In this document: positions 1 to 64,000 of the stretch, piece by piece | How the letters are laid out: every line of letters starts with the position of its first letter | Numbering within the stretch: position 1 is the first letter of the stretch | Assembly (NCBI GenBank): GCA_964016885.1 | Contig: OZ024742.1 | Coordinates: 376,092,001-376,156,000, forward strand | Direction: 5' to 3' | Source: Eledone cirrhosa | Lineage: Eukaryota | DNA length: 64,000 bases | Notes under the pieces: generated by a model | Told to the model about the DNA's origin: nothing | Databases searched by the model: none | What the model saw: only the letters and a program-made list of their open reading frames with translations | Program-made: the position numbers and the translations under genes

Positions 1-3000
1 ACTGGTATAGACACTAGTACCAACCTAGTTAACACCAGTTCTGGTTATATAAAACTAGATAGAGAACAACTGGTATTGACACTAGTACCAACCTAGTAAA
101 CACGAGCTCTGGTTATATACAACTAGATAGAGAACAACTGGTATTGACACTAGGACCAACCTAGTAAACACCAGCTCTGGTTATGTAAAACTAGATAGAT
201 AACTGGTATTGACACTAGTACCAACCTAGTAAACACCAGCCCTAGTAATATAAAACTAGATAGAGAACAACTGGTATTGACACTAGTACCAACCTAGTAA
301 ACACCAGCTCTGGTTATATAAAACTAGGGAGAGAACAACTGGTATTGACACTAGTACCAACCTAGTAAACACCAGCTCTGGTTATATAAAACTAGATGGA
401 GAACAACTGGTATTGACACTAGTACCAACCTAGTAAACACCAGCTCTGGTTATATAAAACTAGATGGAGAACAACTGGTATTGACACTAGTACCAACCTA
501 GTAAACACCAGCTCTGGTTATATAAAACTAGATAGAGAACAATTGGTATTGACACTAGTACCAACCCAGTAAACACCAGCTCTGGTTATATAAAACTTGA
601 TAGAGAACAACTGGTATTGAGACTAGTACCAACCTAGTAAACACCAGCTCTGGTTATATAAAACTAGATGGAGAACAACTGGTATTGACACTAGTACCAA
701 CCTAGTAAACACCAGCTCTGGTTATATAAAACTAGATGGAGAACAACTGGTATTGACACTAGTACCAACCTAGTAAACACCAGCCCTGGTTATATAAAAC
801 TAGGGAGAGAACAACTGGTATTGACACTAGTACCAATCTAGTAAACACCAGCTCAGGTAATATAAAACTAGATAGAGAACAACTGGTATTGACACTAGTA
901 CCAACCTAGTAAACACCAGCTCTGGTTATATAAAACTAGGGAGAGAATAACTGGTATTGACACTAGTACCAACCTAGTAAACACCAGCTCTGGTTATATA
1001 AAACTAGATAGACAACTGGTATTGCCACTAGTACCAACCTAGTAAACACCAGCTCTGGTTATATAAAACTAGATAGAGAACAACTGGTATTGAGACTAGT
1101 ACCAACCTAGTAAACACCAGCTCTGGTTATATAAAACTAGATAGACAACTGGTATTGCAACTAGTACCAACCTAGTAAACACCAGCTCTGGTTATATAAA
1201 ACTAGATAGACAACTGGTATTGCAACTAGTACCAACCTAGTAAACACCAGCTCTGGTTACACAAAACTAAATAGAGAACAACTGGTATTGAGACTAGTAC
1301 CAACCTAGTAAACACCAGCTCTGGTTATATAAAACTAGGGAGAGAATAACTGGTATTGACACTAGTACCAACCTAGTAAACACCAGCTCTGGTTATATAA
1401 AACTAGATAGACAACTGGTATAGACACTAGTACCAACCTAGTTAACACCAGCTCTGGTTATATAAAACTAGATAGAGAACAACTGGTATTGACACTAGTA
1501 CCAACCTAGTAAACACGAGCTCTGGTTATATACAACTAGATAGAGAACAACTGGTATTGACACTAGGACCAACCTAGTAAACACCAGCTCTGGTTATGTA
1601 AAACTAGATAGATAACTGGTATTGACACTAGTACCAACCTAGTAAACACCAGCCCTAGTAATATAAAACTAGATAGAGAACAACTGGTATTGACACTAGT
1701 ACCAACCTAGTAAACACCAGCTCTGGTTATATAAAACTAGGGAGAGAACAACTGGTATTGACACTAGTACCAACCTAGTAAACACCAGCTCTGGTTATAT
1801 AAAACTAGATGGAGAACAACTGGTATTGACACTAGTACCAACCTAGTAAACACCAGCTCTGGTTATATAAAACTAGATGGAGAACAACTGGTATTGACAC
1901 TAGTACCAACCTAGTAAACACCAGCTCTGGTTATATAAAACTAGATAGAGAACAATTGGTATTGACACTAGTACCAACCCAGTAAACACCAGCTCTGGTT
2001 ATATAAAACTTGATAGAGAACAACTGGTATTGAGACTAGTACCAACCTAGTAAACACCAGCTCTGGTTATATAAAACTAGATGGAGAACAACTGGTATTG
2101 ACACTAGTACCAACCTAGTAAACACCAGCTCTGGTTATATAAAACTAGATGGAGAACAACTGGTATTGACACTAGTACCAACCTAGTAAACACCAGCCCT
2201 GGTTATATAAAACTAGGGAGAGAACAACTGGTATTGACACTAGTACCAATCTAGTAAACACCAGCTCTGGTAATATAAAACTAGATAGAGAACAACTGGT
2301 ATTGACACTAGTACCAACCTAGTAAACACCAGCTCTGGTTATATAAAACTAGGGAGAGAATAACTGGTATTGACACTAGTACCAACCTAGTAAACACCAG
2401 CTCTGGTTATATAAAACTAGATAGACAACTGGTATTGCCACTAGTACCAACCTAGTAAACACCAGCTCTGGTTATATAAAACTAGATAGACAACTGGTAT
2501 TGCAACTAGTACCAACCTAGTAAACACCAGCTCTGGTTATATAAAACTAGATAGACAACTGGTATTGCAACTAGTACCAACCTAGTAAACACCAGCTCTG
2601 GTTACACAAAACTAAATAGAGAACAACTGGTATTGACACTAGTACCAACCTAGTAAACACCAGCTCTGGTTATATAAAATTAGATAGTGAACAACTGGTA
2701 TTGACACTAGTACCAACCTAGTAAACACCAGCTCTGGTAATATAAAACTAGATGGAGAACAACTGGTATTGACACTAGTACCAACCTGGTAAACACCAGC
2801 TCTGGTTATACAAAACTTTGATAGAGAACAACTGGTATTGACACTAGTACCAACCTAGTAAACACCAGCCCTGGTTATATAAAACTAGATAGACAACTGG
2901 TATTGACACTACTACCAACCTAGTAAACACCAGCTCTGGTTATATAAAACTAGGGAGAGAACTGGTATTGAGACTAATACCAACCTAGTAAACACCAGCT

Positions 3001-6000
3001 CTGGTTATATAAAACTAGATAGACAACTGGTATTGACACTAGTACCAACCTAGTAAACACCAGCTCTGGTTATATAAAACTAGATAGAGAACAACTGGTA
3101 TTGACACTAGTACCAACCTAGTAAACACCAGCTCTGGTTATATAAAACTATATAGACAACTGGTATTGACACTAGTATCAACCTAGTAAACACCAGCTCT
3201 GGTTATATAAAACTAGATAGAGAACAACTGGTATTGACACTAGTACCAACCTAGCAAACACCAGCCCTGGTTATATAAAACTAGATAGACAACTGGTATT
3301 GACACTAGTACCAACCTAGTAAACACCGGCTCTGGTTACATAAAACTAGGGAGAGAACTGGTATTGAGACTAATACCAACCTAGTAAACACCAGCTCTGG
3401 TTATATAAAACTAGATAGACAACTGGTATTGACACTAGTACCAACCTAGTAAACACCAGCTCTGGTTATATAAAACTAGATAGACAACTGGTATTGACAG
3501 TAGTACCAACCTAGTAAACACCAGCTCTGGTTATATAAAACTAGATAGAGAACAACTGGTATTGACCTAGTACCAACCTAGTAAACACCAGCTCTGGTTA
3601 TATAAAACTAGATAGAGAACAACTGGTATTGACACTAGTACCAACCTAGTAAACACCAGCTCTGGTTATATAAAACTAGATAGACAACTGGTATTGACAC
3701 TAGTACCAACCTAGTAAACACCAGCTCTGGTTATATAAAACTCGATAGACAACTGGTATTGACACTAGTACCAACCTAGTAAATACCAGCTCTGGTTATA
3801 TAAAACTAGATAGACAACTGGTATTGACACTAGTAACAACCTAGTAAACACCAGCTCTGGTTATATAAAACTAGATAGAGAACAACTGGTATTGACACTA
3901 GTACCAACCTAGTAAACACCAGCTCTGGTTATATAAAACTAGATGGAGAACAACTGGTATTGAGACTAGTACCAACCTAGTAAACACCAGCTCTGGTTAT
4001 ACAAATCTAGATAGAGCACAACTGGTATTGACACTAGTACCAACCTAGTAAACCCCAGCTCTGGTTATATAAAACTAGATAGAAAACAACTGGTATTGAC
4101 ACTAGTACCAATCTAGTAAACACCAGCACTGGTTATATAAAACTAGATGGAGAACAACTGGTATTGACACTAGTAAGAACCTAGTAAACACCAGCTCTGG
4201 TTATATAAAACTAGATAGAGAACAACTGGTATTGACACTAGTACCAACCTAGTAAACACCAGCTCTGGTTATATAAAACTAGATAGACAACTGGTATTGA
4301 AACTAGTACCAACCTAGTAAACACCAGCTCTGGTTATATAAAACTAGATAGAGAACAACTGGTATTGACACTAGTACCAACCTAGTAAACACCAGCTCTG
4401 GTTATATAAAACTAGATAGACAACTGGTATTGACACCAGTACCAACCTAGTAAACACCAGCTCTGGTTATATAAAACTAGATAGACAACTGGTATTGACA
4501 CTAGTAACAACCTAGTAAACACCGGCTCTGGTTATATAAAACTAGATAGAGAACAACTGGTATTGACACTAGTAACAACCTAGTAAACACCAGCCCTGGT
4601 TATATAAAACTAGATAGACAACTGGTATTGACACTAGTACCAACCTAGTAAACACCAGCTCTGGTTATATAAAACTAGGGAGAGAACTGGTATTGAGACT
4701 AATACCAACCTAGTAAACACCAGCTCTGGTTATATAAAACTAGATAGACAACTGGTATTGACACTAGTACCAACCTAGTAAACACCAGCTCTGGTTATAT
4801 AAAACTAGATAGAGAACAACTGGTATTGACACTAGTACCAACCTAGTAAACACCAGCCCTGGTTATATAAAACTAGATAGACAACTGGTATTGACACTAG
4901 TACCAACCTAGTAAACACCAGCTCTGGTTATATAAAACTAGGGAGAGAACTGGTATTGAGACTAATACCAACCTAGTAAACACCAGCTCTGGTTATATAA
5001 AACTAGATAGACAACTGGTATTGACACTAGTACCAACCTAGTAAACACCAGCTCTGGTTATATAAAACTAGATAGAGAACAACTGGTATTGACACTAGTA
5101 CCAACCTAGTAAACACCAGCTCTGGTTATATAAAACTAGATAGAGAACAACTGGTATTGACACTAGTACCAACCTAGTAAACACCAGCTCTGGTTATATA
5201 AAACTAGATAGACAACTGGTATTGACACTAGTACCAACCTAGTAAACACCAGCTCTGGTTATATAAAACTAGATAGACAACTGGTATTGACACTAGTACC
5301 AACCTAGTAAACACCAGCTCTGGTTATATAAAACTAGATAGACAACTGGTAGTGACACTAGTAACAACCTAGTAAACACCAGCTCTGGTTATATAAAACT
5401 AGATAGAGAACAACTGGTATTGACACTAGTACCAACCTAGTAAACACCAGCTCTGGTTATATAAAACTAGATGGAGAACAACTGGTATTGAGACTAGTAC
5501 CAACCTAGTAAACACCAGCTCTGGTTATATAAAACTAGGGAGAGAACAACTGGTATTGACACTAGTACCAATCTAGTAAACACCAGCTCTGGTAATATAA
5601 AACTAGATAGAGAACAACTGGTATTGACACTAGTACCAACCTAGTAAACACCAGCTGAGGTTATACAAAACTAGATGGAGAACAACTGGTATTGACTCTA
5701 GTACCAACCTAGTAAACACCAGCTCTGGTTATATAAAACTAGATGGAGAACAATTGGTATTGACACTAGTACCAACCTAGTAAACACCAGCTGTGGTTAT
5801 ACAAAACTAGATAGAGGACAACTGGTATTGACACTAGTACCAACCTAGTAAACACCAGCTCTGGTAATATAAAACTAGATAGAGAACAACTGGTATTGAG
5901 ACTAGTACCAACCTAGTAAACACCAGCTCTGGTTATATAAAACTAGATAGACAACTGGTATTGCCACTAGTACCAACCTAGTAAACACCAGCTCTGGTTA

Positions 6001-9000
6001 TATAAAACTAGATAGAGAACAACTGGTATTGAGACTAGTACCAACCTAGTAAACACCAGCTCTGGTTATATAAAACTAGATGGAGAACAACTGGTATTGA
6101 GACTAGTACCAACCTAGTAAACACCAGCTCTGGTTATACAAATCTAGATAGAGCACAACTGGTATTGACACTAGTACCAACCTAGTAAACACCAGCTCTG
6201 GTTATATAAAACTAGATAGAAAACAACTGGTATTGACACTAGTACCAACCTAGTAAACACCAGCACTGGTTATATAAAACTAAATGGAGAACAACTGGTA
6301 TTGACACTAGTAAGAACCTAGTAAACACCAGCTCTGGTTATATAAAACTAGATAGAGAACAACTGGTATTGACACTAGTACCAACCTAGTAAACACCAGC
6401 TCTGGTTACATAAAACTAGGGAGAGAACAACTGGTATTGACACTAGTACCAATCTAGTAAACACCAGCTCTGGTAATATAAAACTAGATAGACAACTGGT
6501 ATTGACACTAGTACCAACCTAGTAAACACCAGCTCTGGTTATATAAAACTAGGGAGAGAACTGGTATTGAGACTAATACCAACCTAGTAAACACCAGCTC
6601 TGGTTATATAAAACTAGATAGAGAACAACTGGTATTGACACTAGTACCAACCTAGTAAACACCAGCTCTGGTTACATAAAACTAGGGAGAGAACAACTGG
6701 TATTGACACTAGTACCAACCTAGTAAACACCAGCTCTGGTTATATAAAACTAGATAGACAACTGGTATTGACACTAGTACCAACCTAGTAAACACCAGCT
6801 CTGGTTACATAAAACTAGATAGAGAACAACTGGTATTGACACTAGTACCAACCTAGTAAACACCAGCCCTGGTTATATAAAACTAGATAGACAACTGGTA
6901 TTGACACTAGTACCAACCTAGTAAACACCAGCTCTGGTTATATAAAACTAGGGAGAGAACTGGTATTGAGACTAATACCAACCTAGTAAACACCAGCTCT
7001 GGTTATATAAAACTAGATAGACAACTGGTATTGACACTAGTACCAACCTAGTAAACACCAGCTCTGGTTATATAAAACTAGATAGAGAACAACTGGTATT
7101 GACACTAGTACCAACCTAGTAAACACCAGCTCTGGTTATATAAAACTAGATAGACAACTGGTATTGACACTAGTACCAACCTAGTAAACACCAGTTCTGG
7201 TTATATAAAACTAGATAGAGAACAACTGGTATTGACACTAGTACCAACCTAGTAAACACCAGCTCTGGTTATATAAAACTAGATAGAGAACAACTGGTAT
7301 TGACACTAGTACCAACCTAGTAAACACCAGCTCTGGTTATATAAAACTAGATGGAGAACAACTGGTATTGACACTAGTACCAACCTAGTAAACACCAGCT
7401 CTGGTTATATAAAACTAGATAGAGAACAACTGGTATTTACACTAGTAACAACCTAGTAAACACCAGCACTGGTTATATAAAACTAGATGGAGAACAACTG
7501 GTATTGACACTAGTAAGAACCTAGTAAACACCAGCTCTGGTTATATAAAACTAGATAGAGAACAACTGGTATTGACACTAGTACCAACCTAGTAAACACC
7601 AGCACTGGTTATATAAAACTAAATGGAGAACAACTGGTATTGACACTAGTAAGAACCTAGTAAACACCAGCTCTGGTTATATAAAACTAGATAGAGAACA
7701 ACTGGTATTGACACTAGTACCAACCTAGTAAACACCAGCTCTGGTTACATAAAACTAGGGAGAGAACAACTGGTATTGACACTAGTACCAATCTAGTAAA
7801 CACCAGCTCTGGTAATATAAAACTAGATAGACAACTGGTATTGACACTAGTACCAACCTAGTAAACACCAGCTCTGGTTATATAAAACTAGGGAGAGAAC
7901 TGGTATTGAGACTAATACCAACCTAGTAAACACCAGCTCTGGTTATATAAAACTAGATAGAGAACAACTGGTATTGACACTAGTACCAACCTAGTAAACA
8001 CCAGCTCTGATTACATAAAACTAGGGAGAGAACAACTGGTATTGACACTAGTACCAACCTAGTAAACACCAGCTCTGGTTATATAAAACTAGATAGACAA
8101 CTGGTATTGACACTAGTACCAACCTAGTAAACACCAGCTCTGGTTACATAAAACTAGATAGAGAACAACTGGTATTGACACTAGTACCAACCTAGTAAAC
8201 ACCAGCCCTGGTTATATAAAACTAGATAGACAACTGGTATTGACACTAGTACCAACCTAGTAAACACCAGCTCTGGTTATATAAAACTAGGGAGAGAACT
8301 GGTATTGAGACTAATACCAACCTAGTAAACACCAGCTCTGGTTATATAAAACTAGATAGACAACTGGTATTGACACTAGTACCAACCTAGTAAACACCAG
8401 CTCTGGTTATATAAAACTAGATAGAGAACAACTGGTATTGACACTAGTACCAACCTAGTAAACACCAGCTCTGGTTATATAAAACTAGATAGACAACTGG
8501 TATTGACACTAGTACCAACCTAGTAAACACCAGTTCTGGTTATATAAAACTAGATAGAGAACAACTGGTATTGACACTAGTACCAACCTAGTAAACACCA
8601 GCTCTGGTTATATAAAACTAGATAGAGAACAACTGGTATTGACACTAGTACCAACCTAGTAAACACCAGCTCTGGTTATATAAAACTAGATGGAGAACAA
8701 CTGGTATTGACACTAGTACCAACCTAGTACACACCAGCTCTGGTTATATAAAACTAGATAGAGAACAACTGGTATTTACACTAGTAACAACCTAGTAAAC
8801 ACCAGCACTGGTTATATAAAACTAGATGGAGAACAACTGGTATTGACACTAGTAAGAACCTAGTAAACACCAGCTCTGGTTATATAAAACTAGATAGAGA
8901 ACAACTGGTATTGACACTAGTACCAACCTAGTAAACACCAGCTCTGGTTATATAAAACTAGGGAGAGAATAACTGGTATTGACACTAGTACCAACCTAGT

Positions 9001-12000
9001 AAACACCAGCTCTGGTTATATAAAACTAGATAGACAACTGGTATAGACACTAGTACCAACCTAGTTAACACCAGCTCTGGTTATATAAAACTAGATAGAG
9101 AACAACTGGTATTGACACTAGTACCAACCTAGTAAACACGAGCTCTGGTTATATACAACTAGATAGAGAACAACTGGTATTGACACTAGGACCAACCTAG
9201 TAAACACCAGCTCTGGTTATGTAAAACTAGATAGATAACTGGTATTGACACTAGTACCAACCTAGTAAACACCAGCCCTAGTAATATAAAACTAGATAGA
9301 GAACAACTGGTATTGACACTAGTACCAACCTAGTAAACACCAGCTCTGGTTATATAAAACTAGGGAGAGAACAACTGGTATTGACACTAGTACCAACCTA
9401 GTAAACACCAGCTCTGGTTATATAAAACTAGATGGAGAACAACTGGTATTGACACTAGTACCAACCTAGTAAACACCAGCTCTGGTTATATAAAACTAGA
9501 TGGAGAACAACTGGTATTGACACTAGTACCAACCTAGTAAACACCAGCTCTGGTTATATAAAACTAGATAGAGAACAATTGGTATTGACACTAGTACCAA
9601 CCCAGTAAACACCAGCTCTGGTTATATAAAACTTGATAGAGAACAACTGGTATTGAGACTAGTACCAACCTAGTAAACACCAGCTCTGGTTATATAAAAC
9701 TAGATGGAGAACAACTGGTATTGACACTAGTACCAACCTAGTAAACACCAGCTCTGGTTATATAAAACTAGATGGAGAACAACTGGTATTGACACTAGTA
9801 CCAACCTAGTAAACACCAGCCCTGGTTATATAAAACTAGGGAGAGAACAACTGGTATTGACACTAGTATCAATCTAGTAAACACCAGCTCTGGTAATATA
9901 AAACTAGATAGAGAACAACTGGTATTGACACTAGTACCAACCTAGTAAACACCAGCTCTGGTTATATAAAACTAGGGAGAGAATAACTGGTATTGACACT
10001 AGTACCAACCTAGTAAACACCAGCTCTGGTTATATAAAACTAGATAGACAACTGGTATTGCCACTAGTACCAACCTAGTAAACACCAGCTCTGGTTATAT
10101 AAAACTAGATAGACAACTGGTATTGCAACTAGTACCAACCTAGTAAACACCAGCTCTGGTTATATAAAACTAGATAGACAACTGGTATTGCAACTAGTAC
10201 CAACCTAGTAAACACCAGCTCTGGTTACACAAAACTAAATAGAGAACAACTGGTATTGACACTAGTACCAACCTAGTAAACACCAGCTCTGGTTATATAA
10301 AATTAGATAGTGAACAACTGGTATTGACACTAGTACCAACCTAGTAAACACCAGCTCTGGTAATATAAAACTAGATGGAGAACAACTGGTATTGACACTA
10401 GTACCAACCTGGTAAACACCAGCTCTGGTTATACAAAACTTTGATAGAGAACAACTGGTATTGACACTAGTACCAACCTAGTAAACACCAGCCCTGGTTA
10501 TATAAAACTAGATAGACAACTGGTATTGACACTACTACCAACCTAGTAAACACCAGCTCTGGTTATATAAAACTAGGGAGAGAACTGGTATTGAGACTAA
10601 TACCAACCTAGTAAACACCAGCTCTGGTTATATAAAACTAGATAGACAACTGGTATTGACACTAGTACCAACCTAGTAAACACCAGCTCTGGTTATATAA
10701 AACTAGATAGAGAACAACTGGTATTGACACTAGTACCAACCTAGTAAACACCAGCTCTGGTTATATAAAACTATATAGACAACTGGTATTGACACTAGTA
10801 TCAACCTAGTAAACACCAGCTCTGGTTATATAAAACTAGATAGAGAACAACTGGTATTGACACTAGTACCAACCTAGCAAACACCAGCCCTGGTTATATA
10901 AAACTAGATAGACAACTGGTATTGACACTAGTACCAACCTAGTAAACACCGGCTCTGGTTACATAAAACTAGGGAGAGAACTGGTATTGAGACTAATACC
11001 AACCTAGTAAACACCAGCTCTGGTTATATAAAACTAGATAGACAACTGGTATTGACACTAGTACCAACCTAGTAAACACCAGCTCTGGTTATATAAAACT
11101 AGATAGACAACTGGTATTGACAGTAGTACCAACCTAGTAAACACCAGCTCTGGTTATATAAAACTAGATAGAGAACAACTGGTATTGACCTAGTACCAAC
11201 CTAGTAAACACCAGCTCTGGTTATATAAAACTAGATAGAGAACAACTGGTATTGACACTAGTACCAACCTAGTAAACACCAGCTCTGGTTATATAAAACT
11301 AGATAGACAACTGGTATTGACACTAGTACCAACCTAGTAAACACCAGCTCTGGTTATATAAAACTCGATAGACAACTGGTATTGACACTAGTACCAACCT
11401 AGTAAATACCAGCTCTGGTTATATAAAACTAGATAGACAACTGGTATTGACACTAGTAACAACCTAGTAAACACCAGCTCTGGTTATATAAAACTAGATA
11501 GAGAACAACTGGTATTGACACTAGTACCAACCTAGTAAACACCAGCTCTGGTTATATAAAACTAGATGGAGAACAACTGGTATTGAGACTAGTACCAACC
11601 TAGTAAACACCAGCTCTGGTTATACAAATCTAGATAGAGCACAACTGGTATTGACACTAGTACCAACCTAGTAAACCCCAGCTCTGGTTATATAAAACTA
11701 GATAGAAAACAACTGGTATTGACACTAGTACCAATCTAGTAAACACCAGCACTGGTTATATAAAACTAGATGGAGAACAACTGGTATTGACACTAGTAAG
11801 AACCTAGTAAACACCAGCTCTGGTTATATAAAACTAGATAGAGAACAACTGGTATTGACACTAGTACCAACCTAGTAAACACCAGCTCTGGTTATATAAA
11901 ACTAGATAGACAACTGGTATTGACACTAGTACCAACCTAGTAAACACCAGCTCTGGTTATATAAAACTAGATAGAGAACAACTGGTATTGACACTAGTAC

Positions 12001-15000
12001 CAACCTAGTAAACACCAGCTCTGGTTATATAAAACTAGATAGACAACTGGTATTGACACCAGTACCAACCTAGTAAACACCAGCTCTGGTTATATAAAAC
12101 TAGATAGACAACTGGTATTGACACTAGTAACAACCTAGTAAACACCGGCTCTGGTTATATAAAACTAGATAGAGAACAACTGGTATTGACACTAGTAACA
12201 ACCTAGTAAACACCAGCCCTGGTTATATAAAACTAGATAGACAACTGGTATTGACACTAGTACCAACCTAGTAAACACCAGCTCTGGTTATATAAAACTA
12301 GGGAGAGAACTGGTATTGAGACTAATACCAACCTAGTAAACACCAGCTCTGGTTATATAAAACTAGATAGACAACTGGTATTGACACTAGTACCAACCTA
12401 GTAAACACCAGCTCTGGTTATATAAAACTAGATAGAGAACAACTGGTATTGACACTAGTACCAACCTAGTAAACACCAGCCCTGGTTATATAAAACTAGA
12501 TAGACAACTGGTATTGACACTAGTACCAACCTAGTAAACACCAGCTCTGGTTATATAAAACTAGGGAGAGAACTGGTATTGAGACTAATACCAACCTAGT
12601 AAACACCAGCTCTGGTTATATAAAACTAGATAGACAACTGGTATTGACACTAGTACCAACCTAGTAAACACCAGCTCTGGTTATATAAAACTAGATAGAG
12701 AACAACTGGTATTGACACTAGTACCAACCTAGTAAACACCAGCTCTGGTTATATAAAACTAGATAGAGAACAACTGGTATTGACACTAGTACCAACCTAG
12801 TAAACACCAGCTCTGGTTATATAAAACTAGATAGACAACTGGTATTGACACTAGTACCAACCTAGTAAACACCAGCTCTGGTTATATAAAACTAGATAGA
12901 CAACTGGTATTGACACTAGTACCAACCTAGTAAACACCAGCTCTGGTTATATAAAACTAGATAGACAACTGGTATTGACACTAGTAACAACCTAGTAAAC
13001 ACCAGCTCTGGTTATATAAAACTAGATAGAGAACAACTGGTATTGACACTAGTACCAACCTAGTAAACACCAGCTCTGGTTATATAAAACTAGATGGAGA
13101 ACAACTGGTATTGAGACTAGTACCAACCTAGTAAACACCAGCTCTGGTTATATAAAACTAGGGAGAGAACAACTGGTATTGACACTAGTACCAATCTAGT
13201 AAACACCAGCTCTGGTAATATAAAACTAGATAGAGAACAACTGGTATTGACACTAGTACCAACCTAGTAAACACCAGCTGAGGTTATACAAAACTAGATG
13301 GAGAACAACTGGTATTGACTCTAGTACCAACCTAGTAAACACCAGCTCTGGTTATATAAAACTAGATGGAGAACAATTGGTATTGACACTAGTACCAACC
13401 TAGTAAACACCAGCTGTGGTTATACAAAACTAGATAGAGAACAACTGGTATTGACACTAGTACCAACCTAGTAAACACCAGCTCTGGTAATATAAAACTA
13501 GATAGAGAACAACTGGTATTGAGACTAGTACCAACCTAGTAAACACCAGCTCTGGTTATATAAAACTAGATAGACAACTGGTATTGCCACTAGTACCAAC
13601 CTAGTAAACACCAGCTCTGGTTATATAAAACTAGATAGAGAACAACTGGTATTGAGACTAGTACCAACCTAGTAAACACCAGCTCTGGTTATATAAAACT
13701 AGATGGAGAACAACTGGTATTGAGACTAGTACCAACCTAGTAAACACCAGCTCTGGTTATACAAATCTAGATAGAGCACAACTGGTATTGACACTAGTAC
13801 CAACCTAGTAAACACCAGCTCTGGTTATATAAAACTAGATAGAAAACAACTGGTATTGACACTAGTACCAACCTAGTAAACACCAGCACTGGTTATATAA
13901 AACTAAATGGAGAACAACTGGTATTGACACTAGTAAGAACCTAGTAAACACCAGCTCTGGTTATATAAAACTAGATAGAGAACAACTGGTATTGACACTA
14001 GTACCAACCTAGTAAACACCAGCTCTGGTTACATAAAACTAGGGAGAGAACAACTGGTATTGACACTAGTACCAATCTAGTAAACACCAGCTCTGGTAAT
14101 ATAAAACTAGATAGACAACTGGTATTGACACTAGTACCAACCTAGTAAACACCAGCTCTGGTTATATAAAACTAGGGAGAGAACTGGTATTGAGACTAAT
14201 ACCAACCTAGTAAACACCAGCTCTGGTTATATAAAACTAGATAGAGAACAACTGGTATTGACACTAGTACCAACCTAGTAAACACCAGCTCTGGTTACAT
14301 AAAACTAGGGAGAGAACAACTGGTATTGACACTAGTACCAACCTAGTAAACACCAGCTCTGGTTATATAAAACTAGATAGACAACTGGTATTGACACTAG
14401 TACCAACCTAGTAAACACCAGCTCTGGTTACATAAAACTAGATAGAGAACAACTGGTATTGACACTAGTACCAACCTAGTAAACACCAGCCCTGGTTATA
14501 TAAAACTAGATAGACAACTGGTATTGACACTAGTACCAACCTAGTAAACACCAGCTCTGGTTATATAAAACTAGGGAGAGAACTGGTATTGAGACTAATA
14601 CCAACCTAGTAAACACCAGCTCTGGTTATATAAAACTAGATAGACAACTGGTATTGACACTAGTACCAACCTAGTAAACACCAGCTCTGGTTATATAAAA
14701 CTAGATAGAGAACAACTGGTATTGACACTAGTACCAACCTAGTAAACACCAGCTCTGGTTATATAAAACTAGATAGACAACTGGTATTGACACTAGTACC
14801 AACCTAGTAAACACCAGTTCTGGTTATATAAAACTAGATAGAGAACAACTGGTATTGACACTAGTACCAACCTAGTAAACACCAGCTCTGGTTATATAAA
14901 ACTAGATAGAGAACAACTGGTATTGACACTAGTACCAACCTAGTAAACACCAGCTCTGGTTATATAAAACTAGATGGAGAACAACTGGTATTGACACTAG

Positions 15001-15493
15001 TACCAACCTAGTAAACACCAGCTCTGGTTATATAAAACTAGATAGAGAACAACTGGTATTTACACTAGTAACAACCTAGTAAACACCAGCACTGGTTATA
15101 TAAAACTAGATGGAGAACAACTGGTATTGACACTAGTAAGAACCTAGTAAACACCAGCTCTGGTTATATAAAACTAGATAGAGAACAACTGGTATTGACA
15201 CTAGTACCAACCTAGTAAACACCAGCTCTGGTTATATAAAACTAGATAGAGAACAACTGGTATTGGCACTAGTACCAACCTAGTAAACACCAGCTCTGGT
15301 TATACAAAACTAGATAGAGAACAACTGGTATTGAGACTAGTACCAACCTAGTAAACACCAGCTCTGGCTATATAAAACTAGATGGAGAACAACTGGTATT
15401 GACACTAGTACCCATCTAGTAAACACTAGATAGAGAACAACTGGTATTAACACTCGTACCAACTTGGTAAAAACTAGCTCTGGTTATATAAAA
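1..15493. repeat. Satellite array, 68-bp unit with 65-bp variants (ACTGGTATTGACACTAGTACCAACCTAGTAAACACCAGCTCTGGTTATATAAAACTAGATAGAGAACA); runs off the left edge of the window
   Basis: Continuous head-to-tail units (unit starts at 1, 69, ...). Length variants are AGATAGACA versus AGATAGAGAACA. Units degenerate at about 15410-15493. No ORFs in the track. Confidence 0.98.
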
Positions 15494-15625
15494 CAAAACC
15501 ACCATTTTTAAAGGGATCTTATTTAGCCCTTTCATGACTGCATTTCTAATGAAATATATTCTATTTTAATAAATTAATGAAGAATTTTGACAGATTTATT
15601 AGAATTATTATATATTTCATTACTA

Positions 15626-15847
15626 GGGCAGTGGATTGGCAGTATCGGTAGAGCACCGGACAACATGCTTTGTGGCATAGAGTTATGGCCTTTTACATTC
15701 TGAGTTCAAATCCTGCCGAGGTTAGCTTTGCCTTTCATCCTTAGAGGGTTGATAAAATAAATACCAGTAATGCAATGGGGTCGATTTAATAAACTTTCCC
15801 CTCCTCTTCAAATTGCTGGCCTTGTGCATAAAGTAGAAATAATTAAT
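15626..15847 (+). mobile_element. tRNA-derived SINE, full length
   Basis: Box A-like TGGCAGTATCGG and box B GAGTTCAAATCC, core GCCTTTCATCCTT...GATAAAATAAATACCAGT, and a 13-bp TSD TATTTCATTACTA (15613-15625 / 15848-15860). Confidence 0.85.
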
Positions 15848-15991
15848 TATTTCATTACTAAGACTTAATGTAAGGTTCTTATATAAAATTATGTTGGAAG
15901 ATTTTAATTTAAATTGGAAATCTTTAAATAAAAATCTCCCTACACAATTTTATATCAGAACCATATATTAACTTACTATCTTAGTAATGTA

Positions 15992-16117
15992 TCCTGGATG
16001 CACGTTGGGACTATGTGGGAGCATGTCCCGATAGAGGGGGGTGTAACAGCCTCAAACAGTTAATCGGCCGATTTGACCTGGCCGATAGATATCGACTAGA
16101 TTTTCCGACTGTGCCAC
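15992..16117 (+). mobile_element. 126-bp internal fragment of the Tx1-like LINE endonuclease region
   Basis: Matches 33448-33573 with about 5 substitutions by eye. Confidence 0.9.
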
Positions 16118-16310
16118 GCGGTGAATTGGCAGTATCGGTAGAGGGTCGGACGCCATGCTTTCCAGCATAGTTATGTCCCTTTACGATCTGAGTTCAAATC
16201 CCGCCGAGGTTGACTTTGCCTTTCATCCTTACGGGGTCGATAAAATAAAGTACCAGTAATGCACTGGGTAATTGCTGGCCTTGTGCCTAAAGTAGAAACA
16301 ATTAATTAAT
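16118..16310 (+). mobile_element. tRNA-derived SINE
   Basis: Same family as 15626: GGCAGTATCGGTAGAGGGTCGG...GAGTTCAAATCCCGCCGAGG...AAAGTAGAAACAATT. Confidence 0.85.
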
Positions 16311-16424
16311 TGGAATAGAATATATTTCATTAGAAATATGGTTACAAAAGGGTTAATGTTATCACAGAAATATTTAGTATTTGAAGAGAAATACTAAATA
16401 TTTAGTGGAGTTACTAGAGTTTAA

Positions 16425-16605
16425 CTAAAGGTTGATAAAAAAGTACCAGTCTAATACTGGAGTCAACTCTTCCTCTATATCTCTTTCTCACTTCTTTTCT
16501 CAAACTCTCTATCCTTCTCTGGAAGAAATCTATAAAAATACCTTAAGAAATGCTGTGTATCAATATGGTGCCCCCTACAACTCCCTCAGGAGTTATGGGC
16601 CCTTA
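16425..16605 (+). mobile_element. 3' part of a long-tailed SINE variant (core, TC-rich tract, ...CAGGAGTTATGGGCCC)
   Basis: Homologous in reverse orientation to 17320-17590, 48935-49240 and 50907-51192. Confidence 0.55.
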
Positions 16606-16633
16606 CTGTATTAGAAACAATGAAATGTCTTAC

Positions 16634-16711
16634 GTTTCATCACAAGGTTTGGCCATGTGTGAGCATGTAGAGCTTGTATTATTCTGTTTATTCCATAGGA
16701 CTCTTGGAAAT
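16634..16711 (-). CDS. AAGAB: AAGAB coding exon 5 (DFQESYGINRIIQALHAHTWPNLVMK)
   Basis: Acceptor TTCTCTCAG and donor GTAAGA; phase 1-1, consistent with exon 4. Peptide matches the recalled vertebrate p34 segment [26 protein letters not shown]. Confidence 0.9.
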
Positions 16712-16788
16712 CTGAGAGAAAGACAAAGAATAAAAGGTGGTAGTAAAGCATTTCAAACGAAATGGAAATACTCTCAATACATAAAATT

Positions 16789-17157
16789 GGTACCATGACA
16801 AAAACACCCAGTCTACCCTGTTAGGTGGTTGTGATAGTACCATGACAAAAACACCCAGTCTACCCAGTTAGGTGGTTGTGATGGTACCATGACAAAAACA
16901 CCCAGTCTACCCTGTTAGATGGTTGTGATGGTACCATGACAAAAACACCCAGTCTACCCTGTTAGGTGGTTGTGATGGTACCATGACAAAAACACCCAGT
17001 CTACCCTGTTAGGTGGTTGTGATGGTACCATGACAAAAACACCCAGTCTACCCTGTTAGGTGGTTGTGATGGTACCATGACAAAAACACCCAGTCTACCC
17101 TGTTAGGTGGTTGTGATGGTACCATGACAAAAACACCCAGTCTACCCTGTTAGATGG
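16789..17157. repeat. 47-bp minisatellite, about 8 copies (GGTACCATGACAAAAACACCCAGTCTACCCTGTTAGGTGGTTGTGAT)
   Basis: TACCATGAC recurs at 16791, 16838, ...; lies in AAGAB intron 4. Confidence 0.95.
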
Positions 17158-17319
17158 TCTTGTTGGTACTGCAATGAAAAAGTACCCGGTCAACTTTTTG
17201 TTGTGTCACCAGCATGACCACCTTACAGGGTGGACTGGGTGCTTTTCCATCTAGGCAAAATTTTAAGTTAGAATGTAAAGAGATGGAACAAATACCACAA
17301 GGTAGCACAATGAGGCGTG

Positions 17320-17590
17320 CATGGTCCCATAATTCCTGGTGGAGTTGCTGGGACATTGTAGTGGCATACAGGATTTCTAGGACATGTCAAGCTTGGTAGA
17401 GCTCATCCCTCACCAGGTCTGAACAAAGAAGATTTCTGAGAGAAAGAGGGGGGGGGGGCAGAATCGGGCCCAGTACCAGTCTCATACTTTTTCTATCGAC
17501 CTCCAAAGGTTGAAAGGCAAAGTTCACCTTGACAGAATTTTAACTCAGAGAGCCTGAACAAATACTGCAAAGCATTCTAACGACTCCTGC
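17320..17590 (-). mobile_element. Degenerate long-tailed SINE
   Basis: CCCATAATTCCTG...CCCAGTAC...TGAAAGGCAAAGTTCACCT resembles the reverse complement of the SINE core and tail. Confidence 0.5.
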
Positions 17591-17636
17591 AAAATGATAA
17601 AAACCTTTAAAACAAATTATTGTAGTAAAAACAAAC

Positions 17637-17723
17637 CTTCTTCTTCATTTGAGTCAGGCTTCAATTCCACAAGTTCCATTGCATTTTCTACACACCAGTT
17701 TAATATAGTCATTCTTGGGACAG
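17637..17723 (-). CDS. AAGAB: AAGAB coding exon 4 (AVPRMTILNWCVENAMELVELKPDSNEEE)
   Basis: Acceptor TTGTTGTCAG and donor GTTTGT; 87 nt, phase 1-1. The WC-x4-ELVEL motif matches p34 (EWCIKHGFELVELSPEE). Confidence 0.88.
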
Positions 17724-17755
17724 CTGACAACAAAAACAATAATAATGGTTATAGC

Positions 17756-20700
17756 ATTGGTACAGTACTAATAAACAGTTTTACTGTCCTTATAGTCAGC
17801 AGTATTGGTACAGTACTAATAAACAGTTTTAATGTCCTTATAGTCAGCAGTATTGGTACAGTACTAATAAACAGTTTTACTGTCATTATAGTCAACAGTA
17901 TTGGTACAGTACTAATAAACAGTTTTACTGTCATTGTAGTCAGCAGTATTGGTACAGTACTAATAAACAGTTTTACTGTCATTATAGTCAACAGTATTGG
18001 TACAGTACTAATAAACAGTTTTACTGTCATTATAGTCAGCAGTATTGGTACAGTACTAATAAACAGTTTTACTGTCATTATAGTCAGCAGTATTGGTACA
18101 GTACTAATAAACAGTTTTACTGTCATTATAGTCAGCAGTACAGTACTATTGGTACAGTACTAATAAACAGTTTTACTGTCATTATAGTCAGCAGTACAGT
18201 ACTATTGGTACAGTACTAATAAACAGTTTTACTGTCATTATAGTCAGCAGTACAGTACTATTGGTACAGTACTAATAAACAGTTTTACTGTCATTATAGT
18301 CAGCAGTACAGTACTATTGGTACAGTACTAATAAACAGTTTTACTGTCATTATAGTCAGCAGTACAGTACTATTGGTACAGTACTAATAAACAGTTTTAC
18401 TGTCATTATAGTCAGCAGTATTGGTACAGTACTAATAAACAGTTTTACTGTCATTATAGTCAGCAGTATTGGTACAGTACTAATAAACAGTTTTACTGTC
18501 ATTATAGTCAGCAGTACAGTACTATTGGTACAGTACTAATAAACAGTTTTACTGTCATTATAGTCAGCAGTACAGTACTATTGGTACAGTACTAATAAAC
18601 AGTTTTACTGTCATTATAGTCAGCAGTACAGTACTATTGGTACAGTACTAATAAACAGTTTTACTGTCATTATAGTCAGCAGTATTGGTACAGTACTAAT
18701 AAACAGTTTTACTGTCATTATAGTCAGCAGTATTGGTACAGTACTAATAAACAGTTTTACTGTCATTATAGTCAGCAGTACAGTACTATTGGTACAGTAC
18801 TAATAAACAGTTTTACTGTCATTATAGTCAGCAGTACAGTACTATTGGTACAGTACTAATAAACAGTTTTACTGTCATTATAGTCAGCAGTATTGGTACA
18901 GTACTAATAAACAGTTTTACTGTCATTATAGTCAGCAGTACAGTACTATTGGTACAGTACTAATAAACAGTTTTACTGTCATTATAGTCAGCAGTATTGG
19001 TACAGTACTAATAAACAGTTTTACTGTCATTATAGTCAGCAGTATTGGTACAGTACTAATAAACAGTTTTACTGTCATTATAGTCAGCAGTACAGTACTA
19101 TTGGTACAGTACTAATAAACAGTTTTACTGTCATTATAGTCAGCAGTATTGGTACAGTACTAATAAACAGTTTTACTGTCATTATAGTCAGCAGTACAGT
19201 ACTATTGGTACAGTACTAATAAACAGTTTTACTGTCATTATAGTCAGCAGTACAGTACTATTGGTACAGTACTAATAAACAGTTTTACTGTCATTATAGT
19301 CAGCAGTACAGTACTATTGGTACAGTACTAATAAACAGTTTTACTGTCATTATAGTCAGCAGTACAGTACTATTGGTACAGTACTAATAAACAGTTTTAC
19401 TGTCATTATAGTCAGCAGTACAGTACTATTGGTACAGTACTAATAAACAGTTTTACTGTCATTATAGTCAGCAGTACAGTACTATTGGTACAGTACTAAT
19501 AAACAGTTTTACTGTCATTATAGTCAGCAGTATTGGTACAGTACTAATAAACAGTTTTACTGTCATTATAGTCAGCAGTACAGTACTATTGGTACAGTAC
19601 TAATAAACAGTTTTACTGTCATTATAGTCAGCAGTACAGTACTATTGGTACAGTACTAATAAACAGTTTTACTGTCATTATAGTCAGCAGTACAGTACTA
19701 TTGGTACAGTACTAATAAACAGTTTTACTGTCATTATAGTCAGCAGTACAGTACTATTGGTACAGTACTAATAAACAGTTTTACTGTCATTATAGTCAGC
19801 AGTACAGTACTATTGGTACAGTACTAATAAACAGTTTTACTGTCATTATAGTCAGCAGTACAGTACTATTGGTACAGTACTAATAAACAGTTTTACTGTC
19901 ATTATAGTCAGCAGTACAGTACTATTGGTACAGTACTAATAAACAGTTTTACTGTCATTATAGTCAGCAGTATTGGTACAGTACTAATAAACAGTTTTAC
20001 TGTCATTATAGTCAGCAGTACAGTACTATTGGTACAGTACTAATAAACAGTTTTACTGTCATTATAGTCAGCAGTACAGTACTATTGGTACAGTACTAAT
20101 AAACAGTTTTACTGTCATTATAGTCAGCAGTACAGTACTATTGGTACAGTACTAATAAACAGTTTTACTGTCATTATAGTCAGCAGTACAGTACTATTGG
20201 TACAGTACTAATAAACAGTTTTACTGTCATTATAGTCAGCAGTACAGTACTATTGGTACAGTACTAATAAACAGTTTTACTGTCATTATAGTCAGCAGTA
20301 CAGTACTATTGGTACAGTACTAATAAACAGTTTTACTGTCATTATAGTCAGCAGTACAGTACTATTGGTACAGTACTAATAAACAGTTTTACTGTCATTA
20401 TAGTCAGCAGTACAGTACTATTGGTACAGTACTAATAAACAGTTTTACTGTCATTATAGTCAGCAGTACAGTACTATTGGTACAGTACTAAAAAACAGTT
20501 TTACTGTCATTATAGTCAGCAGTACAGTACTATTGGTACAGTACTAATAAACAGTTTTAGTGTCATTATAGTCAGCAGTACAGTACTATTGGTACAGTAC
20601 TAATAAACAGTTTTACTGTCATTATAGTCAGCAGTACAGTACTATTGGTACAGTACTAATAAACAGTTTTACTGTCATTATAGTCAGCAGTACAGTACTA

Positions 20701-23700
20701 TTGGTACAGTACTAATAAACAGTTTTACTGTCATTATAGTCAGCAGTACAGTACTATTGGTACAGTACTAATAAACAGTTTTACTGTCATTATAGTCAGC
20801 AGTACAGTACTATTGGTACAGTACTAATAAACAGTTTTACTGTCATTATAGTCAGCAGTACAGTACTATTGGTACAGTACTAATAAACAGTTTTACTGTC
20901 ATTATAGTCAGCAGTACAGTACTATTGGTACAGTACTAATAAACAGTTTTACTGTCATTATAGTCAGCAGTACAGTACTATTGGTACAGTACTAATAAAC
21001 AGTTTTACTGTCATTATAGTCAGCAGTACAGTACTATTGGTACAGTACTAATAAACAGTTTTACTGTCATTATAGTCAGCAGTACAGTACTATTGGTACA
21101 GTACTAATAAACAGTTTTACTGTCATTATAGTCAGCAGTACAGTACTATTGGTACAGTACTAATAAACAGTTTTACTGTCATTATAGTCAGCAGTACAGT
21201 ACTATTGGTACAGTACTAATAAACAGTTTTACTGTCATTATAGTCAGCAGTACAGTACTATTGGTACAGTACTAATAAACAGTTTTACTGTCATTATAGT
21301 CAGCAGTACAGTACTATTGGTACAGTACTAATAAACAGTTTTACTGTCATTATAGTCAGCAGTACAGTACTATTGGTACAGTACTAATAAACAGTTTTAC
21401 TGTCATTATAGTCAGCAGTACAGTACTATTGGTACAGTACTAATAAACAGTTTTACTGTCATTATAGTCAGCAGTACAGTACTATTGGTACAGTACTAAT
21501 AAACAGTTTTACTGTCATTATAGTCAGCAGTACAGTACTATTGGTACAGTACTAATAAACAGTTTTACTGTCATTATAGTCAGCAGTACAGTACTATTGG
21601 TACAGTACTAATAAACAGTTTTACTGTCATTATAGTCAGCAGTACAGTACTATTGGTACAGTACTAATAAACAGTTTTACTGTCATTATAGTCAGCAGTA
21701 CAGTACTATTGGTACAGTACTAATAAACAGTTTTACTGTCATTATAGTCAGCAGTACAGTACTATTGGTACAGTACTAATAAACAGTTTTACTGTCATTA
21801 TAGTCAGCAGTACAGTACTATTGGTACAGTACTAATAAACAGTTTTACTGTCATTATAGTCAGCAGTACAGTACTATTGGTACAGTACTAATAAACAGTT
21901 TTACTGTCATTATAGTCAGCAGTACAGTACTATTGGTACAGTACTAATAAACAGTTTTACTGTCATTATAGTCAGCAGTACAGTACTATTGGTACAGTAC
22001 TAATAAACAGTTTTACTGTCATTATAGTCAGCAGTACAGTACTATTGGTACAGTACTAATAAACAGTTTTACTGTCATTATAGTCAGCAGTACAGTACTA
22101 TTGGTACAGTACTAATAAACAGTTTTACTGTCATTATAGTCAGCAGTACAGTACTATTGGTACAGTACTAATAAACAGTTTTACTGTCATTATAGTCAGC
22201 AGTACAGTACTATTGGTACAGTACTAATAAACAGTTTTACTGTCATTATAGTCAGCAGTACAGTACTATTGGTACAGTACTAATAAACAGTTTTACTGTC
22301 ATTATAGTCAGCAGTACAGTACTATTGGTACAGTACTAATAAACAGTTTTACTGTCATTATAGTCAGCAGTACAGTACTATTGGTACAGTACTAATAAAC
22401 AGTTTTACTGTCATTATAGTCAGCAGTACAGTACTATTGGTACAGTACTAATAAACAGTTTTACTGTCATTATAGTCAGCAGTACAGTACTATTGGTACA
22501 GTACTAATAAACAGTTTTACTGTCATTATAGTCAGCAGTACAGTACTATTGGTACAGTACTAATAAACAGTTTTACTGTCATTATAGTCAGCAGTACAGT
22601 ACTATTGGTACAGTACTAATAAACAGTTTTACTGTCATTATAGTCAGCAGTACAGTACTATTGGTACAGTACTAATAAACAGTTTTACTGTCATTATAGT
22701 CAGCAGTACAGTACTATTGGTACAGTACTAATAAACAGTTTTACTGTCATTATAGTCAGCAGTACAGTACTATTGGTACAGTACTAATAAACAGTTTTAC
22801 TGTCATTATAGTCAGCAGTACAGTACTATTGGTACAGTACTAATAAACAGTTTTACTGTCATTATAGTCAGCAGTACAGTACTATTGGTACAGTACTAAT
22901 AAACAGTTTTACTGTCATTATAGTCAGCAGTACAGTACTATTGGTACAGTACTAATAAACAGTTTTACTGTCATTATAGTCAGCAGTACAGTACTATTGG
23001 TACAGTACTAATAAACAGTTTTACTGTCATTATAGTCAGCAGTACAGTACTATTGGTACAGTACTAATAAACAGTTTTACTGTCATTATAGTCAGCAGTA
23101 CAGTACTATTGGTACAGTACTAATAAACAGTTTTACTGTCATTATAGTCAGCAGTACAGTACTATTGGTACAGTACTAATAAACAGTTTTACTGTCATTA
23201 TAGTCAGCAGTATTGGTACAGTACTAATAAACAGTTTTACTGTCATTATAGTCAGCAGTACAGTACTATTGGTACAGTACTAATAAACAGTTTTACTGTC
23301 ATTATAGTCAGCAGTACAGTACTATTGGTACAGTACTAATAAACAGTTTTACTGTCATTATAGTCAGCAGTACAGTACTATTGGTACAGTACTAATAAAC
23401 AGTTTTACTGTCATTATAGTCAGCAGTACAGTACTATTGGTACAGTACTAATAAACAGTTTTACTGTCATTATAGTCAGCAGTACAGTACTATTGGTACA
23501 GTACTAATAAACAGTTTTACTGTCATTATAGTCAGCAGTATTGGTACAGTACTAATAAACAGTTTTACTGTCATTATAGTCAGCAGTACAGTACTATTGG
23601 TACAGTACTAATAAACAGTTTTACTGTCATTATAGTCAGCAGTACAGTACTATTGGTACAGTACTAATAAACAGTTTTACTGTCATTATAGTCAGCAGTA

Positions 23701-24488
23701 CAGTACTATTGGTACAGTACTAATAAACAGTTTTACTGTCATTATAGTCAGCAGTACAGTACTATTGGTACAGTACTAATAAACAGTTTTACTGTCATTA
23801 TAGTCAGCAGTACAGTACTATTGGTACAGTACTAATAAACAGTTTTACTGTCATTATAGTCAGCAGTACAGTACTATTGGTACAGTACTAATAAACAGTT
23901 TTACTGTCATTATAGTCAGCAGTACAGTACTATTGGTACAGTACTAATAAACAGTTTTACTGTCATTATAGTCAGCAGTATTGGTACAGTACTAATAAAC
24001 AGTTTTACTGTCATTATAGTCAGCAGTACAGTACTATTGGTACAGTACTAATAAACAGTTTTACTGTCATTATAGTCAGCAGTACAGTACTATTGGTACA
24101 GTACTAATAAACAGTTTTACTGTCATTATAGTCAGCAGTACAGTACTATTGGTACAGTACTAATAAACAGTTTTACTGTCATTATAGTCAGCAGTACAGT
24201 ACTATTGGTACAGTACTAATAAACAGTTTTACTGTCATTATAGTCAGCAGTACAGTACTATTGGTACAGTACTAATAAACAGTTTTACTGTCATTATAGT
24301 CAGCAGTATTGGTACAGTACTAATAAACAGTTTTACTGTCATTATAGTCAGCAGTACAGTACTATTGGTACAGTACTAATAAACAGTTTTACTGTCATTA
24401 TAGTCAGCAGTACAGTACTATTGGTACAGTACTAATAAACAGTTTTACTGTCATTATAGTCAGCAGTACAGTACTATTGGTACAGTAA
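17756..24488. repeat. Satellite array with 48-bp and 56-bp units (TATTGGTACAGTACTAATAAACAGTTTTACTGTCATTATAGTCAGCAG, with or without TACAGTAC)
   Basis: Near-perfect tandem units. The 48-bp form dominates the left edge and the 56-bp form the centre. Lies in AAGAB intron 3. Confidence 0.98.
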
Positions 24489-24547
24489 CTTAGGAGTTAT
24501 TTATATTTTCATATATCCTCTTCATAATCTTTGAAACAACACAGATG

Positions 24548-24979
24548 CAGAGCCGGATTTATGATATGGTGGTGGGGAGATGCCCTGGGTCCCCCTTCAT
24601 CAAATAGAGTCTGCTACACTACTTTCACCTTTCATGTGGTGATCTTCTGAAACTTATATATGTATATATATAAACGTGGTTGGTGTCCGGAAGGGCATCC
24701 AGCTGTAAAAGTCCCAGCCAAAATACCGTTCTGTCTGAGCAAGGTATGACACAACCATCTGGCCAGACTTGTCTTATGATGTGGCTGACCTGTCTAACCC
24801 ATGCAAACATGGAAAAATAGATGTTAAACAGTGATGATGATATATATGATCGTCGTTTTAATGTCCATTTTCCCTGCTAGCAAGGCTTGGCCAGGTCCAT
24901 ATAGACCACGTCAGTACTGAAGGGGAGCCACTGATCTCCCAGGCAGGCCAGGGACCTGTGTCTCGCTTATGTATGTGTG

Positions 24980-25024
<45 letters not shown>

Positions 25025-25030
25025 TATGAT

Positions 25031-25085
<55 letters not shown>

Positions 25086-25185
25086 TATGATTATATATAT
25101 ATATATGTGTGTGTGTGTGAGAGTTGTTATATGAGGGGCTCACCAAACCTGAACTGTCTCCAGCCCCCGTCTAAATCTGGTCCTG
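24548..25185. mobile_element. Putative hAT-type MITE with nested RTE 3' fragments and (TA)/(TG) microsatellites
   Basis: Imperfect TIRs CAGAGCCGGATTTA ... TAAATCTGGTCCTG. Flanking 8-mers CACAGATG and CACATACA match only partly. Confidence 0.4.
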
Positions 25186-25200
25186 CACATACACATGCAT

Positions 25201-25237
<37 letters not shown>

Positions 25238-25268
25238 CATGTACACACACACACACATACATATGCAT

Positions 25269-25303
<35 letters not shown>

Positions 25304-25350
25304 TATGCATGTACACACATACACATGCATGTACACATACACATGTATGT
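24969..25350. repeat. Compound (TA)n/(TG)n/(CA)n microsatellites
   Basis: Directly visible dinucleotide runs. Confidence 0.95.
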
Positions 25351-25380
25351 AATGAGATTGATATACCAACATAATCTTAC

Positions 25381-25480
25381 CTGTGAAATCAGAACAGTGC
25401 CTACATAGAATTATTTGGATGTCTGGTTTATTTTGACTAAGGAATGGTAACCAACTCTTCACTGTTTCAAAACTTGCTTC
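25381..25480 (-). CDS. AAGAB: AAGAB coding exon 3 (EASFETVKSWLPFLSQNKPDIQIILCRHCSDFT)
   Basis: Acceptor AATTTACAG and donor GTAAGA; 100 nt, phase 0-1. SWLP...P..I..C matches p34 ([22 protein letters not shown]). Confidence 0.9.
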
Positions 25481-25520
25481 CTGTAAATTGTATAAATTTT
25501 AAAATCAGTCATTTTTGCCC

Positions 25521-25771
25521 CTTGTTAGCTGTCGGGACACTGCATCCTTCAAAACTGCCATATTTCCTGAAATTCGCTAACACTATACCTGATATTCCCC
25601 CTCCACACACACACACACATGCATGTATGTATGTGTGTATATAATGACTCATACACTATTCACTTTCCTGACAGTTGTACATTATTCTATGTACTATACA
25701 TGCACCTTTGATGAGTTGCAGTGCACCTGAGCACTGTATACAATAATTTCATTATTATCATCATTATTATT
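25521..25771 (+). mobile_element. CR1-type LINE 3' end with (ATT)n tail
   Basis: Homologous to 28320-28540, 41160-41380 and 44200-44520. Confidence 0.75.
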
Positions 25772-25960
25772 TGGATTGGCAGTATCGGTAGAGGGTCGGA
25801 CGCCATGCTTTGCAGCACAGTTACGTCCCTTTACGGACTGAGTTCAAAACCCGCCGAGGTTAACTTTGCCTTTCATCCTTAAGGGGTCGATAAAATAAAG
25901 TACCAGTAATACACTGGGATAATTGCTGGCCTTGTGCCAAAAGTAGAAACAATTATTATT
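25772..25960 (+). mobile_element. tRNA-derived SINE
   Basis: Near-identical to 16118-16310. Confidence 0.85.
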
Positions 25961-26081
25961 TATATTATAATATATTAATTATAATGAGTCAGATTTCTTC
26001 TAGCTTCGCTGCAATCCACTTACTTAATGAATTTACAATTACCGTATAGTGTAAATATGAATCAGAGTTGACACAATATGT

Positions 26082-26195
26082 TACACAATATGTTACACAA
26101 GAGTTGACACAATATGTTACACAAGAGTTGAGACAATATGTTACACAAGAGTTGACACAATATGTTACACAAGAGTTGAGACAATATGTAACAGA
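26082..26195. repeat. About 24-bp minisatellite (AGAGTTGACACAATATGTTACACA)
   Basis: About 4 visible units. Confidence 0.85.
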
Positions 26196-26534
26196 GTCCT
26201 TTTCATCCTATGTTTGTTTTTCCATATAACCTCTCTTGTGTTGGTGTCACAATAAGATACACCCAGTCTTCTCTGTAAAGAGGTTGTGCTGGTGTCACAA
26301 TAAGATACACTCGGTACATCACGTAAGATGGTTGGCATAAGGAAGGCCATCCAGCTGTAGAAGCCATTCCAAATATGGTATGTAATGAGCAGGAAGGGCT
26401 TGCTCTGACCTGTCTAGTCATGGAACCCATCGAATCCGTCCAACCCATGGCAGCATAGAAAGTAGATGTAAACATGGTGATGATGATGTTGATTTCATAA
26501 CATTAGATATGTAAATAACACTGTAATGAAATAA

Positions 26535-26713
26535 GTATACATTTCATACAATTGATATATGTATACATTTCATACAATTGATATATGTATACATTTCATA
26601 CAATTGATATATGTATACATTTCATAGAATTGATATATGTATACATTTCATAGAATTGATATATGTATACATTTCATACAATTGATATATGTATACATTT
26701 CATAGAATTGATA
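26535..26713. repeat. 26-bp minisatellite (ATTGATATATGTATACATTTCATA[C/G]A), resuming at 27801-27840
   Basis: Period of 26; interrupted by RTE insertions. Confidence 0.9.
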
Positions 26714-27800
26714 TCATCATCATCATCATCATCGTTTAACGTCCATGTTCCACGCTTGCATGGGTTTGGACGGGAGTTTTCCCACTTGAGGCAAGAGTGG
26801 TTGTCTTGCTCGCATAGGACTGTCTGGCAGGTTTTCTACGGCTGGATGCCCTTCCTAACACCAACCACGTTTACAGTGTGGGACTGGGAGGTTTTTACCG
26901 TGTTGCCTACACAGCCACGTTTACAGCGTGGACTGTGTGGTTTTTTGTCGTGACACCTACACGATCTCATTTGTTTCGGCCTGGATGTTGTGGCACCAAC
27001 TAACTTTACATTGAAAGGGGCGGTGTGGATGGGGTGGGGGTGGTGTTATGGGGGCGTATTTTGTTAGAGATGCCTACTGACTGTAGTAGGTTTACTTTGT
27101 ATTTAGGCAAGGCGGGTCTTCTCTATTACTGAGTACCGCCAAAGATCTCGGTCCAGTGACATTGTCTTGGAGAGGTGTAAGTGTGTGAGGTCGGAATTTA
27201 TCAGGTCGTCCCAGGTTTTTCTGGGTCTGCCTACTCCGTGGCTACCGTCTATCTTTATTGCCCTGCACTTTGTTATACAGCTGTCGTCTTTCATGCGCAT
27301 CACGTGACCATACCAACGTAACCTTCTCTCGAGTAAACAACATCTGATCCCTCTTATTTCTAATTTTTTCCTTAGTTCGTTTATGCTTTGCCGTTCGCGT
27401 ATATTACTATTACACATCCAGCAGAGCATGCAAGCTTCGTTCCTCTCCAGTCTGCGTATATCCTCTGCACACAATGCCCAGGTCTCACTGCCATGTAACA
27501 TTGCTGTTCGTATGCAGGCACCATACAACCTGCCTTTCATTTTTAGGGAGAACCCATTAGCGGCTAATAGTGGTATAAGCTCTCTGAACTTTTTCCATCC
27601 AGTTCTGACTCTAGCTACTGTACTTTCAGAGCACACTCCCCCACTGCTGATTTTGTCACCCAGGTAACGGAAGCTGTCCACTATTTCTATAGAACCCTCT
27701 GCGCAATTGAAAGAGCTAGTATTTTGTGGGCACTTGCTGCTACTTATTGCACCACAGCACCGGCCACATGTAAAATCTATGTTCTTAGTTAGCTTACCTG
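26714..27800 (-). mobile_element. 5'-truncated RTE-clade LINE (RT C-terminus, 3' UTR, (GAT)n tail)
   Basis: ORF 27103-27816 contains FRYLG, LHGSETW, RRLRWYGHVMR and GRPRKTW; (CAT)n on the + strand at 26714. Confidence 0.92.
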
Positions 27801-27840
27801 TGATATATGTATACATTTCATAGAATTGATATATGTATAC

Positions 27841-27898
27841 ATCATCATCATCATCACCGTTTTACGTCCGTTCTTCCACGCTAGCATGGGTTAGACGT
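27841..27898 (-). mobile_element. Extreme 3' end of an RTE LINE
   Basis: Reverse complement of 30848-30905. Confidence 0.8.
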
Positions 27899-27949
27899 AT
27901 TATTTCATAGAATGCTGTTTTTGATGGCTTTCCTCCTACTCACTCCCCA

Positions 27950-28105
27950 AATGCACCTGGTTCTTGCAGCAGTCCTCCACCAGCTTCTGGTATTTTCTCT
28001 TCCTGTCCTGAACCTCCTCCATTCTATCCTCCCAGGAAACAGTCAGCTGCAGTAGAATGAGCTGTCTTGTTACCCTAGAAACCAAGATATCTGACCTCAT
28101 ATACT
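27950..28105 (-). mobile_element. Restriction-like endonuclease fragment of an RLE non-LTR retrotransposon (Hero/R2-group)
   Basis: Minus strand reads MRSDILVSRVTRQLILLQLTVSWEDRMEEVQDRKRKYQKLVEDC, resembling the RPD...ELTVPWE...K..KY motif. Confidence 0.65.
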
Positions 28106-28195
28106 TATAAAAACTAGGACAATAAAATATAATTAAAAGGTTTCCTTAACAATAACCCTTTCATTACTGTATTTCTACTGAAAGACACTACCTAT

Positions 28196-28539
28196 GTGTG
28201 TCTAACACACGTGGGCATGCCCACAAAGTCAGAAAACAGCTCAGTTCCCATGACTTTCGGAAACATTTTTTCACGCTCAGAGTTGCTGAAGCATGGAACA
28301 AACTGCCTGCATCAGCTGTTAGCTGTCGGGACACAGCATCCTTTAAAACCTCCATGCTTCCCGAGATTCGCCAACACTACACCTAATGTTCCCCCTCCAT
28401 ACACATACACACATGTATATCATGACTCATACACTATTCACTTCCCTGACATTTGTGTATTATTCTATGTACTATACATGCACCTTTGACGAGTTGTAGT
28501 GCACCTGAGCACTTTACACAATAATTTCATTATTATTAT
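28196..28539 (+). mobile_element. CR1-type LINE 3' end
   Basis: SNTRGHAHKVRKQ...RKHFFTLRVAEAWNKLP is the typical CR1 ORF2 C-terminus; (ATT)n tail. Inserted into the first unit of the 48-bp array. Confidence 0.88.
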
Positions 28540-30134
28540 CTATGTCATTAACCCTTTCATTACCATATTTCTACTGAAAGACACTACCTAAGTCATTAAC
28601 CCTTTCATTACCATTAATCTACTGAAAGACACTACCTATATCATTAACCCTTTCATTACCATATAACTAATGAAAGACACTGTCTATGTCATTAACCCTT
28701 TCATTACCATATATCTAATGAAAGACACTACCTATGTCATTAACCCTTTCATTTCCATATTTCTAATGAAAGACACTACCTATGTCATTAACCCTTTCAT
28801 TACCATATATCTAATGAAAGACACTACCTATGTCATTAATCCTTTCATTACCATATTTCTAATGATAGACATTGTCTAAGTCATTAACCCTTTCATTACC
28901 ATATTTCTAAAGACATTGTTTATGTCATTAACCCTTTCATTACCATATATCTAATGAAAGACACTGTCTATGTCATTAACCCTTTCATTACTATATATCT
29001 AATGAAAGACACTACCTATGTCATTAATCCTTTCATTACCATATTTCTAATGATAGACATTGTCTAAGTCATTAACCCTTTCATTACCATATTTCTAAAG
29101 ACATTGTTTATGTCATTAACCCTTTCATTACCATATATCTAATGAAAGACACTGTCTATGTCATTAACCCTTTCATTACCATATATCTAATGAAAGACAC
29201 TACCTATGTCATTAACCCTTTCATTACCATATTTCTACTGAAAGACACTACCTATGTCATTAGCCCTTTCATTACCATATTTATAATGAAAGACACTCCC
29301 TATGTCATTAATCCTTTCATTACCATATTTATAATGAAAGACACTCCCTATGTCATTAATCCTTTCATTACCATATTTATAATGAAAGACACTCCCTATG
29401 TCATTAATCCTTTCATTACCATATTTCTACTGAAAGACACTGTCTATGTCATTAACCCTTTCATTACCATATTTCTAATGAAAGACACTACCTATGTCAT
29501 TAACCCTTTCATTACCATATTTATAATGAAAGACACTCCCTATGTCATTAACCCTTTCATTACCATATTTATAATGAAAGACACTCCCTATGTCATTAAC
29601 CCTTTCATTACCATATTTCTAATGAAAGACACTACCTATGTCATTAACCCTTTCATTACCATATTTCTACTGAAAGACACTGTCTATGTCATTAATCCTT
29701 TCATTACCATATTTCTAATGAAAGACACTCCCTATGTCATTAATCCTTTCATTACCATATTTCTAATGAAAGACACTCCCTATGTCATTAATCCTTTCAT
29801 TACCATATTTCTAATGAAAGACACTACCTATGTCATTAACCCTTTCATTACCATATTTCTACTGAAAGACACTACCTATGTCATTAACCCTTTCATTACC
29901 ATATTTCTAATGAAAGACACTGTTTATGTCATTAACCCTTTCATTACCATATTTCTAATGAAAGACACTGTCTATGTCATTAATCCTTTCATTACCATAT
30001 TTCTACTGAAAGACACTGTCTATGTCATTAACCCTTTCATTACCATATATCTAATGAAAGACACTGTCTATGTCATTAACCCTTTCATTACCATATTTCT
30101 ACTGAAAGACACTGTCTATGTCATTAACCCTTTC
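28540..30134. repeat. 48-bp minisatellite (TTAACCCTTTCATTACCATATTTCTAATGAAAGACACTACCTATGTCA); first unit at 28154-28195
   Basis: About 33 units; produces the spurious 16-aa-repeat ORF 29142-30173. Confidence 0.96.
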
Positions 30135-30274
30135 ACAACCTATGAGTTTCAAATTATCAAAAATTTAGAGTGATTTAGTAAAATCACTTTCTCATTATTA
30201 AGCTGGTTGTAGAAACATAATTTCACAAAGGTATTAATATAAAACTATGATGGAAGGTTTTTAGATAAATATAT

Positions 30275-30907
30275 ATGGATGTGTAACAGTAATATACATG
30301 AACGACAAAGCATAAAGGAATTGAGAGAGAGACTGAGCATAAGAGGAATCAAATGCTGCGTGCAGGAGAGGCGGTTACGCTGGTATGGACATGTGATGCG
30401 TATGAAGGATGACAGCTGCATAAAAAGGGGCAGAGCACTAGAAGTTGATGGAAACCGCGGAGTGGGGAGACCCAAGATGACTTGGGATGAGGTGATAAAA
30501 GCCGACCTTACCCAACTACACCTCTCAAAGTCAATGACACACGACCGTGACTTCTGGCGTCACGCAGTAATACAGGGTACCCGACCTCCCATGGGTACAT
30601 GCTGAAGCATATAAACAATATGCCCCCACTCCCCCCACCGCAAGGTGGTCGTGGAGGTGCCACGGCAAAAAAGCACCCAGCCCACACTGTAAAGTGGACG
30701 TGTAGGCGCCACGAAAAAGCACCCAGCACTCACTGTAAATGAGGTTGGTGTTAGGAAGGGCATCCAGCTGTAGAAATCAAGCCAGATCAGTTCCTGTATG
30801 AGCAAGGCATGGTCAGCCGACCAGACACTGCACACAACAGGACAACCCGTCTAACCCATGCTAGCGTGGAAGAACGGACGTAAAACGGTGATGATGATGA
30901 TGATGAT
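30275..30907 (+). mobile_element. 5'-truncated RTE-clade LINE inserted in the TTAA-CCC MITE
   Basis: ERRLRWYGHVMR...GRPKMTW followed by a 3' UTR and (GAT)n tail. MITE-like sequence lies on both sides (30126-30270, 30908-30980). Confidence 0.9.
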
Positions 30908-31240
30908 ATACTTTAAAATAAACAGTTTTGTATCATAGAACGAGGAGCAGTTTCAGGTAGTTTAGTACCAAAAGAATGAATGGTCTTTTCAATGTCTATT
31001 GTGTGTCACCTAAGATCTTGTGACAAGTCACAGATGTTAAACATGTCAAAGATTTACTATACTTGGTTTAGATTCACTCTTTATCGACTCAATTTTCTTA
31101 GGATCTCTTAGTAAGTGTTAAAGCTTTGTTAATTTAATTCATTAGGATCTTTTAGTGTGTAATCTGGTTTTGAATAGGTACACCATATTCCTGCATGTTG
31201 TAAAAGGTAAGTAAAAGGACTGGTGCCAAGAAGGGCATTT

Positions 31241-31330
31241 ATCCACCCATCAATCCAGCCACCCAGTCAACCATCTATCTATCCAGCCACCCGGTCATCT
31301 ATCTATCCAGCCACCCAGTTATCCATCCAA
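31241..31330. repeat. 24-bp ATCC/AGCC-type repeat (ATCCATCTATCCAGCCACCCAGTC); continues at 36647-36728 and 39659-39760
   Basis: The same unit flanks both Tx1-like elements. Confidence 0.9.
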
Positions 31331-34300
31331 CCAGAACAACAACAACAATAATGACAACAAGAACAACAACAGCAACAATGATAACAACAACACCAACAAC
31401 AACAACAATGATAACAACAACACCACCAACAACAACAGCAACACGAACAACTCCACGAACAAGGAAAAGATTTCTTTTGCTCAAACCGTCTAAAAGACGG
31501 AACTGTTCACATACCTTGACATTTCCAATGCTAGGGAAATGTTAAGCGATGCAAATCAGTACGTAACTTTTGGTGAGAGTAGTGCTTTCAGCATCACTTC
31601 TCCTCAACAGTTACGCAGAGAAACTGTTCTAAAAACAGTAATTTTTAGGACGGTTTCAAATGTGTCGAAAAAACCAGTTCAATTATCCCAAAACGATATT
31701 GAACTGGTTCTGAAGAATTCCATGAAGGATATTGCCGTCATCCAAAAAGGGAAACTTTTTGGAAGCATTTCAGTGTTGTTGAAAGACCAAAAAATATTCT
31801 GTATCACCGATTGTGTCCCCTCTTTACACCTTTTTCCCCACATATATGGAAAAAAGAACTCAAAAAATAAAAATTTTGAACATTGCACCAAATGTAAACA
31901 TCTGGTGGATTCTAACTGGCTTCATCGAAGATACCATCATTTCGGTGGGAAAGTCCTCCAGAGGCACAATCAATGGTACAAGCATGGAAGTTCTGGTCCA
32001 AATGAGGCCAGAACGGATAGCTAAAATACCCCGTGTGCCTCTGGATGGAATTTCACACATAAACATCTCTGTTGAGAGTAGGCAGCCTTCATGTTACCAC
32101 TGTTTAAGCAGTTAACTAAAAAAAAAAAAGAGGCACTACTGCCAACACCCAAAACAACAACACAACCACCACCACTACCACCACCACCACCACAACAACA
32201 TGCAAACACAACCAAAACAAGAACAAAAAACCAACCTGCAAGCACAGTCCCACCCAACCCCACTCCACCTAAAACCACTGCAAAATCACCCACAAACACA
32301 ACAGCTCCCCAAAACATACCCCTTCCAAATAACACAGACACCACAACGGACGAGGCCCCCACATCATCACCAAGTGATGATGAGGGAGAGCCTCTCCGTT
32401 CGAAAAGAAAGAAGAAAAGACACCACAAGAACAAAAAAAAACAACAAACATCACTACAAACATACAACCACCAACACAAACAACACAAACATTACAAACA
32501 AAAACCCCCCGTCCCGAAAACAAAACCACGACATCACTCCAAACACAAACACCTACAACAAAACGAAAGCTCCTACAAGAACAACAGACAAAAACCACTG
32601 CAACACAACAAGAACATTACACATACATAAACAGTAAAAACAAAACTTTAATGGAGGTCATCTCCAACGACCCTTCGGTTTTCACCGAAGGGAAAACTTT
32701 TTCGAACTGTGTAGACAAACCTAATTTAAAGATGATTAGGGTCTCTACGGACACCTATAAGTCTTTAAAGGAAAACTTTCCTAAGGACGTGGGTAATCCT
32801 TGTGTTAAACCCATTAACCGCGTCCTTTTAAAAAGTTTCCCCACCCTCACCCCAGACACCCCCACCCTACCAAACATCTCCGTCCCCACCCCGCCGGATA
32901 CCACCACCCACCCAGACAACTCCTCTAACACCCCCATGGAAACCGTGCAGCCTGATCTCCGGGAGACGAAGAGGTGAGTGTTTTCTTCACTTCTTTTAAC
33001 TTTTTAGAACCAACATGGCCAATATAAGAGTTGGGTGTGTGAATGTACGCGGCCTGGGGATGCCCTGGAAACAGGGCAAACTCTTAAATGACCTCAGGTC
33101 ACACAGTATGGATGTAGTAGCCATTTGCGAGTCCAGGATCCACAGCGAGCGACAGTTGGCCCCCATCTTCGATGACTTTGAGATCTACGCATCTCTCTGT
33201 CAGCCGGGGGGTGGGGGCAGGGTTGCTGTTTTGCTGCGGAAACACCTGGGCTTCGTAACACAGACGGTACATCTGGACCCGGAGGGTTGACTGGTGGTCC
33301 TAGAGGTTGACGATAGTGAAGGTGGAGCCTTCAGGCTGGTGGCCGCATATGCCCCATCCGGGACACCGCGGCCAGACTTCTTCAAACGTCTCGAGACTTT
33401 TCTGAGAACGTCCCGCTCCTTGCTTTTAGTTGAGGACTGGAATGGATTCCTAGATGTACGTTGGGACTATGTGGGAGCATGTCCCGATAAAGGGGGGTGT
33501 AACAGCCTCAAACAGTTAATCGGCCAATTTGACCTGGGCGATAGATATCGACTAGATTTTCCGACTGTGCCACTGTGGACGTGGACTAATCGCAGCGGAA
33601 CATCTAGATCGTACCTAGATAGGGTTCTAGTTAGAAATAAGGATAGGGACATGTTAAGCTGTCCACAAATGTTCATGGTTGCCTATTCAGATCACAAACT
33701 AATGACCTGCATGGTCAACCTTGATAGAACCCATAGACAAGGACCCGGCTACTGGAAGCTGAACTTGTCGTTACTGACATGCAAAGTCTACAGTAGACGG
33801 ATTAGCACTTTAGTTAAACAGCACTTGACAGGGGCCATTGTCAACAACAGATGGTGGTACTCTCTCAAGAGGGCAGTTAGATTAGACTCGTTAGTTTTTA
33901 GTAAAGAATTAGCGTTAGATAGAAATAGAACCGAGAAAGAATTGGTAGATAAAGTAGAAGAGGCAATTAGAAGTGGCAACGTAGCCAGCGTGCTAGCAAC
34001 GAGAACGGCCTTGGACCAGTTCTTCAACGCAAAGCATGAGGGCTGCGTTGTCAGAAACAAAATACGTGCTCTAGGAAACGAGGGAGCTAAAGCTGTTAGC
34101 TGGGCCCGAGTGACGGAGGCAAAAAGTGGCAACAAGTCCACGATTCGGTCTTTGAAGGACCAAAACGGACGCGTGATATGTGAGCCGAAGAAGATGTGTG
34201 CGGCCTTTCAGCGGCACTTTGCTCAGCTGTTCGGGCAGGGCGGCGCGGCGGGAGGGGCTATGGATTTCGGTCCATACCTCGACGGCCTACTGCGACTCTC

Positions 34301-36646
34301 AGACAGCGAGGCGAATTCTGCGGAAAGCCGATTTCAGCCGCTGAGATAGGGGACGCGTTGAGCCAATGCGGCAAACGCAAATCTCCAGGTCTCGATGGCC
34401 TACCCTACAAATTATACGTAGCAATGCCGGACTTATTCTCCGGTCTCCTGGAAGCGGTCCACTGCAACTGGCGACAGAACGGGAGAATTCCCAGTTCTGT
34501 GACCGGGGGCGTAGTCACACTAGTCAGGAAGGACGAGAATAAGGGGGATGACATAGGCAACTTCTGGCCCATAACTCTGCTAAACACAGAGTTACAGATT
34601 TTGGCCAAGGTGTTGGCAAAGAGGCTGGCGCTTGTCATCGAGAACCTGGTGGGAGAAGCGCAGACATGCGCAATCCCGACCAGGTCCATACACGACAACC
34701 TCCACCTCATGCGATACATCATAGAGAGGGTAGGGTGGGGCCCTGATCAACTTGGATCAGTCTAAGGCTTTCGATAGGGTTGACCATCGTTACCTGGATG
34801 CGGTGCTCGAGGCGGCAGGCTTCGGACCCGTGTTCAGGGGCTGGATTGCTGCAATGCATAACAGCAACATCTGCTCAAGAGTTAAGGTGAACGGCTACCT
34901 CTCGGAGCCGTTCCATATCACGCGATCCATTCGACAGGGATGCCCTCTCTCCTCCCTTCTGTACATACTGACTCTCGAGCCACTACTGCGGAAGTTGGAG
35001 CTATTGCAGGGCATCCCTCTGGAACCGCAACTGTGAAAAGTGTCGTCGGCCTACGCCGACAACGTGACAGTAATGGTGTCGAGCACCTCGCAAATCGAGG
35101 AGATTGGCACCTTACTGGAGGAATACGAAAGGTTCACAGGGGAGAAGCTGAACCGGGACAAGTCCATCGGTTTGCAACTCGGATCGTGGAGAGGCAAAGC
35201 GATGCCTTCCGATGGCGTCGTCGGACGCTGGACGGAAGGACCGGTAAAGCTGCTCGGGGTCTGGTCTGGTCCTGACCTCCAGGTGGAGAAGAACTGGAAC
35301 GAGGTGTCAGCCAAGGTGTTTGCACTCACCCAGAAGTGGGCCGAGTGCAAACTATCAATGAAAGGTCGAGCGGAGGTGGTGAACACTTTTATAGCGTCCG
35401 CCATCTACTGCTTGACCGTCGTGCCTTGTCCAGCCAAAACGCTCGGCAAAATAGAGTACGCGCTCTTCCAATTACTTTGGTGAGAAGTTCCATCTGCTGC
35501 CAACGCCCTTCCAACGGAGGGCTGGGGATGCCGTGGCTGACGATGCGCAAACACACGCTCAGGCTGCGGAATCTCTACGTATTCCTCACCGGACAACCGG
35601 TGTGGGCCCCGTTCGTGAGGCGAGCCTTCCCACGACTCATCTCGCTGACCGAGCTGCAGTCCTGGGTCAAGCAAAACCGAGGAAAATGGGCGACTGGCAC
35701 ATCGAATGTGCTCAGGCGCTCACAGCCCTCTGGCAGGCGGACCCGGCGATCAGTGGAGACTCCACTTCGTCATTCTATAGAGGGTTGATCCGCAGCAAGT
35801 GCGACAACGTGCTCGGTGAAACTCTGGGCGTAGAGGAAGACGAACTGGCCAGTCTGTTCGGTAGGACCTTCCGCCCGGGACCAATGGACAACTTCCAAAA
35901 GTTCCTGGCCTGGCAGTGCTACCAAGGAGCTCTACCAGTTCAAGACAAGCTCTACAGACATCGGCGCCCGGGCAGGGACCCTGCAAAAAAGATCTGTCCG
36001 AGGTGCGTACGAGACAAAGAAACCGTCGCGCACACATTCATACACTGCCCGAGCGTCACCGACCTGGGGGCCTATGTAGAACGACTATTGTCGCGGGTGG
36101 GACTAATCTAGTTGACCACCGAGTCCATTGTCATGATCAAACCGCCACCCTCCTTCAAAAAAGAAGGAGAGGTGATTTTCCTTTGTGTGATAGCTATGGC
36201 GAAAGAGGTTGTATGGTGGACAAGGTTGAAAGGGCTGAGGTCAGACACCTTTCTCTCCGGCCAACAACTGATTCTTTTTTTCAAATACCACTTTGGAAGA
36301 AGAATCAGGATGGAGAGAGAGGTGCTGTACCCCAGCAAGTTTTATGAAAGGTGGGTGAAAGTGGCGAGAATGGCCCGAGTGAATGGGCCTTCTCTCTATA
36401 TCAGCCTGTAGGTTGAGGAAAAAGAGGAGGAGAAGTACAAACTCTTCGTACTCCTGGAGATGAGGGTTGCACATTTTTTTTTCGGGGGTATGTGTTACCC
36501 ATATGAAATGTCTCCCCCTATTGGGGAAAATCGATTAATTTTTAAATTGCATTTGTGATAATATTTTACACGTTTTTATTATATGTAAACTTCCCCCTTT
36601 GTATTTGTCCCCTTCTTTTGTGCCCCTGTGGCTAATAAAGAAACAT
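31331..36646 (+). mobile_element. Near-full-length, decayed Tx1/L1-clade LINE (copy 1)
   Basis: (AAC)n-rich 5' region. Frameshifted ORF1 with a CYHC knuckle remnant at about 32090. ORF2 from 33015 has an APE domain (NVRGL, YLDR, SDH, GPGYWKLN), RT (KSPGLDGLP, PITLLNTE, DQSKAFDRVDH, RQGCPLS, YADN) and a C-terminal CPRC..ET..H..C. AATAAA at 36634. Confidence 0.93.
33015..36411 (+). pseudogene. Tx1-like ORF2 (APE endonuclease, reverse transcriptase, zinc finger), disrupted
   Basis: Several stops and frameshifts across consecutive ORF fragments; catalytic YADD reads YADN. Confidence 0.9.
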
Positions 36647-36728
36647 ATCTATCCAGTCACCCAGACATCCATCCATCTATCCAGCCACCCAGTCATCCAT
36701 CTATCCAGCCACCCAGTGTCCATCTATC

Positions 36729-39658
36729 TGAACTTGTCCTTACCGGCAAGTAAAGCTTACAGGGACCGGATTAGTACGTTAGTTAAGGAGCGGTTGACTG
36801 GAGCGATCATCAACAGCAGGTGGTGGGTATCTCTAAAGAGAGAGATTATATTAGTCTCGATAGAATTTAGTAAGGTTCTAGCTGCGGATAGGAATAGGAA
36901 GGAAAGGGAGCTAATAGATAGAGTAGAAGAGGCAATTAGAAGCGGCGACGTGGCCAGAGTGCTAGCGTCGAGAACGGCTTTGAGCCAGTTTTTCGAAGCA
37001 CGAAGGCTGCGTTGTCCGAAGTAAAATACGTGCCCTAGGGAACGAGGGGACCAAAGCTGTTAGCTGGGCCCGCGTGTCAGAAGCCAAGAGTGGAACTAAA
37101 TCCACCATCCGGTCTTTGCGAGACCAGGATGGATGGGCGATCCTTGAACCTAAGCAGATGTGTGAGGCCTTTCAAAAGCACTTTGCCGGATTGTTCGGAA
37201 GGGGTGGGGAGCCGGTTGGGGATGTGGACTTCGGTCCATACCCCGACGGCCTGCCGCGTCTCTCGGACAGGGAGGCGAAGTCCTGCGAGGAGCCGATTTC
37301 AGCCGCTGAGATAGAGGACGTGATGAGCCAATGCGGCAAACGCAAATCCCGGGTCTCGATGGTCTTCCATACGAACTGTATCTAGCTATGCCGGACTTGT
37401 TCCCCGATCTCCTCGAGGCGGTCTACTGCAACTGGCAACAGAACGGGAGAATTCCCTGTACTGTGACCAAGGGCGTAGTCACGCTAGTGAGGAAGGACGA
37501 GAACAAGGGGGACAAAGTAAGTAACTTCAGGCCCATAACTCTGCTAAATACAGAGTTACAGATTTTGGCCAAAGTGCTAGCAAAGAGGTTGGCGCTTGTC
37601 GTGGGCAACCTGGTGGGAGATGCGCAGACATGTGCTATCCCGTCCAGGTCCATCCATGACAACCTCCACCTCATGCGATACATCATAGAGAGGGTTGGGA
37701 ACGAACCCGGCTTTGGTGGGGCTCTGATCAACTTGGATCAATCTAAGGCGTTCGATAGGGTCGACCATGGTTACCTGGATGCGGTGCTAGCGGCGGCAGG
37801 CTTCGGACCCGTTTTCAGGGGCTGGATCACTGCTATGCACAGCAGCCGCATCTGCTCTAGAGTCAAGGTGAACGGTTACCTCTCGGAGCCGTTCGAAATC
37901 GCGCGGTCCATCTGACAAGGGTGCCCTCTCTCCTCCCTTCTGTATGTATTGACTCTTGAGCCACTACTGCGGAAGTTGGAGTTGTTGCAGGGCATCCCTT
38001 TGGAACCGGGATTGCGGAAAGCGGTGTCGGCCTACGCCGATGACGTGACAGTAATGGTGTCGACGGCCTCCGAAATCGGGGCGGTCGGCACCTTACTGGA
38101 GGAGTACGAAAGGTTCACAGGGGCTAAGCTGAACCGGGACAAGTCAATCGGTTTGCAACTCGGCACGTGGAGGGGCAAACCGATGCCCTCCGATGGCGTC
38201 GTCGGACGCTGGACGGAGGGCCCGGTGAAGTTGCTCGGGATCTGGTTCGGACCAGACCTCCAGGTGGAGAAGAACTGGGCGGAGGTTACGAACAGGGTGT
38301 TTGCACTGACCCAGAAGTGGGCCAGTTGTAAACTATCCCTGAAATGTCGGGCGGAGGTGGCGAACACCTATATAGCGTCCGTCATCTACTACCGCCTGAC
38401 CGTCGTGCCTTGCCCAAGGGAAACCCTCGCCAAAATGGAGCGCGCGCTCTTCCAATTCCTTTGGAAGAGGCGGACTCCTATGGTGAGGAGATCCATCTGC
38501 TGTCAACACCCTTCGAAAGGAGGGCTGGGGATGCCGTGGCTAATGATGCGTAAACACGCATTAAGGCTACGGCACCTCCACGTATTCCTCACCGGTCAAC
38601 CGGTGTGGGCCTCGTTTGTGAGACGAACCTTTCCCAGACTCGTCTCCGAGCTGCAATCCTGGGTCAAGCAAAGACCGAGAAAACTGGGCGCCTGGCACAC
38701 TGAGTGTGCCCAGGCACTCACCGTCCTCTGGCAGGCGGATCCGGTTATCAGTGGAGACTCCACCGCAACATTCTATAGAGGGCTGGTACGCAGCAGTTGC
38801 GACGACGCCCTCGGAGAAGCCCTAGACATGGAGTAAGACGAACTGGCCAGCCTGTTCGGTAGGACATTCAGCCCGGGACCTATGGACAACTTCCAGAAGT
38901 CCCTGGCCTGGCAGTGCTACTGAGGGGCTCTACCCGTTCGAGAAAAGCTCTACAGACACGGGTGCCCGGGTAGGGACCCCGCCAAAAAGATCTGTCCCAG
39001 ATGCGTGTGCAACGAGGAAACCGTTGCACACGCATTGGTACACTGCTCGGGCGTAGCCGATCTGTGGGGCTATGTCGAACAACTGCTGTCAAGGGTGGGA
39101 CCGATCCGGTTGACCACCGAGTCTAATGTAACGACTAAGCCGCCTCCCCCCTTCAAAAATGAAGGAGAGGCGGTGTTTCTGTGCGTAATAGCCATGGTGA
39201 AAGAGGTTGTATGGTGGACGCGTCTGAAAGGACTGAGGTCAGGCACCTTTCTCTCTGGCCAACAACTGGTCCGTTTCTTCCGATATCATTTTGGAAGAAG
39301 GATCAGGATGGGGAGAGAGGTGCTCCACCCCAGTCGTTTTTATGAAAGATGGGTGAAAGTGGCGAGAATGGCCCGTGTGAATGGGCCTTCTCTTTACATA
39401 AGCCTGTAGGTGGAAAAGAGAAAGGAACGAGGCAGCACCCTCTCTCTGTGCTCCTGAGGAGAAGGGGTTGCACATTTTTTTCGGGGGTGTGTGTGACCCC
39501 CCCCCCCCAAACGCCCCCTCCCTATTGAGGACTTATTGTTAAGTTTATTGTTAATTTTATATTTGTTATTTATTTTCTTTACTCGCCTTTTCATGTAAAC
39601 TCCCCCCATTGTACTTGTCCCACTTTTTGATGCCCTGGTGGCAAATAAAAAGAAACAT
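36729..39658 (+). mobile_element. 5'-truncated Tx1/L1-clade LINE (copy 2, diverged sister of copy 1)
   Basis: Starts at LNLSL, just after the APE domain. RT has YADD at about 38032. Same C-terminus ARVNGPSLYISL. AATAAA precedes GAAACAT. Carries stops and frameshifts. Confidence 0.93.
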
Positions 39659-39994
39659 ATCTATCCAGTCACCCAGCCATCCAGCCAGTCATCCATCTAT
39701 CCAGCCACCCAGTCATCCATCTATCCAGCCACCCAGTCATCCATCTATCCAGCCAGCCAAACATTGCTTTAAAAAGGATCCTATAGTGAGTATGATTAAA
39801 ATCTGTCATGGAGTTTACAATGCTAACCTTTAGCAGGGAAAATGGCCCTAAAACACATGTTGTTGTGTTGTAGTTCCATGAACATATATTAGAGAACCCT
39901 TTAAAAAGCCCTACCTACTGTTTCACTATCTCCTGTAGGTCGTGTGTTACACCATCTTAAGACTTGCTATGGTTTACATAACTGACTGCTCATG

Positions 39995-40272
39995 AAATTA
40001 ATGTGTAAATGGCTGAGTATTCCACAAACGTGTAATATTAATGTAATTCCCTGAGATATTGAGCGTGACACTGTGACAAAGCTGTCCCTTTGAATTACAG
40101 GTACAGTCCATCTAACAGGCTTCTAAACAGTTTCTGTCTACCAAGTTTCACTCACAAGCCACAGGTTGACTTGAGGCTATAGTAAATAACACTTGCTCTA
40201 GAGGCCAGGCAGTGGGATCGAACCCACGACCTGATGATTGCAAATCAAACCACTTAACCACTTGGTCATGCT
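39995..40272 (-). mobile_element. Second tRNA-derived SINE family
   Basis: Minus strand has TGACCAAGTGGTTAAG (box A) and GGTTCGATCCC (box B), followed by GAGCAAGTG...ACTATAGCCTC. Related pieces occur at 63425-63490 and 63920-64000. Confidence 0.65.
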
Positions 40273-40426
40273 TTGTCCCATTATAAAACATATCAGTGTT
40301 TCTCTACACACTGAAATGTTTTAATCTAAACTTATATTACAAAGGTCAGTTGAAATTTTCAGAGGCTGACAATGAAGGATTGATGCTAGAGCTGTGAGAT
40401 CTTACATGTGTTAATTTCAACTCTTA

Positions 40427-41380
40427 TGTGTCTAACACATGTGGGCATGCCTACAAAGTCAGAAAACAGCACAGCTCCCATGACTTTCAGAAACATTTTT
40501 TCACGCTCAGAGTTGCTGAAGCATGGAACAAACTACCTGCATCAGTTGTTAGCTGTTGAGACACTGCATCCTTTAAAACCTCCATGGAACAAACTACCTG
40601 CATCTGTTGTTAGCTGTTGAGACACTGCATCCTTTAAAACCTCCATGGAACAAACTACCTGCATCAGTTGTTAGCTGTCGAGACACTGCATCCTTTAAAA
40701 CCTCCATGTTACAAACTACCTGCATCTGTTGTTAGCTGTTGAGACACTGCATCCTTTAAAACCTCCATGGAACAAACTCCCTGCATCAGTTGTTAGCTGT
40801 CGAGACACTGCATTCTTTAAAACCTCCATGGAACAAACTCCCTGCATCAGTTGTTAGCTGTCGAGACACTGCATTCTTTAAAACCTCCATGTTACAAACT
40901 ACCTGCATCTGTTGTTAGCTGTTGAGACACTGCATCCTTTAAAACCTCCATGGAACAAACTCCCTGCATCAGTTGTTAGCTGTCGAGACACTGCATTCTT
41001 TAAAACCTCCATGGAACAAACTCCCTGCATCAGTTGTTAGCTGTTGAGACACTGCATCCTTTAAAACTTCCATGGAACAAACTACCTGCATCAGTTGTTA
41101 GCTGTTGAGACACTGCATCCTTTAAAACCTCCATGGAACAAACTCCCTGCATCAGTTGTTAGCTGTCGAGACACCACATCCTTTAAAACCTCCATGTTTC
41201 TTGAGATTTGCCAACACTACACCTGATATTCCCTCTCCATACACACATGTATCTCATGACTTGTACACTATTCACTTTCCTGACATTTGTACATTATTCT
41301 ATATACTATACATGCTCCTTTGATGAGTTGTAGTGCACCTGAGCACTGTACACAATAATTTCATAACAATTATTATTAAT
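40427..41380 (+). mobile_element. CR1-type LINE 3' end containing an internal 61-bp tandem expansion (40522-41196)
   Basis: Collinear with 28196-28539 except that CATGGAACAAACT...TTTAAAACCTC is repeated about 11 times. Confidence 0.9.
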
Positions 41381-41630
41381 AACTGTATTGTTTATTTCCA
41401 GGGACTATGCTGCAAAATAAACCTCATTTGGTCATTCAATGAGAGTATCTTGGTCAGCCTATGAACTTTTCAGCCGACCCACGTATAAATTCAGCTTACT
41501 TGAATACAATACTATTGAACCTCAGGTCAAATAGGGTTCAGCTCCCAGAGTATATGTAAAATCAGAAATGTGATGTAATATTAACAAAATATATTATCAG
41601 TGAAAATGTCAAGTTGAGTAGTAAAATAAT

Positions 41631-41811
41631 TGTTTCTACTTTTGGCACAGGCCAGCAATTACCCAGTACATTACTGGTACTTTATTTTATCGACCCCGTA
41701 AGGATGAAAGGCAAAGTGAACCTCGGCGAGATTTGAACTCAGATCATAAAGGGACGTAACTATGCTGGAAAGCATGGCATCCGACTCTCTACCGATACTG
41801 CCAATCGACCT
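41631..41811 (-). mobile_element. tRNA-derived SINE with an 18-bp TSD
   Basis: TSD GTTGAGTAGTAAAATAAT at 41613-41630 and 41812-41829. Confidence 0.88.
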
Positions 41812-42337
41812 GTTGAGTAGTAAAATAATGGAAGGGAGATAACTTTCTAAATCAACGTTAGAAATATTTTGAAAGCTCTGTTCTGACATACTGATTACTT
41901 TCGTCCCCCTCCGCCCCATTTATTAATTTTTCAGACCCCCCTCCCCCCGCTTATTAAATTTTGTTAATCTAACTCCAACGAAATTTTATTTTAAGTGGTA
42001 GCATTCCTGCGACAATTAATTTTCTTTAGACATTAAAAAACATTTATACATGACAAAAAAAAAAAGAGCATTGCTAGAAATCCGATACGTTATAAAATAA
42101 ATAGGATGGGTTGGAGTCTCAATATGTAAACTAAACGACTAATTCTGGTTTTAAAAAAATCAACGGAAACAACCTAGAAAAATTACTGATTTTCCACCCA
42201 CCATGCTTATTATTTGTGACCTGAGAGTATGTGTTTGAAATTAGGTCCTGAAGAAGCAAAATAGATTTTTTAAAATGATAAACTGTTGAAATATTCAGAA
42301 AAAAAAAAGAGAAAGGAAATAAAAAAACCCAACGTTA

Positions 42338-42545
42338 ATTGTTTCTACTTTTGGCACAAGGCCAGCAATTATCCCAGTGTATTACTGGTACTTTATTTTA
42401 TTGACCCCGTAAGGATGAAAGGCAAAGTTAACCTCGGCAGAATTTGAACTCAGACCGTAAAGGGCTGTAACTCTTTGCTGCAAAGCATGGCGTCAGACCC
42501 TCTACCGATACTGCCAATTCACCACCAATCTACCGATACTGCCAC
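42338..42545 (-). mobile_element. tRNA-derived SINE with a short 5' duplication
   Basis: Reverse complement of the family consensus; TCTACCGATACTGCCA occurs twice. Confidence 0.85.
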
Positions 42546-42612
42546 AATAATAAAATATCTAATTTCAGATAAATTAAAATTCTTCTTCACTATTATTAAT
42601 AGATAATTATTA

Positions 42613-42792
42613 TGGTTGGTGTTAGCAAGGGTGTCGAGCTGTAACATTCCCAGCCAAAATACAGTTCCGCCTGAGCAAGGTATGGCTCAGCCTGCTGGTC
42701 AGACCTGTCTCATCACGTGAACAACCTGTCTAACCCATGGAAGCATGGATAGCTAGACATTAAACAGTGATGATGATGATGGTGATGATGAT
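42613..42792 (+). mobile_element. RTE-related 3' end with (GAT)n tail
   Basis: GGTTGGTGTTAG...GTCTAACCCATG...TAAACAGTGATGATG; similar to 24675-24845 and 26325-26490. Confidence 0.65.
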
Positions 42793-43044
42793 TGGTGTTA
42801 GGGCAAACATGTTTCAAATTTTCCTAATGCTTCTCAAGTCAACCACTTTGTTTACACTTCTAACTAATGGCTTAATATCTTCTAAAATGACAGAATTAGT
42901 GGCCAGTGGCTCTCTAGTGTAGTGGTTAATACACTCACCCAGCATCTGCAAGATGTAGGGTTGGCTTCCTTGCCAGCACTGCTGTCTCATTCTTTTCTGC
43001 CACCAGGGGTATTTCATCTGATTTTCTCAACCATTATTTTATAG

Positions 43045-43222
43045 GTATTGGCAGTATTGTTAGAGGGTCGGACGCCATGCTTTGCAGCACAGAGTTACGT
43101 CCCTTTAAGGTCTGAGTTCAAATCCCGTTGAGGTTAACTTTGATTTCATCCTTATGGGGTTGATAAAATAAAGTACCAGTAATGTACTGGGTATTGCTGG
43201 CCTGGTGTCAAAAGTAGAAACA
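43045..43222 (+). mobile_element. tRNA-derived SINE with a 12-bp TSD
   Basis: TSD ATTATTTTATAG at 43033-43044 and 43223-43234. Confidence 0.85.
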
Positions 43223-43439
43223 ATTATTTTATAGTGATCAACTATTACTATGGCCATTTGCGTTGGGACACACATTTCAAATATTAAACAAGATAAGTTT
43301 GTTATCAGTTTTATGGTGTTTTTACTATTATAGCTGGCAGAACAACCCAAAAGTTAGAAGTTAAATAGTGGAGTTTTTCACTCTAAAACCTGCTAATGCT
43401 TTTAGAAGAAGAAAAAGAAGCTATAGATGTATTACAAAC

Positions 43440-43621
43440 CTCATCAGCATCAAAATAGAGAATCACAGCTTGTATTGAATCAGTGTATCGTCTACAAAGT
43501 TGAGAGTTAACATCAGGCACGGCATATAATCCTATTTGTGCCGTGTAATATTTGTTGTCTATATTCCATTTATAGCTGCCATCTTCTTCACTTGGTGGTA
43601 ACTCCTCAACATTGAGCAATT
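43440..43621 (-). CDS. AAGAB: AAGAB coding exon 2 (QLLNVEELPPSEEDGSYKWNIDNKYYTAQIGLYAVPDVNSQLCRRYTDSIQAVILYFDADE)
   Basis: W.IDNKYY.A.I.L and QA...YFD are the p34 N-terminal signature. Acceptor ATTTTAG and donor GTTTGT; 182 nt, phase 1-0. Confidence 0.93.
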
Positions 43622-43764
43622 CTAAAATATCAATAAATAATTAAAATTAGAAAACTTTACGAAAAGGAATTTAAATAAATCAACATCATCTTCATCATTT
43701 TAATGTTCACTTTCTGTTAGCAAAGGTTGGACAAATAAAGTGAATTTAAATATTTCCTTTTACA

Positions 43765-44522
43765 AAGGTCTTAGCATCACTCATCAAGACCTTTGTCAGC
43801 TGCTCTCCAGCTATCTATTTAAAGCTGTACATAGCTATAGTGTGGCCACACTTAGAATTTGCATCATCAGTCTGGAACCCCTATCTTGCTCAGAACATTG
43901 ACCGCCTGGAAATTGTTCAGAGTTGTGCAACCAAACGAATAACCTCCATTAGGCAATTAGGCATCTACCATACTCTGAACACCTTGCTTCTCTGGGCATG
44001 GATACATTGAAGCTCCGACGCCTGGCAACTGACTTGGTAAACACCCACAAAATTATTAACCATCTTGCCAACAACTCTGGGCTCCTTTTTAAATTCCATG
44101 TGTCTAACACAAAATCATAAAACAGTACAGCACCCATGACTTTTGGAAACATTTTTTCACACTCAGAGTTGCTGAAGCATGGAACAAACTACCTGCATCA
44201 GTTGTTAGCTGACGAGACACTGCATCCTTTAAAACTTCCATGCTTCCTGAAATTCGTCAACACTTCACCTGAATCCTCCCTCCATACACACGTACACGTG
44301 TATTTCATGACACATACACTATTCACTTCCCTGACATTTGTACATTATTCTATGTACTATACTATGTCGATAAAATAAAGTACCAGTAATGTACTGGATA
44401 ATTGCTGGCCTTGTGCCAAAAGTAGAAACAATTATTCTATGTACTATACATGCACCTTTGATGAGTTGTAGTGCACCTGAGTACACAATAATTATTGTAG
44501 TACACAATAATTTTCATTATCA
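43765..44522 (+). mobile_element. 5'-truncated CR1-type LINE with a nested truncated SINE (44363-44430)
   Basis: LYIAIVWPHLEFASSVWNP...LEIVQSCATKRI is typical of CR1 ORF2, followed by the shared 3' UTR. Confidence 0.85.
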
Positions 44523-44559
44523 TCTGATGTTTCAGTCATTGCTGCTGCTCTTGTAGGAA

Positions 44560-44760
44560 AGTGGGGTGTTAGGGGTCAGTATACCTGAGTTGGGTAGTGG
44601 GGTGGTGTTGAGGATCAGTATACCCGAGTTGGGTAGTGGGGTGGTGTTAAGGATCAGTATACCTGAGTTGGGTAGTGGGGGGGTGTTAAGGATCAGTATA
44701 CCTGAGTTGGGTAGTGGGGTGGTGTTGAGGATCAGTATACCTGAGTTGGGTAGTGGGGTG
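44560..44760. repeat. 39-bp G-rich minisatellite, about 5 copies
   Basis: TCAGTATACCTGAGTTGGGTAGTGGGGTGGTGTTRAGGA; gives the 13-aa repeat ORFs. Confidence 0.9.
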
Positions 44761-45269
44761 AGTTCCTGAAAAATGAAGTGTGTAGGGGATGGAGGTGCTG
44801 GACCAGTGTGGTGGCCGTGGAGCAAATGGCTGGTGTCTGACATTGTGGGCTGTGCTTGGCTTTTCGTGCTAGCCTGGGTTGGAGTATGTGAATGGTGTCA
44901 GTCATTGTAATGACTGCTTGGACAGGATATGGTGGTAGTGGTGGGGAAGAGGACACAAGGAAGGTGAATCAGTCAAGGTTTGTCCTATCTTTCCATACTA
45001 TACTAGACTCCTGACATCTCAGCCAGTATGACTCTGACGTTTGTTCTAGCAGTTCCATCTCTCTCCATTTCTTCAAGTTTAGGGTGGGGGAAGGGAACCA
45101 GGGACATATTAACAGGGAATTCTCTGGGGACTATTGGCACATGGGATGAACCTGAGTGTTGTACTACCCAGCTACTTCTTTCAGTGTAAGGTAGATGTAG
45201 ATGAGGGTGAAGGGAATGAGGAGTATATTAGCAAGTAGGGGCCCTTCTCCTTGTTTCATCCCACTTACA

Positions 45270-47175
45270 TGAGAAGGTGAGTCCCCTGTATTATGGAATA
45301 TCGATAGTTTTGCAATCTTGGGTCATCTCTTTTGTGAGGTTCAGCTGCACGAGGTCGGCCTTCACCACATTAGCCCAGGTTTTTCTAGGTCTTCCCCTTC
45401 CAAGGGTTCCTTTGATTTCAAGCACTCTGTATCTCTTTATGCAGCTGTCATCCTTCATACATATTATTATATGTCCATACCATTGCAGTCTCCTCTCCTG
45501 CACACTGCACCCAATCCCTCTTATGTCCAGTTTTTATTTCAGTTCATTGATGCTTTGTCACTCATGTATATTATTAACATCCATCTGAGCATGTTCCTCT
45601 CATTTCTTTCCAATCTTCATAAGTCCTCCATACACAAAACCCAAGTCTAACTACCACGTAGCATTGCCGTTTACACGCAAACATCATGTAATCTGCCTTT
45701 CACTCTGAGGAAGAGACCATTTATAGCCAGATATGGTTGTAGCACCCTGAACTTTTCCTAACCACTCTGACTACTGTATTTCAGCCCTCTCTGCCTCCAG
45801 CTAATTTGGTCCCCTAGGTAGCAGGAGCTATCAACCACTTTTGGGGAGTCATCTAAGCATTCAATAGGGCTTATTCCCTGTGAGCTCTTGTGCACTGGCC
45901 GCATACAAAGCCTATATTCCTTGCTTGCCCGCCTGTGATCCCACTACACCTTTTGTGTACCCTGCTAAAAATAAACCCCTCTTCCTAGCATTTGTTTTTG
46001 ATCTGGAAAAAGTTTCCCCCAGAGTTTCCTGGTCCATAATTTGGTGGACTCTTAGTAAACTAGAGCTTGTAAGGGTGGTACTAGCCACGTACAGAGGTGC
46101 AGTGAGTAAAGTTAGAGACAACAATGAATATAGTGTGCAGGTGGGGGTCCGCTAGGTCTCTACCCTCAGCCCCTTCCTCTTTATTATTGTCATTCAAGCC
46201 ATTACAGCGGAGTTTAAAGCTGGCTGCCCAAGGGAATTCCTATAAGCTAATGATCTGGTTCTGAAATTATGGCAGAATTAGAGAAGAAATTCTAGGCATG
46301 AAATCAAAAGACCTTAGAGTCAACCTAGCAAAAATCAAATATGGATAAACAAAAGGTGTAGTGGGATCACAGGCAAGCAAGGAATATAAGCTTTGTATGT
46401 GGTAAGTGCACAAGAGCTGCAGTTGTCTCACAAAGAGGTCATCTATGGTACCATTACCTGGCATGTGCTAATTCTATCCTTAAGTAGTTGCACAACAACT
46501 CTCTCAGTAACTTTCTTTGCTTATGTAGTTGATGACGATGATGATGATGCTATGCCAGTTATTAGCTATGATGTGGTCCGGTATTACTTAAATTACTATG
46601 TGCATGTGAATGCCCCACCTAACTAAATGCTATCAGTATCTCAGAAACTATCCCTGATGGTCCTGCTGCTTTGCTTGTCTTCATCATCAACACCATTTGA
46701 CGTCCATTTTGACACATTAGCATGGGTTAGATGAGTTATCCTGTTCTGAGTAATGCCAGGTCAGGTGACCATGTCTTGTTCATACAGAACTGATTTTGGC
46801 TTGGTTTCTACAGCTGGATGCCCTTCCTAATGCCAACCTCATTTACAGTGAGTACTGGGTACTTTGTGTTGTGATGCCTACATGACTACTTTACAGTGTG
46901 TGCTGGGTCTTTTTGTCATGAAACCATCACGTAATTGCCTTATTTACCATATTACTGCTAACTTGGATGGCTGTTCCCTCTACTGGATCTGCTTGAGGCA
47001 GACCATCTTTCTCCCATACATTCCCCTCATATAACAGTCTCTCATAATGGCATTTACATACTTCTTTCGTCTTAGTATTGGTGAGAGAAGTATACCACTC
47101 GTTTTGGATGTATTTCTTCCAAACAAAATCTTGACTTTCCTTCATACGCTGCCTTGCAATCCTAACCAACTGGCA
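45270..47175. mobile_element. Scrambled old RTE LINE fragments on both strands
   Basis: Minus 45291-45870 (QERRLQWYGH, GRGRPRKTW); plus 45960-46340 (FDLEK, VGV.xGS.LSP.LF); minus 46680-47170. 45880-45960 is also an inverted copy of 46345-46420. Confidence 0.7.
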
Positions 47176-47180
47176 GCTTA

Positions 47181-47419
47181 TAACCTTTTCATTACCAGAT
47201 TTCTAATGAAATACTTTGTCTATGATCTTCAAATAATTTTGAAAATAATCAATATGGAAGAATTTAGTAATATAAATAACTTTCTCAGTATTAAGCTGGT
47301 GTTTAAACCATAACATAGGTTCTTACATAAAATTATGATAAACATAAACACATTAAAATAAAGCGTTTTGTACCATAGAATAAGGGTGGTTTCAGTCAGC
47401 TAGGTAGGAAAAGGGTTAA
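47181..47419. mobile_element. TTAA-CCC-ended MITE (piggyBac-like)
   Basis: TAACCTTTTCATTACC ... GGTAGGAAAAGGGTTAA; body homologous to 30126-30270 plus 30908-30980. Confidence 0.55.
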
Positions 47420-48375
47420 CTAAATTCTGCTTATTAAATTAAGGCCCTATGTAATTTCATGACTGTTCAACAATATTGGTAAGTAATAACAGTGAGCTAC
47501 AACAATAGCAGATTCTGAAGACTTTACTTATCCATTTTGGTAATTCATGAAAGCCAAGTCTTTTGGGGTATTTCCTATTATTGCTGATCCCAATTTTAAT
47601 AACACTGCTTTTTTTTTCTATAAGAGATCACAGCTCCAATATTATGGGTATGTGGTTAGAATGTCTCAGGAAAGAATTGCTCAACAGATTTTACAGGCAA
47701 AACCAGCCAGTAGGCCCTGAGCAAGATGGTTAGATAACATTCATGAGCTTGGCTAGTCTTGCTTAGGGATCCATCAGATCTTATTCACATAAAGAGAAGA
47801 TGGTCATGGATGGAAATCCTTTGACCATAGTTCTGCTTGATCAGAGTTAACTTGAGGTCAAAATAGGCAAACTGCTGACAAAGTTCTTGTCGTTGTTGGC
47901 AGTTCACCTTACTTGGTTATTTTAGGGTCTTAACCTTGCTATCACTCACAGCAATGTAGCAAGTCTGTTGGTTTGTCTGATGTAAGGCAGCCTGTCTAGG
48001 GGAGCAGTCAATGTGATGAAAGGCAGCCTGTCTCGGAGAGCAGTCACTGTGGGTGATGTAAGGCAACCTGTCTAGGGGGGCAATCACTCAATAAAAACTG
48101 ATTCAGGGTAGAGAGGACCTTTCATTCTGGCCAGAAAACATCTGTAGTACAGGTTGCATGTATCCACTACACACTGTAAAGTAGTTGGGGATAGGAAGGG
48201 CATCCAGCCAGAAAAACAACTAAAAATTATGAAAAGCACAACCAAGTTTATTTCTATGTATAATTGTAGGCCCCTCCAAACCAAATATACACCCCAACCC
48301 ACTTTATACTCCCACTCCCACCAACACCACTCTTTCTCTATAAAGTTATATTGGTACCACAACATCCAGTCCTAA

Positions 48376-48640
48376 CTAATGAGGTTGTGTAGATGTCACG
48401 ACAAAAAAACACAGTCCACGCTGTAAGGTGGCCGTGTAGGTAACACGGTAAAAAGCTCCCAGCCACGGTAAAAAACTCCCTGTAAATGTGGTAGGTGTTA
48501 GGAAGGACATCCAGCCATAGAAAACCTGCCTGACAGTCCTATACGAGTGAGACACAGTCACCCGACCAATCTTGCCTCAAGTGGGACAACTCCCGTTTAA
48601 ACCATGCTAGTGTGGAAGATAGATGTTAAACGATGATGAC
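48376..48640 (+). mobile_element. RTE LINE 3' UTR fragment
   Basis: Homologous to the reverse complement of 26714-26970. Confidence 0.75.
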
Positions 48641-48934
48641 AATGAATTATATGACATAAACACTAAAACTACTTTAATCTTCTTAGTCTTAGGTCACCCT
48701 ATGCCCTGGGGCATATTGGACAATGTGTCTTCTCCAATTTACATGATCAGCTGTGGCATAGTTTCCCAGTCCAATCCAATCCTCTGGAGATCTTCACCTG
48801 AAACAACTGGCTGGACACATTCTGTACATGTCTGAGTACCGGAAGCCCTCTACGGCAATGAGATGGATCTCAGTCGGTGGAAAACAGGGAGACCCAAGAA
48901 AACTACTTTACTGTTATATAATATACATGGCATA

Positions 48935-49240
48935 GTCCCATAACTCCTGAGTTGTAGGGGCGCCATATTAGCATAGTGTTTCTAGGGCATTTTTTAAACC
49001 TGGCAGAGCACATCTCCTCTCCAGGCCTGAATACAACAGGTTTCTTCCAGAAAAGGATAGGATAGAGTGAGAGAAATGAAATGAGAAAGAGATGTAGAGG
49101 AAGAATCGATCCCAGTACTTCACCGGTACTTTCTTTTATCTACCTCAAAAGGATGAAAGGCAAAGTTGACCTCGGTGAGATTTGTACTCAGAGCTGGAAC
49201 CAATGCCACAAAGTATTCTATCAGACGCTCTAACGACCAA
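48935..49240 (-). mobile_element. Long-tailed SINE variant
   Basis: CCCATAACTCCTG...(GA-rich)...CCCAGTACT...GGATGAAAGGCAAAGTTGACCTCGG. Confidence 0.65.
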
Positions 49241-49504
49241 TTCTCCCACTTATCTAATATATACACATTAAAAAGGTTTTTTTTTTTCCAGTTTTCGATA
49301 ATCGATTGTTCTGATATTTTTTAATGATCGTACATTAAATAAATGTGTAATAATTATAGGGGAATAATAGCTAATATTGCAAATTAAAATTAAAATTAAT
49401 TAAATTCTATATTCTACTTTTTCTATTAAAACTAACTCAAGGGCAACAGTAATACTTGGCGTTGCAAGAATTAGACGAATCTTATAGAATAACAGATATT
49501 GGTT

Positions 49505-49695
49505 AAGTATCGGATAGGATACCATTGAGGTATTTGTTGTAACACTTTACACACTGAGTTCAAATCCAGCCTAAGTCAGCTTTTCATTCTTCCGGAGTCG
49601 ATAAAATATAGTACCAGTGAAGTACTGTTGCTGGTTAAATCAATTTTGCCCGTTCCCTAAATTTGCTGGCCTTGTGCCTAAATTAGAAATCAATA
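49505..49695 (+). mobile_element. Older tRNA-derived SINE copy
   Basis: GAGTTCAAATCC...GTCGATAAAAT...GCTGGCCTTGTGCCTAAA. Confidence 0.7.
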
Positions 49696-50459
49696 TTTAA
49701 TATACACACAGAAACACATTTATTTTATGTGACTAAAACGAAATATTTACATTGAATATACATAATACGGTGTATAAAAACTCTATTTTTCTACATCAAT
49801 AATACTAAATAATAATCTCCAAGTGAAATTCTCCAGTAGTGTTCGTGTTTATTCGGTATTATTAAACACCCTCTTCGATTTCTGTGGAGAAAACATTTTT
49901 TCCTCGTTTTTTTTTCGTGTGCTATCAAATATTCTTTGTATTTATCATTAGTTCTTTAAATAATAATCAAGAAAAACATTACCCATAGTTTAATTAGCGG
50001 TTGCACTAACACAACGTGATTTATAAGAGATGTATATGAAAACATATACAATATGTATATGTATAAAAACAACATAGATAAGTCTCGTTATGTGTGTTTT
50101 AAGCTGTGATCATGTCATAGTTTAATGCAACAATACTGCCAGTAATGTATGTTTATTACGTATAAACATATTGTATACGCTTTCGTATACACCTCTATTA
50201 TCCGTAGTGCAATGTTGTCAAATATGTCACCAGATTTGACAAATATATACTAGCGTGTGTGTATGTGTTTGTGGAAGTACATTTAATTACCGAAATATGT
50301 CCAAACGAAGAGTCATGGTTAATTTATATTTATTTGATATAGAAGAAATTAAAATCTTGTTCAAACAAAGCGAACTTAACGACAGTAATATCAATGACTT
50401 TTTAAATAAATCTGTCCATAGTTAATATAATTTTATGATCTTAATCAGCTATTACTTAC

Positions 50460-50526
50460 GTCTGATAAGATCTATAGCATCGGAAATGTCAGGAGCTGAA
50501 AATACTGCACAAGGAAGTATAGCCAT
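50460..50526 (-). CDS. AAGAB: AAGAB coding exon 1 (MAILPCAVFSAPDISDAIDLIR)
   Basis: ATG in AAACATGGC context and perfect GTAAGT donor; the phase-1 end joins exon 2 to give CAA. PCA motif as in p34 MAAGVPCALVTS. Confidence 0.85.
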
Positions 50527-50762
50527 GTTTTAATGAATGTGTGAACTACGTCATATAATTATGTGTATTACACCTCGATGTCGAATAGAAGACTTGTAAT
50601 TTTATTTATATCGTATATAAACATACAGAAAAAGAAAGCAGTATTGGAAAGGATTATAAATGCCATAAATGAGAGGAAAGCAAGGATTACTAGAAGAAAG
50701 GAAGAAAGAAAGGAGGAAGGGAAGAGTGTGACAGACTGTACACCTAGATCAGAGCGGGTTTT

Positions 50763-50843
50763 GGCTGTGCCTCGCGGACAAAATGAGGCGTTGGTTTAAG
50801 GAACCAGTCTCTTCGGAGGCGTAGGTCTGAATCCACCGCTGCC
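50763..50843 (+). pseudogene. Degenerate tRNA-Leu(AAG)
   Basis: AGGCGTTGGT-TTAAGGA-ACCAG-TCTCTTCGGAGGCGT...GAATCCACCGCTGCC matches the anticodon arm, variable arm and 3' acceptor strand of animal tRNA-Leu(AAG). Box A and box B are both damaged. Confidence 0.75.
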
Positions 50844-50906
50844 TTGCTATGGTTTTGAAGCCGATTTCACCTTCCCTTGGTGTACATAATACATGTATGT
50901 ATATGT

Positions 50907-51102
50907 AGGGCCCATAACTCCTGATGTAGTGACATAACAGTGTCACCTGAGCATTTTAAACCTGGCGGAGCCCATTCTCTCTTTAGGTTTGAACACAGCC
51001 GGATTCTTCCAGAAAAAAAGAAAGAAAGAGAGAGTGTGTGTGTGAGAGAGAGAGTATGTGTGTGTGTGAGAGAGAGGGAGAGTGTGTGTGAGAGGGAGGG
51101 TA

Positions 51103-51143
<41 letters not shown>

Positions 51144-51192
51144 CGACCCAGTACTGGATTGTTACATTTTTTTAAATTGACCTCCAAGGATG
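50907..51192 (-). mobile_element. Long-tailed SINE split by the Gypsy insertion; other part at 56283-56370
   Basis: GACCTCCAAGGATG | GATGAAAGGTAAAGTT rejoins to the SINE core; includes a (GA)/(GT) microsatellite. Confidence 0.75.
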
Positions 51193-51557
51193 TGTAGCGG
51201 TTGTCTCCCTTGTTTGGATCTAGACGGGAAGTAGAACCCTTTCTGCAACTTCCGGTCAGAACCCTATAAAACTAACAACTTTAAGCTCTCATTCTCTCAT
51301 TGCCTTTTCGGCACCAGGTCAAGAGCCTCTCATTTGGCTCTGCCATTCATTTGGCCAACAGGCGCCTGGCCTTAGCCAGGCGTCCTCTGCCAGGCGTCCT
51401 CTGCCAGCCGCGTTTGCCTGGCAATCAAAACGGTAACTACTAACTTTGCTTCATTCTATCATCTATTACTTTGACATTTCAACTATACTATCTACCATTG
51501 TTAATTAAATATCATACACACAAACAATGTATTCCTTGTTACATTCATGCAACCCTA

Positions 51558-51856
51558 CCGCTCCTAAGATGGGATATGGCAAATCGGCAACCGTAAAAAT
51601 CCACTTAAAATCCCTTCGAAGATTTAGGAATTTAAGAGGGAGCGAGATTTGCCCGTACGTCTTTATAGACGAGTGGTTAACTGCCTGCAGCCTGAAAGAT
51701 ACCCCATAGAGTCATCTGTCACGCTGCCGGCAGTTAACCACTCGTCTATAAAGACGTACGGGCAAATCTCGCTCCCTCTTAAATTCCTAAATCTTCGAAG
51801 GGATTTTAAGTGGATTTTTACGGTTGCCGATTTGCCATATCCCATCTTAGGAGCGG
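51558..51856. repeat. Perfect 128-bp inverted repeat (51558-51685 / 51729-51856) with a 43-bp spacer
   Basis: CCGCTCCTAAGATGGG...TTAACTGCC is the reverse complement of GGCAGTTAA...CCCATCTTAGGAGCGG. Confidence 0.95.
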
Positions 51857-54697
51857 ATTTCCTCCACAACTTCTCTTTAACTGTGGACGTCCGTGGCCAA
51901 CGCCTGGTGGATAACATCACCGGCTTTTCAATTCATGGCCAGGAAGCCAAGGCCCCAATAGTCAGCCCCGTGTTCTTTATCGCTGCCGCTGGTGACGCTT
52001 ACCATGCGTTACTGGGTTCTTTCCCGGAGCTCACGGATGGAAATTTTCGAGTCACTGACCCAACACACTCGACCGAACATTTTGTTTCCACCACCGGTGC
52101 CCCAGTGTTTTCGCGCCCACGCCGCTTACCGACGGAAAAATTAAAGGCAGCACGGTCCGAGTTCGACCATATGCTGCAGCTGGGCATTATTCGCCCATCT
52201 ACGAGTCCTTGGGCTTCACCGTTACACATGGTGCCCAAGACTTCCGGCGACTGGAGACCCACGGGGGATTATAGGAGGTTAAATGCCATGACCGTCCCGG
52301 ATAGGTATCCCATTCCCCAGCTCCACGATTTTGCATCTTCACTGCAGGGGTGTAAGATTTTTTCTAAGTTAGATTTAGTGCGAGCCTACCACCAAATTCC
52401 GGTCAGGAAGGAGGATATTCCGAAAACTGCAATTACAACCCCTTTCGGATCATTCGAATTTTTGACCATGCCTTTCGGACTCAGGAACGCCGCTAGCACT
52501 TTTCAGCGGTTCATAGACGAGGTCACGCGTGGTCTGGACTTCGTCTATGCTTACATAGACGATATTCTCGTCGCTAGTTCCTCTCCGGAAGAGCATATGC
52601 GCCACATGCTTCTCTTACTTCGGCGACTTCAGGATTACCGCGTTCGCGTGAATCCTGCAAAGTGTGTTTTCGGTTCCACTTCCCTACATTTTTTAGGCCA
52701 CCTCATCGACGCCGAAGGTATTAGGCCGCTCCCTGAGCGAGTTCAAGCCATACAGAAGTTACCGCCGCCTACTACACTTCACCAGTTGCGTCACTTCTTA
52801 GGCCTAATCAATTTCTATAGGCGTTTCATTCCTCATTGTGCTAATTGGCTATCTTCCCTTACTGACATTTTAAAAAAACGTCGTAAGAAGAATGAAGACA
52901 TTTCCTTGACACAAGGACAGCTTCAGGACTTCCAGTCTGCCAAGACAGCCCTCGCTAGTTCTTCTTTGCTAGCCCACCCGGTACCAGAGGCCAAGCTTTC
53001 GCTTTGTGTTGATGCATCTGATACCGCTGTGGGAGCAGTTTTACAGCAGTCTTACGCTGAAAGCCAACAACCTTTGGCATTTTTCTCGAGGAAGTTGAAA
53101 CCAGCAGAAACGCGTTATAGCACGTTTGGGCGGGAATTATTAGCCATATATCTGTCGGTGAAACATTTCTCTCATATCCTTGAGGGGAGAAATTTTACGG
53201 TTTTTACCGACCACAGACCGTTGACCTTCGCTTTGAGGGCCAAAGCCGACAGATATTCGCCCAGAGAGACAAGGCACCTGGACTACGTTTCACAATTTAC
53301 AAACGATATCCAGCACATTGCCGGCTCGCACAACATAGTTGCAGACGCATTATCTCGTTTGCCAATTAGCTCCATCTCGTCATCCCAGGATATCGATTTA
53401 GGTCGTTTAGCTGCAGACCAACCTGCACTCCAATCGTTGGACACTCTTTCTACCGAATTTGCGACTTGCATTTTCAAATATCTGCCCTTGTCCACCACCG
53501 ACAGGCAGATCCTTTGTGATGTATCCACTGATGCACCACGACCACTTGTTCCTGAGACTCACCGTCGAATTGTGTTCCTGGCTCTGCACAACATTTCTCA
53601 TCCAGGATCTGCTGCCACAGTTAAACTCATAACAGCCAGATTCTTCTGGCCTAATATGAGGCGAGACATTGCTGTTTTTTTGCCGTTCCTGTATCGCTTG
53701 CCAGAAATCGAAGATCCATAGACACATCCGGACTCCACTGGGTACTTTCACCACTCCAGATGCCCGGTTCCAACACATCCACATTGACATCGTTGGACCT
53801 TGGCCATTCAGCAGTGGATATTCCTACATATTGACGTGTGTCGATCGTTTTTCGCGATGGCCTGAAGCCATCCCTTTACAAGACATGACTGCTGAGACTG
53901 TAGCACGTGCCCTGGTATCAGGGTGGATTACCCGCTTTGGGGTACCAACTACACTCACCACAGACCGCGGTAGACAATTCTAGTCCCATCTCTTCTCTGA
54001 GCTCACCAAAATAATTGGAGCTCAACGGATTCGGACCACGGCCTATCATCCTGCTTCAAATGGAATGGTGGAACGATTCCACCGCCAATTAAAGGCCGCT
54101 CTTCGCGCCTATCCAGACTCTCAACGTTGGAGCGAGTACCTTCCTATTGTGTTATTAGGAATTCGGTCATCAATAAAGGAGGACCTTGGGTTCTCCCCGG
54201 CCGAATTAATTTACGGTGCTCCTCTAGCGTTTCCTGGGCAAATGCTTGCCCCTGTTGATCTTGCTTTCCAAGATCCGCTTTCCTACGTATCCCGTCTGCG
54301 TTCTTATTTACAGGACCTGCCGCCGATGGATACGAGGAAGCAAACTGTAAAACATGCGGTCCCGAGGGACATTGCCTCGTGGACCCATGTGTTCGTAAGG
54401 AACGATGCTGTGAGACCACCCCTCACACAACCATACTCTGGACCCTACCGTGTGTTAGCACGCACTGACAAACATTTCACTGTAGACGTTAAGGGGTCCA
54501 GAGAGACAATTTCGGTGGATAGACTGAAAAGGGCACACAATGACGCTCATACACCCGAGCCACAAATACCCCAATCTTTCACCATTGTGCATACACCTGC
54601 TCCTTCTCCCCCACCTTCACCTACATACAAGACTACGACCCGTTCCGGTCGGAGAGTCCACTGGCCCAAAAAGTTCTGCCAAACTATTTTTATGTGA
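51692..54697 (+). pseudogene. Gypsy pol: protease C-terminal half, RT, RNase H, integrase
   Basis: [67 protein letters not shown] and GPY motifs. Frameshift near the T-run at about 53675-53681 and a stop at 53981-53983. Confidence 0.93.
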
Positions 54698-56881
54698 ACT
54701 GGCCATTGGAGCCTTATATATATATATTTTCTTTTTTTTTGCTGTTCTTATTTATTGATTTATTGTATTGCAATGTACCTCTCATTATCATTTCACGATA
54801 TATATATATATGTTTCTCGTGTCTTACAACGAACTCTTTCAAAAAAAAAAAAAAAGAAAAGAAATTTGATATTCTTTAAAAAAACATTTCAACAGGAACA
54901 TTTATTTTCGATGAACCATTGCCTTTTTGTTCATCGTTTTCTTTATCGTTCAAGTTTTTTTTCCCCAAAGTTCACACCAATAATTATGCTGAGTGAAGCC
55001 TTACTTTTTCATCATTGTCACTTTCAAAATTGCACTATCATTTTCTCGCGCGTTAGAAATATTATTTTTTTCAACCTTGTATTGGCACGTGTAGGCAGCA
55101 CAAATTCTCGATTCACAGAGACGTCTCTACTCACAGACATAGCCGCACGCCAGAGATAACATTTCTCGCCAAGGATTCTTCAGCCTTAAGCTATATTCTT
55201 CTATTGGCCGGTTTATAAATTTACAATGTAAATTTACCGTTGATAACCGCGCATTTATTAAGAATGCTTATTTCTCTGGTCGCTGGCCTCTTGACCCTTC
55301 CAGGTCAACGCATTCTCAACATCGACCATCAACTTCGGCTGCTATTTCTAGCACTTTGCGCAACTCATTTTTTTTTTTTTTTTTTTTTTTTTTTTCTAAA
55401 AATTTTTTTTTTACTGTGAATTTAAACACCGAATACGTTCACTCAGCGAGACAACAGCAGCAGCGACAGCAATATAACAGCAACAGCAATACATCAACAC
55501 AGCTTCACCAACAACCAAAGCCAGAGAATTTATTTTTGCAGCACTCTTCCTGTGAGAAAATCCATTCGGAGGTTGGAAATTTCACGATATACCACAGAAC
55601 AGAAACCACCTGCATTCATTCTCTGGAACACACTTTCTTTCCTGCTGTCATGTGATTGCACACCTGTGAACTATATTTTGTACATTTGAACTTTGAGCTC
55701 TTCTCTTACTTTTACTTTATTACATTGTATCTTTGGGTGATGGATAGATGGATGTCCAGTCGTTCTCTGGCCAAGAGCGGTTGGCTACCTTGATATCTAT
55801 CATTGATTTTTGCAAACATTCTTTTGTCGTAATTTTCATGCCTGTTACAACATTCTCGCCAACTTGCTACATATTTTCATTTCGATTTTTATACACTAAA
55901 ATTCTGGCGGGAGGTTATGTAGTGGTTGTCTCCCTTGTTTGGATCTAGACGGGAAGTAGAACCCTTTCTGCAACTTCCGGTCAGAACCCTATAAAACTAA
56001 CAACTTTAAGCTCTCATTCTCTCATTGACTTTTCGGCACCAAGTCAAGAGCCTCTCATTTGGCTCTGCCATTCATTTGGCCAACAGGCGCCTGGCCTTAG
56101 CCAGGCGTCCTCTGCCAGCCGCGTTTGCCTGGCAATCAAAACGGTAACTACTAACTTTGCTTCATTCTATCATCTATTACTTTGACATTTCAACTATACT
56201 ATCTACCATTGTTAATTAAATATCATACACACAAACCATGTCTCGTTTTGTTACATTCATACAACCTAGTATCCTCGCTATAGATGAAAGGTAAAGTTCA
56301 TCCCGGTAGGATTTGAACTACGAATACCACAAAGCATTCTCTCCGACATTTTAACGACTCTGTCAATTAGCTGACTTTGTATAACAAATTTAATTTACAA
56401 AAAAAAGGAAAAAACAACAACAAAACAAATCGAGACGTGCACACTCAGCTATAATGGTGAATATTTTCGGTTTTAACGCCAATGAATGCGAGACTAAGGC
56501 ACTGGAATAGTTAAGCACCCTTGCGACCATCACCTGAGGGCCAAAGCCTGGTGACAAGTCCGGCTGAAGATGATCACACCGGATAGAATTGAAGGCGTTC
56601 GTCTTGAAAACGGAAGAGCATATCGGACAGCGCAAACCTTGATATACAAAACACAGGCTAGTCATAGCTGACCAGGGCTAATTTGAAGCGAAACAACCTG
56701 CTAGAAATAGCAGTCCAATCTTTCTCAGAGAATACGCTATCTTTTTTTGTTTTAAGAGGAAATGAGACTATATCTAAATATAAGGCGTTGGTGGTCACGA
56801 CAGAAACATATTTGTTTATAGGGAGGGTTGATGAGAATAGATCAGAGACTTCATCTTCTTCGCCCACTTATTCCTGGGAAG

Positions 56882-57116
56882 TGTAGCGAAATCTGTCCAC
56901 ACCTTGACCCCTGGATGACGTTTAACGGGTATTTTCTAGGTTATCTCTTTTCGGACGTCAACAGGTTTGAGATTGGACGACCTCGAAAGATCACCCCGTT
57001 GTTCTCAAGTCTTGGAGACAGATGAAGCGACATAGATAAATAGCCTGCCTTAGATCAGGCCAAGCAATTCGGAACCATTCTTGATTGAGTAAATATATAA
57101 ACATTTGCTTTCTACA
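56882..57116. mobile_element. Possible solo LTR
   Basis: TGTAG...CTACA termini with internal ATAAATA and AGTAAA motifs; no matching TSD. Confidence 0.3.
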
Positions 57117-57312
57117 GACCCCTTGGGGTCTTACATACTCTTACTTTCTCTTACTCTATTTCACTCAATCTCTATCTCTTGGTCTCTCTCTCAACCAAGC
57201 CAGTGAAGTTTATGAAGTTTTCTTGGTAAATACAATTTAATTATACTTTTACAAACAGACAAATAACGTTCATAATTCTTGTTTATTTTTCGTATAACTC
57301 CGGCGTGAGTTA

Positions 57313-58083
57313 TCTGTATATATATAAAATTAAGTATGTGTGTGTGTGTGTGTGTGTGTCTGTGTGTTACCTACTGGGGCCTACATCTTACGACCGATTT
57401 TCATGAAACTTTACAGGCTCATAGATTAGTCATTGGGGAGTGTTTTCTATATATCAGCGTATCGTTTTTTTTTTTATTCCGGGGTCATTCTGCAGATAAA
57501 AATCGATAGGGGGGATGTCACCTTTTTTTAGGTATCGAAAAATAAGAATTTTGGCTCGAGCTTCCACATTTTGCCACCGATTTCGTTCAAATTTTAAAGC
57601 AAAATAGAATTTATCATTGCACATCCTGTAATGGCTTTATATTTTGCATTTGTTGTTCAGGGACGGCGTGACAGCCGCTTAAATATTCGAAAATACCACC
57701 TTTTCGCTCAAATTTCCGCCTTTTCAGCTCTAGCTCCCACATTTTCCAACCGATTTCGTTCAAATTCGAAACTTCGGTTCCACCTCACACATAAATCAAT
57801 TTATTTGGTTCAACTTTTATACTACGATAGAACCTATCATTGCACATCTTATAGTAGCTTTACACTTTGCATTTTTGTTCAGGGACGGCGTGGCAGTCGT
57901 TTAACTCTTCAAAATACGATTTTTTCCACCTCTCACATATTCCATACGATTTCACTCAACATTTCGCCATTTGCTACACCTTACGACCGATTTTCAAGAA
58001 ACTCGCAGTCGTTAAGATCAACACCTTTTCATCAAAGCAGATATTATTTTACCTACCCAGGCAACGCTGGGTACTGCTGCTAG
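57313..58083 (+). mobile_element. Non-autonomous Helitron
   Basis: A|TC 5' end followed by TATATATAAAA and (GT)n; internal repeats; subterminal hairpin ACCCAG-GCAACG-CTGGGT; CTAG|T 3' end; no TSD. Confidence 0.82.
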
Positions 58084-58317
58084 TTTTCAATAAATTAATA
58101 ATATAGAGGTTTGGTTCATTTATATATATTCATTTTCTGCGTGATCAAAGAACTATCATATCATCATCTCATTGAACACTTACTCATCTACCTGCACACA
58201 TGCAACCTTTGGTCACACTGTATCACAACAGTGAGCTCACCACACAGTAAGCTACAAGTGAGCACACACGCAACAAACGAATCAACACAATAAACTACCA
58301 ACACGACCACCAAAATC

Positions 58318-58900
58318 TACGCTTTAGAAGGTCGTGGAGGCAGAGTCCTCAAACACTCCTTATAACAGGTCCTGTCGGAAGCAGCCATCTCTAACTGATC
58401 CGACTGGATCCCCAAGTATGACCAGCCAAGCTCATGGTTGTTATCCAACCATCTTGCTCAGGGTCTACCCATGGGTCTCTTGCCGTTTGGTTTTGCCCGT
58501 AAAATCTATACAGCGATTCTTTTCTCAGACATTCTAATCACCTGCATATATTATCGGGGCTGCGATCTCTCAATTAGGTGAAGTAGCGAATCTACCTGGA
58601 TTGACTCTCTGATCTCCGAGTTACGCACTGTAGCCAAGATTCATGACCACTGGTAAGGGTTAGCACGAAAACCGAATTGAAGATAGCGAGTTCAGCTTTA
58701 GCGCCTACCTCCCTCCTTCGGATTACTGAATGCTGAAGCTGGCACATTACTGCACCAGCTCCTGCAATTCTTGCACTTAACCAGCCTCCCGCCTTCCATC
58801 ACTCGTGAACATGACCCCGAGACAGTTGAACTTCTCTACCTGCTTCAGTAGAATTCTATTCACATGTAGAGTGCACTGCGCAGGCTTCCTTGAGAGACCA
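58318..58900 (-). mobile_element. Decayed RTE-clade LINE fragment from a different family; sister fragment at 47620-47790 (+)
   Basis: Minus strand reads KQVEKFNCLGVMFTSDGRR ... GHESW ... GKRPMGRP*ARW. Confidence 0.7.
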
Positions 58901-59299
58901 TTTCTAAAATACCAGAAATTATCTAATCTAAAGTCTGTCAAGCCCGAAGGCTATTGCTATTTTAGCAGTATTAGTTATAGATGTTATTGAGATACGAGTG
59001 ACATAATAATGATTTCAACAGCAGAAATTAGAGATGAAATATATGTTTATTTTTGATGTAGCACAAACAATGGTGTGGTACAGAGGCTGGTTTCTGGCGT
59101 GTGATCAGTCGGCTTTTCAGTGGCTGTCTGTTTTTTCTTTCTCGCGTTCTCAACCAGCGTTGTTCTATGAAGAGGCGTGAGGCGTCTTACTACAGTATCT
59201 CCTGCCAGATTTTCAAATTATCGAAAATCAATGTCATTACTCACATGTGGAGTAAGATTTTGTCACCATATATAATAGCTTTATTTACAATAGTTTATA

Positions 59300-59585
59300 A
59301 CTTTGCCTATTAATCCGTATGGTGAGCAATTGGGGTCCTACGTGCTGGCCTCCCCACAGCCCCGGCGGACAGGATGGAGAATGCGTTTCCCCGGAGCATG
59401 GTAAGGGAGATGAGCTGGAAGAACTATTCCAACTCGCGAGGCTCTAACCTGCGGCTGGTTAGCTCAGCGCCTATGGTGCGAATAGGGAGGTAGCTCTAGG
59501 GCCAAGGACACCAGAAGTCTCCACTGCCAAGGGCGCGACTGCGAACCTGTCAGAGAGCGACCGATACTTGGAGAGTTTAAAGAAG
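59300..59585 (-). mobile_element. CRE-clade RLE retrotransposon 3' fragment (family A)
   Basis: KYRSLSDRFAVAPLAVETSGVLGP ... EPRELE*FFQLISLTMLRGNAFSIL. Confidence 0.7.
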
Positions 59586-59719
59586 AAGAAATGACACTAT
59601 ATCCAAATATAAGACGTGGGTAGTGACGACATAAACATCTTTGTTCTTAGGGATCTTTGATGAGAATGGATCAGAGACAATTTCTAAAATACCAGGAATT
59701 TTGGGTAAACTATTTTTTG

Positions 59720-59940
59720 TTTTTAGGCCTGTGACATTCGAGACATTTGGGAGAGCTTGGTTGCCGTAACGAAATTCTTGTCATCGTTGGCGGCTCGCTT
59801 TAGCGACGTATTAAGTAATGCTCGTGAGGGTGCTTGGCTATTCCAGCACTTTAGCCTCGCTATCAGTCATAGTAATGTTGATAGTGTGTTAGCTTGCCTA
59901 AAAACATTAATAGTGGTTGACAACGTCCCTTTGTTCTGGT
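59720..59940 (+). mobile_element. CRE-clade 3' fragment (family B)
   Basis: RPVTFETFG...FLSSLAARFSDVLSNAREGAWLFQHFSLAISHSNVDSVLAC. Confidence 0.7.
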
Positions 59941-59992
59941 GAATGATTGACTGCGTGGGGTCTTCCTCCCCGCTTTCCTCCTTCATTATTTT

Positions 59993-60241
59993 CGAGGTTA
60001 ACTTTGCCTTTCATCCTTACGGGGTCGATAAAATAAAGTACCAGTAATGTACTGGTTAATTGCTGGCCTTGTGTCAAAAGTAGAAACAATTATTTTAGGT
60101 GGTTTAGCAGTATCGGTAGAGGGTCTGACGCCATACTTTCTAGCATAGTTACGTCCCTTTACGGTCTGAGTTCAAATCCCGCTGAGGTTGACTTTGCCTT
60201 TCATCCTTACGGAGAGGTCGATAAAATAAAGCACCAGTAAT
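59993..60241 (+). mobile_element. Two adjacent tRNA-derived SINEs; the second is split by a hAT element and resumes at 62863-62945
   Basis: The family consensus CCAGTAATGCACTGG is broken after CCAGTAAT and continues as GCACTGGAGTCG at 62871. Confidence 0.85.
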
Positions 60242-60965
60242 CAGTGGCGGACTAGGTCTAAAAATATTGGTTGCTAGGAGATGAAGGGGGACTACCTACA
60301 TATAGAATACTCTCATTTAATTTTTAACTTTGATTTTGAAAGTAGGTTTAGAATTATCAATTTTCATTATACTTTTGTAGCTGTCTCGGTGGCCTAGTTG
60401 CAGGAATCGTAGACGGTGGTGATCCTGGTCCGAAGTTCGATCCTGGTCGGGTGTAGGGTTCCCAGTAAACCTTTTCAGTTTTTTTTCTATTGGTTGTAAA
60501 ATAAAAACTGAAAATGATTACATGTATCGCTTGACCAGGATTGAACCCAAGGCCAGAAGCTGCACCATCTCTAGTACTTACCGCAAGGCTACAGAGACAA
60601 CTACGAAAATCTTATGAAAATTAAGACTTATAAACCTACTTTCAAACCTACTTTTCAAAATTTTCAAAACAAAGTGTTGCGGTGTCGTTCATGTCTTTCT
60701 TAATGTTATTGCTCCTACTTAAGGTTGACCTCTAAATCATTTGGGTGTTCTATAAACTACATCCTCGTTTTGTTTCTCATCTATCTAGACTATATTTTAA
60801 CCTGTAATCCATGTTTCATTTCTGTTTCATTTCTGTTCTAGCTCATTTCTCCCTCTCTCTCTCCCCATCTCTCTCTGTGATATTTGAATCTACGACGATT
60901 TGGGCTTACTTTATTCATATATATATATGTTTTTGCTTGTCAGATTCAAACTTACAATGATTGGC

Positions 60966-60967
<2 letters not shown>

Positions 60968-61049
<82 letters not shown>
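60968..61049. repeat. (TA)n microsatellite
   Basis: Pure TA run. Confidence 0.97.
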
Positions 61050-61050
<1 letters not shown>

Positions 61051-61224
61051 TACCAGAAAACCACCCCTCGGGTGGTTTTCTGCTACCATGTGTAGTGTGT
61101 ATATTGATATTATACGCAGGTATATATACATGTAGATATGATACATCAAATAAAATCGCGATTGACAATATATAACCAGATAGAAAAATGCGTACAGCAA
61201 AAAAAAGTAATATTGTTGGAATAT

Positions 61225-61525
61225 AAACCTTTAAAAATACAGGACAAGAAACTAAAATAAAACTTTAAAAGAATAGGACAAGAAACTAAGATAAAACTTT
61301 AAAAGAATAGGACAAGAAACTAAGATAAAACTTTAAAAGAATAGGACAAGAAACTAAGATAAAACTTTAAAAGAATAGGACAAGAAACTAAGATAAAACT
61401 TTAAAAGAATAGGACAAGAAACTAAGATAAAACTTTAAAAGAATAGGACAAGAAACTAAGATAAAACTTTAAAAGAATAGGACAAGAAACTAAGATAAAA
61501 CTTTAAAGAATTGGACAAGAAATAA
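61225..61525. repeat. 34-bp minisatellite, about 8-9 copies (AGGACAAGAAACTAAGATAAAACTTTAAAAGAAT)
   Basis: Period of 34. Confidence 0.95.
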
Positions 61526-62013
61526 AAAAATTTACAATAATATTAGTGGCAACATTTTTTTTATTCGTTTCCTGTGCTATGCCCCAGTATCTTCTTGATT
61601 AGTGCATAATAATTGCGTATTTGATCTGATCATGGCTTTATTTGCCAACCTCAGCAATATACAGTTACCAAACACTTCTACCAAACACTTCACTTGCTTC
61701 GTAATCTCCAACAACAACAATAGACAATTACTACTAGTTTCCTAACAAGAAAACCATCACATAGGGAAGAGAAAACCGAACTTTTTTTTTAAAGAACAAT
61801 TATAAAAATATTTTTATTTTTTTATTGGTTATATATGAATGTCATTTATATATATATATATATATTTTTTTATTATTTGTTTTACTGTATTATATGCCTG
61901 TATGAATAACACGTTTTGCATCAAACACACATCATTTTCCTTGTTACACACCAACATGTTTTTTTTTGTGGTATATTCTGGATTCGGTTGGGTCTCTGCG
62001 GGATCACTTTTCG

Positions 62014-62340
62014 ACTGGTCAAGGTACGGCAAAAGCTATTTAACACATGATAATCAGCCCACGGTTACTACTAGCTCGACTCACTGAGCACGCAACTCAA
62101 AATTGCACACACTCATGTCATAGCATAAACCTCGACTCACGAGAAGAGAATCTTACGTATGATAATACATCGAGATTCAACTGGTCAAGGTTCGACAATA
62201 GTTATTTAACACATGATAATCAGCCCACGGTTACTAATCGCTCGACTCACTGAGCACGCAACTCAAAATTGCATACACTCATGTCATAGCGTAAACCTCG
62301 ACTCAATGAAGAGAATCTTACGTATGATGATACATCGAGA
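62014..62340. repeat. Two-copy direct repeat of about 166 bp
   Basis: CTGGTCAAGGT...TACATCGAGA starts at 62015 and 62181. Confidence 0.9.
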
Positions 62341-63103
62341 GAAATAGTCCTCTGTGTTGTCATATCGTAATCCGATACCGTAACCCATCCATCCATACAC
62401 AACAGTTCGAAATACATGATCACAACTTTGTATTTTTACAGTTTCTTCTAAATGTTACACACACACATGCATACACAGTTATACTATATATTTTTTTCTC
62501 TCTCCAAATTTCTCTACACTCGAAGTATATGCTTGTGTGTCTGTGTCTATATATGTATGTTTACATACATGAATGAATACACTAAGCTTTAAATTTAGTA
62601 GAATGTACAACCACTGGTTCCAGCTAATTGCACTATCGTATATTTTGGTTTCTAGTAATTCCCTGGGGAATTGGTTGATTGTTTTATTTATTTAAAAAAA
62701 AGATTTATTCTTTCTCTTAGATTTCAGGTATTTTTTGAAAACAAAGCACTGGCCCCTAAAATACTACAGTGGGCCCTGCAATGCTACTGTGGGTTCTTGC
62801 AATGCTACCGTGGGCCCCTTGGAGCCCACTTGCCATTGGGCAACCTGGCCAGTCCGCCACTGCCAATAATGCACTGGAGTCGATTTAATCGACTTTTCCC
62901 TTCCCCCAAATTATTGGCCTTGTGTCTAAATCAGAAACCATTATTGGCTTGCTTCGAAAATCTCCTTTATTTTATTATATAAATCAGGTGGAAGTAATTT
63001 GGATAATAAAGAGTTGTTATAACCACGCAGTTAAATAAATACTATATTAAAATAAAATACTAAAGTATGAAATAATTTTCATGGCATGTATTTTCGTAAA
63101 TTA

Positions 63104-63270
63104 CCGGACCACATCCCTACTCACTGCTATTGGAGCGGAGTTGGCCGTCCGCAGGTGAGAGCCCCGTGAGGTGGAGTGGCTGTTCCAGGGCGCCGTCCCC
63201 CGGGACGATGTATTCTCCATCATGTCGGTCGAGACTCAGAGGTGGAGGGTGGGGGTACTCGTTCGGACGT
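63104..63270 (+). mobile_element. CRE-clade 3' fragment (family A)
   Basis: TTSLLTAIGAELAVRR*EPREVEWLFQ..; homologous to 59340-59500 in the opposite orientation. Confidence 0.6.
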
Positions 63271-63484
63271 CAAACATTTACACATATACTTCATATGAAA
63301 ATCGATAGTTTTTTCATGACATAATAACATTAAAACCAAGGCTGGAAATGGTGTAGAATTATCAACAAAACAAGTGGAATGGACCGTCGTCGGTTTCGAC
63401 GGAGAGTGTTCCAGTTGTTCTGCCCATGAAATTAACGTGTAAGTGGCTGAGCATTCAACAGACACGTTACCATAACGTAATTCT

Positions 63485-63760
63485 CAGGCCTGTGGTTTTC
63501 GAGACGTTTGGAGGAGTCGGGCCGCTGACTGCGAGGTTCCTCTCTTCACTGGCGGCTCGCCTAATAGAGGTAACTGGCGAACCTCGCGAGGGCGCTTGGT
63601 TGTTCCAGCGCATTAGCCTCGCCATCACCCGAGACAACGTTGCGAGTGTGCTGGCTTGTCCCAAAAATCATTAGAGAGGTTGCCCGGTACTCCTCGCAAC
63701 GTTGCTGTCTTTTGCTCTGGTGTTGGCTCCGTTGTCCACCCCTTCCTTTACATTTTCTTT
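63485..63760 (+). mobile_element. CRE-clade 3' fragment (family B)
   Basis: PVVFETFGGVGP..RFLSSLAARL...GEPREGAWLFQRISLAITRDNVASVLAC. Confidence 0.75.
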
Positions 63761-64000
63761 AATATTGCAACATTAAAAGAATATATCCTTCTGAAAGAAT
63801 CGCGAGCAATTTATAATGTTATCTAAGCATTTGTAATGTTATTTATGTATATATTTAAAACATATTTGTTATGTTATTCTACTGTAAATTTATTATTTAA
63901 AAATTATTATTTAAAAATTATTCTCAGGGAAATTCAACGTGACAAGACTGATCCTTAGAATTACAGGTGCAGTCCATCAGACGGGCTTCCAACTGTCTCG

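What the first reader, a model, noticed from the sequence alone, without database searches (positions are those of the whole stretch)
31241..39760. Candidate sequence-specific Tx1-like LINE family: two diverged copies in one 24-bp repeat with an identical target-like 3' junction
Seen: two related but clearly diverged elements (31331-36646 and 36729-39658) lie in the same orientation inside a short array of ATCCATCTATCCAGCCACCCAGTC. Both 5' junctions fall in the ...TCCATC(TATC) part of the unit. Neither has a poly(A) run; both end AATAAA(AA)GAAACAT and continue as ATCTATCCAGTCACCCAG. That AGTC variant occurs only right after the two elements, while the other full units read ATCCAGCCACCC. Known: Tx1-clade elements include target-specific families (Keno in U2, Mutsu in 5S, Dewa in tRNA arrays, Kibi and Koshi in microsatellites). 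Inference: this is a family specific for (ATCC/AGCC)n repeats, and the roughly 18-nt target-like 3' sequence may be carried by the element RNA and anneal to the nicked target in place of a poly(A) tail. I do not recall this target being described, but cannot verify that.
Basis: partly seen in the sequence, partly recalled or inferred. Interest (0 to 1): 0.75.

Follow-up and report, generated by a model that had tools for sequence, protein, structure and literature searches.

The report
LINEs targeting ATCT microsatellites, stacked
These are two broken copies of a very abundant jumping-gene group, likely from an octopus, whose copies sit at ATCT (GATA) repeats across the genome, likely because their enzyme cuts there; the shared 18-base 'tail' occurs only at this locus and is likely duplicated host DNA, not part of the element.

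Summary
Observation confirmed, interpretation half right. Both elements are 5'-truncated, decayed copies of two subfamilies (83% identical) of an endonuclease/RT LINE that scores closer to Xenopus Tx1L than to human L1. They are target-specific, but the target is (ATCT)n, not the 24-bp unit. ATCT follows 5,461 of 6,042 exact family-A 3' ends and 58 of 64 family-B ends. 165 of 216 5' junctions also lie in ATCT repeats of the same orientation. Target-site duplications (6-24 bp) begin at the first base after the element, and the target reads ATCT|AT. The 24-bp core occurs only in this window, and only these two copies carry the 18-mer, so an RNA-borne 18-nt tail is refuted. The identical flank is best read as two insertions at one nick with an unusually long (~81 bp) duplication (inferred). 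No poly(A) in 260 ends; a short read-through AUCU annealing step remains possible but untested. Sister elements end in (ATT)n. Microsatellite-targeting Tx1 elements are known (Kibi, Koshi); I found no paper on an ATCT target. The scan has already noted this system elsewhere in this genome and in another genome.

The parts
31241..31326 (+). 5' part of a local minisatellite; holds two ATCT|ATCT sites (31273-31280, 31297-31304) that match the family's target
31327..36646 (+). Element 1: 5'-truncated LINE of family A (ORF1/5' variant here called A2), decayed
   Evidence: 92-96% best identity to other copies over ORF2 and 3' UTR; 5' junction from full-length relatives
31327..32977 (+). ORF1 remnant (Asn-rich N-terminus; a CCHC knuckle is visible in an intact relative), with stops and frameshifts
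33015..36411 (+). ORF2 of element 1 (APE endonuclease, RT, C-terminal zinc motif); 5 tblastn segments with 4 stops
36634..36646 (+). 3' terminus of element 1: AATAAA followed by 7 bases, no poly(A)
   Evidence: 6,042 exact genomic matches of the family-A end
36647..36727 (+). 81-bp spacer of host minisatellite starting with the 18-mer; near copy of the flank after element 2 (79 of 81 bases, 2 gaps); inferred long target duplication
36728..39658 (+). Element 2: 5'-truncated LINE of family B (starts just after the endonuclease domain; ORF2 stop at 39409; 3 segments, 3 stops)
   Evidence: about 97% best identity to other B copies
39659..39759 (+). 3' part of the minisatellite, starting with the same 18-mer

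Best explanation
The two elements are independent insertions of two subfamilies of a Tx1-like LINE whose copies sit genome-wide at 5'-ATCT|ATCT-3' in (ATCT)n/(GATA)n repeats, likely because their endonuclease nicks the GATA strand there, and the shared 18-mer is likely host minisatellite duplicated when the second copy landed at the same nick. Shown: target consensus on both sides of the junction, fixed orientation, 6-24-bp duplications starting at the first base after the element, no poly(A), frequent head-to-tail stacking of different subfamilies. Inferred: endonuclease read-out of the target (the four bases before the nick are conserved although RNA cannot pair with them); target-primed reverse transcription from a fixed 3' end; element ends (..AYAT, ..ATCT) resemble the bases before the nick, so each insertion would leave a usable site for the next. 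Also inferred: element 1 came first at an ATCT|ATCTATCC unit, and element 2 entered at its 3' junction with an ~81-bp duplication.
For: 3' side: 5,461 of 6,042 family-A ends and 58 of 64 family-B ends are followed by ATCT; 3,564 more sister ends read GAAATCTATCT. 5' side: an ATCT-phase hexamer lies within 25 nt upstream in 165 of 216 junctions, against 21 of 216 at 122-150 nt, 1 of 216 for the reverse complement and 1 of 208 windows inside the element. TSDs with non-repeat letters: 51 of 216 against a mean of 2.6 (max 7) in 20 mismatched pairings; 37 of 216 against 3.2 by a second rule. In the 42 exact ones, positions -4 to -1 are A 34, T 35, C 34, T 41 and +1, +2 are A 42, T 42. Another element's 3' end lies within 150 bp upstream in 56 of 216; poly(A) in 0 of 260. 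3 of the 42 TSDs start exactly at another element's end (L086, L203, L258), as described for tandem SINEU-3 in PMC4494074. A natural copy has open ORF1 and ORF2 with EN-RT-zf. phmmer gives 309 bits to Tx1L and 180 to human L1 ORF2p. The spacer aligns better to the post-element-2 flank (score 63.5) than to the pre-element-1 array (49).
Against: No biochemistry and no RNA: the nick is inferred from junctions. 51 of 216 5' junctions lack the ATCT hexamer; some are internal deletions or alignment ends, which I did not remove. About 10% of 3' ends are not followed by ATCT (327 read ATA/ATG/ATT). The junction sample is enriched on purpose for imperfect 3' flanks, so logo positions +3 and +7 are biased. 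An 81-bp duplication lies far outside the measured range; the anchored search looked only 45 bp upstream, but a 150-bp search found no long duplication in non-repetitive flanks. Inside a minisatellite the true TSDs of both window copies cannot be delimited. The tree had no L1 outgroup and no Kibi, Koshi or Keno sequences.
Confidence: 0.85

Rival explanations
1. One reading: a family specific for the 24-bp (ATCC/AGCC) unit whose RNA carries an 18-nt target-like tail in place of poly(A).
For: The same 18 bases follow both window copies; no poly(A) in 260 ends.
Against: The unit's core exists only in this window. Only 5 ends in the genome share even the first 10 flank bases, and 3 of them diverge after that. 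Flanks elsewhere copy the local host sequence from base +1.
Confidence: 0.02
2. The ATCT repeats are a tail made by the element (as the 3' microsatellites of RTE or L2 elements), insertion is unspecific, and stacking is passive.
For: Most copies end in ATCT runs of variable length; RTE-clade LINEs end in 3' microsatellites (PMC13295347 passages).
Against: ATCT stands upstream of truncated copies too (165 of 216), is part of the duplicated target and is conserved before the nick. Copies in degenerate sites (e.g. L212, L217, L230, L232) have no ATCT added.
Confidence: 0.05
3. Same target specificity, but the shared 18-mer comes from a pre-existing ~80-bp higher-order repeat, or from unequal crossing-over between two alleles each carrying one element, not from a long duplication. 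This rival concerns only the local history.
For: Measured TSDs are 6-24 bp; element-plus-flank tandem duplications occur in this genome (L082); element 2 also fits a 6-7-bp TSD.
Against: Both insertions would have had to pick the only AGTC units. The last spacer unit resembles the downstream units rather than the upstream ones. With the short TSD, element 2's site has C at -1 where 41 of 42 targets have T.
Confidence: 0.3
4. Old tandem duplication of one insertion with its flank.
For: Same orientation and same flank.
Against: Each copy is closer to dispersed copies of its own subfamily (92-97%) than to its neighbour (83%).
Confidence: 0.01

Closest known systems
Kibi (TC)n and Koshi (TTC)n of teleosts, and crocodilian Tx1 families in (TTCC)n/(TTTC)n (PMC4494074 passages and section 15; PMC3812793 passages)
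   Same: APE-type LINEs related to Tx1 that insert into microsatellites.
   Different: Target here is (ATCT)n; the host is likely an octopod; over 9,600 exact 3' ends counted; several subfamilies stack head to tail. Relationship to Kibi/Koshi not tested (no sequences available).
Tx1L of Xenopus laevis (YTX2_XENLA, P0234; PMC1950540 passages)
   Same: EN-RT ORF2, 36% identity over the RT region; site-specific endonuclease shown biochemically for Tx1L.
   Different: Tx1L targets the Tx1D transposon; it lies in a separate strongly supported clade in my unrooted tree; the endonuclease hairpin loop here is shorter.
SINEU-3 tandem insertions (PMC4494074 passage)
   Same: Sequential insertions sandwiching one target duplication.
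   Different: There the target is a Mariner element and the stated TSD is 16 bp; the window's spacer is 81 bp.
SART1Bm and R1Bm, R1 clade (PMC7265360 passages)
   Same: Repeat-targeting LINEs in which short target-like RNA is proposed to anneal to the nicked strand.
   Different: Other clade; SART1 has and needs poly(A). Annealing here is untested.

Membership tests
L1/Tx1 group of non-LTR retrotransposons | Two ORFs; ORF2 with N-terminal APE endonuclease, RT and C-terminal zinc motif | tested here: met
   Intact natural copy: PF03372, PF00078, PF13966; catalytic endonuclease motifs align with Tx1L; ORF1 has a C-x2-C-x4-H-x4-C knuckle by eye but no Pfam hit
L1/Tx1 group of non-LTR retrotransposons | 5' truncation, fixed 3' end, target-site duplications | tested here: met
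Tx1 clade | RT closer to Tx1L than to L1 or R2 | tested here: met
   phmmer 309 bits (Tx1L) vs 180 (human L1) vs about 80 (R2) for the same query
Tx1 clade | Monophyly with named Tx1 families in a rooted RT tree | tested here: inconclusive
   34-row tree without L1 outgroup: the two families group with an Argonauta protein and unnamed proteins, apart from Tx1L and the fish/turtle rows
Microsatellite-targeting LINEs (Kibi/Koshi type) | More than 20% of flanks in one repeat type (criterion of PMC4494074) | tested here: met
   90% of 3' ends, 76% of 5' junctions
Kibi / Koshi | (TC)n or (TTC)n target | tested here: not met
   Target is ATCT|AT
Kibi / Koshi | Phylogenetic placement in the Kibi/Koshi lineage | not testable with these tools
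   No named Kibi or Koshi sequence was returned
Site-specific LINEs | Endonuclease cuts the target in vitro | not testable with these tools
   needs bench work

The most novel reading that the evidence does not exclude
A cephalopod Tx1-like radiation has replaced poly(A) priming. Its poly(A) signal sits 7-9 bases before the end, so transcripts run into the flanking (AUCU)n, which pairs with the nicked GATA strand and gives a base-precise, tail-less junction that rebuilds the target. Subfamilies therefore pile up on one another, and close sister lineages have switched to (ATT)n: a natural series for mapping how a LINE endonuclease changes its target.
Probability: 0.35. Interest if true: 0.62.

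Novelty: new variant of a known kind. Interest (0 to 1): 0.42.

Why it matters
It adds (ATCT)n/(GATA)n to the short list of microsatellite targets of endonuclease-encoding LINEs and places such targeting in a likely mollusc, at very high copy number and with intact young copies. With (ATT)n-ending sisters in the same genome, endonuclease swaps could test how target choice evolves. In practice, GATA microsatellite markers in this genome often sit next to LINE ends.

Tried and rejected
RNA test: the run search listed no RNA holder, so transcript ends were not examined. Contigs of runs of unrecorded kind laid on the junction and on the whole locus gave nothing usable inside the repeats. One contig joint 31202 to 39828 appeared in three runs of one sample with only 25 letters on the short side; too weak to call an empty allele. 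Test for RNA-templated letters at the 3' junction: 42 of 51 anchored TSDs match from base +1; the 9 others differ in both directions (3 with the 3' copy nearer the consensus, 3 with the 5' copy nearer, 3 ambiguous), so no templated addition is seen. This cannot exclude annealing, because annealed RNA is not copied. The search for long duplications in unique flanks found only minisatellite or ATCT matches. A Pfam methyltransferase hit on an ORF1 fragment (E 0.002, below cut-off) was rejected as noise. No named Kibi, Koshi, Keno or L1 protein was obtained for a rooted tree. The Tx1L endonuclease paper PMC85248 is not held, and the supplements of PMC4494074 could not be read. No structure was predicted.

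Full report
Observation. The sequence shows two same-strand elements in a short array of a 24-bp unit. They align over 2.9 kb at 82.7%. Both end AATAAA(AA)GAAACAT without poly(A) and are followed by the same 18 bases, whose AGTC variant occurs only there (2 of 9 unit matches). Element 1 starts at 31327 inside the Asn-rich start of ORF1; element 2 starts at 36728. Both have stops and frameshifts.

What the elements are. A natural tandem pair elsewhere in the genome (L164/L165, 5,846 bp each, 3 differences) has open frames of 643 and 1,150 codons stop to stop. ORF2 carries endonuclease, RT and zf-RVT domains; ORF1 shows a CCHC knuckle by eye. With the same query, phmmer gives 309 bits to Xenopus Tx1L, 180 to human L1 ORF2p and about 80 to R2. 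The nearest named protein is from Argonauta hians (63-67% identity), which makes an octopod host likely (inference). A 34-row RT tree groups both families with that protein and with unnamed proteins, apart from Tx1L and the fish/turtle rows; it has no L1 outgroup, so clade membership is not formally shown. Element 1 is 92-96% identical to the best family-A copies over ORF2 and the 3' UTR, and element 2 about 97% to family-B copies. They are therefore separate insertions, not a duplication.

The target. The exact family-A end occurs 6,042 times, 5,461 of them followed by ATCT. The family-B end occurs 64 times, 58 followed by ATCT. A further 3,564 sister ends read GAAATCTATCT. By contrast, the core of the 24-bp unit occurs 4 times, all in the window, and end plus ATCTATCCAG 5 times, of which the three outside the window diverge at once. 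I collected 260 distinct 3' ends (200 A, 60 B) from fetched loci; 216 had a mappable 5' boundary. This is a small part of all copies, and the A set was enriched on purpose for imperfect 3' flanks. An ATCT-phase hexamer lies within 25 nt upstream in 165 of 216, against 21 of 216 further upstream and 1 of 216 for the reverse complement. Full-length copies nearly always start in ATCT too.

Duplications. Using non-repeat letters as anchors, 51 of 216 insertions show a target duplication, against a mean of 2.6 (max 7) for mismatched pairs; a second rule gave 37 against 3.2. 42 match from the first base after the element, are 6-24 bp long without microhomology (7-26 with), and define the target: -4 A 34, -3 T 35, -2 C 34, -1 T 41, +1 A 42, +2 T 42 of 42. 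Where the host site is degenerate, the 3' copy has the host's letters (L212, L217, L230, L232). So ATCT is target, not tail, and no RNA-borne sequence is added. Conservation on the upstream side of the nick, where RNA cannot pair with the primer strand, points to recognition by the endonuclease (inference; site-specific nicking is shown for Tx1L-EN in PMC1950540, passages read). None of 260 ends has poly(A), and 56 of 216 copies have another element's end within 150 bp upstream.

Why the window shows the same 18-mer twice. The 5' array holds two ATCT|ATCT sites. The 81-bp spacer matches the flank after element 2 at 79 of 81 bases with two gaps, better than it matches the upstream array. Three of 42 TSDs elsewhere start exactly at a previous element's end, the TSD sandwich described for SINEU-3 (PMC4494074). 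The simplest reading is that element 2 entered at element 1's 3' junction and duplicated about 81 bp. Against it, no duplication that long was found in unique flanks, so a pre-existing higher-order repeat or unequal crossing-over remains possible (about 0.3).

Mechanism. Shown: target, orientation, duplications, tail-less fixed end, stacking. Inferred: nick on the GATA strand, target-primed reverse transcription, and regeneration of a target by the element's own last bases. Untested: AATAAA lies 7-9 nt before the end; cleavage usually falls 10-30 nt after that signal (recalled), i.e. inside the flank, so a short read-through AUCU could anneal to the primer strand, as proposed for SART1Bm and R1Bm (PMC7265360 passages). 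Annealed RNA is not copied, so junctions cannot decide this.

Prior knowledge. Microsatellite-targeting Tx1 families are known for (TC)n, (TTC)n, (TTCC)n and (TTTC)n (PMC4494074: passages and section 15; its Fig. 3 target labels and supplements were not visible and may list further targets). A 2013 review lists ACAY, AC, TC, TTC and TAA targets (PMC3812793 passages). An Octopus vulgaris annotation counts 13 recently active L1-Tx1 families and has no occurrence of 'target' (PMC13282606 passages); PMC9115989 has no occurrence of 'Tx1'. Nine literature searches (listings only, apart from the papers named) showed no ATCT/GATA-targeting LINE. Repbase, Dfam and subscription journals were not searchable. 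After I had stated my reading, the scan's notes showed the same system in this genome and another and (ATT)n sisters; I saw four diverged relatives ending in (ATT)n in my own loci.

Verdict. A real target-specific LINE group with a target that I could not find in print, but of a known kind and already noted by the scan. The 24-bp target and the 18-nt RNA tail are not real family features. Interest 0.42.

Noticed in passing
L080, L092, L125, L317 (C-terminal ORF2 matches of 43-63% protein identity): Diverged relatives with the same kind of 3' end are followed by (ATT)n instead of (ATCT)n; at least three (L080, L092, L317) lie antisense to the ATCT-type element beside them.
   Followed up: partly
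window 31327-33010 vs L165: Element 1 is only 74-77% identical to the intact family-A copy over most of ORF1 but about 95% over the first 2 kb of ORF2, so family A has at least two 5' UTR/ORF1 modules on one ORF2. A GGTGAGT splice-donor-like motif sits at 32973 at the end of ORF1; the switch point was not mapped exactly.
   Followed up: partly
L206, L222, L229, L232, L259, L317: Family-A copies truncated at nearly the same point, 378-383 bp from the 3' end in a T-rich stretch (8 of 157 copies), mostly 99% identical to the intact copy: a truncation hot spot or a short non-autonomous derivative.
   Followed up: no
L164/L165 (G000:C1:63.92 Mb): Head-to-tail full-length copies differing at 3 of 5,846 bases with both frames open, separated by ATCT repeats: very recent activity or tandem duplication.
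   Followed up: partly
P0004-P0100: Many unnamed proteins from ENA assemblies are about 50% identical in RT, closer than any vertebrate Tx1; their hosts and targets are unknown.
   Followed up: no
window 31202 / 39828: One contig per run of a single sample joins these positions, skipping the whole array; only 25 letters on the short side.
   Followed up: no
window 1-15426 and 18091-24487: Long, homogeneous 68-bp (230 copies) and 56-bp (116 copies) satellites, plus many shorter minisatellites.
   Followed up: no
window 30243-30605: ORF fragment that resembles the C-terminus of an RTE-clade LINE (recalled motif, not tested).
   Followed up: no
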